Shown: positions 1-64,000, counted from the stretch's first letter. The stretch is DNA of 64,000 nt from Eukaryota sp. GEM-RC1 (GCA_040285855.1 JAUFOQ010000001.1:3162001-3226000), one strand, 5' to 3'. Translations and numbers: made by a program. Notes: generated by a model not told the origin, from the letters alone.

Positions 1-440
1 TCTCTGTCCCACAATAACTTATAGTGGTTAGTTCAATGCAGTTTAACTCATTAAATGATGACGTCATCATGTTATCAGAATGAGTGAATGTTTGATTTAA
101 AGTGTTGTTTATGGGAAATATCTAACTGTTTTGGCCGTAATCGTATATATAATTCATGTTTATCAATTGATCTCACGTCAATTAAAATAGTGAAAGTAAA
201 TTTCATTATGGATTTTTCAATTATTTCCAAATTTCAAAAAATCTTTAACTTTTATTAGAAAACAATTTCTTTAACATTGATATTGTTTCGTATTGCTTCA
301 GTTTAGTAATGTAAGTCGCTTTTCAAGTGATTAAAAACAGCATTTGTTGTTCAAAGATCTGGTTTAAGTGTCTTCGAACCTGAATGATGACGTGTCAAGA
401 CCGACACTGAAACAGGATGTTGTAGGAATGCTTGAGTTAG

Positions 441-827
441 TTAGTTTTTGTAAGATTTTGTAGGCGGATTCCTAAGATCGATCTTGGTGCCAAATACCAT
501 CTCGAAGGGTGTGTAACCAGTTCTTCGCCATTTGGTGCAATTAATCAGCAATTGTGTCATAGGAAGGTATCCGGACCAATTGTCGTAATCATTAAAGTCT
601 GCGAGGAGCTTCCTTAGAGTGTATAGGACGTCAGGATTCCTACGTTCAGCCACACCATTGCTTTGGTGGTAGTGAGGGATAGCGGTGGATACATAGATGT
701 TTAGAAAGTCACATAGATCTTCGAAGATGTGATTGGCATATTCTGGTCCATTGTCGCTGTGGACTGAAGCAGGGATGCCAAAGATAGCGCAAACTGCCAT
801 AGACTCTGTAATGATGTCTGTTTTCAT
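441..827 (-). mobile_element. LTR-retrotransposon (Ty3/gypsy-like) integrase core remnant
   Basis: FGIPASVHSDNGPEY...HQSNGVAERRN...TGYTPFEMVFG is the rve integrase SDNG / NG-ER-N signature. 5'-truncated; no RT or LTRs seen. Confidence 0.8.
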
Positions 828-829
828 GG

Positions 830-1074
830 AATTGTGTAATTAACATTCCATCTAAAGTTTGATTTTTTAGACCTCTTTTACCGCACAAGTTCTTCTTTGA
901 ATCACTGAGTAGTTCTTGAATATCTAACAGGTGCGTTCGCCATTTTCGCACATTGCTTCGAGCTACATTGAATTGTTTAGCAGCTCTTGAATTGTTATTG
1001 TACGACTGATCATATTTTGCCACAATGAGCTTGAACTTGAGATCATATGGAGCTTGGTATCTCTGTGTTGTCAC
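830..1074 (-). mobile_element. pogo/Tigger-type transposase N-terminal HTH (Brinker-like DBD) remnant
   Basis: YDLKFKLIVAKY...NNSRAAKQFNVARSNVRKWR resembles pogo HTH domains; abuts the integrase fragment. Confidence 0.6.
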
Positions 1075-1847
1075 ACTAACACTACTTGTATGATGTTTTC
1101 ACCCATTTAGAAAAAACATTGAAAACAAATATATAATTAAGTGTATTCGTACGATCAGTCTATGTGTCTTCTCTTTAATGCAGGAGTCTGATCTTGAAAC
1201 GGCTGGAGAATGAGTTATCTTTTGTGTGACAACACGCCAAGCAAAAGAAGTCACCTTTTGACCCTTAAACATTGCAACAAGAACTATCTGCCATCGTGGA
1301 TCTTCTGTAGAGGTTTCTCTGAAAGAATATTCACCAGGCGCTTTTCTGGAAAGATGAGCAGAAGCAGTCATAGTAGAAGAAGATTTTGTTAACTTGAAAA
1401 CAATTTATTCACAAACACTACCAGTCTCGTCATCAGTACTTTTAGTACTATATTATAACCATCTTTTGAAGACATCTTGAACCAAGTACGTTGAAGTTCA
1501 AAATTTAAATTGACCAATTTGTGAAGAAATCACAAACAAATGCAATAAAAAAAATTCACAAAAATGACATTACATGAATTGTGATTTACAAGTATGGTCC
1601 AAACGAGGACAATTGCCCCCGTAGCTAACATTATAAATGATGTAATTAGAGGAGTGTGATCGAGTTAATAATTGATGTAGGAATGAAATCTTTTACGGTT
1701 GGTGTGTACAAGATATCATCTTTGGGAAGTGATAAGGGAATTGCATTACTTCTGTTACTTAGTTTCTGAGTTTTATTCGGTAACATATAGTTTCAGTTTA
1801 TACTTTTAATATTGATACATATAAATATATATTAGATCCGTCAAGGA

Positions 1848-2241
1848 TTATGGAGGACCTCCTATGGTACATGAAAGACCGGAAGCTAAAAGACGTTTCA
1901 TTAAGTACACAATATGGGAGCGATTAAAGTGTCCCTCCTTGAGAAAGTGGAAAAGATAACATGTAGAATCAAACGCCACAATGAGTGAAAACGGCGTAAA
2001 CCCTCTTCGTTTAGCTTGGCCAGTACATTTGGATAGTGCTGGTACCCACTGGCGAGTAGCCGTATTGGTGACTGAATTTTTCTGGGCGAAGTGAGATTTC
2101 GTCAAAAAAGACCAGTTGTTTTTGGTAGATCAGTCCAACTGAGATCGTCAGTTTCCACCCATATTTTTTGATTAGCGATGCTTTAGCCTTAATTATTAAT
2201 GTTGTCACTTTCTTCTTCCTGTTGAGGCAGACACTCTGCAT
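1848..2241 (-). mobile_element. Tc1/IS630-like DDE transposase remnant
   Basis: QLVFFDEISLRPEKFSHQYGYSPVG resembles the first-Asp motif (VFxDE...YGWSP.G); broken frames. Confidence 0.55.
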
Positions 2242-3272
2242 TAATGATTAGCCGCTGTAAGACAAGTTACTTCACAGAGACATGTAAAAGAATCAGTCTT
2301 ATTAAACCAATGATATAGTTTTGAATGACTATTTTTTGACTTTCTTTATTTATTCTAAATGTAATTGACTAAACAACTACAATTTGATATCATCAAAACA
2401 ACACCCGTCGCTATCAAATCTTACAACAGCTTTGTCCTCGTAAAAGGAACTCACAGCAAGTGAAGCTTTTGAGATGATAAGGGGAATTGTTTAAAAAACC
2501 AAAAAACGATACGATTCAACCATAAAATATGGTCAAAATTTGAATGACTTACGTTTGTACCAAAATTCCTGATGGATTTTAAATTACTTTACACAAAGCA
2601 AAGTTACTAAGTTGGTGATGTTGTGATTTATGAGGATGCAAATATATCTAACAATATGGCATACCTTAAATACAGCTAATTTTAAGAAACTGTGAACAAT
2701 TGTACATGTATAAACAATAAGAATGTATGTTTAGTTTAACGTTTCGATGTTGTTCTTCACAATTCACAGATCAATTTTTGGTGAATATGTGATTGAGGTG
2801 ATGTCTGTGATGTCTGATTACTAGACATTCCAAACTGGCGATTTGTTTCTTTACACAAATCCTTGAAGAATTGTTCACCTGTAGCGCTAATTGATTTACA
2901 AAGATCCATTGTTATGCGATAAACAGTTTGGTCATTGTTCTTCTTTACTCAACAAAGTTGTTGTGTTGTGACAAGCATCAACACCAACATTTAAAAAAAA
3001 GACTGTTGTGAATAGACCTTAATCATTAACTTAATGATTCATTAAGTAACCATTACTGGATATGAGCAATTCAATCACAAACAAGTGCCAAAAACACAAG
3101 CAAACAACTGATTCTCACTGGTCATTTATTGGGAATCTACATACAATTAAGACTCCGTGTGCAAAACAAACAGATATAGGTCAAATAGCTAATGTATGGT
3201 TGACATTCAACAGTGATGACTAGAATCATTTCTGAAAAACCCTAATTAACAGGTGTTTGATCGAGATCAAAA

Positions 3273-4687
3273 TCAAATGTGATCATCAGAAATCAACGCC
3301 AGAACACCTTCGTCACTTATATAATTATCACCCAGTTCAATCCTAGTACATGTAATAGAAGAATTAACTGTGAGTGTTTCGGCTAAAGCCACTACTCCTT
3401 CGTCGCCAATTTCATTCGAATAAAGAATAATCTTAGTAATACGAGAATTAATTTGTAGAGCTTCAGCAATAGCAATGGCACCAACATCACTAATTGAATT
3501 CTCCATAAGATTAATGAATCTAAGTGAAACATTTACTTTAAAGGCCTCGGCCAATGCAATGGCACCTGACTGACCGATTAAGTTGAAAGGTAAATCAAGC
3601 CGGGAAATTGAAGAATTGAATTTTAAAGCATCAGCCAGTGCAATAGCACATGTACCGTCAGTTTTGTTAAACCCTAAATTGATTACCCGGATTGAATAGT
3701 TGATCTTGAAGGCTTCAGATAAAGTTAAAACTACATCTGGAAAACGAAAAAGACAATACGATAGATCAATCTCAATAAGTGTCGAATTCAATTTCAAAAC
3801 TTCAGCCAACGTCACCAAATCGTGAGAATCAAAAGTACTTTCCATTAGGTTAATCTTGGTAATTGAAGAATTAACTTTCAAAGCTTCTATCAAGACCATG
3901 CGCCTTCAGTTTCAAAATAGTTAAGCTCAAGATTAATCTCAGTAAGTGAACAATTAACCTTCAACATACCAGCTATAGTCTTGATACCTTCATTACCAAT
4001 AGAGTTACCAGCGAGATTAATTCGAGTAATTGTAGAGTTGACTGTCAACATGCTAGCTAAAACAGCTGCTCCTTCGTCACCAACAGAACTCGAGTATAAA
4101 CTAAAGTCAGTAATAGTGAGATGTGTCTTCAAAAGTGTACACAATGATATCAAAGTGGACAAATCAACATTTAAATCAAGATATCGGAGATGTGGAAAGT
4201 AAAAAGGAGACGATTTGTCGAGAAATTTCAAGTCGCTGGGATTCCTCAATTGTATTCTGACTCCTGAAATAATATGAGAATAATTAAGACATTTTTGAAA
4301 TGGGAAAGGCTGATCATGGTTTACAAATACAGAGAGAACATCTGTACGAAAAAGACAGTATAAATTAGGAACTAGGTGAAGTTGGGAAGAATTTAAGCAA
4401 AGTGGTTTGTTTTCAAGAAACACCTTAAGGACAATAAAAGAATATTTAAAAAAAGATTGGCTGGTATAACCAAATTTTGGAATAAAAGAATGTAGTTGAC
4501 CGGTCAAATAACAAGTTATCCATTTAGGGTCACCTTTTTCAAGAAGAGACTCACAATAACGGTTGAGTAAATGTAGATGAATCAGAACCAGTAGGGATTG
4601 TGGCAAGCGAATAGTTTTGGAAGTGGGATTGGTCGAATAAAAAGTCTTTTGTATGTAAGATGGACCTAGGATAGATAAGGAAGACAT
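3273..4687 (-). CDS. RNI-like (NLRC3-type, about 28-aa repeat) leucine-rich repeat protein; one 1-nt frameshift near 3898
   Basis: Repeats such as LKVNSSITKINL..N.IGDEGA.ALAEAL run across ORFs 3890-4744 and 3273-3899. Adding one A (GCA ATG GTC) restores EGAMVLIEALK. First ATG at 4687. Confidence 0.8.
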
Positions 4688-6088
4688 GGTGTTCTTGGTA
4701 AACAACACGATGTTGGGTGATAAAAGCTGGAAGTTTCCAACCATTGACTTCTTTTGGTCTGATCACTGTTGTATAAGCTTTAATTCATGCAGATTTCCTT
4801 ATACCCCTATGTTAGTGAAACTTGTTGCTTGATCAATAATGTTTCTTCTTGAAGATCACCATGTAATGGTGTATATCTGTTGAATTTGCGTTCCTTCAAC
4901 TCTGTTTCCACAACTATCGAACTCTACCTCAGTTTAACACCAGAATGTTGAATTCACCTACTTCCAGATCTTCTTTGTCTCTAGAGAATCTCTTTGATGC
5001 CATGCTTCCTGTTCTTTATCTTCATAGTCCTTCGAGTATCTTCTTTTCAACTTTCTCATCTACTCCTATCACCGCATGGTTCATGCTTCGATCTCTTTCA
5101 CATCATTCGGCAGTATGTGCAGAACTACTATCATTATGACACCCCTTCTATTTTGTCCATCACTTATCTTCAGTAAACTTTCTTTATCTAACGACCTTCA
5201 AATTGCACATCTGATCACAATCTATAGTCAGAAGACGTAATGATGAGCCAAATCGACATCACCTTGGTCTATTTACAGGACTTCCTATTACGTTTAAGGG
5301 AGATCTTTTCACCCTGACTTTGCCGAACCTGTTTCAGTTTTGTATGTGTTACGTCATCAAGCGTCTTATACATCTTCGATACTTCACATGAGATTCATTT
5401 TCTAAATCATTTCACTACTTTATCTCTACCTTGAACACAACTAATTTTAATATAGTTTGAACAATTGTATAAAAGACATGAATGTATGTTTAGTTAAACC
5501 TTTCAGTGTTGATATTCACAATTTACAGATTGATTTTTGGCAAATATGTGAATGAAATGCTCACCAACACCCTTTGATTTGTAATTTCCAACTGTGACAC
5601 AGTGGCAAAAATTGACACCAAATTCCACTACCATGCAGTACTATGGTTCAAAATTCTGTTCTTAATTTAAAAAACACCAAATATATATTCTCACATCTAT
5701 GAGTACAACAATCTATCATTGGTTCCAAAATGTAGCAAGTTTATTCCTCGCAAATCATAGACTTTTGTGCTTGTATGCAAATGTCATAAATATATTGAGT
5801 TACTACAGAACTGTGTTTGGAAATAATGAATTGGTATAATATAATATTGCCAGTATCCATTGCAAATAACTAATAGGAATAGGCATCACTTATTGCTTAG
5901 TCTTTGTGAACCTCGGGACTCCTTAGTTGCTGAATTCATACACTTACTTCTAATGTAAAACAGAATGCTTAGAGGAAAATGACAAAAATTACATACAACA
6001 ATGTAGTAAACTTGCATGTACATCTCCAATACACAACTAGAAGTACACTGGACAAGTTTCAAATCAATATCACACACAGTTTAAGCTA

Positions 6089-6479
6089 CACCAATCGGTT
6101 GAAGTAGTCTGAATCAGACTAATTCTAGTCCAGACTAATTTACATATCAGATATTTTGTCTGGACCAGACTAATTGTTAAGAAGATACAATAGTCTCCAA
6201 GTGGTCTAAGAACTCCAAAACGATTATGTACGAAGGGTTCTTCTTATTTGTTACAATTTCTGATCATTTAAAATCACTTTGTTTTAAACTGAAACTGCAA
6301 CTTGAAATTAGCAGCATCATAAATGATAAACAAAAAGAATCTAGTGAACTATATGCCGATTCCAGATTAATTTCTATAAAAGTTAGATTCTAAGAAAGTT
6401 CCAAAATAAGAAGTAGTCTGGACTAGACTACTTCTAGTCCAGACTAATTCTTCATCCAGACCAATCAAACCGACTGGTG
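6089..6479. mobile_element. TA-flanked MITE (Tc1/mariner-pogo type) with internal AGTCTG/CAGACT motifs
   Basis: Ends CACCAATCGGTT / AACCGACTGGTG are inverted; TA at 6087-88 and 6480-81; repeated AGTCTG/CAGACT motifs near both ends. Confidence 0.7.
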
Positions 6480-7434
6480 TAGAAGAAGAGTTCAAAAGGA
6501 ATTTAAGAATAACCAATAGTTTTTCCGTAAATCACTGATCTGTAGAAGACAACAAAATTGACTATCACCAAATCTTTTTACAGTAATTTTGAAATATTGT
6601 TTAACAACAGAGAAGCAATCTTCTAAGTGTCATTAAAAGAACTAACAAACTGAGAAATGAACACAATGAAATGCATTATTTCTGTATATAACATGGACTG
6701 ACATTAAACCTTTCATTGCTGTTAACACTGATACCTCGACAATGCTCTCAGAAGGAAATGGAGATTTATTAGTAGAAAAAGGTGGTGGTATTGTTTTCAC
6801 TAAAGAACAGGGTCACGATACGTTAGCCAATCACTTCAAATGAACTTCTAAAGTATATCTGCCGACGTTACACCGGACCAAGAAACGTATACGTTTAACA
6901 TTTGCATGTGCTAGAAACTCAACTAGTATTATTTGTCAGTGAAATTATATCACTGAATCTTGTTTCTGAGTTCGTGTGTAATATAGCTTAAAATAATAGT
7001 TATAATTATACTATTAGAGTTTATTTGCAACAATTAATTAAAAATAGTTATAATTATCACTTATATAACTTTGCACTAGATATCCCCTTTTCTTTTTGAG
7101 TTTGGTAGTAATTCCATTGCAAATCTTAGTGTAATGTTTCAACAACTTTGACTCTCAAACTTCACATGATTCAGATCTGTAAATCCGCATTCAGAATTTT
7201 CAATTCGGCACCCTAATTATCGTTAGCATATTTTTCTTCGTTTGATTAGGAATTTTTTACATTGGATTTTGCAAGTTTCTTATTGAACGAAGAAATTGTG
7301 TTGGATACACATGACACAAAAGTAAGGAGAGTTGATATTTCTTGCAAAAACTGTGGAAATATTCCCAGATCGTATTGTACGAAGTCCATCACCAAATGAC
7401 TAACAAATCCAAATCAACACTCAATCGGCAAGAA

Positions 7435-8346
7435 TTATATAGTATTTGATGGAATAAACGGAAAAAGGAACTGTTGGAGAGACTCAGTGGAAACAGACAA
7501 GTTCCAATCCAAAAGAGATAGTAATTCTCTTTCCATACTATTGATCAAATCAGTTGAGTAATGGGAAAACCCAATAATTGCCCAACTTGAATTGTTGTAG
7601 CTCTGATCTTGAAGAAATTTGGAAGCAAGTATGAAAGCAGCAAGGTACGAACGACGAACGTTGACTTCAGTGAAGCGAAGATGGGGATATGACTTTTGGA
7701 GTTTGTTGAGGTAGAAAAGGGCAAGGAAAGCACATATCAAGGGACTCTGGCTCCTGCATAATATGTGCTGGATCCAAACTGACAAGGAAACTTTGGGCTC
7801 GGAGCCAAATTCTGGTGCAGTACTGGGGATACTCGTATCCATCATCGAGTTCAGAATAGATAATAGTAGAAGGTCACTATAACATACGTCATTGATTAAA
7901 TCACAACATTGTCCGCCAAGATATGACTCCCATTGCTTTGGATTGAAAGACATATCAATCATACTAGATACTATAGTATCATGATGCGTTTTTGTTTCCT
8001 TTTTAAAAAGAGAAACGCTTGGATCTCGAAAGTTCCAACGGTCCAACTTTTCAGTGGTGTGTTGCTGCTTCTTTGGTTTGACTGCGTTGGTGTGAGTTCG
8101 GAGAATCGCTGTAATGTTCAGTACGATCTTTCTTGGAAGTGGTTTGGTTCTGTGTTTCAGTGAGAGAATCACTTCTGAGGTTAAGGGAGGTCGCTTGTTC
8201 AGTGGTTTAGCCTTGGATGATCTTTGGCTACTGGTGTCTGCAACACAAGGAATCGTTACAATGAAAGAGGTTAAGTTCTTTGGAAAAGGGTGGTTTTCGC
8301 TCAAGGAAGAAAAGGGGTTCGAATTCATGGTCATAAGAATTGCCAC
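7435..8346 (-). CDS. Pho80/PCL-type (cyclin P/U family) cyclin
   Basis: ICAFLALFYLNKL...NVRRSYLAAFILASKFLQDQSYNNSSWAIIG...INSMERELLSLLDWNL cyclin box. Confidence 0.85.
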   Translation of the reverse strand: MAILMTMNSNPFSSLSENHPFPKNLTSFIVTIPCVADTSSQRSSKAKPLNKRPPLTSEVILSLKHRTKPLPRKIVLNITAILRTHTNAVKPKKQQHTTEKLDRWNFRDPSVSLFKKETKTHHDTIVSSMIDMSFNPKQWESYLGGQCCDLINDVCYSDLLLLSILNSMMDTSIPSTAPEFGSEPKVSLSVWIQHILCRSQSPLICAFLALFYLNKLQKSYPHLRFTEVNVRRSYLAAFILASKFLQDQSYNNSSWAIIGFSHYSTDLINSMERELLSLLDWNLSVSTESLQQFLFPFIPSNTI

Positions 8347-8945
8347 AATTTTAAATTTTAGTCGCTTCCCAGGAGTTTCAATTTGCTATCTTCAGATATC
8401 GTGTCATTTCTCTAACAGATGAATTGGAATCTTGTTTGTTGCTCCATTTGGTTTAGAAAGTCAAATTCATTTGAACAACATGAGTCATAGAAAAGTTCCT
8501 GTATGTACTGTACTCAAGACACTAACATTGTATTGTAGTACAATACGGTGTTAGGGTTTAGTTCAACACGGTGTTGAGTGTGAACGTGTTCTGAACGTGT
8601 TGTTACTGGATGAACACGTGTTTTTCCGTACTATGTATTGTACGGAATCCATTTCTACATCGTTGAATTTTATTGAAACAAGATTAAACAAAAGGTTCTG
8701 ATTCTGAGAGTTGCATTGAGTATTAGAACACCAACATTTAATTGAGATATTATAATTATCTCTAAATCTTAATTTATTTGATGACGTTATCCTCTGATGA
8801 CTCAATTATGTCGACTGATAACATCAGAATTGGAGAACAATAACACGGTCGACAATAGCACCAGATAAGCTAAACAAACTAACACCAATCCAAAAAAGAC
8901 AAGATACACAAAAAGCAAAAAAACTAAAAAAAGATCTCACAACTG

Positions 8946-9574
8946 CTAATGATCATGAATCTTCCGTGGTAAGCGTTTCTTCTCAGATCCAATTTTACGC
9001 TTTTCTCTACGTTTCATAGCCTTCTCTAGATTACCTTCAGATGTAAGCCGCTCCTTCTCCCTTTCAAGAACCATTCGATGAACCTCCGCCCGTTTCAAAT
9101 AAGAACGATGTCCATCCGGTCTGTCCATTTGAGTTCTCTTGTGTTGTGTAAGAATGTCTATGGTGTCACGCTCTCGTAGTCGTCTAACTTGCTCACCCTT
9201 CAATTGTCCAAGTGTTTCAGTGACAGCACGATATGCCACAGTACCGGCTTTCAGTTTTGATCGTTGTTGTTCTAGTCTACTTATTTCATTAGCTCTTTCG
9301 TCATCTACAAAAGCGTATTCTTCATTGTATAATCTTGCGTCATAGTCTCCACAGAGAGGATCGAAACGGGGATCACGAGATGGTTTTCGTTTCAAGGAAG
9401 GATCTGAGAAGACGTCACGTACAGAAGATGGACGTTTGCGAGAAGAAACAACAGCAGGTCTAAGATGAATAGAAGTTAAGAAAGTACAAACGGCTGATGT
9501 TTTCTTTTTACCTTAGAAGGGCGTTGAGTGTGGTGTGTTTCAATTTCAGATTCAGATTCCTCTGAAGAAGACAT
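8946..9574 (-). CDS. RRP36: rRNA biogenesis protein RRP36; 32-nt intron 9460-9491
   Basis: RDPRFDPLCG...YAFVDDERANEI and C-terminal KRREKRKIGSEKKRLP motifs. Removing GTTTGT...TTAG joins the ATG at 9574 (MSSSEESE) in frame. Confidence 0.85.
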
Positions 9575-9633
9575 TATGTAAGTGAGGGGTCTAGGTAAGT
9601 GTTGGAAAAATTTTTTGGTCAAAAACGAACTCA

Positions 9634-10899
9634 ATGACTTCACTTCTAACTGCAATTGAGCAGCAATATATTGACCAAAGTTCTTCTACAGATGACCGGT
9701 ACTTTGTTACAACTAAAGACAGAAAACGAGACATAATCTTTCCTGGTGAACAAGATGCTTCTTCTTTCTACTCTAATACACAACAGCTTGACAGACTTTC
9801 ATTATCCAATCTTAACATCTCCTCTATAGGTGATTCTTCTACTGTATCTCAACTTCTCCCCAACGTCCACTCCCTAGATCTTTCAGTTAATTCTCTCTCT
9901 TGGAGCTCCATAGCCCAGCTCTCTTCTGCTCTTCTCTCTGTCTCCGAACTCTGCCTTGCCAACAATCCCCTTCTTTCCTCTGTTCCCCCTTCCTTTTCGT
10001 ATCCTTCTGTGACTACACTGATACTGAACAACAATCCCTTGACTTTCGAGACTCTTGTTGCAGTTTTTCAGTGTTTTCCTAATGTTGAAGAACTTGTTTG
10101 TGCTGGGTGTGGACTCAGTGACCATTTACCGTCGTTTTGTTTGCCTTTCAAATATTTAAAAATATTGGATTTATCTGACAATTGTTTTACTGAATTGGAT
10201 CAGTTTGGCTCTCTGAATGTATCTACTCTTATTTTAAATTCTAATAATATTTCTAGTTTGAATGTGTCGATGAACAGTTTCAATTCACTGGAGAATCTTT
10301 TTCTTGGAAACAACAACATTTCAGAAATTTCTACTATTTCCAATTTGGACAATGTTCCCTCTCTGAGATCAGTGCGACTTTCTCCCAATGAATTTTTAAA
10401 TATTTACCCTCGAATGTCTGTGGGAAGAGCTCATATTATCGGTCGATTGCAGCACATCAATTGTTTGAATGGAACAACAATTTCCGAAACTGAAAGAAGA
10501 GACTGTGAAAAGTTTTATTTATCAAGAGCAATCGATGACGTGGACAGTGAAGACTTCTCGAGAATTCATCCTCGTTTTGCTGAATTAGTCCAAAAACACG
10601 GTGATCCAGTCAAAAATGATACAAAAACTGGTATGAAATTGATCCCAATCAAATTGATTAATGATGACGACCTTGAGGCTAAACCTCGAAGTAAGAAGTT
10701 GCCTCTTTCAATGACTTTATTGCAGGTAAAAGAGTTGTTTTGCACGCTGTTTAAAGTACCAAAGAATAACGTTTGTAATTTAAAAGTTTTGTATAAGGAT
10801 AGTTATTCTACAGATCTAGAGGAGCTCGATAGTGATTCGAAAAATTTAAATTATTTCAGTTTAACTGAAGGAGAAATGCATTTTAGTATTGCACAGTAA
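9634..10899 (+). CDS. TBCEL: Tubulin-folding cofactor E-like protein (LRR plus C-terminal ubiquitin-like domain, no CAP-Gly)
   Basis: LRRs, then IIGRLQHINCLNGTTISETERRDCEKFYL, HPRFAELVQKHG and a UBL (KKLPLSMTL...LDSDSKNLNYF). Confidence 0.8.
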   Translation: MTSLLTAIEQQYIDQSSSTDDRYFVTTKDRKRDIIFPGEQDASSFYSNTQQLDRLSLSNLNISSIGDSSTVSQLLPNVHSLDLSVNSLSWSSIAQLSSALLSVSELCLANNPLLSSVPPSFSYPSVTTLILNNNPLTFETLVAVFQCFPNVEELVCAGCGLSDHLPSFCLPFKYLKILDLSDNCFTELDQFGSLNVSTLILNSNNISSLNVSMNSFNSLENLFLGNNNISEISTISNLDNVPSLRSVRLSPNEFLNIYPRMSVGRAHIIGRLQHINCLNGTTISETERRDCEKFYLSRAIDDVDSEDFSRIHPRFAELVQKHGDPVKNDTKTGMKLIPIKLINDDDLEAKPRSKKLPLSMTLLQVKELFCTLFKVPKNNVCNLKVLYKDSYSTDLEELDSDSKNLNYFSLTEGEMHFSIAQ

Positions 10900-11199
10900 G
10901 TTTTTTTTAACGAAACTTGAAAAAACTTAGTTTACATCTGTGACAATTGGCGTATGTTGTTTATAAACGGGTTTTTGCACCACACTGTATTTATTGTGTT
11001 TCCAATAACTACTATATATCGAATGCAATGGACGATGTGTGATTACAAATTACATTGTATTTCTTCAAGTAACTGAAAAGTATACATTAAAATCTGTATT
11101 AGTCGCTGCTTTATCAGTTGGAACTGAATAGATCAAATCCTCAATACATGATTTTTAAACAAAAACTACGACAGTACAACTCCAATTCTTAAGAAACAA

Positions 11200-11972
11200 T
11201 CAAACACGTTCCACTTTCCATTCATAATTTTCGCCATTAACTATCATTCCAAAAACCAAATTACTAGGAACATCAACACTAAAAGTAGTTGTACAAGTAG
11301 AAGGTTTGAAGTAAGCTTTACCATTGGAAAAACTAACAGTAATTGATTCTGTGGGAGCCGAAAATTTTGCCCTAGTTGGCAAAATCAATTCTGCATTTTG
11401 TTGAGCTGAACGATCTCTTGGAGAAGGGTTCAGTGGGGAGAAAAGCTCCTCCAATAGATTTACCTCTAGTACAAATATATGTACTGAGGCCGATATCACT
11501 CTGAACATTTGTCCAACAAAGAAAGTCACTGTTACCACCAATAAATGATGCACCTAATCTGGTAAATTTAACAGAACAATTGCCAGAAATATTGACTTTT
11601 ACAAAATTATGTGTTATACTATTGACAATACCACCTGAACCATGCTTGGACATGGAGCGTCCGTCATTACTAGGACCACGTAACCTTGTGTCGAGCATCC
11701 ATTTAAGGGGATGTTCCGAAGGAGAAATTCCAACAAAGCTGTCGGCATTACTATTGGAAGTTCCTAATTTGGAACCATGCCTTGTAACGACAGTATTGTT
11801 ATTTGATAAGGAAAGTCTTGATCCACAAGTAGTAGGATCAAAAGTACCAATAAGAGCTTCAATTCTTCTTCTTTCATTCTCTTGATTTCTTTTTTTGTTT
11901 TCATTCTGTTGATGGTTCTTAACCAAAGGGATAACAGATTCCCTTAAGGAACTTAATTCATTTTTAAAGAAT
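11200..11972 (-). pseudogene. 5'-truncated, frameshifted 3' fragment of a BTB-BTB-SPRY-like gene
   Basis: Ends ...KPSTCTTTFSVDVPSNLVFGM...EWKVERV like the paralogues. Homology to 14100-14160 stops at about 11972. Confidence 0.75.
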
Positions 11973-11974
11973 TA

Positions 11975-12432
11975 GTCGATTGCAGCACATCAACTGTTTG
12001 AATGGAACAACTATTTCCGAAACTGAAAGAAGAGACTGTGAAAAGTTTTATTTATCAAGAGCAATCGATGACGTGGACAGTGAAGGCTTCTCGAGAATTC
12101 ATCCTCGTTTTGCTGAATTAGTCCAAAAACACGGTGATCCGGTCAAAAATGATACAAAAACTGGCATGAAATTGATCCCAATCAAATTGATTAATGACGA
12201 CGACCTTGAGGCTAAACCTCGAAGTAAGAAGTTGCCTCTTTCAATGACTTTATTGCAAGTAAAAGAGTTGTTTTGCACGCTGTTTAAAGTGCCAAAGAAT
12301 AACGTCTGTAACTTAACAGTGTTGTATAAGGATAATTATTCAACGGATCTAGAGGAGCTCGATAGTGATTCGAAAAATTTAAATTATTTCAGTTTGACTG
12401 AAGGAGAAATGCATTTTAGTATTGTACAGTAA
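11975..12432 (+). pseudogene. Duplicated 3' third of the TBCEL gene (5'-truncated)
   Basis: Near-identical to 10442-10899; lacks the 5' end and start codon of the gene. Confidence 0.85.
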
Positions 12433-13324
12433 GAATGTTGTTTAAAAAAACTCTTATTATAATTTTCAGTTGTTTAATTGTACTTTTGCTGATTACTCAT
12501 GTCTGTCATGTATAAACTTGTTTTAGATCACCGTATTGTATTTGATGTGTTTCGAATAGGTATGTGACAATAATAGTCATTGAACTGATCCGATTGTAGT
12601 ACGTATAGCCGTCTATCGTCTACGTTAAATCTGTTACATGAATTACATGGAGTGACAGTTGTTGACTATGACATTGTTCGACTTTGGATAAAGGTCTTTT
12701 TCACTCTTGATACGGTCAATGCATCAAATCACAGAACACTGACTTCAACTCTCCACTAGTCGATGCTGTATTATCTCGAATGTTTATATCTTAAGTCCAT
12801 TTTTCGGGACCCATGTATTTTCTCAGATTGGTACAAGTGTGTTACTCTGTTTCTCACACTTGAAACATTTTCATAGTTCTGGCTTGTATTTTACTAGCTC
12901 CTTGTTGATGGAGGACGAGTCAGTGACTTGTGCTAACAACAATATTCAAGGCAATCGATTTCACTGATAAATATGCCACTAACAAAGTTGGAAACACTAA
13001 AGCAGGTCATTGACTGTTCAAGAACGGACTGTGAAAACGCCAGATATTTAGATATTTTATTCCTATCTAAGGTGCATCCAGACAGATGTCAGTATTGATA
13101 TCATGGTGCACAATATGTCAACTTCTTCATATTGACTTCATGCTCACCATCAGAGGAACTCAACGGACAAACTGATGTAGTTCAGAAGAGTCTACAAAAA
13201 AATCAATCGGAAATGAACATAATATAATCATTACTGCAAGACTATCTGAAATATTGAGTATCTATAGCTTTAGACGTACAAATCTAGCTGAATTATTGAG
13301 ATATAATCAATAGAGTCACATCAA

Positions 13325-15891
13325 TCAAACACGTTCCACTTTCCATTCATGATTACGACCCCAAACTAACATCCCAAAAACCAAATTACTAGGAATATCA
13401 ACATTAAAAGTAGTTGTACAAGTTGACGGTTTGAAGCAAGCTTTGCCATGAGAAAAACTAACAGTAATGGATTCTCCTTTGGTAATTGTAGGGAATCTTG
13501 AATTTGAAGGGGAGAAAGAACCACAATGAGACTTACCTGTAGTACGAATATAGGTACTCGAACCATCCATCTGAGGACTATTTCTATTTGTCCAACCAAT
13601 AAAGTCAAATTGATGCTCATCACCATCATAAAGATCTTTAACATCATCATCCTGATGAAGATCATCTAGCCTTGTAAACTTAACAGAATAACTGTCTGCA
13701 AGATTAACTTCTACAAAACTATTGATATTACCACTCATATTGTTCCTTTTGACAACAGTATTGTAATTTGATAAGGAAAGGTCTGAACCACAATTATTAG
13801 AGTTGAATAAATTCTTAGAATAAATACTAGGGAAGAATGGTCTTCTTGTATTGCGCACTGCTTTTGTCTTGTTGAGAGCTCCAATTGTTATTTTGTCATT
13901 TTCCTCTGCTTTTGCCTTGTTAAGAGTTTCAATTCTTCTTCTTTCATTTTCCTCTGCTTTTGCCTTGTTAAGAGTTGCAATTCTTCTTCTTTCATTTTCC
14001 TCTGCTTTTGCCTTGTTAAGAGTTTCAATTCTTCTTCTTTCATTTTCCTCTGCTTTTGCCTTGTTAAGAGTTTCAATTCTGTTCTTCCTTTCATTATCTT
14101 CATGGATCCTAATCAAAGGAGTTACAGATTCTCTTAAGGACCTTAATTCATTTTTAAAAAATAACTCCTGATCATTCAGTTCTTTACTTAGAACCACCTC
14201 TTTTTGTTTTATTTCGTGCAGCTCTGTTTTTAAGACAACAACTTGTTGCTTCACTTCCTTTAGTTCCTGGTCATGTTGATTCAAAGTACTTAAAGACTGA
14301 TTTAATAAACTTGCATTTAGAAGATGAGAGATTCGGGAATCAGTAGTCAACTTTGATAGAATATTTAAAATTTGAATATTGTCTGCACTTGACTGAAAAT
14401 CAACAATTAGAATTTCATCTTCAAAATTCTTCACTGTCCATAATTCTGTTTCTTTCCATGTTTTGACAAAACAAGTTATGAGAAAGAGATCATAAGAGGG
14501 AGGTAAGGAATTTTTTAAATTTTTGAAAATTTCTGGGTTAAGATACGGATGATTAAAGATCTTTAGAAGATCACTTGCTTCAATTATCAAAGAGAAATTC
14601 TGAACTAAAAAATCGTCATTTGAGATGTTACTTCTCTTATGATTCAAACAACTTTGAGATAAACACCACAAAAACCATTCATTAGGGATGTTCCGGACAT
14701 TTTGAACCCCCTGAAAGACTTTCATTGACCAATTGAACATGAATTGATGAAGGTAATCCCGATCAAATAATGGAAGCAAACCAGTATAAATTTCATTGAT
14801 ATTTTGATCATTTACAACGATTTTTTCAAATATTTGACTCAAATCATGATAGTCCTGTTCAAAAACTTCATTGGTGATGGATGAAGTTAAACATTTTAAC
14901 ACCCATGAATTTGACATAACCTCAATTAAAAGAGAAATCAATGAAAGAGGGAAGGGGAAGGGAGATGGCAAATCCTGGCAGTTGTTCAATTTGCCAAAAG
15001 AATCAAATTTTCTTGCAGAAGATTTAGAAGAGTTCGTTCTGAAATCATTTTCAACAACGTAAGTATATCTGCGGTAGTAGTTAGAGATGAAACAAAGTAA
15101 GTACAAGTTTCTTTCAAATTATGTATATAAAAGTATGTCGACAATTGATAGAAATCACAAACATTGCTTAGATCAAGACTGAAAGGTTCTCCAAGGAAAT
15201 ACTTTAAAAAAGTCTCAAAATTTGAATTAGAAACACCAGTAAACTCTTCATTGTATGAGAACCTTCGTACATTTGAGTCCGCAAAATTCAAACAGAACAG
15301 ATTTTTAAAATATTCAGAAGAACATATCAAGACCAAAGAGCTAATGGTGAGAGATCTACCCTTATAAGAAAGCATAACATCTCGCTCCACACTTGATTTG
15401 ATAGTTTGTAAGACTTCTTCAGACTTCAATTGAAAATGACGTGATGTGGAAAATCCGTCAGAAACAACCTTGTGGATGGAATTTGACAATGAGTTGAGTT
15501 GAAGGAAAGAACATAGGGTGAGCACAAAACCCATATTCTTGAGAGTAAGTTGAAAGGGTTGTCCGTAACAGTAGTCTAGGATTTGGAAGAACAGATGGGA
15601 ATCGGGAACAATAGACTCTAGTTGGGGGAAGTTTACTTCAGGATCGGAGCTGAGTAGCTTCTCTTTCAAGACTGGACTGAAGGAAGAGAGGAAAGAAGAG
15701 TGACAAGGATAAGATTGACCGTGGAAGACGATGACCTTGTCAGTGAGAAACTGCTTCTGTTTGTTGAGAAAGAGTTGAGATACGATTTCATTGGGATCAG
15801 ACAATACTGTTACAAGGGGGTTGATAGTCGACGTTGTTCCTGCGAGAGAAGCATTAGGAGCAGGTAGACGGTTTTTCTTCCTTCTTGCCAT
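13325..15891 (-). CDS. BTB-BTB / coiled-coil / SPRY-like protein (putative Cullin-3 adaptor); 1-nt frameshift near 14997
   Basis: Two BTB domains (TDKVIVFHGQSYPCHSSFLSSFSPV; ISSLVLICSSEYFKNLF). Colinear with intact paralogue 52253-54502 once one T is added (LILFGKLNNCQDLPSPF). Confidence 0.8.
13896..14095 (-). repeat. 48-bp coding tandem repeat, about 4 copies (IETLNKAKAEENERRR)
   Basis: Unit tcattttcctctgcttttgccttgttaagagtttcaattcttcttctt starts at 13896, 13944, 13992 and 14040. Confidence 0.95.
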
Positions 15892-15939
15892 TGTGAATAG
15901 AATTGTTTAAAATAATGCTTTTTCACATGCTGTTTTACA

Positions 15940-16829
15940 CATAGCCGTACTTGACAAATCATTTTTTCACAAATCTGTGATCTGTCATCACAAAATTGTA
16001 AAAATGGTCAGACTATTGCAATTGTGATTTGTGATCATGATTGTTGACGCTAAGCATGGTTGATATTTTGTCAGATTTTAGTCAAAAAAATGCAAAATAA
16101 ACAAGGCAAATCAACTACTTGTCGTGTCTGAGTGGTAGACTGTTCATTCTGAACCTTACGAATTAGATTATTATATTTTCTAAACGGCGATTAAATATGT
16201 CTTTTACTTACTCATATAGATGGTGCCTTTGGAGTATATTTTAACCTAGCTCTATTGAAGAAGAAGAAAATCTCAGTTTCGCTCAATTTAAAATTTATGG
16301 AAGAAGATATCAAGCAATGTTACATAAGCAGATATTTGGAGTGACGTGCGTGCCAGCACTGAACGATCTCTGAGTGCTGAAGATTAATTAGTTCATGATA
16401 GTTGTTGATCTTAGTGAGGAAATAGGAGAAGTGGATTTTCAAAGCGTAGTAATTACCATTACGATTGAAAACCCTGTGGATTTTGAGGTTGAATTAGACG
16501 AAGATGATGACAATGTGTTGGAACTACTGAATTGTCAACCAAGAAGAACAGTAGAAATAATTAGTATATAATTGATGAACTACAGTATTATAATAGAGTA
16601 ACTCTGATATAAAGCTCGTGATATATTAGCAATTGTTTTACTGTTGTCTTAGATCAAATTGTCAGGAGATAAGTCACAATATGATAATTTTTTATATAAG
16701 TTATGAAGATGAAGAGTACATTTTTCATATCATGTGTGATTATTGTGATCATTGTTATCACACTTTGTGATTGAGATTTGTGATCACAAATCACAAAACA
16801 GAGCACTATTGCTGTGACGTACAACTATG
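15940..16829. mobile_element. hAT-type MITE, 8-bp TSD GTTTTACA
   Basis: Imperfect TIRs CATAGCCGTAC / GTACAACTATG; identical GTTTTACA at 15932-39 and 16830-37; subterminal TCACAA/TTGTGA motifs. Confidence 0.85.
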
Positions 16830-17042
16830 GTTTTACATCATCAATGTTGAAATCATTTTCAGTCAGTTAAATTGAATCCGTGAGACCAATTATAAACACA
16901 CTTGATTATCGCAGCGTAACATCAGAAAATACTGGAATTTTCCGACTAAAGTTAGTTCTATTAGCGTATGGCCACATGGCTCATGAATTGTCTGGCGGGT
17001 CTTGAAGTGTTATCGGAACTGATCGCCAACATCTAAATAGCA

Positions 17043-18290
17043 GTTACCTCCCATTTCAGTGATCACTTTCTCATTGTCTGATTCTTACACAACAGTATCT
17101 CAATACACAGCAGTACTCAAGCAAAGCATCGCTTCGGATTCTCCTTTCATTGTTGTCAAACACTGTTCAAAGTTACACACACTTCTCCTCAGTACTTTTG
17201 ACGTAGCTCTTTTCATCTACATTGATGCTCCTCTTCATACTGAACTTAAGGATCTCCTTCTCTCTCCTCACATAACCAAGGCACATTCATCACCTCCAAT
17301 CAATCTTGTTATTCCTTGACAGCTGGCGTTCAAATTTGCTTTTCTATTTCAGAGAAACAATGTGATTGTAACGAGTTGTATGTTTTTCAAAATTTTACAT
17401 TCTTAATAACTTGTTCTGTTAAAGGTACTCGAAAACTTTCTTAGCTGATATTTTCAAATACAAATCTAAATCAGTTATTCATTCTTGAACGACTCATGTT
17501 GAAGGACGAAACATTTTAAGCAGAATTATTTAATGTTGAGTTCATGCAATCTACCCCACAAGTTTCTTTTGATTGCAAAATCCCTAAGACAGAATCAGAA
17601 TTGAAAAGTACTGTCATTATTAATACTCCTTTTGAAAATATGTTCACTCTTTTGTGTAAGTTACCCCCAAGTTATTTGTATATTTTCCCTGCTTTAACTT
17701 AATGGAACTTCCTTACCACAGCTTGTTCTTTTTCTACTTCATCTTGACATGTTAAAAATTTAAAGCAAGTTGTCCAACTGTGGGGCTTGGAAGAATTGTT
17801 TGAATTTGTTAGTGATACTGATTTAAATAACAATATTGATTGTCATGATGACGTTATTTCCCTACTTAGAGTCGTCTTTGAGGGAGTTTTGTTCTCAGGA
17901 TGAAGTTTGTATACAGAATGGTGCTCTCGTTGGATGTTGATACCATGTTATTTTCAGAGTAAATCTTTCACCTGATTTATGGTAAAAGTGGCAAGTTTTC
18001 AGTAGTTTCTAGATGTATTTTATCAAGTTAAATCTTGGAGATTTGGTGTTCCTTTTGGATGTTTACACCCAGTGCTTAAGATATTGTCCAAGTTTTTGGT
18101 CTTCTCTTTTCTTTATTTTACAACCCACCTACGGTTCTATATGATTACCAGTGTAAATTGACTGTTGATTTCAATTGTTTGCTGTTTGACAATAGTTTAA
18201 TGGAAGATGTTATGAACCACTTTATGAGTGGAAAAATCATCATTTGGTCAAATCTGACACAGCAGTTTTTTAAATCATTTGGATAATTAA
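17043..18290 (+). pseudogene. Pseudo-exonuclease family copy A (internally deleted, in-frame stops)
   Basis: Matches the start of copies B and C, then jumps at about 17298 to their C-terminal part; multiple stops and indels. Confidence 0.85.
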
Positions 18291-20218
18291 CCAAAAATCT
18301 TCTGTAAATCATCTTTAAGAAGATTTTTATTAAAACAATACCATATATTTAAAAAAACAACGATTATCATTAAACAACACACATTGAACATCAAATCTTT
18401 ATATTCTCATAAAAGGAACTCACTGCTAGTAAAGCCTTGGAAACGACCATGGGAATTGTGATGAAACAGAAAGAACTATACGATTGAATTCTAACACGTG
18501 ATCACGTGATCAAAGCGTTCGTCTATCCTCTTTCATATTCATATCCATCATTGGTTTTATGGACTTATCCTGCTTGTTTTGTTCAGTAAAATATAAAGGG
18601 GAAGTTTCAGAGCAAACCTTCTTTAAATATATTTTTTGCACATACACACAATAATTGAAACGAAAACAGGTGCCTCCTGATGCAACTATTCCAAATTGGA
18701 AATTGAACCAGTTTTTGAGATTAGTCTTTGTACACTATTTGGATGGAACAAACCAGGGGAGAACTAATAGTGTAGGGAAAGATCCTCTCCATACAGATCA
18801 TCCGTCAATATATGTACTGGTAAGGGGGAAGAGAAAACCCGGATATGAAATTACACTGCAATGCGATACTTAAACTAAAACTACAACATTGAGACCTCAT
18901 TGAAGCGTATATTCCAAATTTTAACAAAATTTGGGGTCTTTATCCAAGTAACAATTTCTGATGAAACAAAAGGTAAAAATACTCCAAGAATTCAAAATTT
19001 GAGAACACGTATGTGTAACACTGATTCTGCTCAGAAACTTCGCTATTTTATTGGCCCGTGGTTTTTGTTAGAACATTGTAGTTGATGGTACGGGTCTTGA
19101 CTTTTGTCTATATTCAACTATCGTTAACACTTCAAAAATGTATTTTATAATTTCTTAAAACGCTAACGAACAAAAGTGCTTACAACACATTCCTGCTTTA
19201 AGTTCTCGAAGACACAATAGTGTTGTCTTTCATCCTTTGATATTTCTTTCTATGGACAATTGGTTGATGTACTGGTAGAGTTTCAACATTTGAAGGACGA
19301 ATTTTGTTCAGTATGCGACAGAAGTCCAGATGTCTCAGTGGAAGGGTAGATTTACACCAAATGAGTCTACGGTGTCTCTAATTCTTTTCCATTTAGTGGA
19401 TGAACTGAACGTACAGAACGTACACGAATTATGGAAACTAGTATATGTTGATAATTAGTCACACACATGGTAATTTCTTTCACTCAGACTAATTCCCATT
19501 TTGTGATACTTTTAACTGAAACCCAACTGGGAATTAAGTCTATAACATTATTGTACATCAACAAAAGTAAACAATCAAGCGTTTTAGTTAACATATACTG
19601 CAAAAATTGACAGCACACATTTTGAATGACAGAAATTAGTAAAAACATAAATCACCATCTTTTATCTCTCTAGGTGTGCACATCGTATCCATTTAATTCT
19701 CTTGTTGCACGTCTAGTAGTCTGGTCCGGACATCAGGATTTTCAACCATGCAACTCGTTTGAAACAAAGATCTTATTGTTCTGTTAAGCAAAATATGGTT
19801 GATGTAATACTTTCTCCTGATGTTAACTTCCCCAAGTACGATGTCGATGTTCAAATATTTCGAATTACAAATGACAACAAACATTGTTGTTTCTGTAACA
19901 TGCTAATTACTGTAGTCGCTTATGATAATTCATGTGGACGACACAATCTACCATGATAGGTGTATTGAAGTCATTTTAGTCTATGACGGTTAGTCCCTAG
20001 TCATTTCTTCAACGCAAAAGTTTGGTCAGATTTGATACGTGAAAATGCTACAGCTATCATTACTAATGATTCGGTACTTTTGACTCGATCATTGTGTAAT
20101 GCCACTTTTCTCATTAACTGATACACATCTTAATTGGAACTACGGATATTAATTTCAGTGGTATCCCCCAGGTTTCTATGATTTGGTTGACACTTGACAT
20201 TGGCCTGCAATTAATTTT
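18290..20218. repeat. Intergenic spacer of the tandem array, repeated at about 24669-26643
   Basis: Colinear high identity between the two spacers, including the same short ORFs (MKRKQVPPDATIPNW). Confidence 0.9.
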
Positions 20219-21506
20219 GAGGCAATTACAAAAATAGACACGTCCTTACATCTCCTTATCAAAAATAGACACGTTTTATTGGGTTCTCCATCTCTGCTTC
20301 TATGAGCATCTACACCGTAGATTCTACTTCCTCTCTTTCATTGTGTAAGGCCTCTTCCTCTTCTGATTCAACATCTCCAAAATCTCTGAGTTCTATCAAG
20401 TTGTCATGGTTCTCCTCTGGCTCAAACTCAGCTAGCCAATTGTCGATGTCAAACTTCTTAACCTTCTTTTTCTTGCTTGATGCGATGCAAAACGATCCGC
20501 TCTCTTCTTACGTGGTCTACCAGGAGCATTGTTTGGATCGGGGGCAATCACACAATCCAATCCTCTCACTTCTGCCCATTCTGATCTATCAGGCATTATC
20601 GGAATAATACCAACATATGTGCAGGCATAGTTCTGAAGAGAATGTATGTCCTCAATTCCTTCAGTTGGCATCGTTTTCTTCTTCAAAAACACAGCCAATG
20701 CGTGAGGACATGGGTAGCCGTTCTTTTGCCATCGTTTACATGAGCAGCTCTTTGCTGCAAAATTCAAATCCTTTTCTACTGGCTCCATACATTAGAAACA
20801 GTTTGTCAAAAATCTCATTATTAGTGGAATAAATAAGAATAGAATCTTGAGCAGTCTGATCAAAGTAGTATTTATAGAGAGGAAGAAGAGAAAAGTTTTC
20901 TTCATATCCGCCGAACATATCGTCGATACAAAATTTCTTCGCCCTGTGTGCGGTAAGATATGGAACATCAACATTGTAAAGGATCTTCATATCATGCATT
21001 ATGTCTCGAGTTAAATAAAAAGAATTTGCTCGAATCTTGGTTCGGACCACAGGGTTTCTGGAGATGAATAAGGGACATGCATTTGGATTGGTAGTAGAAA
21101 GGGATCCATGGCATGTATGAGGGGAAAACTGGTTCACTTTGAAGGGATACTTCTCCAATACGAGACATGGTATGTCTACCGGGACGTTGTGATGTAGATG
21201 TTAACTTGAAAGAGCATTGTGCATCAAGACATGTGGTCGACAGTCGATCGCCACTACTTGCAGTTACTTTTGTTTTAGCACCACGGAATAAGTTATAATG
21301 CTTAAGAGCAACTTGTAACTCCATTTTATTGAGAAAAAGAGATCCAGCAGTGAGTTTGTCAGCAGCTTCGTTCTTCTGACGCACAATAGATGCTAACGCA
21401 GTTTCCTCGTCTTTATCCATGAAGGAGGAGGATGTTGGAAGGATTCAACAACGTGTCTATTTTTGATAATGGGTGTTTGGAACGTGTCTATTTGAGATAT
21501 TTTCTC
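20219..21506 (-). mobile_element. Mutator-like (MULE/MuDR) element, internally deleted, non-autonomous; TSD AATTAATTTT
   Basis: TIRs of about 55 bp with doubled AAATAGACACGT; 10-bp TSD on both sides and a single copy at the empty paralogous site near 26634. Encodes a MuDR DBD (C..AQCSF...PHTC) and a SWIM finger (CSCKRWQKNGYPCPH), but no DDE core. Confidence 0.9.
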
Positions 21507-21537
21507 AATTAATTTTTGATTCCACAATTTAAAATCA

Positions 21538-24500
21538 ATGGTATGCTTGCACAAACCCACTTCTTATTCAAGCTGTACCTTTCAGACTCTTCTGACTCCG
21601 ATGACGACGCTGTGAGTTTAGCATCACATCCTCCCAACAATTTGGCAGATTTGAAACACCACCAGTTTTTCCAGGAGTTACCTCCCATTTCAGTGATCAC
21701 TTTCTCATTGTCTGATTCTTACACAACAATATCTCAATACACAGCAGCACTCAAGCAAAGCATCGCTTCGGATTCTCCTTTCATTGCTGTCAAACACTCT
21801 TCAAAGTTACCTGCACTTCTCATCAGTACTCCTGACGTAGTTCTTGTCATCTACATTGATGTTCCTCTTCATACTGAACTTAAGGATCTCCTTCTCTCTC
21901 CTCACATAACCAAGGTACATTCATCGCCTTCAGATATCAAAACTCTCAACAGACTTCTTAATGTCACTATTCATCCTTTGATTTCTGTTTCAGAGAATCT
22001 TGACCAGATTAGAAGCATCAATCTACACCGATCTGGATCAAAACTTAATCTTAAGAAACGTAAAAAGGATGGTCCATATTTGATGCCCTTGGCCTCACCC
22101 CGATCACTGTTTCACTTGATATAGAAAGTGATCAGCAAGTCTACAATGATATACTATCTGTCTTTGGTATCGCCTTTTATCATCACCTAAGTCTTGTTAA
22201 GAAATTCGATTCAGTTCCTATCCCAGTTAATCATCCTTGTTGTTTCTTGTCTTCTTCACCTTATGATCTGATTCAGTTGAACTTAAGTGAAACCTTTGCT
22301 TTTCGTCATATTGCACCTCATATTTGCCAGAAAAATCGTTGGCTTGATGCTGTTGAACCTTTCTGTTGTGATCTTCATGATGCTAGTGAACTCATTATTA
22401 CATACCAAAAATTTATTCCAATTCCATCTTTCTTTTTAAATGATTTTATGTCTCCGTTTGCTCACTTTGTCTACTCTTTTGTATCTCATGGAAACAACAA
22501 GTCTATCTTTGAGTCTGTTCCACACTCGTCATTTGATTACTCAAACCCAGTAAGTGTTGTTGAAAACTGCTTAAAAGCTCTTTTGAGTGCCTAAAATCTT
22601 TCAATAAGAAGGATAGAAATAAGAAACTAGAGGCTTTATCATTGTTGAGAGAACCAAATAAGTTTCGTAATTTCACCCTTCTTGTGCTACATAATCTCTT
22701 GGTTTTTCATCTCAGGATTGACTCAACAAAAGTCAATGATTTGGTTGTTTCTGAGTCAATGTTCAATGGTTCTGATAAACTTCTTTGTATTAATGATATT
22801 CTTGATGGTTTAGTAATTGACTTTGTTTCAAAGTTCTTTCATTCGAAACAGAGTATCATAACTCCAGCAGTACCCGCAGCATCACGTGTTTTTTCGTCAA
22901 AGGCAAGTGATAACGATAAATCAATCAAACCTCCAGTCAGAGCAGACCAATCAGATCGCTCAGAGTTTGGTGATGATGAAATGTTTTTGATTGTATCGAT
23001 ACGTCATGTGATCCAAACTACCCTTCTATATCCAAATTTTTAAATTCTATGCCCTCTAAAAATCTCAAAATTTTAATTATGGTCCAGTCTGTTGTCATGG
23101 TTGTTGATACTGTGTTTTTAGTGACAGATAATTGTACTCTACAGGTTGATGTTCAGTTGGATCACGTTCTTCCTTCCTCTATCGTTGAGCTCTTTATGAA
23201 TGATGACGTGATCAAAGAATTCGTTTCTACAGAATGTACTTTAACCGATTTTGGTTCTTTCTTCTTTGTACCCAGGTTAGAGTCATTTATTGATCGTTCA
23301 GCATTTCTCCAAAAGGAATTTCCACTGTTTTTCAGTTGTGAAAATTTTAAAAACTGTCTAAAACCTGTAAGAGCAAAATGGAATCGTTTTTTGAGTGAAC
23401 TTAAACTTCCCAAAAGTTTAAAAAACCATTCAAGTAATTACTATAAATTAGCACGTGGATCTCTAGAATTTTTAAAAAATCATAGCGATGACGTGAGACC
23501 CCAATCATTTTCAATTCCAATGGTCCCAGTCTCTCAAGATGTTCGTAAATTAATTCAATGTCAATCGCTTATAGATCAAAGTCAATCAATCAGTTTTGTA
23601 GACCCCTTGCTACCGGTCAATTCAGATGACGTTGTCTATCGTAATGATTTTTTAAAAATTGTAGTAGTGAAAAATCAATCGTGTTATCCCTTGACAACTG
23701 CTGTTAGCATTTGTTTTTTTTATCACAGAAACAATGTCGTTATAAAGAGTTGCCTGTTTTTCAAAATTTCAAATTTTTAATTGATTGTTCCGTTAAAAGT
23801 GCTCGAAAAAAATCTCGGCTGATGTTTACAATTACCAATCTAAATCAGTTATTTCTTCTTGAACGACTCATGTTGAAGGACGAAACATTTAAACAGAAAT
23901 ATTTAAATATTGACTTTCTGCAATCTACCCCACAAGTTTCTTTTTGATTGCAAGATCCCTAAGACAGAATCAGAATTGAAAAGTACTGTCATTATTAATA
24001 CTCCTTTTGAAAATATGTTCACTCTTTTGTGTAAGTTACCCCCAAGTTATTTGTATATTTTCCCTGCTTTAACTAAATGGAAGTTCTTTACCACAGCTTG
24101 TTCTTTTTCTACTTCCTCTTGTCTTGTTACAAGTTTAAAGCAAGTTGTCCAACTGTGTGGCTTGGAAGAATTGTTTGAATTTGATAGTGTCACTGATTTT
24201 AATAACATTATTGATTGTCATGATGACGTCATACTTTCCTTCTTAGAGTCGTCTTTGAGGGAATTTTGTTCTCAGGATGAAGATTGTATACAGAATGGTG
24301 CTCTTGTTGGATGTGGATACCATGGTATTTTCAGATTAAATCTATCACCTGATTTATTGATAAAAGTGGCAAGTTTTCGGTCTCTATTTCAGGTATTTTA
24401 TCAAATTAAATCTTGGAGATTTGATGTTCCTTTTGGATGTTTACACCCACTTCTTAAGCTATTGTCCAAGTTTTTTGGTCTTCTTTTTTCTTTATTTTAC

Positions 24501-24668
24501 AACCCACCCACGGTTCTATATGACTACCAGTGTAAATTGACTGTTGATTTCACTCGTTTTCTTTTTGACAACAGTTTAATGGAAGATGTTATCAACCACT
24601 TTATGAGTGGAACAAACATCATTTGGTCAAATCTGACAGAACAGTTTTTAAATCATTTGTATAATTAA
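21538..24668 (+). CDS. Pseudo-exonuclease (DEDDy-like fold repeat) protein, copy B; 32-nt intron 21541-21572; several homopolymer frameshifts
   Basis: ATG|GTATGC...TCAAG|CTG TAC gives MLYLSDSSDSDDD. Six ORF pieces are colinear with copy C, and all breaks lie in homopolymer runs. Confidence 0.7.
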
Positions 24669-26664
24669 CCAAAAATCTTCTGTGAATTATCTTTAAGTAG
24701 ATTTTTAAAAAAACAATACCAGATCTTAATAAATGCAACGAATATCATAAGACAACATGTATTCACCACCAAGTCTTACCACAACGCTATTCTCATAAAA
24801 GGAGCTCACTGCTAGTAGTGTTTTGGAAACGACCAGGCGAATTGTGTTGAAACAGACAAAACTATTCGACCTAACCATAACACGTGATCACGTTATCAAA
24901 GCGTTCGTCTATCCTCTTTCCTACCAATTTTTCATAAATCATTTACAATATGCATATGTCCTTTTCGTAACGACCTTGAACTGATAAACTAAAAAGTTAA
25001 TTCATATTCCTATCCATCAATGGTTGTATGTACTTATCCTGCTTGTTTGGTTCAGTAAAATATAAAGGGGAAGTTTCAGAACAAACCTTCCGCAAGCATA
25101 TTTTTTGCACACACACAATAATTGAAACGAAAACAGGTGCCTCCTGATGCAACCATTCCAAATTGGAACTTGAACCAGTTTTTGAGATTAGTCTTTGTAC
25201 ACTATTTGGATGGAACAAACCAGGGGAGAACTAATAGTGTAAGGAAAGATCCTCTCCATACAGATCATCCATCAATGAATGTACTGGCAAGGGGGAAGAG
25301 AAAACCTGGTTATGAAATTACACTGCACTGCGATACTAAAACTAAAACTACAATATTGAGACCTCACTGAAACGTCTATTCCAAATTTTAACAAATTTTG
25401 GGGTCTTTATCCAAATGCCAATTTCTGATGAAACAAAATGTAAAAAGCACCCAAGAATTCAAAATTTGAGTACCCGTATGTGTAACACTGGTTTTACTCA
25501 GAAACTTCGCTATTTTATTGGCCCGTGGTTTTTTTGTTAGGACATTGTAGTTGATGGTACGGATCTTGACTTTTGTCTATATTCAACTATCGTTAACACT
25601 TCAAAAATGTATTTTATAATTTCTTAAAACGCTAACGAACAAAAGTGCTTACAACACATTCCTGCTTTAAGTTCTCGAAGTCACAATAGTGTTGTCTTTC
25701 ATCCTTTTGATATTTCTTTCTATGGACAATTGGTTGATGTACTGGTAGAGTTTCAACATTTGAAGGACGAATTTTGTTCAGTATGCGACAGAAGTCCAGA
25801 TGTCTCAGTGGAAGGGTAGATTTACACCAAATGAGTCTACGGTGTCTCTAATTCTTTTCCATTTAGTGGATGAACTGAACGTACAGAACGTACACGAATT
25901 ATGGAAACTAGTATATGTTGATAATTAGTCACACACATGGTAATTTCTTTCACTCAGACTAATTCCAATTAAGTCTATAACATTCTTGTACATCAATAAA
26001 AGTAAACAAGTAAGCTTCTAGTTAACAGGTACTGCAATAGTTTACAGCAGACATCTTGAATGATGATAGAAATGAATAATAACTTAAATCACCATCTCTT
26101 AACTCTCTTCATTCAAGTCTCTTGTTGCACGTCTAGTACTCTGGTTAAGGCATTATGTATTTCAACAATGCAACTCGTTTGAAACATACATCTTGTTGTT
26201 CTGTTAAGCAAAATATGAATGATGTAAAACTTTGTCCTGATATTTACTTCTCCATGTACGGTGTCGATGTTCAAATGTTTCGAATTACGAATGACAACAA
26301 ACATTGTTTTTTCTGTAACATGCTCATTATTGTAGTCCCTTTTGATGATTGATCTGGACGACACAATCTACCATGGTAGGCGTGTTTGAAGTCATTTTAG
26401 TTTATAAGGGTTAGGTCCCTAGTCATTTCTTCAACGCAAAAGTTTGGTCAGAATTGACGTACATGAAAATACTACAGCTATCCATTAGTAATGATTTGGT
26501 ACTTTTGACTCGATTATTGTGTAATACCACTACTCTCATTAACTGATATACATCTTAATTGGAACTACGAATAATCATTTCAGTGGTATCCCACAGGTTT
26601 CTATGATTTAGTTGACACTTGATATTGACCTGGAATTAATTTTAGATTTCAGGATTTAAAATCA

Positions 26665-29600
26665 ATGGTAGGCTTACACAAACTCAGTTCTTATTCAAGC
26701 TGTACCTTTCAGACTCTTCTGACTCCGATGATGACGCTGTAAGTTTAGCATCATATTCTTCAACCAATCTGGCAGATTTGAAACACCACCAGTTTTTCCA
26801 GGAGTTACCTCCCATTTCAGTGATCACTTTCTCATTGTCTGATTCTTACACAACAATATCTCAATACACCGCTGTACTCAAGCAAAGCATCTCTTCGGAT
26901 TCTCCTTTCATTGCTGTCAAACACTCTTCAAAGTTACCTGCACTTCTCATCAGTACTCCTGACGTAGTTCTTGTCATCTACATTGATGCTCCTCTACATG
27001 CTGAACTTAAGGATCTCCTTCTCTCTCCTCACATAACCAAGGTACATTCCTCGCCTCCAGATATCAAAACTCTCAACAGAGTTCTTAATGTCACTATTGA
27101 TCCTTCGATTTCTGTTACAACGAATCTTAACCAGATTAGAATCATCAATCTACACCGATCTGGATCAAAACTTAATCTTAAGAAACGTAAAAGGGCATGG
27201 TCCATATTTGCTGCTCTTGGCCTCACCCCGATCACTGTTTCACTTGATATAGAAAGTGGTCAGCAAGTCTACAAAGATATACTATCTGTCTTTGGTATCG
27301 CCTTTTATCATCACCTAAGTCTTGTTAAGAAATTCGATTCAGTTCCTATCCCAGTTGATCATCCTTGTTGTTTCTTGTCTTCTTCACCTTATGATCTGAT
27401 TCAGTTGAACTTAAGTGAAACCTTTGCTTTCCGTCATATTGTACCTCATATTTGTCAGAATACAAATCCCACTTGTTGGCTTACGGATATTGAACCTTTC
27501 TGTTGCGATCTCCATGCTCATCACTTTCTTATTTCGTGTGACGTGTTCCATCAACGTCCACATTTTCATTTCAACAGTTATTTATCTCCGTTTGCTCACT
27601 TTATCTACTCTTTTGTGTCTCATGACAACAACAAGTCTATCTTTGAGTCTGTTCAACACTCGTCATTTGATTACTCAGACCCAGTAAGTGTTGTTGAAAA
27701 CTGCTTAAAAGCTCTTCTTGATTGCCTAAAATCTTTGAATCAGAATTATAGAAATAAGAAACTAGAGGTTTTATCATTGTTGAGGGAACCAAATAAGCAT
27801 CGTAATTTCACCCTTCTTGTGCTACATAATCTCTTGGTTTTGAATCTCAGGATTGACTCAACAAAAGTCAATGATTTGGTTGTTACTGAGTCAATGTTCA
27901 ATGATATTGATAAACTTTTTTGTTTTCAGGATATTCTTGATGGTTTAGTAATTGACTTTGTTTCACAGTTCCTTGATTCGAAACAGAGTATCATAACTCC
28001 AGCAGTACCCGCAGCATCACCTGGTTTTTCGTCAACGACAAGTGACAACGATAAATCAATCAAACCTCTAGTCAACGCAGACCAATCAGACTGTGGTGAT
28101 TCTCCAAACGGCAATGATGACGAGATGTTTTTTGATTGTATTGATACGTCATGTGATGAAAACCATCCATCATTATCCAAATTTTTAAATTCTATACCCT
28201 CTAAAAATCCCAGAGTTTTAATTCTGGTCAAGGCTGTTGCCATGGTTGTTGATACTGTGTTTTTAGTTACAGATACTTGCAGTTTAAAGGTTGCTGTTAA
28301 ACCTGATCACGTCCTTCCTTCCTCTATCGTTGAGCTCTTCTTGGATGATGACGTCATCAAAGAAATCATTTCTACGCAATTTTCTTTGTCAGATTTTGCT
28401 TCCTTCTTTTCATTACCTATATTAGAGTCTTTTACTGATCGCACTTTATTTTTCAGGAAACGACTTCCCTTGTTTTTCAGTGATGAAAATTTTAAAAAAT
28501 GTCAAGATTCTGATGAATTAGAGCTGAATTCTTGGTTGGTCAGTGAACGAAACTCTACAAAATTTAATTTTTGGTTAAGCAATCTCAAACTCCCTAAAAG
28601 CGTAAAAAATCACCCAAATGTTTTATATAAATTAGCACGTGGATCTTTGGAATATTTAAAAAATTACTTGGACGAAAGCAAACCCAGATCCTTTTCCATT
28701 AAGTTTATTCAAGAATTACCTCCCATTAATGTACTAATTTTGTCCATGTCTGCTTCAAACTCAATATTATCTCAATACATTACAGTACTCAAACAAAGTA
28801 TCTCTACTGACTCTCCATTCATTGCTATCAGTCACTGTGGTCCGCTCCGGGCAATGTTACTTAGTAATTCGACAGTAGTCCTTGTCGTTTACCTCGATGC
28901 TCCTTTGCCTGATGAACTCAGGGATCTATTGATCTCTTCTCAAATAATCAAGATCTCTTCATCACGTCAGGATATCCACAATCTCAATTGTCAGTTTAAG
29001 ATCACGATACATCCTTATGTTGAAGATGAGTTCAAAGTCAATCAAATTAGACCGGTTTCTCTTCAATCTGGGTCACAGCAAAAGCCTAAAGATATTAACA
29101 AAGTCTGCACCTACATGACTGTCCTTGGTCTAACTCCGATTGAACCTTCTCTCGTGAAAGAAGTGTCCTCTACAGTCTATAATGCTATACTATCTGTCTT
29201 TTGTATTGCCTATGATCATGAGCTGAAGATTGCAAAGGGAATCTCTTCAGATTCATTTGATAAACAACCTTGCTCAAATAACAGCAATGATGACGAGATG
29301 TTTTTTGATTGTATTGATACGTCATGTGATGAAAACCATCCATCATTATCCAAATTTTTAAACTCTGTGTCATCTCAAAATCCCAGAGTTTTAATTCTGG
29401 TACAGTCTGTTGTCATGGTTGTTGATACTGTGTTTTTAGTGACAGATACTTGCACTTTACAGCTTGATGTTAAACCTGATCACATCCTTCCTTCCTCTAT
29501 TGTTGAGCTCTTAATGAATGATGACGTCATCAAAGAATTCGTTTCTACAGAATGTACTTTAACCGATTTTGGTTCTTTCTTCTTTGTTTCCAGGTTAGAG

Positions 29601-30985
29601 TCATTTATTGATCGTTCAGCATTTCTCCAAAAGGAATTTCCACTGTTTTTCACTAATGAAAAATTTCAAAAATGTCCAAAAAATGTAAGATCAAAGTGGA
29701 ATCGTTGGTTGAAAAAGCTGAAATTTCCCAAATGTTTAAACCACCACTCAAGTAATTCCTATAAAATAGCACGTGGATCTCTAGAATTTTTAAAAAATCA
29801 TAGCGATGACGTGAGACCCCAATCATTTTCAATTCCAGTAGCTTCAGTATCGCAAGATGTTTGTAAATTAATTCAGTGTCAATCGCTTATAGATCAAAGT
29901 CACTCAATCAGTTTTGTAGATCCCATGCTACCGGTCAATCTCAATGATGTGATATATCGTAATGATTTTTTAAAAATTGTAGTAGTGAAAAGTCAATCTT
30001 GTTATCCCCAGACAGCTGGCGTTGAAATTTGTTTTTCTTTTCACAGAAACAATGTGATTGTAACGAGGTGTATGATTTCCAAAATTTTAAATTATTAATG
30101 GATTGTTCCGTTAAAAGTACTCGAAAACTTTCTTGGATGATATTTTACATTACAAATCTAAATCAGTTATTCATTCTTGAACGACTCTCATTGAAGGACG
30201 AAACATTTAAACAGAAATATTTAAATATTGACTTTCTGCAATCTACCCCAAAAGTTTCTTTTAATTGCAAGATCCCTAAAACAGAATCAAAATTGCAAAG
30301 TACCGTCATTATTAATACTCCTTTTGAAAATGTGTTCACTCTTTTGTGTAAGTTACCCCCAAGTTATTCGTACCTTTTCCCTGATTTAACTAAATGGAAG
30401 TTCTCTACTACAGCTTGTTCTTTTTCCACTTCATCCTGTTTTGTTTCAAGTTTAAAGCAAGTTGTCCAACTGTGTGACTTGGAAGAATTGTTTGAATTTG
30501 ATAGTGGTACTGTTATTGATAACATCATTGATTGTCATGATGACGTCATATTTCCATACTTAGAGTCGTCCTTGAGGGAATTTTGTTCTCAGGATGAAGA
30601 ATATATCCAGAATCATACTCACTTTGGAGATGGATTTGAAGGTATTTTCAGATTAAATCTATCACCTGATTTATTAGTAAAAATGGCAAGTTTTCAGGAT
30701 GTATTTCAGGTATTTTGCAAAGTTAAATCTTGGAGATTTGGTGTTCCTTTTGGATGTTTACATCCACTTCTTAAGCAATTGTCCAAGTTTTTTGGTGTTC
30801 TTTTTTCTCTATTTTACAACCCACCTACGGTTCAATATGATTACCAGTGTAAATTGACTATTGATTTCACTCGTTTTCTTTTTGACAATAATTTAATGGA
30901 AGATGTCATCAACCACTTTATGAGTGGCAAAAAATCATTTGGTCAAATTTGACAGAGCAGTTTTTCAATTCATTTGTGTAACTGA
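26665..30985 (+). CDS. Pseudo-exonuclease (DEDDy-like fold repeat) protein, copy C, about 1400 aa; 32-nt intron 26668-26699
   Basis: 1106-aa and 307-aa ORFs joined by one missing T near 30038 (copy A shows the in-frame form). ALLISTPDVVLVIYIDAPLHAELKDLLLSPHITKV resembles the WRN/RNase D exonuclease core; internal duplication present. Confidence 0.7.
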
Positions 30986-32906
30986 TCCAAAAACCTGTAT
31001 TACATGATCTTTAAGTAGAACGTATACTGATTGTATTTTTAAAAACAATGACAGATGTTTATAATAGTGGTGAATTACAGAAATTGCAGGCTTTATCGAA
31101 AAGTTGAATAAAAGATTGTGTTTTATGTATCTCTAATTCATTTTCATTTAGTGGATGAACTAATATTTTAAAAAAAACTGTTTTATCTCTTAAAGGTACA
31201 TAAAATCTAAAGACGTAAACAAAAACTAGTAATTAATGATAATCAAAAAAAACTTCTCAATTGAAACTCAAACATATGATAATGGCTTAAATTCAAAAGG
31301 TTTCAATCACCTAGAAACAACTGAAAAACGTAAAATTGATTTGTATTCCAAAGATGTTGCTAAACGCAATCAAAATTGATATAATTGTTTCATTTGCTAT
31401 TTCTATTTTTGGTAGTATTGGTGAAATGGCTTCTAAGTTTTCAACAGATTTTGGATCTATGTGTAAGTCCCAGAATAAGAGATTTAACTTATCAATTTGC
31501 CATAACCGTTTAATTGTTTCTCTGTTCTGTTCGATGCATAAGCTTTTTAAATCAATTTTCACAAAGTTGTATTAAAACTGTGGTACTATTGACCAGGAAT
31601 TTTCGGTGCCGAGTGTTTCATAGCTTCAATTATAATATGTATTTTTGTACCCTCCATCAATAAACTGTTCAAAATTAAAATTGATGCTAAATCGTGATCA
31701 TCTATCCAGTAGTAGTTTGGCCTTAAAGTCTTCATCATAATTTGTAATGTCGGTCTTCGTTATTTTTGCTCATTTTATGGTCCTTTTTTAAATGTTTTAT
31801 AACATAAAAACTACATTTAGTGTGTGTTGTTGCTTGTTATTAGTACATGTATGATGACGTTCTCAATAAATCAATGCAACATCAATTTCCAAATTGGATA
31901 CCACAAATTTCAATTGTATTCATAATTCAATGGATAATAAAAGAGATTCAACATATGAGTCTTGATAAGTTTTTGAACACACATACATGTACTAGAATTC
32001 TAATACATATGTTGCATGTTGTTGATTAACCTCAACCAATGGAATGTCTTCTACAAATATGAGTAATTCTTTACTGAAGGGGTTAACATTAATTGATTTA
32101 ATCCACAAATCCATGGTTACAACTAGTTCAAACCCAGAACTTGGACAGTGAAACTTTTCAATATTATCATATATTTACTACACGGTTGAGCAGTAAAAAT
32201 GAATAATTGATATTGTTTAAATTTAGGATAAATGTCAAATATACTCATATCCCAAGTCAATAATCCACGCATACTAAAATTGAGATCAAAAATTCATGAC
32301 GCATGTACACTATAACGACTCTCATACAATAAGCTACCTTTGAATTCCAAGATCTTTCAAAATTAAACGTACACGAAGACTTTACTGAAGCAAGAACAAA
32401 GTAGTAAAAAAACCAAAACTTAAAAAAACGAAGCACTTCAGTGCCAAGAAGATGGGTGTACTTGGAAACTGTCAGCTTGTGCTCCTGGATTAAAGCTACT
32501 CTCGGTTAATGAATCTATCAAAAGGAAGGATGATCGTTTTATTGGAAACAATTCCAGGAAAGCTTTGGCCAAAATGAATGAAAGATATGACAAACCTAAG
32601 CAGAGCCACACTATGCATAAAACCGTGGGCACTAATAGAAAGCTTTTTTTCAGGCTTTTGTTTCGTTAACTTGTCCAATAGTATGTAGTGTTTGTAGGAA
32701 GCAGGAACATGCTATGAAGTCATACCAGAACATGTTAAAGATGATTCAACAGCGGTTATAAGAATTGAAGTGATGTTCAAAAAGTAGAGTTTTATGTGGA
32801 AATTGACTGAGTACAGATTGAGTATGGTTTGTAATTTTAATTTAATTTTGAGTATGTTTGAAATATTGATGTGTGAAATGAATATAAATGAATGTTACCC
32901 TTAAAT

Positions 32907-34328
32907 TTATTGAAGTTTGTGGAATGAAAACAATGAATCATTTTCAGAATTGTTTGCGTTATTAAACATTTCAGTCAGATACATTTCAGCAGCTTCTTGC
33001 AGTGCTTCCACTGCATCTCGCGTGATGTTTAAATCATCACCATCTACATTTTGATGCAAAATTTCTTTAACTAAATTTAAAAATTCTTTCCGTGGAAAGT
33101 ACAGGTCAGTTCGTTTTTGAGCGTTCCTGATTTCACTCATACAGTGAGTTTGTGGATCATTACGTCGTAACATTTTAAGGAACGGATTTGCTCAATGAAA
33201 GAACGAAAATCCTCCAACAATCTGGTAACTTTTTCAAAACCATCACGAGGTTCTGGTTCTTGATCACTGTATTGATAACTTTCACACGACTCATTCATAT
33301 CTTCAACCTCATCATCAGAGGTTTCTACAGGGATGAAGCAGACATCATAATCATAATCACTATCAGAATCTACCTCCATTTCAACTTCACTTGAGTCAGG
33401 GTCACTCACAATGAAACCGAATTCTTCAGCTGGAGATTCGCCAACATCATCACCAACTTCTTTACATAACAACGTCAAATCAACTGTAAAGGATTTGAAC
33501 TCATCAATAGTTCTCGGCAAATCACTATACGTACCAACACAATAATCTACTTCTTCGTTGAAATATTGATAAAGATATTCGATCTCGTGATCTTCCTTGT
33601 GAAAGTAGGAGATGAATCTTTGAAAATTCTCCATCAATTCAGTTTGATGCAAATAGTGTAAGAATTTTTCAATTAAATCAACACTTTGGAAGAAAAATGC
33701 TTTGTTCAATTCGAACTGCAGACATGGCTTACCCTCTGCATCTTCCGAAGGCACATGACGGAGGACTGTGGTTTCCTCCAAGTTAAGATCACCGGTATCG
33801 AACGAAAGATCCTCGAGTTCTCTCAAAAAGGAATCAAAGAAGGAAAGGAACGCGGTGACGTGATCCTCCAGTTCTCTCCATCCAGGGAGTTTGTGGTTCA
33901 GGAAAGATTCAGGATCAGAGACGAATACAGATAAAATATCTAGAAGATTCCGATTCTTGACAGGGACAGGTAAGCAAGGACCCCGACAGAACGGGCAAGT
34001 GGGAGAAGGATCAGCAGAAAAGCATTGAAGACACATTGTATGTCCTTCGGAACATACAATGACTGGTACTCTCCCCCTCAGAGTCAAAGAGGAGAGTACA
34101 GATTCCACAAAAGATATTTGGATACAGCGTTTGTATCAAAGTCGGTGCTAGATGGTTCGAATACACGTTCCCTTCATCGTCATTCATTTGCTGATTGTTC
34201 TGGTAGAGTTGGGAAATGGAATCAGATAGGACTGGGAATGTTACTTGGGGTTGATTAGTCGAAGTTGTCCCTGAGGGACAAGAAGCCCTAGGAGCGGCAG
34301 GTCGACTGGTTTGTTTAATTCTTGCCAT
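32907..34328 (-). CDS. H3-tail / RING / acidic / histone H3-fold chimera, copy 1 (two 1-nt frameshifts; fold appears to lack alpha3)
   Basis: MARIKQTSR start; C3HC4 RING; RRNDPQTHCMSEIRNAQKRTDLYFPRKEFLNLVKEI...DLNITRDAVEALQEAAEMYLTEMF aligns by eye to H3 alphaN-alpha2. Confidence 0.75.
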
Positions 34329-34439
34329 TGTGAACAGAAGTGTTTGAAAAGAAGCTTCATGATCTAGTTTTTCATGACTTCATTTTTGCTATTATTCAGT
34401 ATTTGATTGGAAACAACCCTACAGTGTACATACTAGTAC

Positions 34440-35400
34440 ATCTAATAATCAATATCAAGTAACTTGATTGATTAGAAACACACCGAATTTTTTTTTGGCA
34501 AAGTGTGATTTTTTCCGTGGCCATGCCAAGTCCAACATTGTAATCCATTCTTTCAAAAATATTTGTTAGTTTCTGTTGTAACTTTTTCAGATAAAACTGA
34601 AGATTAGTCATTAGTCAAACATCTTGCAGTGATTTCAGACACAGATTCTGGAAAAAATTGAGATCAAACGGCAAAAGGTAGTTTAATCAACGCTTTGAGT
34701 CAAAGAAATATTTACATAAATTGGGGTTAATAAGTGAAATATTATGAGAAAGCAGATTTGCAAAGAATCTACGATTTGGTAAAACCAACACCACTAAAAT
34801 GAACAAAAGTACACAAGTGACTTCTAAGTAACGTTGAATCAACTTCTAACAATGATGCAAAGAAATTAATCCTCAACTCATTAAAAGATCTACAAAAACT
34901 AAGAGCAATAAAGGAAGCTGCAGAGCTCAAAAGATGTGTAATTTTTCCGGAGTATCAAATTTTCAAAAGAAAAAGCTTAATATGTTGTTCAATAATGCCA
35001 TACGTAGCAATTGTGTTGAGTTCTAAACCAATTTTTGCCAAACAATTAGATACACTTTTGAAAGATTTCCAAGTCAACATCCTAGAAAACGGAAAGCGTC
35101 TTCCACATAATAAATAAGTGGAATTTGAACCCGGTTAATACATAATTCTTGTGCAGATTTACCATTTAATGAACTATTGTCTGGGTTCAGTGATAAACTT
35201 ACAGTAATGTTTCATCAATAATAGCAGCTTCGACAGGGACCATTTTTGACAATTCAAGGGGATCAATAATAGAAGTATCATTCATAAATCCAACTATCTT
35301 AAGGTCTGGATAATTTTCAAAAATACACAAAAGCCAATCATGAATAGCCAAGCAAATCACAAGAGGACCAAGAGGTTTTCCTTTTTTCATTACTTCAAGA
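34440..35400 (-). mobile_element. Decayed non-LTR retrotransposon (CRE/SLACS-like RT) fragment
   Basis: KKGKPLGPLVICLAIH...KIVGFMNDTSII is a degenerate QQGDPLGPLLFCLA...AYxDD; many stops. Confidence 0.6.
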
Positions 35401-35654
35401 TATCAAATTTGGCTAATATAGACAATGAATTCAAGCTGTTATTCATCATCAATTTTAGAATATCTGTAATTCACAGTGAGATTACTTGAAACTGTGAGAC
35501 CAATTATAAAGATACTTCATTATATCAGTAGTAGTAAATGTAGTGAAATGCACAAAAGTTGTTGAGCCACGATACCAATTGGACAGTAAACGATTCAAAT
35601 ACCTCTGTTTGATGAAACACCAATACTCTAATGCATGGTTAGATAAGTGTCTAT

Positions 35655-36760
35655 CTAGGTTTCATAATCATAATCATCAGAAGAAATACCTTCCATTTCG
35701 ACCTCACGTGATTCAGGTTCACTTAGAATGAATTGGAATTCGTCATCTTCGGATTCACCAACTTGATCATCATCAACTTTCTCTATAAATACCAGAAATC
35801 TTAAATCAATCAAAAACGTCTTAAATTGTTCAATCGATCTACGCAAATCACTTAAGGAACCAACACAATAATCAACTTCTTCTTTGAAATAATCAAAAAC
35901 GTATTCGATCTCGTGATCTTCCTTGTGAAAGTAAGAGATGAATCGATGACAATTCTCCATCAATTCAGTTTGACGCAAATCGTGTAAGAATCTTTCAATT
36001 AAATCAACACTTTGGGTTAGAAAACCCTTGTTCAATTCACAATTCAATGTTGATAGAATATAGAACATTGTAAATAAAATAAGTGTACTCCTCAGTTCTT
36101 GAGATCTTTGTTAACTAATGAAGGTCAAAGAAACTTCCTTGATTCTCGAAATAAATAGATTCAACTTGAAACTGATCACAACAATTTAAAATCCATTTTG
36201 AGGTACTTAGGTTTGAATTGAGAAGCATTGAAAATGTTGGACAATTTGAAATTGTACTATCACTGCTGACAAATGAAAACACATATTTGACAAGAGTGCT
36301 TAAGACGAACTCAAAAGGTGAACTAATACTAATACATCTCAACGCTGTCAAAAACAATGAATCATAAACAAAGGAAAGTCAAAGAACCTTCCTGAGCAGT
36401 AAACACTAACATCATTCATTAAAAGAGCAGAAGTAGATATCTCACAGAAAAAATCCACGACAATCTTTTCTTCTTCTGGAAGAATTATCGCCAAAACAGT
36501 GCGGAATTCTTACTGGTTCCATAAACACACCTTTTCTACCATTCCCAGACCGAATTGTCCCATTATCACTTACATTATCACTGGAGAAAGTGATGGATTT
36601 CCCTCCGGTACTACTGATGTGATTGATCATAGGAGTAAGTCCTCCAAAGTGCAGAAAAGCACTGAAGGCACATTGTATGTCCTTCCGAACATACAATGAG
36701 TGGTACTCTTCCCTCAGAGTTGAAGAGGAGAGTACATATCTCACAGAAAAGCTGCTTGTG
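35655..36760 (-). pseudogene. RING/H3-chimera copy 2 remnant, interrupted by about 600 bp of unrelated sequence
   Basis: 36650-36750 matches the RING start; 35655-36040 matches the middle domain (FHKEDHEIEYVFDYFKEEVDY); no histone fold follows. Confidence 0.75.
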
Positions 36761-37164
36761 GACACAAGCAGGAAAGTTCATTGAAAGAAGTGAATTTGCA
36801 ATGTTCTAAAAGTTCGTCTATGTTTGCATACAAATTTGATAAGTACAGTCTTCTTATTAAGGTCTGCCAAAATGCTTGTACCAATGGGAGGATAGACTGT
36901 ACGTACGTCACTTAGTTTTTTGTTCTAAAGTCTGATGATTTAATACACAAATACACGGTCAAACAAGTTCGAACCTAGAACTTGAATAGTTCCACATTTG
37001 AATATTAGCAAATAGTTACTACACGATTGAACAGGTAATAAGGTATAATTGGTATCGTGTAAATAAATTGAAGTTTGCGCCATAAAAACAGCGAGTATAT
37101 ATAGACACCAAATACCTACCTTCTGGTCTTCTCGTTAAAAAGGAATCGGACAATCTTGAAAATA

Positions 37165-38559
37165 CTAGTGATTATGATGTAATCGACTAAGACGTAAAGC
37201 TTCTTGAAATCGTAGTACAGTTAGGCAATCCGATCCAGAACCTACTTCTAAATTATTGGCATGGTGAAACACTTCAGTTAAATGAATCTCAGCAGCCTCT
37301 TGCAGTGCCTCAACTCCATCTAGTGTGATGTTAAGATCATCACCATTTTGATTCAAAATTTCTCCAACTAGATTTGCGAATTCATTCTGTGGAGCAAACA
37401 TGTCAGCTCCTCTCATTTCCTCGCGAATTTCACTCAGACAAAGAGTTTCGGGATTTGTAAATAGTAACATCTTAATAAGTGAACGAATTTGTTCAATTAA
37501 ATAACGAAAATCCTCCAACAATGTGGTAACTTTTCCAAAACCATCACGAGGTTCTGGTTCTTGAGCACTGTGCTGACCACACGACTCATTCATATCTTCA
37601 ACCTCATCATCAGAGGTTTCTACAGGGATGAAACAGACATCATAATCATAATCACTAGAAGAAACTCCTTCCATATCGACCTCACTTGATACCAATTCAC
37701 TGACAATGAAATCGAATTGGTCATCTGAAGAGTCACCAACTTGGTCATCAACTACTTCTTTAGATACCAGATCCGAACCGATTGAAAATATCTTAAATCG
37801 TTCAATTGATCTACGCAAATCACTAAAAGAACCAACATAATACTCAACTTCTTCTTTGAAATAATCAAAAACGTATTCATTCCCATGATCTTCCTTGTGC
37901 ATGTATGATAAGAATTTATGAAAATTGTTCATCAATTCAGTTTGATGCAAATCGTGTAAGAATTTTTCAATTAAATCAAGACTTTGGGTTAGAAAGACCT
38001 TGTTCAATTCAAACTGTGATAAGGGCTTACCATCTGCGTCTTCCGATGGCACGTGACAGAGGACTACGGCTTCCTCCAAGTTAAGTTCTCCAGTATCGAA
38101 ACCCAGACCTTCTAGTTCCGTTAAGAAGGAATCAAAGAAAGAAATGAATGATGAGACGTCATCCTGAAGTTCACGCCATCCAGGTAGCTTTTGGATTAAA
38201 AAGGACTCAGGATCAGAGACGAAAACGGCTGTAATATCTAGAAGATTCCGGTTCTTCACAGGGACAGGTAAACGAGGTTCCCGACAGAATGGACAAGTGG
38301 GAGAAGGATCAGCAGAAAAGCATTGAAGACACATTGTATGTCCTTCGGGACAAACAATGAGTGGTACTCTTCCCTCAGAGTTAAAGAGGAGAGTACATAT
38401 CTCGCAGAATATTTTTGGGAACAGAGTTTTCTGGTAAAGTTCGGAAACGATTCCATCGGTATTAGATAAAACTGGGAACGTTATCATAGACGAAGTTGTC
38501 CCTGTGGGACGAGAAGCCCTAGGAGCGGCAGGTCGACTGGTTTGCTTAATTCTTGCCAT
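37165..38559 (-). CDS. H3-tail / C3HC4 RING / acidic linker / histone H3-fold fusion protein, copy 3 (intact, 464 aa)
   Basis: Uninterrupted ORF: MARIKQTSRPAAPR; CEIC-x14-CPEGHTMCLQC-x8-CPFC; D/E-rich linker; PETLCLSEIREEMRGADMFAPQNEFANLVGEILNQNGDDLNITLDGVEALQEAAEIHLTEVFHHAN...LTVLRFQEALRLSR. Confidence 0.85.
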   Translation of the reverse strand: MARIKQTSRPAAPRASRPTGTTSSMITFPVLSNTDGIVSELYQKTLFPKIFCEICTLLFNSEGRVPLIVCPEGHTMCLQCFSADPSPTCPFCREPRLPVPVKNRNLLDITAVFVSDPESFLIQKLPGWRELQDDVSSFISFFDSFLTELEGLGFDTGELNLEEAVVLCHVPSEDADGKPLSQFELNKVFLTQSLDLIEKFLHDLHQTELMNNFHKFLSYMHKEDHGNEYVFDYFKEEVEYYVGSFSDLRRSIERFKIFSIGSDLVSKEVVDDQVGDSSDDQFDFIVSELVSSEVDMEGVSSSDYDYDVCFIPVETSDDEVEDMNESCGQHSAQEPEPRDGFGKVTTLLEDFRYLIEQIRSLIKMLLFTNPETLCLSEIREEMRGADMFAPQNEFANLVGEILNQNGDDLNITLDGVEALQEAAEIHLTEVFHHANNLEVGSGSDCLTVLRFQEALRLSRLHHNH

Positions 38560-38939
38560 TGTGAAAAGAATTGTTTGAACAGAAGTTTCTAGTTCATGTT
38601 CTGATTTCTTTTGCTATTATTCAATATTTGATTGGAAACAACCCTACAGTGTACATACTAGTACATCTAATAATCGATATCCTCAAAGATCAAATAGACA
38701 GTTGTATTTTGAAATTCTCACCAACCTTATCTTCACAATGCCTTCAAGAGATAATAGAGCATTACAAACAAAAGTCATCATACCTTTAAAGATAGTAAGG
38801 ACAAATTTCAAAAATCTATGATCAAAAGTCCGACATAAGATGTTTTTCCTGTAACAATCTTCACAAAGAGTTCAAGTAATGATGCGCAGAATCAACTAAT
38901 GAGCCGTACAGCTAATATACAAATGGCTACAACAAGTAA

Positions 38940-39530
38940 TTTGAGTGGCTATTAGAAACATACCGAATGGTTTTGAAAAAGTTTGCTTTTTTTCCGTGGC
39001 CATGACAAGTCCAACATTGCAATACATTTTTTCAAAAATATTTGTCAGTTTCTGTTGTAGCTTTTCCAGATAAAACTGAAGATTATTCAAACATCTTGCA
39101 GGTATTTCAGACACATATATTCTGGGAAACATTGAGACCAAACGGCAAAAGGTAGTTTGATCAACGCTTCCTTTAAGTCAAATAAGCATTTACATAAATT
39201 GGGGTTAATAAGTGAAATATCATGAGGTAATCGATTAACAAATTCAAAAATGAAAACTTTTTTCCTCTATCTAAGAACGCAGATTTGCAAGAAATGACGA
39301 TTTGGTAAAACCAAATACCATCAAAATGAGCAGAAGTATACAAGTGACTTCTAAGCAATGTTGAATCAATTTCTAACAATGATACGATAGAATTGATCCT
39401 CAACTCATTAAAAGATCTACAAAAACAAAGAGCAATTAAAGGGGGTGCAGAGCTCAAAAGATATACAATTTTTGGAGCATAAAATTTTTAAAAAGTAAAA
39501 GCTTAATGTGTTGTTCAAATTATGCCGCTT
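38940..39530 (-). mobile_element. Non-LTR retrotransposon remnant duplicated along with the RING/H3 unit
   Basis: Colinear with 34440-35000. Confidence 0.55.
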
Positions 39531-40474
39531 GGGCACGAATGAAAATTTGGAACAATATGATTACGTCATAGAGAATTGTTAAAATTGTCATCACTGCTGC
39601 AAAGCTCAAGAAGATGCTCAATTTTTCCATTGAAACCATGACATTCAGATATTTCATTTCAACGTCACGAAATGAGTTGTACAAATCAATCTGAACTAAT
39701 GAAATTAATTTCACTTAGCAATTTGCTTGATGTCATCTTTCGGTCTAACCACACTCCATGATACGTAATAATTCAGATAAACGTATACAACCAGTTCATC
39801 CCCAATCCAAACCTTCAAATTATAGGGGTTGAAATTAGAGGCACCAGACTGTACTTAAAAGTAGACGACCTACATTGTAGTAGCAGATTGGTGTTTCATC
39901 TTTTCAAGGCTGTTCCTCAGAAGTAGGTAAATATAATAATATTACGGAGAGAAGATTTCTGCCTTTCTGCATGTAGGCAAGTGTGATTTTAAGGATATTT
40001 CTTCTTGAAAGTGTAGTTTTCTGTCTGTCTTTAAAGCAAAATTTTGTAGGTATATAGAAATATTAATTTATCTTTTGTTTTCATAATAAAAAAACGAACA
40101 ACAGTGATCATAATATGACGACACACTAAAACACTAACATTGCAGTATCTCTTCCTTCGTGTAATATCATAAGGACATAAAAATACATGAAGCTTGGGAA
40201 AAAGACAAATAGTGAGAATAACAATCACAATGAAAAACAATTACTCACATCAGGATCTCCTGTTATTTACTCTTGAGCAAACACTTTACATTATGGAACA
40301 TTCGTGACAGTTGATTGATACCTCAATATAGTACAGGTTATAGAATACAATCCCAATAATGAAACAAGAATTAGAAAACAAACTCACGGAAATGAATTCA
40401 TTTAGCATCAATCAGTTTAAAAACTAACTAATTTAATTGATTAGGTTCTAAGAGAACAGACAAAACCGTATCAC

Positions 40475-43400
40475 TTATTCCTGAACATACGTATTCATCA
40501 GCTCAAAAGTCGCCTTTTTGAGCTCCATTTTCTGAGCCAAAACACTGACTGATCCCAATTCATCACCAATCAAAACGATTGGATGACCAGCAGACCAACT
40601 ATTCGTGATTAAACTAGCTTTACTTGGAACTAAAACAGAAGCAGAATGACGTAGCCTTGGTGCTGGTTCCCCTTCTAACAAAGGAACACTTAAATCAAGA
40701 GAAAATACAAAAGTTGATTCTTTGAAACCACATTGAGAATACTTGGTGTGAAGGTAGCCATTGTATCTGCAATGGGAGCGTCAAAGGGAAGGGAGAATCT
40801 GAATGAGTAATGGGGATGGAGACTTACAAGGGTAGATGAGGCGCTTTGGTTGAGTTGGGAAGGGAAAGATAGGGGAAATTTAAAAATTTCGACAAAAAAG
40901 TTAAATGATTCGTCGTCTTGTTGGATGATTGCAACAAAACTGTTAGAGAACGTGACAATAGGAGGTTTTTGACCTAAGTTGCAAATCAACTCGTAACCAA
41001 GAGTCGGTCTAGCAGTACAGATCAATCGACAACCTACCTGATCAACAGCAATTGCAAACTTCTCTTTTGAACAAATTTTAAAATAAGAAGGATTATTTAA
41101 AACTGTGAAAGACTTGCATACTCTAACAACATTTTCTTCTCTTTTCAAAACATACAGAACCCCAGATTCATCACAAACAAGCAAGTTTCCGTCAACTTTA
41201 ACCTTAACGTCAACAATCCGCTTTCCCTCACAAATCTCGACAGAACACACTGGAGACGTATTAACAATGTCTACAATGTAGAGAAAACCATCATGAGAAC
41301 CACAAATAAGTTCGTATTTAGTAGTTGAGAACTGAGCAACACTGACTGCACCAGGGATAGTAAACTCATAGAGTTGAGATCCCGTGTCCAAATCAAATAT
41401 TATCAAATTTTCAAAAAAGTCAGCAATTGCGACTTCGCCTTTAGATTCGTTCACTGTAATACAAGATAAAGTATTTGAAACATTCTGAATAAACTTGTTG
41501 ACTTCACGACCATCACTCAGAGTTGATTTCGACTCCCCACTTGATCGTATCAAATTCATTGAAGAATGAACGACTGAATGACACTTAGTTGCCAAATCAA
41601 ATACAGTGAGTCCTTCTAAATCAGCAACTACTGCAAATCGACCGTCCTCGCTGATACTAGTCTTGGCAACAGTGATTGAGAGCATTTTCTCAGTATAAAA
41701 AGCAGAAAAAGGTTTGGGTCTGGTGGGCCAAACACGTGCGAAACAATCTTTCCCTCCAGAAATACAAAGACTTTTGGAGAAGTCTAGGGAAGTCACGGGA
41801 CCAGAGTGAACGTGATAACCCATGGACATTTTGGTCCACGTCTCATCAGAAACAAACACGTTACCATCAGAAAGACCAACAAAAACAACTTCCAGCACAG
41901 TATCATCATGATCAATCCACCCATGACTAAATGACGTCACCGCCACGTCATCAGTCGATGATAGAGTCGTACCTTCCAAAACCAACGAAATCGATCTAAT
42001 TGGAGTGGTGCTCAGTAAGAAAGTTCGTATCTTATTGTTATAACACACTGTCAATCGAGAACCATCAGAGTTATACCGAACCTTATTTAAATAACGAGGT
42101 GAATAAGCTCCAGGTCTCGAGACTTCCAACGACTGAGAGAACTTTAGAGTGTTTTGATCAAGATCAAGACTCAAAAACACCAAACGAAGACTAGCAGTGT
42201 TATTAGCTATTAATAAAGCTATACTATTACCATCAGGAGCCCATGAAAGATCAAGAATAGACTTTAAATCAGTATCAACCAGAGATAAAGGAACGTGTTT
42301 GATGTCACATAGTGATAACTGATCGTGTAGTAGTACAATTGACCAAAGTCTTAGAGAAAGAGGCGCGAGGGTCTCGTAATTATTGGTATGAACTGTTAAG
42401 ACGCGGACTACTACTGTTGCGTCTTCTCTTTTGATTGTTAACCCTGATGAGTCATCAGTTACGTGATGTGATTGAGTTTGGGGAAGACTAACACCGTCTA
42501 GTAGTGAAATAAAACCGTTTCCAGGTAGCATTAGAGAAATAACAGCTTCATTGGGCTGATCAAAATTGATTGAAGTCGGAGCATCATCGACTTTGATTAC
42601 AAGAAAAGATCCAACAGAGAACAAAAGCAGAAAGCTCTTATTACATCTACCAAAGGTTGGAAGCACTGAGAATGAAGAGAATGCGTTAAAACCAAAGATG
42701 TGGGAGTATCGTAAAAGAACATTGTTTTCATGTACAAGGGAGGATACAACGGGGGTTAGAGAGGGGGATGAGTGAGAAGAAACGGGGGTTGAGGGGGGTG
42801 CCGGCAAAACGTGTCTAGCGGTGTTTCTGGTTGATCCTAATTCCTTACCACTTTTTAGAAAACTTGATAATTGTTTTAAAGTACGTGGATCAGCAGTGAA
42901 ACGTTTGCTTCTAGCCAACTTCTCAGGAATCCAGTCGTGTGAGTAGACTTCATTCCAAGGAAGTGATCGAGGAGGAGAAGGGAAAGCAACAGAGGGAGGA
43001 GGAGCATGGGCAACGTATAAAGCATTTGATAGAAAGATAGAACGAAATGAGATGGAACCTCCTATTGTAAGAGACTTGAGAGATCTAAAGTCATATGATG
43101 GGGATGGATAAGACTTGTGAAGATCAATGGCGACTTGTACCCATTTAGAAACATCAACAGAAGAAGGATATGTTACTGCTAGAGGTGCAATACGTGGTTT
43201 AGACTTTTTAGACAGTGAAGAGGAGATACAGGTGCGGTAGGAAGTACCAGAATGTGATTCGGTGTCAACTGTAATTATGAAAGACCCATGAGAACAATAT
43301 TGTATATAGAGATATCGTTGGGAATAATCAAAAACATGAGGTGACTTGGGAATTCGAACAAAAGAGTCTGAAGAATGAGATCCTCTTGTTCTAACTGTCA

Positions 43401-43530
43401 TTTTGTTGATAATTGGATCAATTAGAGCTGAAACACTCCCCCGTTTATCAATATTTTGAAAGACAAAAACAGAACATTCTTTGATTATATCGATATGAGG
43501 TAAGAGCTCCACTTGAGGGGAAGAAGCCAT
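40475..43530 (-). CDS. WDR90: WDR90/POC16-like protein (CFAP20-type domain plus WD40 repeats); 1-nt frameshift near 40710
   Basis: N-terminal SFVRIPKS...RYLYIQY...WVQVAIDL...LKSLTIGGSISFRSIFLSNALY (CFA20 domain); HSGPVTSLDF...SGGKDCFARVW WD repeats. Likely start MASSP at 43530; the frame is open to 43611. Confidence 0.7.
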
Positions 43531-43609
43531 TAGATGGTCTAAAGATTGGTTGACAAATTGGTTCAGTGCATTTGTTTCATCATCCAATCTTTGACACTTC
43601 CACAATCTC

Positions 43610-44284
43610 ATGTCTTCTATTGAGTTTTGGCTTCGAGAATTAGAATCTGAACTCGACTATATAGATACCACTCTTTCTTCTGCATCTTCTGGTAATCTTC
43701 CCAATGAAAAACTCACACAAATTGTTAAAACAGTCGAGGATAAACTTCACAGAACAAATTTGGACATCCGACAGGCCAGAACTATGCTGGTAGATGTTGA
43801 CTGGAAACGTGATGAATACGAAGAACGTTTGAATGAAGCTGCTTCTAGACGAACTAAGCTTCAGGAATTCCACCAAGACGTCAAAAGAAAGTGCAATCGT
43901 AGTAACCTAATAGGAGACAAGGAAAACCTGACTGATGGACAAAAAGTTCGTGCAGCACAGATCATAGCAGAAGATACTTCGAAGAAAATCAAGTATGGGC
44001 GAAACATGCTGGCCAACATTGAATTCACTGGTATAGCGGCCGGTGATGAATTACGTTCTCATACGCAGACACTGGAACGTGTCCACAATAGCCAACAGGA
44101 ACTGAGGTCGGAACTGAAGATTGCTGATCAACAAATACGTGTGTTCCTGCGGAGTATGATGACCGATAAGTTCATTATGTTAACATTGCTAACAATTGTT
44201 CTTGGATTGATATTTATTATTATCTACTCGGTCTTCAATCCTGATAGTGATCTTAATGTTCCAGATGAATTTAAACCACAATAA
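43610..44284 (+). CDS. NPSN-like Qb-SNARE
   Basis: Helical N-terminus, SNARE motif (GIAAGDELRSHTQTLERV), then RSMMTDKFIM plus a TM helix and NP, as in NPSN SNAREs. Confidence 0.75.
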   Translation: MSSIEFWLRELESELDYIDTTLSSASSGNLPNEKLTQIVKTVEDKLHRTNLDIRQARTMLVDVDWKRDEYEERLNEAASRRTKLQEFHQDVKRKCNRSNLIGDKENLTDGQKVRAAQIIAEDTSKKIKYGRNMLANIEFTGIAAGDELRSHTQTLERVHNSQQELRSELKIADQQIRVFLRSMMTDKFIMLTLLTIVLGLIFIIIYSVFNPDSDLNVPDEFKPQ

Positions 44285-44469
44285 TCTGTTTGTATAAAAT
44301 GTAGATATATTTTTGAATACATCATACGTCGTTGCTTCCTATCAAGAGTGACCAGTCAATCTTAAAAGGTGTTCGAACAGAAAGAATTTGGAGGACTAGA
44401 TTTTGGACTCAGCTCAAATGAATGAAAACTTCGAACGAAACATTTTCCATTTTCAACATCAACTTCGTA

Positions 44470-45278
44470 ATGACTTCTCCTAAGACTCGTGAGGACTATG
44501 TCTTTATGGCTAAACTCAATGAAAACGCCGAACGTTACGACGGTATGTGGGGTTTCTGTGCTTTATTTATTTTTTTTGTGACGATCTCATCTCAGAAATG
44601 GTCCAAAACATGAAATCGGTTGCTGAGCTTGATGTGGAACTCACAGTTGAGGAGCGTAATCTGCTCTCGGTCGCATACAAGAACGTAATCGGTGCCCGCC
44701 GCGCTTCCTGGAGGATCGTTTCTTCCATCGAGCAGAAGGAAGAGAACCGCGGTGAACATCACCATGTACAAATGATCCGAACTTACAAGAAGATGATCGA
44801 AAACGAACTTGCCGACATCTGCACTGATATCTTAAAGATCGTTGATGGTCATTTGTTACCCTCATCCACCTCTGCTGAATCCAAGGTGTTTTACTATAAG
44901 ATGAAGGGTGATTACTATCGTTATCTTGCTGAGTTTTCATCTGATATCACCAGAACGGAAGCATCCGAGCGCTCTCTAGCCGCCTATCAATCCGCCACAG
45001 AGGTAGCCTATACCAGTTTGGCCCCAACCCACCCCATACGACTTGGTCTTGCTCTCAACTTCTCAGTGTTCTATTATGAAATTCTCAATGCCCCTGAACG
45101 TGCATGTACTCTAGCAAAGAATGCCTTCGATGATGCCATCGCAGAATTAGATTCTTTGGAAGAACAATCATATAAGGATTCCACATTAATCATGCAGTTG
45201 TTAAGAGACAACTTAACCTTGTGGACAAGTGATATTCCTGAAGGAAACGAAGATACTCGCGTTGAAGAAGAAGACTAA
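44470..45278 (+). CDS. 14-3-3 protein; 53-nt intron 44543-44595
   Basis: AERYD|EM splice restores the frame; [64 protein letters not shown]. Confidence 0.98.
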
Positions 45279-45426
45279 ATAAAGGAGAAACTCCTTTTAG
45301 ACACTGGGTTTAAATGGATTTTTTTAATGATAAATGTTGTGTTTGTATACAATGTATGAGCTTAGAATGGATCGCTGCGATTGCAAATAAAGTTTCATTT
45401 ACTATATTTGGATTTGGTATTCCCTT

Positions 45427-46499
45427 CAGGCTTCACTAAAGTAGTCCAAAATTCAAAATTAAAGTAAAGTAGTCTACTTTACTTTAAGCTTTACTTTACT
45501 ACAATAAAGTTCGACCTGATCTCAATCCTCTTTTTACAACTTTCTCTCTTAAGTTTTTTTTATTCAGTTTCCGCTTCCCATATACACATGAATTCACTCA
45601 ACTCCGAACAACGGATACCAGTAGGCAATGGGTCGAGAATTATCCAAAACTGAAGAGACATAACGAATGGTGTATCTGAGATGGACTGGTTTCTGTTTTT
45701 GAAGGGGACAATCTCGAACTGTCAGACTCTGATAGATGTAATGAAGTGATCTGAAGTGACCTGACGTTTGAATAATGGATCTTGGTTGAATAAGTTTCTG
45801 TTAGAAACAATTTTATAGTGTTGCACGAAACGTGTGAAAATTCTTGTGGAAACGCGTTTACGTTTCGGAATCGCGTTTCCGTTTCCGAAACGTCATTTTA
45901 TGGTTCTACATCTCAATTTTTCTCCACCAACATTCTCTCTTCGAAAAAATTCCGTTTAACTGGTATAATTGATTTTTATCGGTTCTTTGTTGTACGTGGA
46001 GGTGTTATACATGTTGTTATGGATTGTAATTCTCAATGTTATGAAATTGAGAAAGAAAATTGGATCACAAACTACAGTTCTGCCTGTAAGTGTTTTCGTT
46101 TTAGTGGTTTCCTACTGTGCATCCAATTTTATTGGTAACACTCATATCAAGAGTATTAAAGTTCAATAAACGGAACATACTTTTCAACAAATTTACGGGA
46201 ATCATCAAGTTTTGGAAACGTTTATTCACGTTTCTGATGCGTTTCCTGTGAGTCATTAACGTTTCGTGCAACACTACAATTTTATATATCGTTTTTTGCT
46301 TTGCGTTTTGCGTTTTTTGTTGAGTTCCTATGATAGAACATGTTATACTGGTATAAAAGAGTCGTTTACTGTGCTCAGAAGGCAAACTAAACAAGTTTGA
46401 GATCCGTTACTTTACCTTCTCAAAACTTTAAAGTAAATTAAAATAAAGTAAAGTAAAGTCACTTTAGCACTTTACTACACTGTACTTTAGTGAAGCCTG
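45427..46499. mobile_element. hAT-like MITE (outer), TIR CAGGCTTCACTAAAGTA
   Basis: Perfect 17-bp TIRs and subterminal AAAGT/ACTTT arrays; TSD degraded. Confidence 0.8.
45816..46276. mobile_element. hAT-type MITE nested in the outer MITE; TSD CAATTTTA
   Basis: TIR TAGTGTTGCACGAAACG; perfect 8-bp TSD at 45808-15 and 46277-84. Confidence 0.9.
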
Positions 46500-46633
46500 A
46501 TTATCTCTATCATATTTGAATAGAAGACACCATTCTTTTACAATGCAGCTACACAAACAATGTAATGTAAGAAACAAACAATCCTTGTAATCTGCATTTG
46601 TGATTGTAAGAAAATAAGTTAACGGCCTAGGCC

Positions 46634-47347
46634 CAGAGCTGTCTAAAAATTGAACCGTAAATTAATTTTGCGATAAGACTAAACCATAAATTAATTTTGG
46701 TAACAACTCAAAACCGTAAATTAATTTCCGTAATTTATCATAAGGCCATAAATGACGTCCTGGAAGCGCATCAAATGATAATTTCAATGCACTGTACCCC
46801 AAACTTTTGCTCAAACAATACATCATAATATCAAACTGCCTGGAATCGTGTGTGTTGGTAATCACTTGAGACTTGATCTTTCTGCTTAGCATAACGTCGT
46901 TCATGTTAGAAACTTCAAACACAGTGTCAGACACATTTTCTATTCTCTCATGAATCTAGGGTTAATCGACTTCCCATTGTTCTGATAGGTTGACCGACTT
47001 TCACGTGTAAAAAAGAAAACCCTTACGTGTATGATTTCCTGAAGGAATGATACCAGAGCTACCATGTTGGGTGAATAAGTGAGGTATGATAGCGTGATGT
47101 TTGGATACTCTCGTCAAATTGGACAATTGTCTGTAAAACCAAATAGTTAACAACACATTTATCATCATTTCTAAATATATATTATAGATTCTAATGTGTA
47201 TTCATTTGATTGGAAACACATTCCATAAATTAAATTCCGTAATCTTCAAGTTCAATAAATTTATTTCCGTAATTCTCAATTTACGGTATTTTATGTAGCC
47301 AAAATTGAAAATTAATTTACGGGGGAATTAATTTTTAGACTGCCCTG
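46634..47347. mobile_element. hAT-type MITE, TSD CCTAGGCC/CCTAGCCC
   Basis: TIRs CAGAGCTGTCTAAAAATT / AATTTTTAGACTGCCCTG; 7/8 TSD match; CCGTAA subterminal motifs. Confidence 0.8.
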
Positions 47348-47947
47348 CCTAGCCCTAATACATGTAATTAATATCTTCAATGTATTCATCGACCTCAATC
47401 TTGTCTTCATAGTGTCTTCGAACAAATCAACTATGAAAACAGAAGCCAATGTAACAATTAAAATGGGTGCTGTTTCTCTTCCAATCTTCTCAAAGTTCCC
47501 AAATAGTGATGTTCCTGATTGATCAACTAGTATAGAACCGTACAACTGAACAACTAAATTACAAACGGGCACAACAAGCCATTTCAATTAGAAAAAATAC
47601 CCTTGTACTTGAATTTTTAACCATATGTCTCTAACATTGATTGAAGGTAAACGTCTAACTGGCACTAAATGGACTATGCATTGGGAATCAAAGAGTAAAT
47701 AACTAGCAATGAGTTTAGGATTAAATATTTTACTGAACAAAAAGTTGCTTTCCAATACCTGACACAAGAAGTCAGTAAAAATCACATCAAAATAGTTTCT
47801 TGTGAAAAGCTAATAACAATAATACAAGTGAATCAATTTCTAGGAGGAACTAATTCGACTTTCAGAAGAAAAAAACCAGAAGGCGGCGGTCACAAATTAC
47901 AGGCCTTTATAACAGCGGCATCTACATAAATATTAACAAGATTTGGG

Positions 47948-48734
47948 CTAATCTCTGGGGCGTTTGTCTTCGGGTTGTCGGTCTACATCAGCAGTTCTTT
48001 TTGATCCAGCTGTAGGAGAAGCAGCTCCCCATGATCCTCGTGGTTCCCCCCTCCAACCTGGTGAGTCTGAACGTGTATTTGACCTTTCTCGATATGGAGG
48101 TGAAGATCGTGGAGGTTGAGGAGAATACCTTTCTTGGGGACGAACTGGTGATCTTCTATATCTGTCTTCACGAGGCGAATGGCGTTCACGGCGGCGATCA
48201 TCATAGCGGTCTCTACCTCTTATGTCATCAAAGCGATCTCTGTCTCTGTCATCATAGCGGTCTCTATCATCATAACGGCCACGGGAATAAGGAGAAACAG
48301 AGCGTCGACGATCGTAGCGATCTCTGTCATATCTGTCACCACCACGTCGGTCTAATGACTCAGGACACTCTCTTGCGTAGTGACCAGGTCGTCCGCCTAA
48401 TGTAAGAAAAACAAACAAAAATACACTTAAAACAACCGTCGCGAGGTCCACGTCGAGGGCCGCGACTACTTGAACGAGCCGGTCCGGAAGTTCCACTGTA
48501 GCGGGGAGAGCTTTTGGCCCACTCAACCGCTATTTCAGGACCTCCAGGAACAAGTGGTCTGTTGTTATATTCATCAATACATTGTTCCGCTGATTCTTCA
48601 GATTCAAAAGTGACAAACCCAAAAGAACCTCGGATGTCACACCTTGTAATTTTGCCAAACTTTTCAAAACAAGAAGACACTTCGTCTCTACTAACTTCAG
48701 GTGTTAGTCTACCAATGAAAAGTGAACCCGTCAT
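47948..48734 (-). CDS. SR-type splicing factor (RRM, CCHC zinc knuckle, RS/RD tail; SRSF7/RSZ-like); 28-nt intron 48397-48424
   Basis: LFIGRL...FGFVTF RRM; splicing yields CFKCGRPGHYARECP; RDRYDD/RSP tail. Confidence 0.9.
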
Positions 48735-48829
48735 TTGATGGGAAGGGGAGAAATTCTGGATTTCGATCTAGATTTTACACTCCTCAGGCTAAACACATCC
48801 TCAGTCCTTAGAACATTCCCCCCTTCAAA

Positions 48830-51262
48830 ATGGAGACTTCCTCCATTCAACTGCTCTATATTGAGTGTGATAGGCTTGCTAGAGAGTCCTCTAACGGTTT
48901 TTCCTATGATAACTTTCCTCTATTGCCAACCTTGCTCACAAAAAGTCATTGAACATCTCTCATCCATCAATCCTCATAATCTTAACCGTTTCGATTCTAG
49001 ACTCATTCACGCTGTTATCTCTCTTCTCAAATCACTTAACAACCCCCCAATCGAAACTTCATCTAACTCTTCAGTAACTCAAACTGATCACGTTCTGCAG
49101 TCCATCCCTCTTCTCTTCAATCTCTTTGCACTCCCTCATCACCGTATCCAATCATCCGCTCTTACCACCCTCACTAAACTTCTACCCGCCCTCCCTCCTG
49201 CTGTTTTCTCTGGTCTTTCTTCCCTCTCCATCACAACCACTCTTTCATCCATTCTCACTTCATATCCCCACCACATCCCCAATGCTCTTGAACTCATCCT
49301 CTTCATTTCCTCTCTCAACATCACGTGGCCTTCTTACCTTCCTACTTTCCTCCTCTCATTCGCCTTGGATTTCCTCAATGAGCTGTACCTCTGCAATTCC
49401 CTATTTGAAGTTTCTCTTGAGGTCTTTACCAGTGATTTAACATGTCCTTCCCACTATGTTTCTCCAGAGTTAGTTGTTTCTTTATCTCAGTTGTTTGAGT
49501 ATTTCTTTTCTAACAAAGTTTCTAACCCATTGTTATTGGAAACGCAAATGTCACTTTGTGATTTAATATTCGAACTTTTTTCAAATTTTTCAATAGTTGA
49601 AGCTATTTTAAGTATTGATGAGTTCAATTTGTTGGAGCTACTTTTGGATTCTTTAACTCTGTGCAAGAGTGATGACGTGATGTTTTCCATTGTTTCTGTA
49701 TTTAGAAGGTTGTTTTTGACTGTCTATCACAATCAAGAAATCAATACACCAATCAAAAGTGATGATGAACGAATTCTTGTCCCTGATTTCTTCCTTAATC
49801 AAACGGTTCCCTTTTTCATGACGTCTCATTTTTTGAACCTCTACAAAAATATTGGGAATATTTTCAACAATTTTTAATTGAATACGTGTCGGAACAAATG
49901 GGTTCCCGCTTTGTCATTATTGAATTTCTAGCAAATGTCTTCTTTATTATGTCGAAAACACCGACTACTGTGAATATTTCCTTAGATTTCACGTGGGTTT
50001 TTGACCTGATTGATTTCGAGAAGAGTTCAAATAATACCGAATCACATCACAATTTAATTTCCATTCTGAGAATGTTTCAAGGGGCAGCTCTTAACTATCA
50101 TCACATAACAATTGATTTTGACTGTCATCGACTAATCAACACGTTACTTTCTCTTTTCAGTTCAACTCACCTTCCCGTTGCTATTCGTCAACTATGCTTG
50201 TCGATCTGCAATATATTAATTGACCAAAAACCAGATTGTGTCCAAGATTTGGTTAATTCCATCTCATTGTCTCTTAATAAGTTCATGCCTCTGTTGACTT
50301 TCTGTGAAAATGATGTCACCTTAATGAGCCTTGATGTTCTTGTTCTAATGAAAGCGTGTCTATTTTGTCCCTCTTTCTGCAATCGTTTTCTAGTTTTGGA
50401 AGGAGGTAAGTCAGTTTTAGAGTTAGTTAAATGTGATGTTTGTTCTGTTGTTTCCGGGGCTTTGTCTGTTCTTATTGAATTAGTGGACAAATTTGAAAAT
50501 TTACGTACAGTTTTAACTGGTTGGAAATGTTGTTCTACTGGAAGGAATTTGTTTCAGATTTTGATTGATCATTGGAATGATTGCTTTGAGACGAATCTCG
50601 ACAATCAAAATAAGGAAATTTTAAATGTTTCTGATCCTCTTGGACCATATAAACTTCGACGAGATTTAAATTCTGTCGACAAAACTGCCCTTTCGGCCGG
50701 TTTCTTAACTAAAATTCATCTTTTGTTTAGCTCTTTGGAACATGATTTGGCTAATCTTTGTCAGATTCTCTCAGTTCGAGAGATTTCTACTGCTGTGATC
50801 ATCCAATCTTGGCCATTATTTCAACAATACGAAGCTTTTAAAACTACGCTGAAGAACATTCATTTAGAATTACCCGCTGATATTGACTTGAAATTGAAGT
50901 ATAAGATTGCTGGATATCAGGCAGCTATTGCGTCGATCAAACGCTATCAATCATTTTTGATTGAAACGGTTTCGAAGGAGGAATCTTTCTCTGAAGCTGA
51001 TTTCTATTCGAAAATGGCATCTGCTTCTTGTACCGAACTTCCATTTTCAAAGAATGTTTCATTCTCTAGTGTATCTCCTATACTACATTCCAACCAGCCA
51101 TATGCTATTCCAACGTCAGTTAAGAAACCGTCTCATCATGAGTCTGTGAAATTAACAGACTTTTCGTTGGAAAAGACGAGACTTTTTGTTGATAAGCTTA
51201 GTAACACTTCTATTCTTGCCACTGCAAATCCAAATGATCTCGAGTGGATCACGAATGGATGA
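48830..51262 (+). CDS. CFAP69: CFAP69-like ARM/HEAT-repeat flagellar protein; probable 1-nt frameshifts near 48940 and 49812
   Basis: FLVLEGGKSVLELV...LTGW...ILIDHW...FLTKIHLLFSSL...IIQSWPLF...YQSFLIE...EADFYSKM follows the CFAP69 C-terminal pattern as recalled. Start inferred. Confidence 0.6.
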
Positions 51263-52252
51263 ACAAATATTAAATTATATTTGCATGTATTCTAGTGGAA
51301 TTAAATTATTTTCTGTACCATATTTTCATTTCAATTATCGATAACTCTTAATTTACTGTTTTTCAATTAATTGAATTATTTTTCTAAATTTTGTTGTAAG
51401 TTTCCTATTCTTTGGTGAGTGTTTTATTGCGCTTTGTATAAATACTTTTATTTACTGATATGTAATGGAGTATTCGAAATGTAAAATAGATACTGTGGAC
51501 CAGCATAGCATATACAAAATAGCATATACCATTATCATCGTGGGAAAGTTGAAGTTGTGTCCATCAAATGATGTACTACAAATTTGATTAAGTACGATCT
51601 TCTACAATAGTGGACATCCTGAGCCATGTTAAACACTACTATGCGTAATGTTTAACTCTAATAGTGTATCACCATGATCACAATAATAGTGATTTGATTT
51701 AGTTGGTCTAAGTGTCTCACAGTACGTTGCCAAAATTTTAAAATAGCTCCCAGTCTGATATATTTGTTTGCGTTCCATAACATAATAGTGATCATCCATT
51801 CATTCTTTCAGAGAAATGGTTTTCTAACAGTGATGATGAAGATGTTTATGAAACTTCTATTGAGGTTGTCAACCCAAAGCCCAAATCAAGAGAGAAGCGA
51901 GAATGGATTCATCCACATGGCTTACTACAGTGTAAGAGCAAACATTGTCTGGGATAAGTCAAGAAGCGATTGAAAGGGCATAGGGCATACAGTGCCCAGT
52001 CAAATGTATTGGAATCGCAACAAGATGGCTTGTTTGAACTTGATGAACATGTTCGAGCATTGGATGAATGGTAGTGATGAGAGAGTGGAGTACTTGTGTA
52101 GTAATTAGCTTTATTTTTGTTAGCTGGCAGGTGAAACCCCGCCTTATTTGGTTAAGTCCATTGCAAAGAAGCTAATAGGATTATTAAGTCATCGAGAACA
52201 AATGTAAAGAATACACATTTATTGTAAGGGTAAATTAAACCAACGACATCAA

Positions 52253-54502
52253 TCAAACACTTTCCACTTTCCATTCATGATTTTGACCAAATATCATCAT
52301 TCCAAATACCAAATTACTAGGAATATCAATACTAAAAGTAGTTGTACAAGTAGAAGGTTTGAAGTAAGCAATACCATTAGAAAAACTAACAGTAATTGAT
52401 TCTCCTTTGGAAATTGAAGTGAACATTGGATCTGAAGGGGAGAAAGTTCCTGAACTGGAGTCACCTCTAGGACCAATACAAGGAAAAGGATAACTTTCAT
52501 CTTGAACGTGATCTCTTTCCTTCCAACCAATGTAATCATAGTTAGTTGTGTCAGCAGTATTTAGCCCTGTGAACTTAACGGAACAATTGTTTGGAATACT
52601 GACTTCTACAAAACTATTAACACAATCATTGTGCCCTTCCTTTTTACAAATAGTATTATTATTTGATAAGCATAGTTCGAAACCACAATTATCAGGATTG
52701 AATTTACCAATGCGAGCTTCTTTTTTAATTTTTTCATTTTCTTCAAACTTTTGAATCCAGGGTTGGATCCACTCCTTTAAATCTGACAACTGTTTCTTCA
52801 CTTCCTTTAGTTCCTGGTGATGTTGATTCAAAGTACTTAAAGACTGATTTAATAAGTTAGCTGTAAGAAAAGGGGCAAGGCGAGAATCAGTGGTCAACTT
52901 TGATAGAATATTTAAAATATCAATACTGTCCGTGCTGGATTGCAAATCTAGAGTAAGAATTTCGTCCTCAAAATTCTTTACTGTCCATAATTCTGTTTCT
53001 TTCCACGATTTTTCAAAAGAATTAATGAGAAATAGATCATAAGAAGAAGGAAGATTATTTTTTACATTTTTGAAAGTTTCAGGATTAAGATAAGGGCAAT
53101 TGGAATTCTTCGAAAGATCACTTGCTTCAATTATCAAGGAGAAATTCTGAACTAAAAAATCAATATCTGAAATTTTCCATCTCTTATGATTCAAACAACT
53201 CTGAGATAAACACCACAAAAACCATTCATCTGGTATGACGTTAACATTTTGAACCCCCTGAAAGACTTTCATTGACCAAATGGATAGAAATTGACAAAGG
53301 TAATCCTGATCAAATAGTGGTTGCATAATAGTATAAATTTTGGTAATATTTTGGTCATTTACCATCAATTTTTCAAATATTTGACTCAAAATATGGTAGT
53401 CTTCTTCAAAAACTTCATTGGTGATGGATAAAGTTAAACATTGTAACAACCAAGAACTATCAACTCTCTCAATTAAATGAACTATAAATGAAAGAGGTAA
53501 GGGGAATGGAGATGGTAGATCTTGGTCTTTCAATAATTCACTAAATAGATTTAGATTGCCTTGTAACATATTAAGCAGATTTCGTTCTGAAATAGTTTTC
53601 AATAAACGAAATATATCTCTAGTAGAAGAAAGAGATGAAACAAAGGAATTACACTTGTCCTTCAGGTTTTTTACTTGAAAATAGACCGATAATTGATAGA
53701 AATCAACGACATTGTTGAAGTCAAGATTGATCGCTTCACCAAGGAAATATTTAAAAAAGATCTCAAAATTTAATCCGGAAACACCACTAAACTCTTCACT
53801 GTAAGTAAACTTTCGTTCGTTAGAGTCAGCGAAACTTTGACAAAACAGATTTTTGAAATATTCAGAAGAACAAATCAACATCAAAGAGCTAATGGTTAGA
53901 GATTTATTCTTATAGGACAACATAACATCTCGCTCAACACTTGACCTGATAGTTTGTAAGACTTCTTCAGACTTCAATTGAAGATGACATGATTTGGAAA
54001 ATCCTTCGGACAAAGCCTTCTGGATGGATTCGTTCAAAGAGGAAAGATCAAGAGCAGAACAGATGGCTAGAACAGCACCAATGATTCCAAAAGTAAGTTG
54101 AAAGGATTGTCCATAAAAGTAATCAAGAATGTCGAAGAAGATATTGGCATCAGGAACAATAAACTCCAGTTGGGGGAAGCTTACTTCAGGATCGGAGCTG
54201 AGTAGCTTTTCTTTCAAAACTGGACTGAAGGAAGAGAGAAAAGAAGAATGACAAGGATAGGATTGGCCGTGGAACACGATAACCTTGTCAGTAAGAAACT
54301 CCTTTTGTTTGTTGTAGTAGAGTTGGGAAACGATGTCAACAGAATTGGAGGATAGTTCTTTATACTTACTCAAGGTTGGTTCATGTGGGACAATAGTAGG
54401 CGTTAGAGCTTCTGGTACAGAATTACTATGAGCAGGCACAAAGGATGATGCTCTTGATAGTATAGATTGAAATTTGGATGGTAATCGCGTTGGTCTGGGC
54501 AT
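52253..54502 (-). CDS. BTB-BTB / coiled-coil / SPRY-like protein (intact, 749 aa)
   Basis: Two BTB domains, helical region, coiled coil and C-terminal beta domain starting FNPDNCGFELCLSNNNT. Confidence 0.85.
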   Translation of the reverse strand: MPRPTRLPSKFQSILSRASSFVPAHSNSVPEALTPTIVPHEPTLSKYKELSSNSVDIVSQLYYNKQKEFLTDKVIVFHGQSYPCHSSFLSSFSPVLKEKLLSSDPEVSFPQLEFIVPDANIFFDILDYFYGQSFQLTFGIIGAVLAICSALDLSSLNESIQKALSEGFSKSCHLQLKSEEVLQTIRSSVERDVMLSYKNKSLTISSLMLICSSEYFKNLFCQSFADSNERKFTYSEEFSGVSGLNFEIFFKYFLGEAINLDFNNVVDFYQLSVYFQVKNLKDKCNSFVSSLSSTRDIFRLLKTISERNLLNMLQGNLNLFSELLKDQDLPSPFPLPLSFIVHLIERVDSSWLLQCLTLSITNEVFEEDYHILSQIFEKLMVNDQNITKIYTIMQPLFDQDYLCQFLSIWSMKVFQGVQNVNVIPDEWFLWCLSQSCLNHKRWKISDIDFLVQNFSLIIEASDLSKNSNCPYLNPETFKNVKNNLPSSYDLFLINSFEKSWKETELWTVKNFEDEILTLDLQSSTDSIDILNILSKLTTDSRLAPFLTANLLNQSLSTLNQHHQELKEVKKQLSDLKEWIQPWIQKFEENEKIKKEARIGKFNPDNCGFELCLSNNNTICKKEGHNDCVNSFVEVSIPNNCSVKFTGLNTADTTNYDYIGWKERDHVQDESYPFPCIGPRGDSSSGTFSPSDPMFTSISKGESITVSFSNGIAYFKPSTCTTTFSIDIPSNLVFGMMIFGQNHEWKVESV

Positions 54503-54565
54503 AGGTATGAAGAATTTTAAATTTAAAGTGTTCTGTTAAGCTGATTATTAAAAGATGGCACTACT

Positions 54566-55063
54566 CACTCTTCACAACAATCAGTCTGAATCAGACTCAT
54601 TATGAATGTCCATTTAAATAGTACCAAACAATAATTACTCTAATTCAGAGTAATTAGTGACTGGGAAAATTAGTCTGAACAAATATCTCAAACACAAAAG
54701 TTATCTTGATCATCAAATCATGTTATGTCTTCATAAATGTTATGTTGTACCTCAGGATCGTTTTTGACACGTTATATAGTGGTTTTAGATCAATAGGCAT
54801 TAGAAACAGGTCTCATAAGCTGTAGAAATTTATCTTCGAAATTGATGAGTGACCGGATTGTCTTTCAAGCAAGGGCCAGTAGTGGATGACACGGTTTGCA
54901 TATGTCAATTCAACCAAAGTGTCTAGGAAGAAAAGTGAAATAAAGAGATGTAGAACACAATTTCAATTTGATTGAAACAATATTGAATGCACCTAAAGTG
55001 ATCAAACAATAATTAGTCTGATTCAGACGAATTATGAATTCAGACTAATTGTTGTGAAGAGTG
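54566..55063. mobile_element. MITE with TIR CACTCTTCACAACAAT and AGTCTG motifs, related to 6089-6479
   Basis: TIRs of about 25 bp; TA on the right side; absent from the homologous upstream region of the paralogue at 62242-62330. Confidence 0.8.
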
Positions 55064-55225
55064 TAGTAGCACGCAGAGGTGTGAAAACAATACTGCAATA
55101 AATATCTAGTAATATTAAAATTCTTGTTTCTACTTCGTAAAACAGTGACCCTTCTAAACTGTACAGATTCAGGGATAGAACCAAAATGCACTCCAATGCT
55201 TCAGAAACTTAATGGTAGATGCAAG

Positions 55226-55938
55226 CAGTGATGTTAAAAAATAGTGGACGTAAATACGGTACCTTTTCAAGTTTGCCGTAAATTATTTCCGTATTTTTAC
55301 AGTTACCGTATTTTACGGCAAGTGTGAAACAAAGTGAGAATACGCGAAATACGGAAAATTATTTTTATGATTGAAACTACAAAAACTAAAAGCAAATACC
55401 GATCAAAACCGCGATCCATCACTAATCAGAATCAGTAAGTTAATATTCCCTGAATGACTTGCATGCAGAACCGTTTCAACAGTGTTCAGCAGTTTCTATG
55501 TAGCGAAGAAAAAGTTAACGTCTTAAAAGTCTCCACTTCAAACGTTGACGATGATCAACATCGTACGGTTTTTCAACTTGTCTTAGCAGGATTATCACAT
55601 TTGATTAATAAAAACACTAATGCTGTACCAGCTTCTAAGTATTTCAGCTCTTGACATGTATCCGACCCAGTCAATTCTCTTCTTGTAAATACTAGGGCAA
55701 CATAGAATGGCGCAGCTGTTACAGAAGTGATCAAAATGATCAAGAATGCTTTGATGTTTCGATTTACGGGGTATACAAATTGAGTATTTTATATTCTCAC
55801 TACGGAAAGATTTGCCGTAAATAATTTCCGTATTTTTACAGTTACCGTATTTTACGGATACCAAAGATAGTGCCGTACCGTATTTTACGGTAGGGTACAG
55901 CAAATAGTGTACGGTACGCTATTTTATGTACGTCACGG
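55226..55938. mobile_element. hAT-type MITE, TSD GATGCAAG
   Basis: Perfect 8-bp TSD at 55218-25 and 55939-46; imperfect TIRs; CCGTA/TACGG subterminal arrays. Confidence 0.85.
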
Positions 55939-56549
55939 GATGCAAGTTCTTTACAATTTTGTCAAAATTATTAAGATGTAGTATATAAACGGCCTCATTG
56001 GACTACCAATATTTTCTTTTGGCACTAAATGATGTAACAGTTACAACTTGACAAATGACAAAGATATATACTAATGAGTGTTTATTCTGTAACCAAATAA
56101 GGTAACATGCCTACACCAATAAGAATTTGTTATATACAAACAGATAATAACAAGACTATCCCCAGACGACTTCTTCCCACTCTGGTAATAGATTACGTTT
56201 TCCAAATTTCCCCTTCACACAAATTTTGTAAAGTTTCTCAATCTATCGAGAGAACTATAATGGCATACTACGATAAATGGATCACATATAATACGGTTTT
56301 CCCATTCAGCCATGCCAAACTTACGCATCGTAAATTAAGTTTCTTTTCTTTACACCGATCTTCAAACTATTATCTGGAAATAGTATTTTTAAATCCATCC
56401 TAGTTCATATTTTCAGCTGTTTTATGAAACATCATCAAATGGCATCTCAAAACAATTAGGACATAAACCACCGTCTTGGATTACATGCATGTACTGAAAA
56501 ATTCTAAAAACCTTGTTAGTTTATAAGAACATTAAAAGCGTTGAACCAG

Positions 56550-59274
56550 CTACACTAAACTCCATGAAGACGATGCATCTACTCTTTTGTAATGACCAGC
56601 GCCTTTTCCTGCATTGTTATAAACGGTCCAAAAATCTCCAAAAAAGGAATCAGTATATATGGAAACAGCCGGGCCAATCTTTACCGACACCAACGGCTCA
56701 TTATCGGCAAAACTATTGTCTCCAATGAAGTGCAGAACGTTGGGGAATTCAACAGCTTCAAGTTCGTTAAACTGAAAGGCAGAATGTCCTATAACTCCAA
56801 CACTAGAGCCAAATATCACATTGGTGAGGGCATTATGCATAAAGGCACGATCATTGATCTCAGTAACACTATCAGGAATTTGAACAGACGTTAACATGTT
56901 ATTTGCGAATGAAGAAATTCTAATTCTCTGGAGGTTTTCCGGAAGAGTAATCGAAGTGAACTTATTTTGATTAAAAGCACTAGATCCGATAATTACTACA
57001 CTTGAAGGGAAAACGATTTCAGTCAATTCATTAGCTGCAAAAGCCCTATTACCAATGGAGGTGATACTTTCAGGCAATGAAATCTCTGTCAATTTGTTAT
57101 TATCGAATGCGGAGCCTGGAATTGAAGTCAAAGGTCCGATAAAACAACAGATTCCAACTGATTGTTTTCGAATGATCTGTCCCCCATGGAAGACACAGAA
57201 TTAGGAATAATAATGGAGGACAAGAGATTATCACCGAACGCTCTTGAACCAATGGTAGTTAGAGTAGCTGGAAGATCAAGATGTACCAACTTATTTTCAG
57301 CAAAAACATTATCCGAAATGTGATTTAAGTTAACTGGGAATTGAATATAAGCGATGAGATTACGTTGAAAAACCGCAGTCTCAATGGTTGTGATCAAGTC
57401 ATGGAGAACAATTGATTCTAACTTGTTGTCAAAAAGGCTTGATGTTCCAGAGAGACAACATTGTCTGGAATAACGATACTTGAGAGTGCATTTTCCATGA
57501 AAGCACGTGCAGGAATAAAGGTAACACCACCAGGAATTACCAATGTCTCAATGTCGTTCATTTGAAAAGCTCCTTCTCCAATGTGTACTAAGTTTGTAGA
57601 CAGCGTTACACTGGCAATGTTGTTTTGCTTGAATGCTTCGGCCTCTATGATTTGAATAGTATCTGAAAAAACCACAGAAAGGATTCTCTTGTCGAAAAAA
57701 GCAGACTCACCAATGACAGTGATGACGTCACCATTAACACTGGGAGGAATGATGACGTGTAGACCCGCAGAAGTGTTGTAGCTAAATATAGTGCCATTGC
57801 CAAAAGTAAAACCATGTCTAGACATAGCCACTGATTCAGTTTTAGAGTGAGTCAATTGGACAGTAATACTGAGGTCTAGATAATCAGAATGCATTAGCAA
57901 TAATTCAATATCACCTGGACTCAAATCGGAAAATAGAACACGACCTTGCTCATCAGCCTCAACAATCAAATCTTGATTGATGAGCTTTACACGTGGAATG
58001 GACACTGGCTCATCGTTGGCAGCGTCATAGATGTAAAGTTCCAATGAAACCAATGAGGGAGAAGATGATCGTAGAAGGAAGAAGAGAAGAAGAGAAGCTG
58101 CAATGACAAGGAGGATGCAAGAAATGGCAATGGTGATGTTCCGTTTGGTACCAAACAAGTTGATGTTGTTCTTCACTTTGGTAACCCATGTAGCTCTAGA
58201 TTCTTCTTGGGACTCAGAAGTTTCTACAGATATCAAAACATCATCGGTGTTTTCCTGCATTATTTCATGGTTCAAACTTGAGATGAACGTATCCAATTTG
58301 ACAGTAGAAGTTCCCGAATTTGGGGCCAATTGTTGAAGAGCAGGGTTTTGGTCAAATACGTGTTCATAAGCAACAAAGTATTTGCTAGAAGAATCAATGG
58401 TAATGGCAGGTTGATGAAGAGAAGTAATTAGCACAGCACTGACTTTGAGAGAAACAATGTCTTTTGTAAATTTTTGGGAGAATTTCTGTTCGACAAGCGA
58501 GAGTTGTCCCCAAGGATCTTGAGGAATGTCATGGCCCAAGGAGAGGAGATGTTTACGATATGCTTGGATCAACTCTTTCACTTTTCCAGCATCATGAAGA
58601 GATTTCGTGGTGTCTAAACCGATATCTTTGGCAACAGAACACAAGTCCTGACAAGAAATATCCAACACTGTACATGCAAAGGTCTCAATGAATAGGCGAT
58701 AGCATTGATAGACGCTAAATGAATCAGTGATATCTGCTAGTTTTTCAACAGCTTCATCATTCAGACCAATGTTGAGAACTATGGTGAGTGCCAAGTGCAG
58801 AGCTAAACAAACCAATTGCGTGGATGTCTTCCTCATTATTATTGGTCAAAATATCAAGTCCTTGTTCGACAGTGAGGCAGAGAGGTTTCTCAGAGGAACC
58901 AAACATCAAGTTTGTGGTCTTTTCAAGGTTCTTAATGAGTTTTACTAAATCATGATTTCTGTTGGCTGATGAAGAGCTGTTCAATGACAAGGATTGATTC
59001 TGTAATGAAAGAACGCGAAGCGTGACATACTGGTAGTTCGTAGCTGAAACCAGGAGCCTGTAGATTGTTTGGCAGGCTCATATACAATGAAGATGGTGAT
59101 GGGAAATGATGTTTCCACAAATTCTTCCATGTGATCTCTGATCTTGACTCTGTAAGCCTCGTATAGATCAAAAATAGGAAGGATAGGAAGGTCTATATGA
59201 AGACGTCTCTGAGTATATGATGTGGAAGGTATCGTTCCCAACCTACTACCTTGGAAATTGAACACGTGATCCAT
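56550..59274 (-). CDS. Membrane protein: degenerate PPDK N-domain, TM helix, carboxypeptidase-regulatory-like domain, BspA (TpLRR) repeats; introns 59000-59030 and 58779-58812
   Basis: The spliced product contains APGF...LEKTTNLMFGSSEKPL...VLNIGLNDEAVEKLA...YQCYRLFIETF...IPQDPWGQL (PPDK-like), TM ITIAISCILLVIAASLLLFFLL, and many L..I.IP.SV..IG..AF..N repeats. Two T-run frameshifts (near 57433 and 57131); the exact 5' structure is uncertain. Confidence 0.75.
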
Positions 59275-60043
59275 CTTAACTGACGTTGAAGAAACTTTCC
59301 CACCACCACTTTCCTTGTTCTTTCACCTCTCCTTTCAATACATATGTGATGACGAGACCTTCTGGTCTGTGCTTTTCTTCACACGTACTGTTATAACTGT
59401 TCACATTTAGTGTCGTTTTTCTCTCTGTTTCAAACAGAATAGTCAACTATTCTATGGTTGACTTAACTAAGTCACATCATCCTCCATCAAATTTCATACA
59501 GTTGTTGTTACTCCTTCCTATGCTGTTGCTTCCATCGGTTTCTTAATTCATCCATGTCTGCATCTTGCATATCCTTCGTACAGATATGACGTTTCTACTC
59601 CTATTTTCATTGATGTTGTTCTGCTAAGCCCGTACTCTTTCCTTCTTTCTCTGTCAACCATTCTGCATAGATAGTACATGCTTACGGATTAAAAGCGCAC
59701 AGTTGCTTGTTACAAGTGCAGTCAATACTCATGGTTTTTGGTTCATGTAATCATTACCAAATGGTACCCATTTGTTTGGTGTATGTTATATTATATATTC
59801 TGTTATGCTCTGTTTTATAAACAACTGTTCTGCTTCTGTTAGAGCTCTTCCAATGAGTTAAGACCGCCAGTGTTTTGAAACAAGCACTAAATTGAAGGAA
59901 TCCATTGCTAATGGCAATAGAATCATTACTAACTGAAGGTAACAGTCAACACTATTATTGTTTGATATAAATAAACAACGTACTCGATTTATAGCATTAA
60001 CTGATTCCAAATAAGCGAGTACGTTTGATCTACAAGGTTTGAA

Positions 60044-62241
60044 TCAAACACATTCCACTTTCCATTCATGATTTTGACCAAAAACTGTCATTCCAAAAAC
60101 CAAATTACTAGGAATATCAATACTAAAAGTAGTTGTACAAGTAGAAGGTTGAAAGTGTGCTTTACCATTAGAAAAACTAACAGTAATTGATTCACCTCTG
60201 GTAATTGGAGGGAAACTTGGATTTGAAGGGGAGAAAGTTCCTCTACTGAAGTCACCTCTAGAACAAATACAAAGACTCGGTTCAGATTCATCTTGAAGTC
60301 TATTTCTGTCTTTCCAACCAATACAGTCGGTGATATCATCACAATGATGATCATCTAACCTTGTAAAATTAACAGAACAATTGTCTGAATGTTTTACTAC
60401 CACAAAACTAGCTTCATCGCCTTCAATTCCATTCTTTTTAACAACAGTATTGTTATTGGATACGACAAGTTGTGATCCACAAGTAATATAATCAAAAGTA
60501 CCAATAATTGTTTCAATTCGTCTGTCAATCTCTTCAGGTTTCTCAATGAATATCATTACAGATTGTCTTAGGGGATCTATTTCATTGTTGGGAGTCAACA
60601 CGTCTTCTGATTCTTGGTGGTGAATCGATGCACCTGCATAGTTATCCACTAAGTGTGTAGCATGGAAAGAGTCATGTGGTTCATCATCAATCAATTTTGA
60701 TAGATTCTCCAGAAAAGAATAGTGTCGGCAAGGGAACCAAAATTAAGGTTCAATAGCAAATCTTCAAACTGGGGTACCGACCATAAATCAGTTTCCCTCC
60801 ATGACTTGAGAAGGCAATTGCACAGAAAAGTATCATACAAAGGAGGAAGAACATTTTTTAAATTTGTAAACACTTGAGGGGTGAGATAAGGATAATTGGT
60901 CACCTCCACTATGTCATTTGAGTCCATTATTACAGCAAAATTCTCAACAAAAAAATCATTATTTACAAATTTCCCTCCCCATTGATTGTAACTGTTTATA
61001 GATAAGCTCCATAAAAACCACTCATCAGGAATACAACGAACATTTTTGATCCTCATAAAGACATCCATTGACCAAGAGAATAGCAATTCATGAATGATGT
61101 TTTGATTGAACAAAGGAAGCAAATGTTGGTGTTTCTGTTGTATATTTTGATCTGTAACTACAATTCTTTCAAAAATTTCACTCAAACTGTGGTAGTCTTC
61201 TTCAACATCTTGGTGGCTGATAGACACACTCAAACATTGTAACACCCATGAAGGTCTGACCACACTCAATAGAAAAGAAATAAATGAAAGAGGTAAAGGG
61301 AAGGGAGATCTTAGAACTCGGACGTTGTTTAATTTTTCAATAATTTGGTAATTCCGGACCAAAATTAGTAGAGCATCTCGTTCTGCAATAGTTTTCAAAA
61401 GACAAAGTATATCTCTGGCAGACATAAGAGAAGAGACAAACGAATCACACGTTTTCTTTAGGTTCTTAACAACAAAGTACACTGACAATTGATAGAAATC
61501 AATGACATTATTGATATCAAGATTGAATGATTCACCAATGAAGTAATTGAAAAAGATTTCAAAATTTGAGTACGAAACACCAGAAAACTGATCCTTGAAA
61601 GAAAATTTTCGGTCATTTGAGTCTGCAAAATTCAAACAGAACAGATTTTTAAAAAATTCAGAAGAACATATCAACACCAAAGAGCTAATTGTAAGAGATT
61701 TATCATTGTAGGATATCATAACATCTCGTTGAACAGTTGATTTGATAGTTTGTAAGACATCATCAGACTTCAACTGAAGATGACGTGATTTGGAGAAGCC
61801 TTTTGACATAATATTGTGGATGGAGTCTGACAAAGAGGAAAGGTCAAGAGCAGAGCATAAGGAAAGAACATTAGTCATGTTATCAAAAGTAAGTTGAAAG
61901 GGTTGTCCATAACAGTAGTCTAGGATTTGGAAGACGAGATCGGCATCGGGAACAATAAACTCTAGTTGGGGGAAGTTTACTTCAGGATCGGAGCTGAGTA
62001 GCTTTTCTTTAAAGACTGGACTGAAGGAAGAGAGAAAAGAAGAATGACAAGGATAGGATTGACCGTGGAAGACGATGGCCTTGTCAGTGAGAAACTGCTT
62101 CTGTTTGTTGAGAAAGAGTTGAGATACGATATCAGCAGAATTGGAGGGTACCTCGCTGTGCTTGCACGAGGTAGACCTTGAAGCTTCATGTACAGAATTA
62201 TCATGAGCAAGCACAAAAGAGGAAACATTTGGTCGGGACAT
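60044..62241 (-). CDS. BTB-BTB / SPRY-like protein; 1-nt frameshift near 60714
   Basis: Paralogue of 52253-54502; adding one T gives ILFLENLSKLIDD and joins the two ORFs. Confidence 0.8.
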
Positions 62242-63578
62242 TGGAAGAACTGAAATTTAAAATATTCAGCAGTCAGTACGAAAAGAGGGCACGTGTTCCT
62301 GATTTTTATTAAAATTCTTGTTTCTACTCCGACCAACAGCAGTCAACCTAAATTGAGCTGGAAACTTCAAACACAAATTCTTTACACCTACTAAATAGAT
62401 CAGATTTTCGTTGAGCTGTCAACAGCTTAGCCATATGAGTAAGTCAAGCCAAATTTGGATATGACTTGAGCCGAGTCGTTTGGCAGCTCTATATATGTAC
62501 ACCAATTTACCCTTATTGTCTGGTTGAAATATCAATTATAGAACATTCACTTTATTAATCTACTTTCTTCATCATCACCAACTTCGATCTTTAGGGTTTT
62601 CATTTCCAGTAAAACTTGCTCCAAACTATAACTTAATCATCTCTCATCTAGGATCTAATGCTCAGTATTGCTCGCAAGAACTCAGTGTAGAGCATATTTC
62701 GCCTTTTGTTGCAATATAATATGCTTTTATTAGGGCTTTAATTGTTTGACGGTCAACCTGCTAAGAGGCAACAAATCCAATCGTTGTAACAAGGTATAAC
62801 TGCCAGTTAGTGAATATCAGAAGGGTAAACTCTATTGTTATTGTTTTGATTCTTTTGCTGTATCATTGAGGTGTAAGTAGAGATCACCTATTTATTGAAA
62901 AAAATTGTTTTCTATTCCAATAATGACCAGTGGCAAAGATAGTGAGTTCTGTAAGTGTTCCAAGAGCGCCACCGCTTTAGTTTTTTTCTTAATTGTAATA
63001 GTTTGGAAAAGGATAACTAACAATTTGACTTGACAGTAGAGTTATTTCCTTTTCACAAATCCATTCATAACTCACATGATGTTCTGATAAATTGTTAAAT
63101 ATTTCATAAAAGTGGATCGTACTCATGAATTCAATTACAATATTCAAAAGATACAGCATTGTCTCCGTGTTCCTGTAATCACTATTCATTACTAGTATTT
63201 GTAAGTACATTTTTGTGTCAGAAGAATTACTCACTTCAAGATCAATAAACATAAGAAGGTTAGAAAGGACTGTTCAATGACTAAAGCAGAGTCGAAACGA
63301 CATGACTAAATCGCATGTGCCAACAAGTAGATGATAAATCAAACGACTTGACAGTTAAATCGAATCTACTTTAGCTCTGCTTGGATGACCCCAAATCGAC
63401 TTAAAGTCGAGTAAATTAACAGTCCTAATTGTTACACATGTGATAGACTCGACTCAGACTGTAAATTGAAATCAATTTGCAATGACAGAATCAGTGATAA
63501 AGACTTTTTGAATGGTGTTTATCTTCATTTAGTCAGTAAACTTTGATCAAGATTGGAGTCTGGATTGTTCTTCTGTTA

Positions 63579-64000
63579 ATGCATCAATTATTCTATGTTT
63601 GTTTGCTCATCCTCCTAGTTGTTGGTGATGTGCAGCTCCATAATGGATGTCCGCCTCCACTATCATATGCTTCAGAATCACTTTCTGCCAGTTCAAACGA
63701 AATTCATCAGCTAATCGCTAGTGTCAGCCACAAGTCTGTTCTGCAACAGTTTCCTGGTCTAGTTGTTGGTCATCCAGTTCCCGAACCCTCTTCTTCTTCT
63801 CTTTCTTACCATTATCTTGTATTTACCGCAAATTCTTCTACCTATGATGCTCTCATTTCTTCTGAAATACCTATTTATATATATACACCTCGGTTCAAAA
63901 TCTGTGAAAATCTGAAGAGGGATTCAATCTACCCCCTCACTATTCTGCTCCAACTAGTACCTGCTTCTATTCTCCAAACCACCAATCTCTCTCCATCGGA
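63579..64000 (+). CDS. Secreted or membrane protein, runs off the window end
   Basis: Open frame from ATG 63579 to the end of the window; begins with signal-peptide-like MHQLFYVCLLILLVVG. Confidence 0.5.
   Translation, partial: MHQLFYVCLLILLVVGDVQLHNGCPPPLSYASESLSASSNEIHQLIASVSHKSVLQQFPGLVVGHPVPEPSSSSLSYHYLVFTANSSTYDALISSEIPIYIYTPRFKICENLKRDSIYPLTILLQLVPASILQTTNLSPS

Follow-up and report, generated by a model that had tools for sequence, protein, structure and literature searches.

A degenerate pyruvate phosphate dikinase domain joined to a BspA-type repeat region in a family of predicted membrane proteins of Eukaryota sp. GEM-RC1

Analysis of a 64,000-nucleotide stretch of the Eukaryota sp. 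GEM-RC1 genome (GCA_040285855.1, JAUFOQ010000001.1:3162001-3226000; hereafter the window) and of its relatives revealed a protein family in which a domain derived from pyruvate phosphate dikinase (PPDK), stripped of most of its nucleotide-site residues, is joined through a single membrane helix to a beta-sandwich stalk and an array of BspA-type leucine-rich repeats. Its architecture, its multigene character, the residue losses and the likeness of its fold to PPDK are established by the evidence below, and by analogy with known BspA proteins its members are likely to be type II adhesins or prey receptors. A sequence-only reading of the window had proposed such a fusion of a PPDK-derived pseudo-enzyme, by way of one membrane helix, to a BspA-type region, and our analysis upheld it. 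The assembly comes from Skoliomonas sp. GEMRC, described in PMC11316075 as a free-living, bacterivorous metamonad of soda lakes whose genome was built from Nanopore reads with Illumina polishing at 116x, and the organism is also described as a feeder on bacteria in PMC11603281.

Results

Gene model of the window protein

On the minus strand, positions 56550..59274 hold one gene model and two downstream frames. When 59081-59031, 58999-58813 and 58778-57418 are joined, the translation is identical, letter for letter, to the NCBI protein GEMRC1_001369 (P0011) of 532 aa, and both introns that the sequence-only reading had removed, intron 1 (59000..59030, minus strand, 31 nt, GTATGT..TACAG) and intron 2 (58779..58812, minus strand, 34 nt, GTTTGT..CATAG), are part of that model. 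Exon 1 (59031..59081, minus strand) opens with a start Met that stands opposite the internal Met29 of PPDK, and exon 2 (58813..58999, minus strand) encodes an NBD1-like part of PPDK in which Glu62 (58867) replaces the arginine of the SVRSG motif. The start at 59081 is common to the NCBI model and five paralog models and corrects an earlier placement of the start at 59274; the ATG at 59274 lies in another frame, which meets a stop at 58981 and has no likeness to PPDK. One frame, uninterrupted by introns, covers the PPDK-like part except its first third and continues through the helix and the stalk into the first repeats. At the position of intron 2, two paralog loci have isoforms with and without 11 extra residues, and these pairs suggest that the paralog models are transcript-based; the annotation pipeline, according to PMC11316075, drew on RNA-seq and PASA.

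Homology and fold of the PPDK-derived domain

The PPDK-derived region spans residues 1-292 (58143..59081, minus strand) and corresponds to about positions 29-339 of PPDK, with a likeness that is firm to about residue 236 and weak for the last 55 residues. P0011 matched TIGR01828 with an E value of 8e-15 and 53.9 bits, below the curated cut-off of 843 bits, and it was undetected by Pfam PPDK_N at E<=1, its likeness to PPDK being visible only with the full-length NCBIfam model, in PDB searches and in structure. When the exon-3 piece was searched against PDB sequences, the 10 best of 16 matches were all PPDKs, and a two-member profile matched 11 PPDK sequences with E values of 2e-6 or lower, no other match lying below 0.9. 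Comparison of a 6-member profile with 29 PPDK domains gave a probability of 99.8% over 254 columns, aligning residues 1-264 with PPDK 29-324 at a column confidence that is low past about residue 215.

Structural comparison pointed to the same fold. Atlas models of P0011 and P0012 matched PPDK_N clusters with TM scores of 0.60 over 210 residues and 0.61 over 202 residues, respectively, and a family-only AlphaFold model, whose inner domain is confident for residues 81-183 only, matched PPDK at E 3e-4. The model of paralog P0016 aligned with PPDK over 173 residues (Z 19.2, rmsd 2.9), some rows reaching PPDK 316-323, although with 25 PPDK rows among the 31 in its alignment it is biased towards the PPDK fold; three alignments that misplaced residues 205-290 were left out of folding. 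The colinearity with PPDK claimed by the sequence-only reading therefore lies far beyond chance, as judged from TIGR01828, the PDB matches, the profile-profile comparison and the TM score of 0.60, and a PPDK profile does match, namely TIGR01828, though not PPDK_N. The nucleotide-binding domain of PPDK comprises three subdomains at aa 1-340 (PMC5371819), and the piece found here is most of that domain minus its first 28 residues. In five of the six aligned members the KR before the helix coincides with the KR of GKRT at the end of the PPDK domain, which would place the fusion junction at the domain boundary.

Loss of nucleotide-site residues

For the residue comparison and the tree we used 21 PPDKs, which remained from 29 motif-complete matches after 8 near-duplicates were dropped. 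All seven family members lack the GGKG loop, which lies upstream of Met29 in PPDK and so falls outside P0011, whose start Met aligns to that residue, and all seven have lost SMPG. The SVRSG arginine is retained in one of the seven (P0018), the DIEF glutamate and the LQTR arginine are both gone in all six aligned members, the SGTGV strand is deleted in the family, and the LQTR glutamine is perhaps retained in three members. In P0011 the GGKG lysine is deleted, the SVRSG arginine is replaced by Glu, in line with the loss noticed earlier, the SMPG loop is replaced, and the DIEF glutamate and LQTR arginine read as Leu and Lys, two calls that lie in a weaker part of the alignment. Lys22 and Arg337 of PPDK, mutants of which are known from PDB titles, presumably act at the nucleotide site as well. 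Arg95 and Glu324 of Flaveria PPDK contact ATP directly, as reported in PMC5507339; the former is the SVRSG arginine (Glu in P0011), and the position of the latter is Leu in P0011.

Among the 102 columns that are at least 90% invariant in the 21 PPDKs, 25 are retained in the window protein and 77 are lost, the retained ones being distributed as 7/13 in NBD2, 10/26 in NBD1a, 2/19 in NBD1b, 5/37 in NBD3 and 1/7 in the K-loop part. The paralogs are 53% alike in NBD2 and NBD1b. What the PPDK-derived domain keeps is, to judge from these columns, its structural core, and best of all the helical NBD2. Pfam found neither PF00391 nor PF02896 in P0011, P0012, P0014-P0018 or P0166, which bears out the absence of phospho-His and pyruvate-binding domains. 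With the enzyme fold kept in the Atlas model and the catalytic motifs lost from the sequence, the domain has the make-up of a pseudoenzyme, and in the window protein it is, judged by its residues, probably dead as an enzyme. In the tree the family forms one side of a 100/99 branch against the 21 PPDKs; since the tree includes no PPDK of GEM-RC1 itself and has long branches, it is silent on the donor of the PPDK piece.

Membrane helix, topology and stalk

Residues 296-314 (58075..58131, minus strand) form the transmembrane helix, a predicted signal anchor with basic residues on its N side, whose mean hydropathy of 2.99 compares with 1.36 for the next best stretch and which agrees with the single helix described before. 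None of the family members has an N-terminal signal, and in all seven the 20 residues that precede the helix include 3-7 K/R, against 0-1 after it. The C side is free of cysteines in the five long members, and its ratio of D+E to K+R is 2.3-4.9, compared with 1.5-1.6 on the N side and 1.1-1.5 in four control proteins of the window. With 23 N-glycosylation sequons where 38.7 would be expected, the C side shows no enrichment, and the sequons lend no support to its being outside. The lack of an N-terminal signal, the basic N flank (7/7 members), the acidic and cysteine-free C side and a kinesin domain on the N side of the helix in one paralog model (P0166) together favour an N-in, type II topology, the orientation put forward by the sequence-only reading.

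The stalk of the window protein, residues 322-400 (57817..58053, minus strand), is a single beta-sandwich, probably of the carboxypeptidase-regulatory/transthyretin-like kind, and the paralogs have from 2 to about 6 of these. In carboxypeptidase D it is the transthyretin-like domain that the stalk model matched (TM 0.82, normalised by target), and paralog stalks score above the PF13620/PF13715 cut-off; the assignment proposed earlier draws on this fold match and on the paralogs, as residues 322-400 of P0011 itself gave no Pfam CarboxypepD_reg match at E<=1.

BspA repeats and two frameshifts

The BspA (LRR_5) repeats run through three frames of the minus strand. Repeats 1 to mid-5 (57431..57726) belong to the gene model, whose frame continues to a stop at 57420-57418; repeats mid-5 to 9 (57134..57430) follow in a second frame and repeats 10-16 (56673..57131) in a third, which ends in a C-terminal cap and stop codon (56550..56672) common to the intact paralogs P0012, P0014 and P0166. 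Frameshift 1 (57431..57435, minus strand) is a T run and frameshift 2 (57130..57134, minus strand) a CCTTT run, each one base short of register. LRR_5 (PF13306), with a gathering score of 27.7, reached 65.9, 69.3 and 176.6 bits in these frames, and the repeat fold matches TpLRR and Bacteroides surface-protein folds. As assembled, the frame ends after 4.5 of the 16 repeats; with an X placed at each break, all 16 stand in exact 22-residue register and are followed by the paralog-type cap. The long array reported by the sequence-only reading is therefore present with its 16 repeats, but in three frames with two one-base breaks and not in one frame; that reading had overlooked both frameshifts and the multigene family.

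The two frameshifts in the window copy are probably assembly errors and the gene intact in the cell, because they concern single bases in short runs with no in-frame stop in 822 codons, because six similar one-base breaks occur in other duplicated genes of the window (near 22069, 22583, 22984, 14998, 60717 and 34077), and because fragmented BUSCO models are given as 9.6% in the assembly against 3.0% in the transcriptome (PMC11316075). A stop was present in only 2 of 21 non-self matches of the duplicated window genes. Against an error speak the Illumina polishing at 116x and the frameshifted BspA pseudogenes described as common in Trichomonas, with 98 entries (PMC2843621). The conclusion about the family is independent of whether these frameshifts are errors.

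Neighbouring genes of the window

Copies of an expanded BTB-domain family (52253-54535, 60044-62256, 13325-15906 (-) and a remnant at 11203-11971), with a coiled coil, a conserved C-terminal domain and one-base frameshifts in two copies, adjoin the PPDK-BspA gene on both sides. A tandem, lineage-specific family at 37165-38613 (-), with copies at 32934-34388 and 35655-36799, combines in one frame a RING finger, an acidic middle and a C-terminal histone-fold match, which for the protein at 37165-38613 lies at the cut-off (PF00125, E 1.2e-6). The gene at 26646-30098 (+), with copies at 21513-23780 and 17041-17298, encodes an internally duplicated protein of 1150 aa with no Pfam match, the second copy having three one-base frameshifts and no in-frame stop. 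A gene with leucine-rich repeats and a ubiquitin-like part (9595-10899 and 11968-12432, plus strand), which we take to be tubulin cofactor E-like, is duplicated in part, the copy of its 3' region being 96% identical. A WDR90/POC16-like protein with a CFA20 domain and WD40 repeats lies at 40690-43656 (-), an integrase core fragment at 441-839 (-) matches PF00665 under the cut-off, and a frameshifted transposase-like remnant with no Pfam match was recognised by eye at 20736-21444 (-).

The family in the GEM-RC1 genome

When 1.84 billion representatives and 5.8 billion clusters were searched, the PPDK-derived domain turned up at 8 loci on 6 contigs, all named GEMRC1: GEMRC1_001369 (the window gene), 007271, 007946, 004725, 012776, 002866, 008257 and 001524. 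GEMRC1_002866 is a fragment, with 133 aa at that locus. The helix is found at seven of the eight loci, BspA repeats at five, and three are complete and unbroken, P0012, P0014 and P0166 running in one frame from the PPDK-like domain to the cap; four of the seven helix-bearing models (P0011, P0015, P0016 and P0018) end abruptly. The order of domain, helix and ectodomain is repeated at 5 loci on 4 contigs. Six paralogs that we compared are 29-48% identical to P0011, with 23 invariant columns.

The best 150 of 676 matches and the best 120 of 248 contained no member from any other species, a result to be read with the facts that 50% clusters hide members, that the 248-match search missed four known members and that the libraries may lack other Skoliomonas/Barthelona proteomes. 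The other examined matches among the best 150 of 676 were PPDKs by motif or Pfam, except for the stalk-and-repeat protein P0100. P0031, P0035 and P0124, in which PPDK is combined with a hydrophobic stretch, keep GGKG and the SVR-type arginine and have no BspA repeats, and they were therefore not counted as family; among them P0035, unnamed and 532 aa long, has an undegenerate PPDK N-domain abruptly joined to a two-helix membrane segment and is a possible assembly chimera. The model of P0100 (GEMRC1_008078), 995 aa long, consists of 11 CarboxypepD_reg repeats that are nearly identical to one another and ends in a short BspA stretch; it has neither helix nor PPDK part and may be the detached outer half of another member. 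A search of metagenome contigs with the family alignment gave 64 pattern matches, none confirmed as a related locus, and a query made of the cap and the repeats next to it gave 93 matches in prokaryote genomes, none confirmed, so that no ectodomain donor was found there.

A paralog model with a kinesin motor

The model of P0166 (GEMRC1_001524) runs, in order, through the PPDK-like region (28-270), a kinesin motor (317-645), a linker, a pre-helix segment of the family's own type (752-808), the helix, stalk, repeats and cap, the kinesin lying on the N side of the helix. The motor matches PF00225 at E 9e-49 and 166.6 bits against a cut-off of 29.3, and its P-loop GKT and switch I STRSH are present. 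Switch II reads DLAAPI and not DLAGSE, the motif called universally conserved in kinesins in PMC4383081, which is why the P0166 kinesin may bind microtubules without walking. Being one automatic gene model, the fusion may itself be a merged model; P0166 is possibly a single-chain motor-adhesin, and its kinesin hints at a microtubule link for the family.

Discussion

We consider it slightly better than an even chance (a probability of about 0.52) that prey or particles are bound by the repeats, either on the cell surface or in the food vacuole, and that the dead PPDK domain serves as a cytosolic scaffold towards the cytoskeleton or trafficking machinery. A copy of a PPDK gene would have been cut at both ends and then joined to a bacterial-type surface module; an internal Met would have become its new start, and the junction would lie at the KR that ended the nucleotide-binding domain and now stands just before the helix. 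The helix would serve as signal anchor, 1-6 beta-sandwiches would carry the BspA solenoid, itself variable, on the outside of the cell or within the food vacuole, and the solenoid would bind bacterial prey or particles, with the inner domain, in which NBD2 is best kept, binding cortical or trafficking partners. A role in adhesion is suggested because BspA proteins increase adhesion in trichomonads, as described in PMC6701047, and are expanded in the free-living Trepomonas, as described in PMC11437800. Tagged Trichomonas BspA was mostly internal, in ER, Golgi or lysosome, and not on the surface (PMC6701047), which counts against the surface-adhesin reading, and the SVR arginine of P0018, the four abruptly ending models, the DLAAPI switch II and the single automatic model of P0166 also count against this explanation.

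It is also conceivable, if rather unlikely, that the BspA side alone works and that the PPDK piece is a passenger that supplies a start codon, introns and a soluble spacer forcing the N terminus in, with no particular partner, under birth-and-death turnover and with the window copy perhaps a true pseudogene. The very long branch from PPDK, the 77 of 102 invariant columns lost, the early ends of four of seven helix-bearing models, the 133-aa fragment at one locus, the P0100 model with a similar stalk and repeats but without PPDK part or helix, and the occurrence of the family in one genome only would all suit such a relic. Yet the domain persists near full length at seven loci despite 29-48% identity to the window protein, the 23 invariant columns fall mostly in the structural core, and a bare spacer needs no three-subdomain fold. 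That the PPDK-like piece and the BspA gene are separate and never form one protein seems scarcely credible; the assembly does have residual frameshifts, but in the window one intron-free frame leads from the PPDK-like part through helix and stalk into the first repeats, and 5 loci on 4 contigs share this order.

Two further accounts give the inner domain a ligand. A rebuilt cleft might bind adenylate, phosphate or pyrophosphate and tune adhesion or uptake to the energy state, as the fold retained in the Atlas models of P0011 and P0012 and in the P0016 model, the SVR arginine of P0018, the LQTR glutamine perhaps kept in three members and the open-close hinge of the PPDK domain (PMC5371819) might allow. 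We find this distinctly improbable, since the family has lost GGKG (7/7), the arginine (6/7), SMPG (7/7), the DIEF glutamate (6/6 aligned) and the SGTGV strand, and the cleft-forming subdomains are the least conserved. For the window protein, the nucleotide sensing suggested by the sequence-only reading is likewise unlikely, with GGKG deleted, the SVRSG arginine a Glu, SMPG replaced, and the DIEF glutamate and LQTR arginine lost. More improbable still is a dock or decoy that would capture the phospho-histidine domain of real PPDK, either bringing ATP production to the membrane or damping the enzyme, although in PPDK the docking position of the His domain is close to the nucleotide site (PMC5556012) and in the sister isolate RCL the PPDK gene ranks within the top 100 by expression (PMC11316075). 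In the family's domain, erosion is greatest on the conserved surface that surrounds the nucleotide site and receives the His domain in PPDK, and the PPDK dimer forms through the C-terminal PBD (PMC5556012), which is absent here; the proposed docking of native PPDK, taken as a like-with-like contact, is therefore unlikely.

Compared with PPDK (EC 2.7.9.1; TIGR01828, PF01326), the family shares the N-terminal ATP-grasp nucleotide-binding domain, colinear from about 29 to 339, but it is without the His and PEP/pyruvate domains, has lost nucleotide-site residues and is joined to a membrane helix. PPDK modules are reportedly reused in rifampin phosphotransferase and VadK, soluble catalysts with ATP-grasp and His domains; as in those enzymes the modules have come into a new role, but here only a dead domain is found, on a membrane protein. 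In receptor pseudokinases an enzyme fold that is dead forms the scaffold on the inner side of a receptor with one membrane pass, and fungal myosin-chitin synthase fusions place a cytoskeletal motor head on a membrane protein; their folds are unrelated to the metabolic ATP-grasp domain, kinesin head and BspA ectodomain of this family. With the membrane BspA-like proteins (TpLRR, PF13306) of Trichomonas, Entamoeba and diplomonads it has in common 22-residue repeats above the Pfam cut-off, one membrane helix and an expanded family in an anaerobic protist. The 193 helix-bearing BspA proteins of T. vaginalis are described in PMC2843621 as having N-terminal repeats and, at the other end, a cytosolic tail that bears endocytic motifs; unlike these TMD-CCT proteins, the present family has the reverse order, a beta-sandwich stalk and, on its predicted cytosolic side, a folded enzyme-derived domain. 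Literature searches at the level of listings gave no membrane BspA protein whose inner module is a dead nucleotide-binding domain of PPDK, and the main text of PMC11316075 does not mention PPDK, dikinase or BspA. BspA families anchored in the membrane were already known, as were enzymes derived from PPDK, and what seems to be new is a dead PPDK domain as the inner module of the former.

These findings describe, in one genome, a receptor-like family of recent origin and improbable composition, which combines the domain of a core glycolytic enzyme with a bacterial-type adhesin and has expanded to at least 8 loci with variable stalks and repeats, whose function we infer. That it amounts to a new class of single-chain receptors for handling prey, with a variable adhesin outside, a dead PPDK coupler inside and a kinesin in one member, is a bolder proposal that we regard as doubtful. 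Under that proposal, the kinesin-bearing member would couple captured bacteria directly to feeding-groove or cytopharynx microtubules, and if the P0166 model holds, a kinesin head and an adhesin on one chain would be a striking motor architecture. To our knowledge, the molecular basis of prey recognition and holding in free-living excavate flagellates is largely open. The ancestral job of BspA proteins, which are known mostly from parasites, is debated, and this family provides candidates from a cultured organism.
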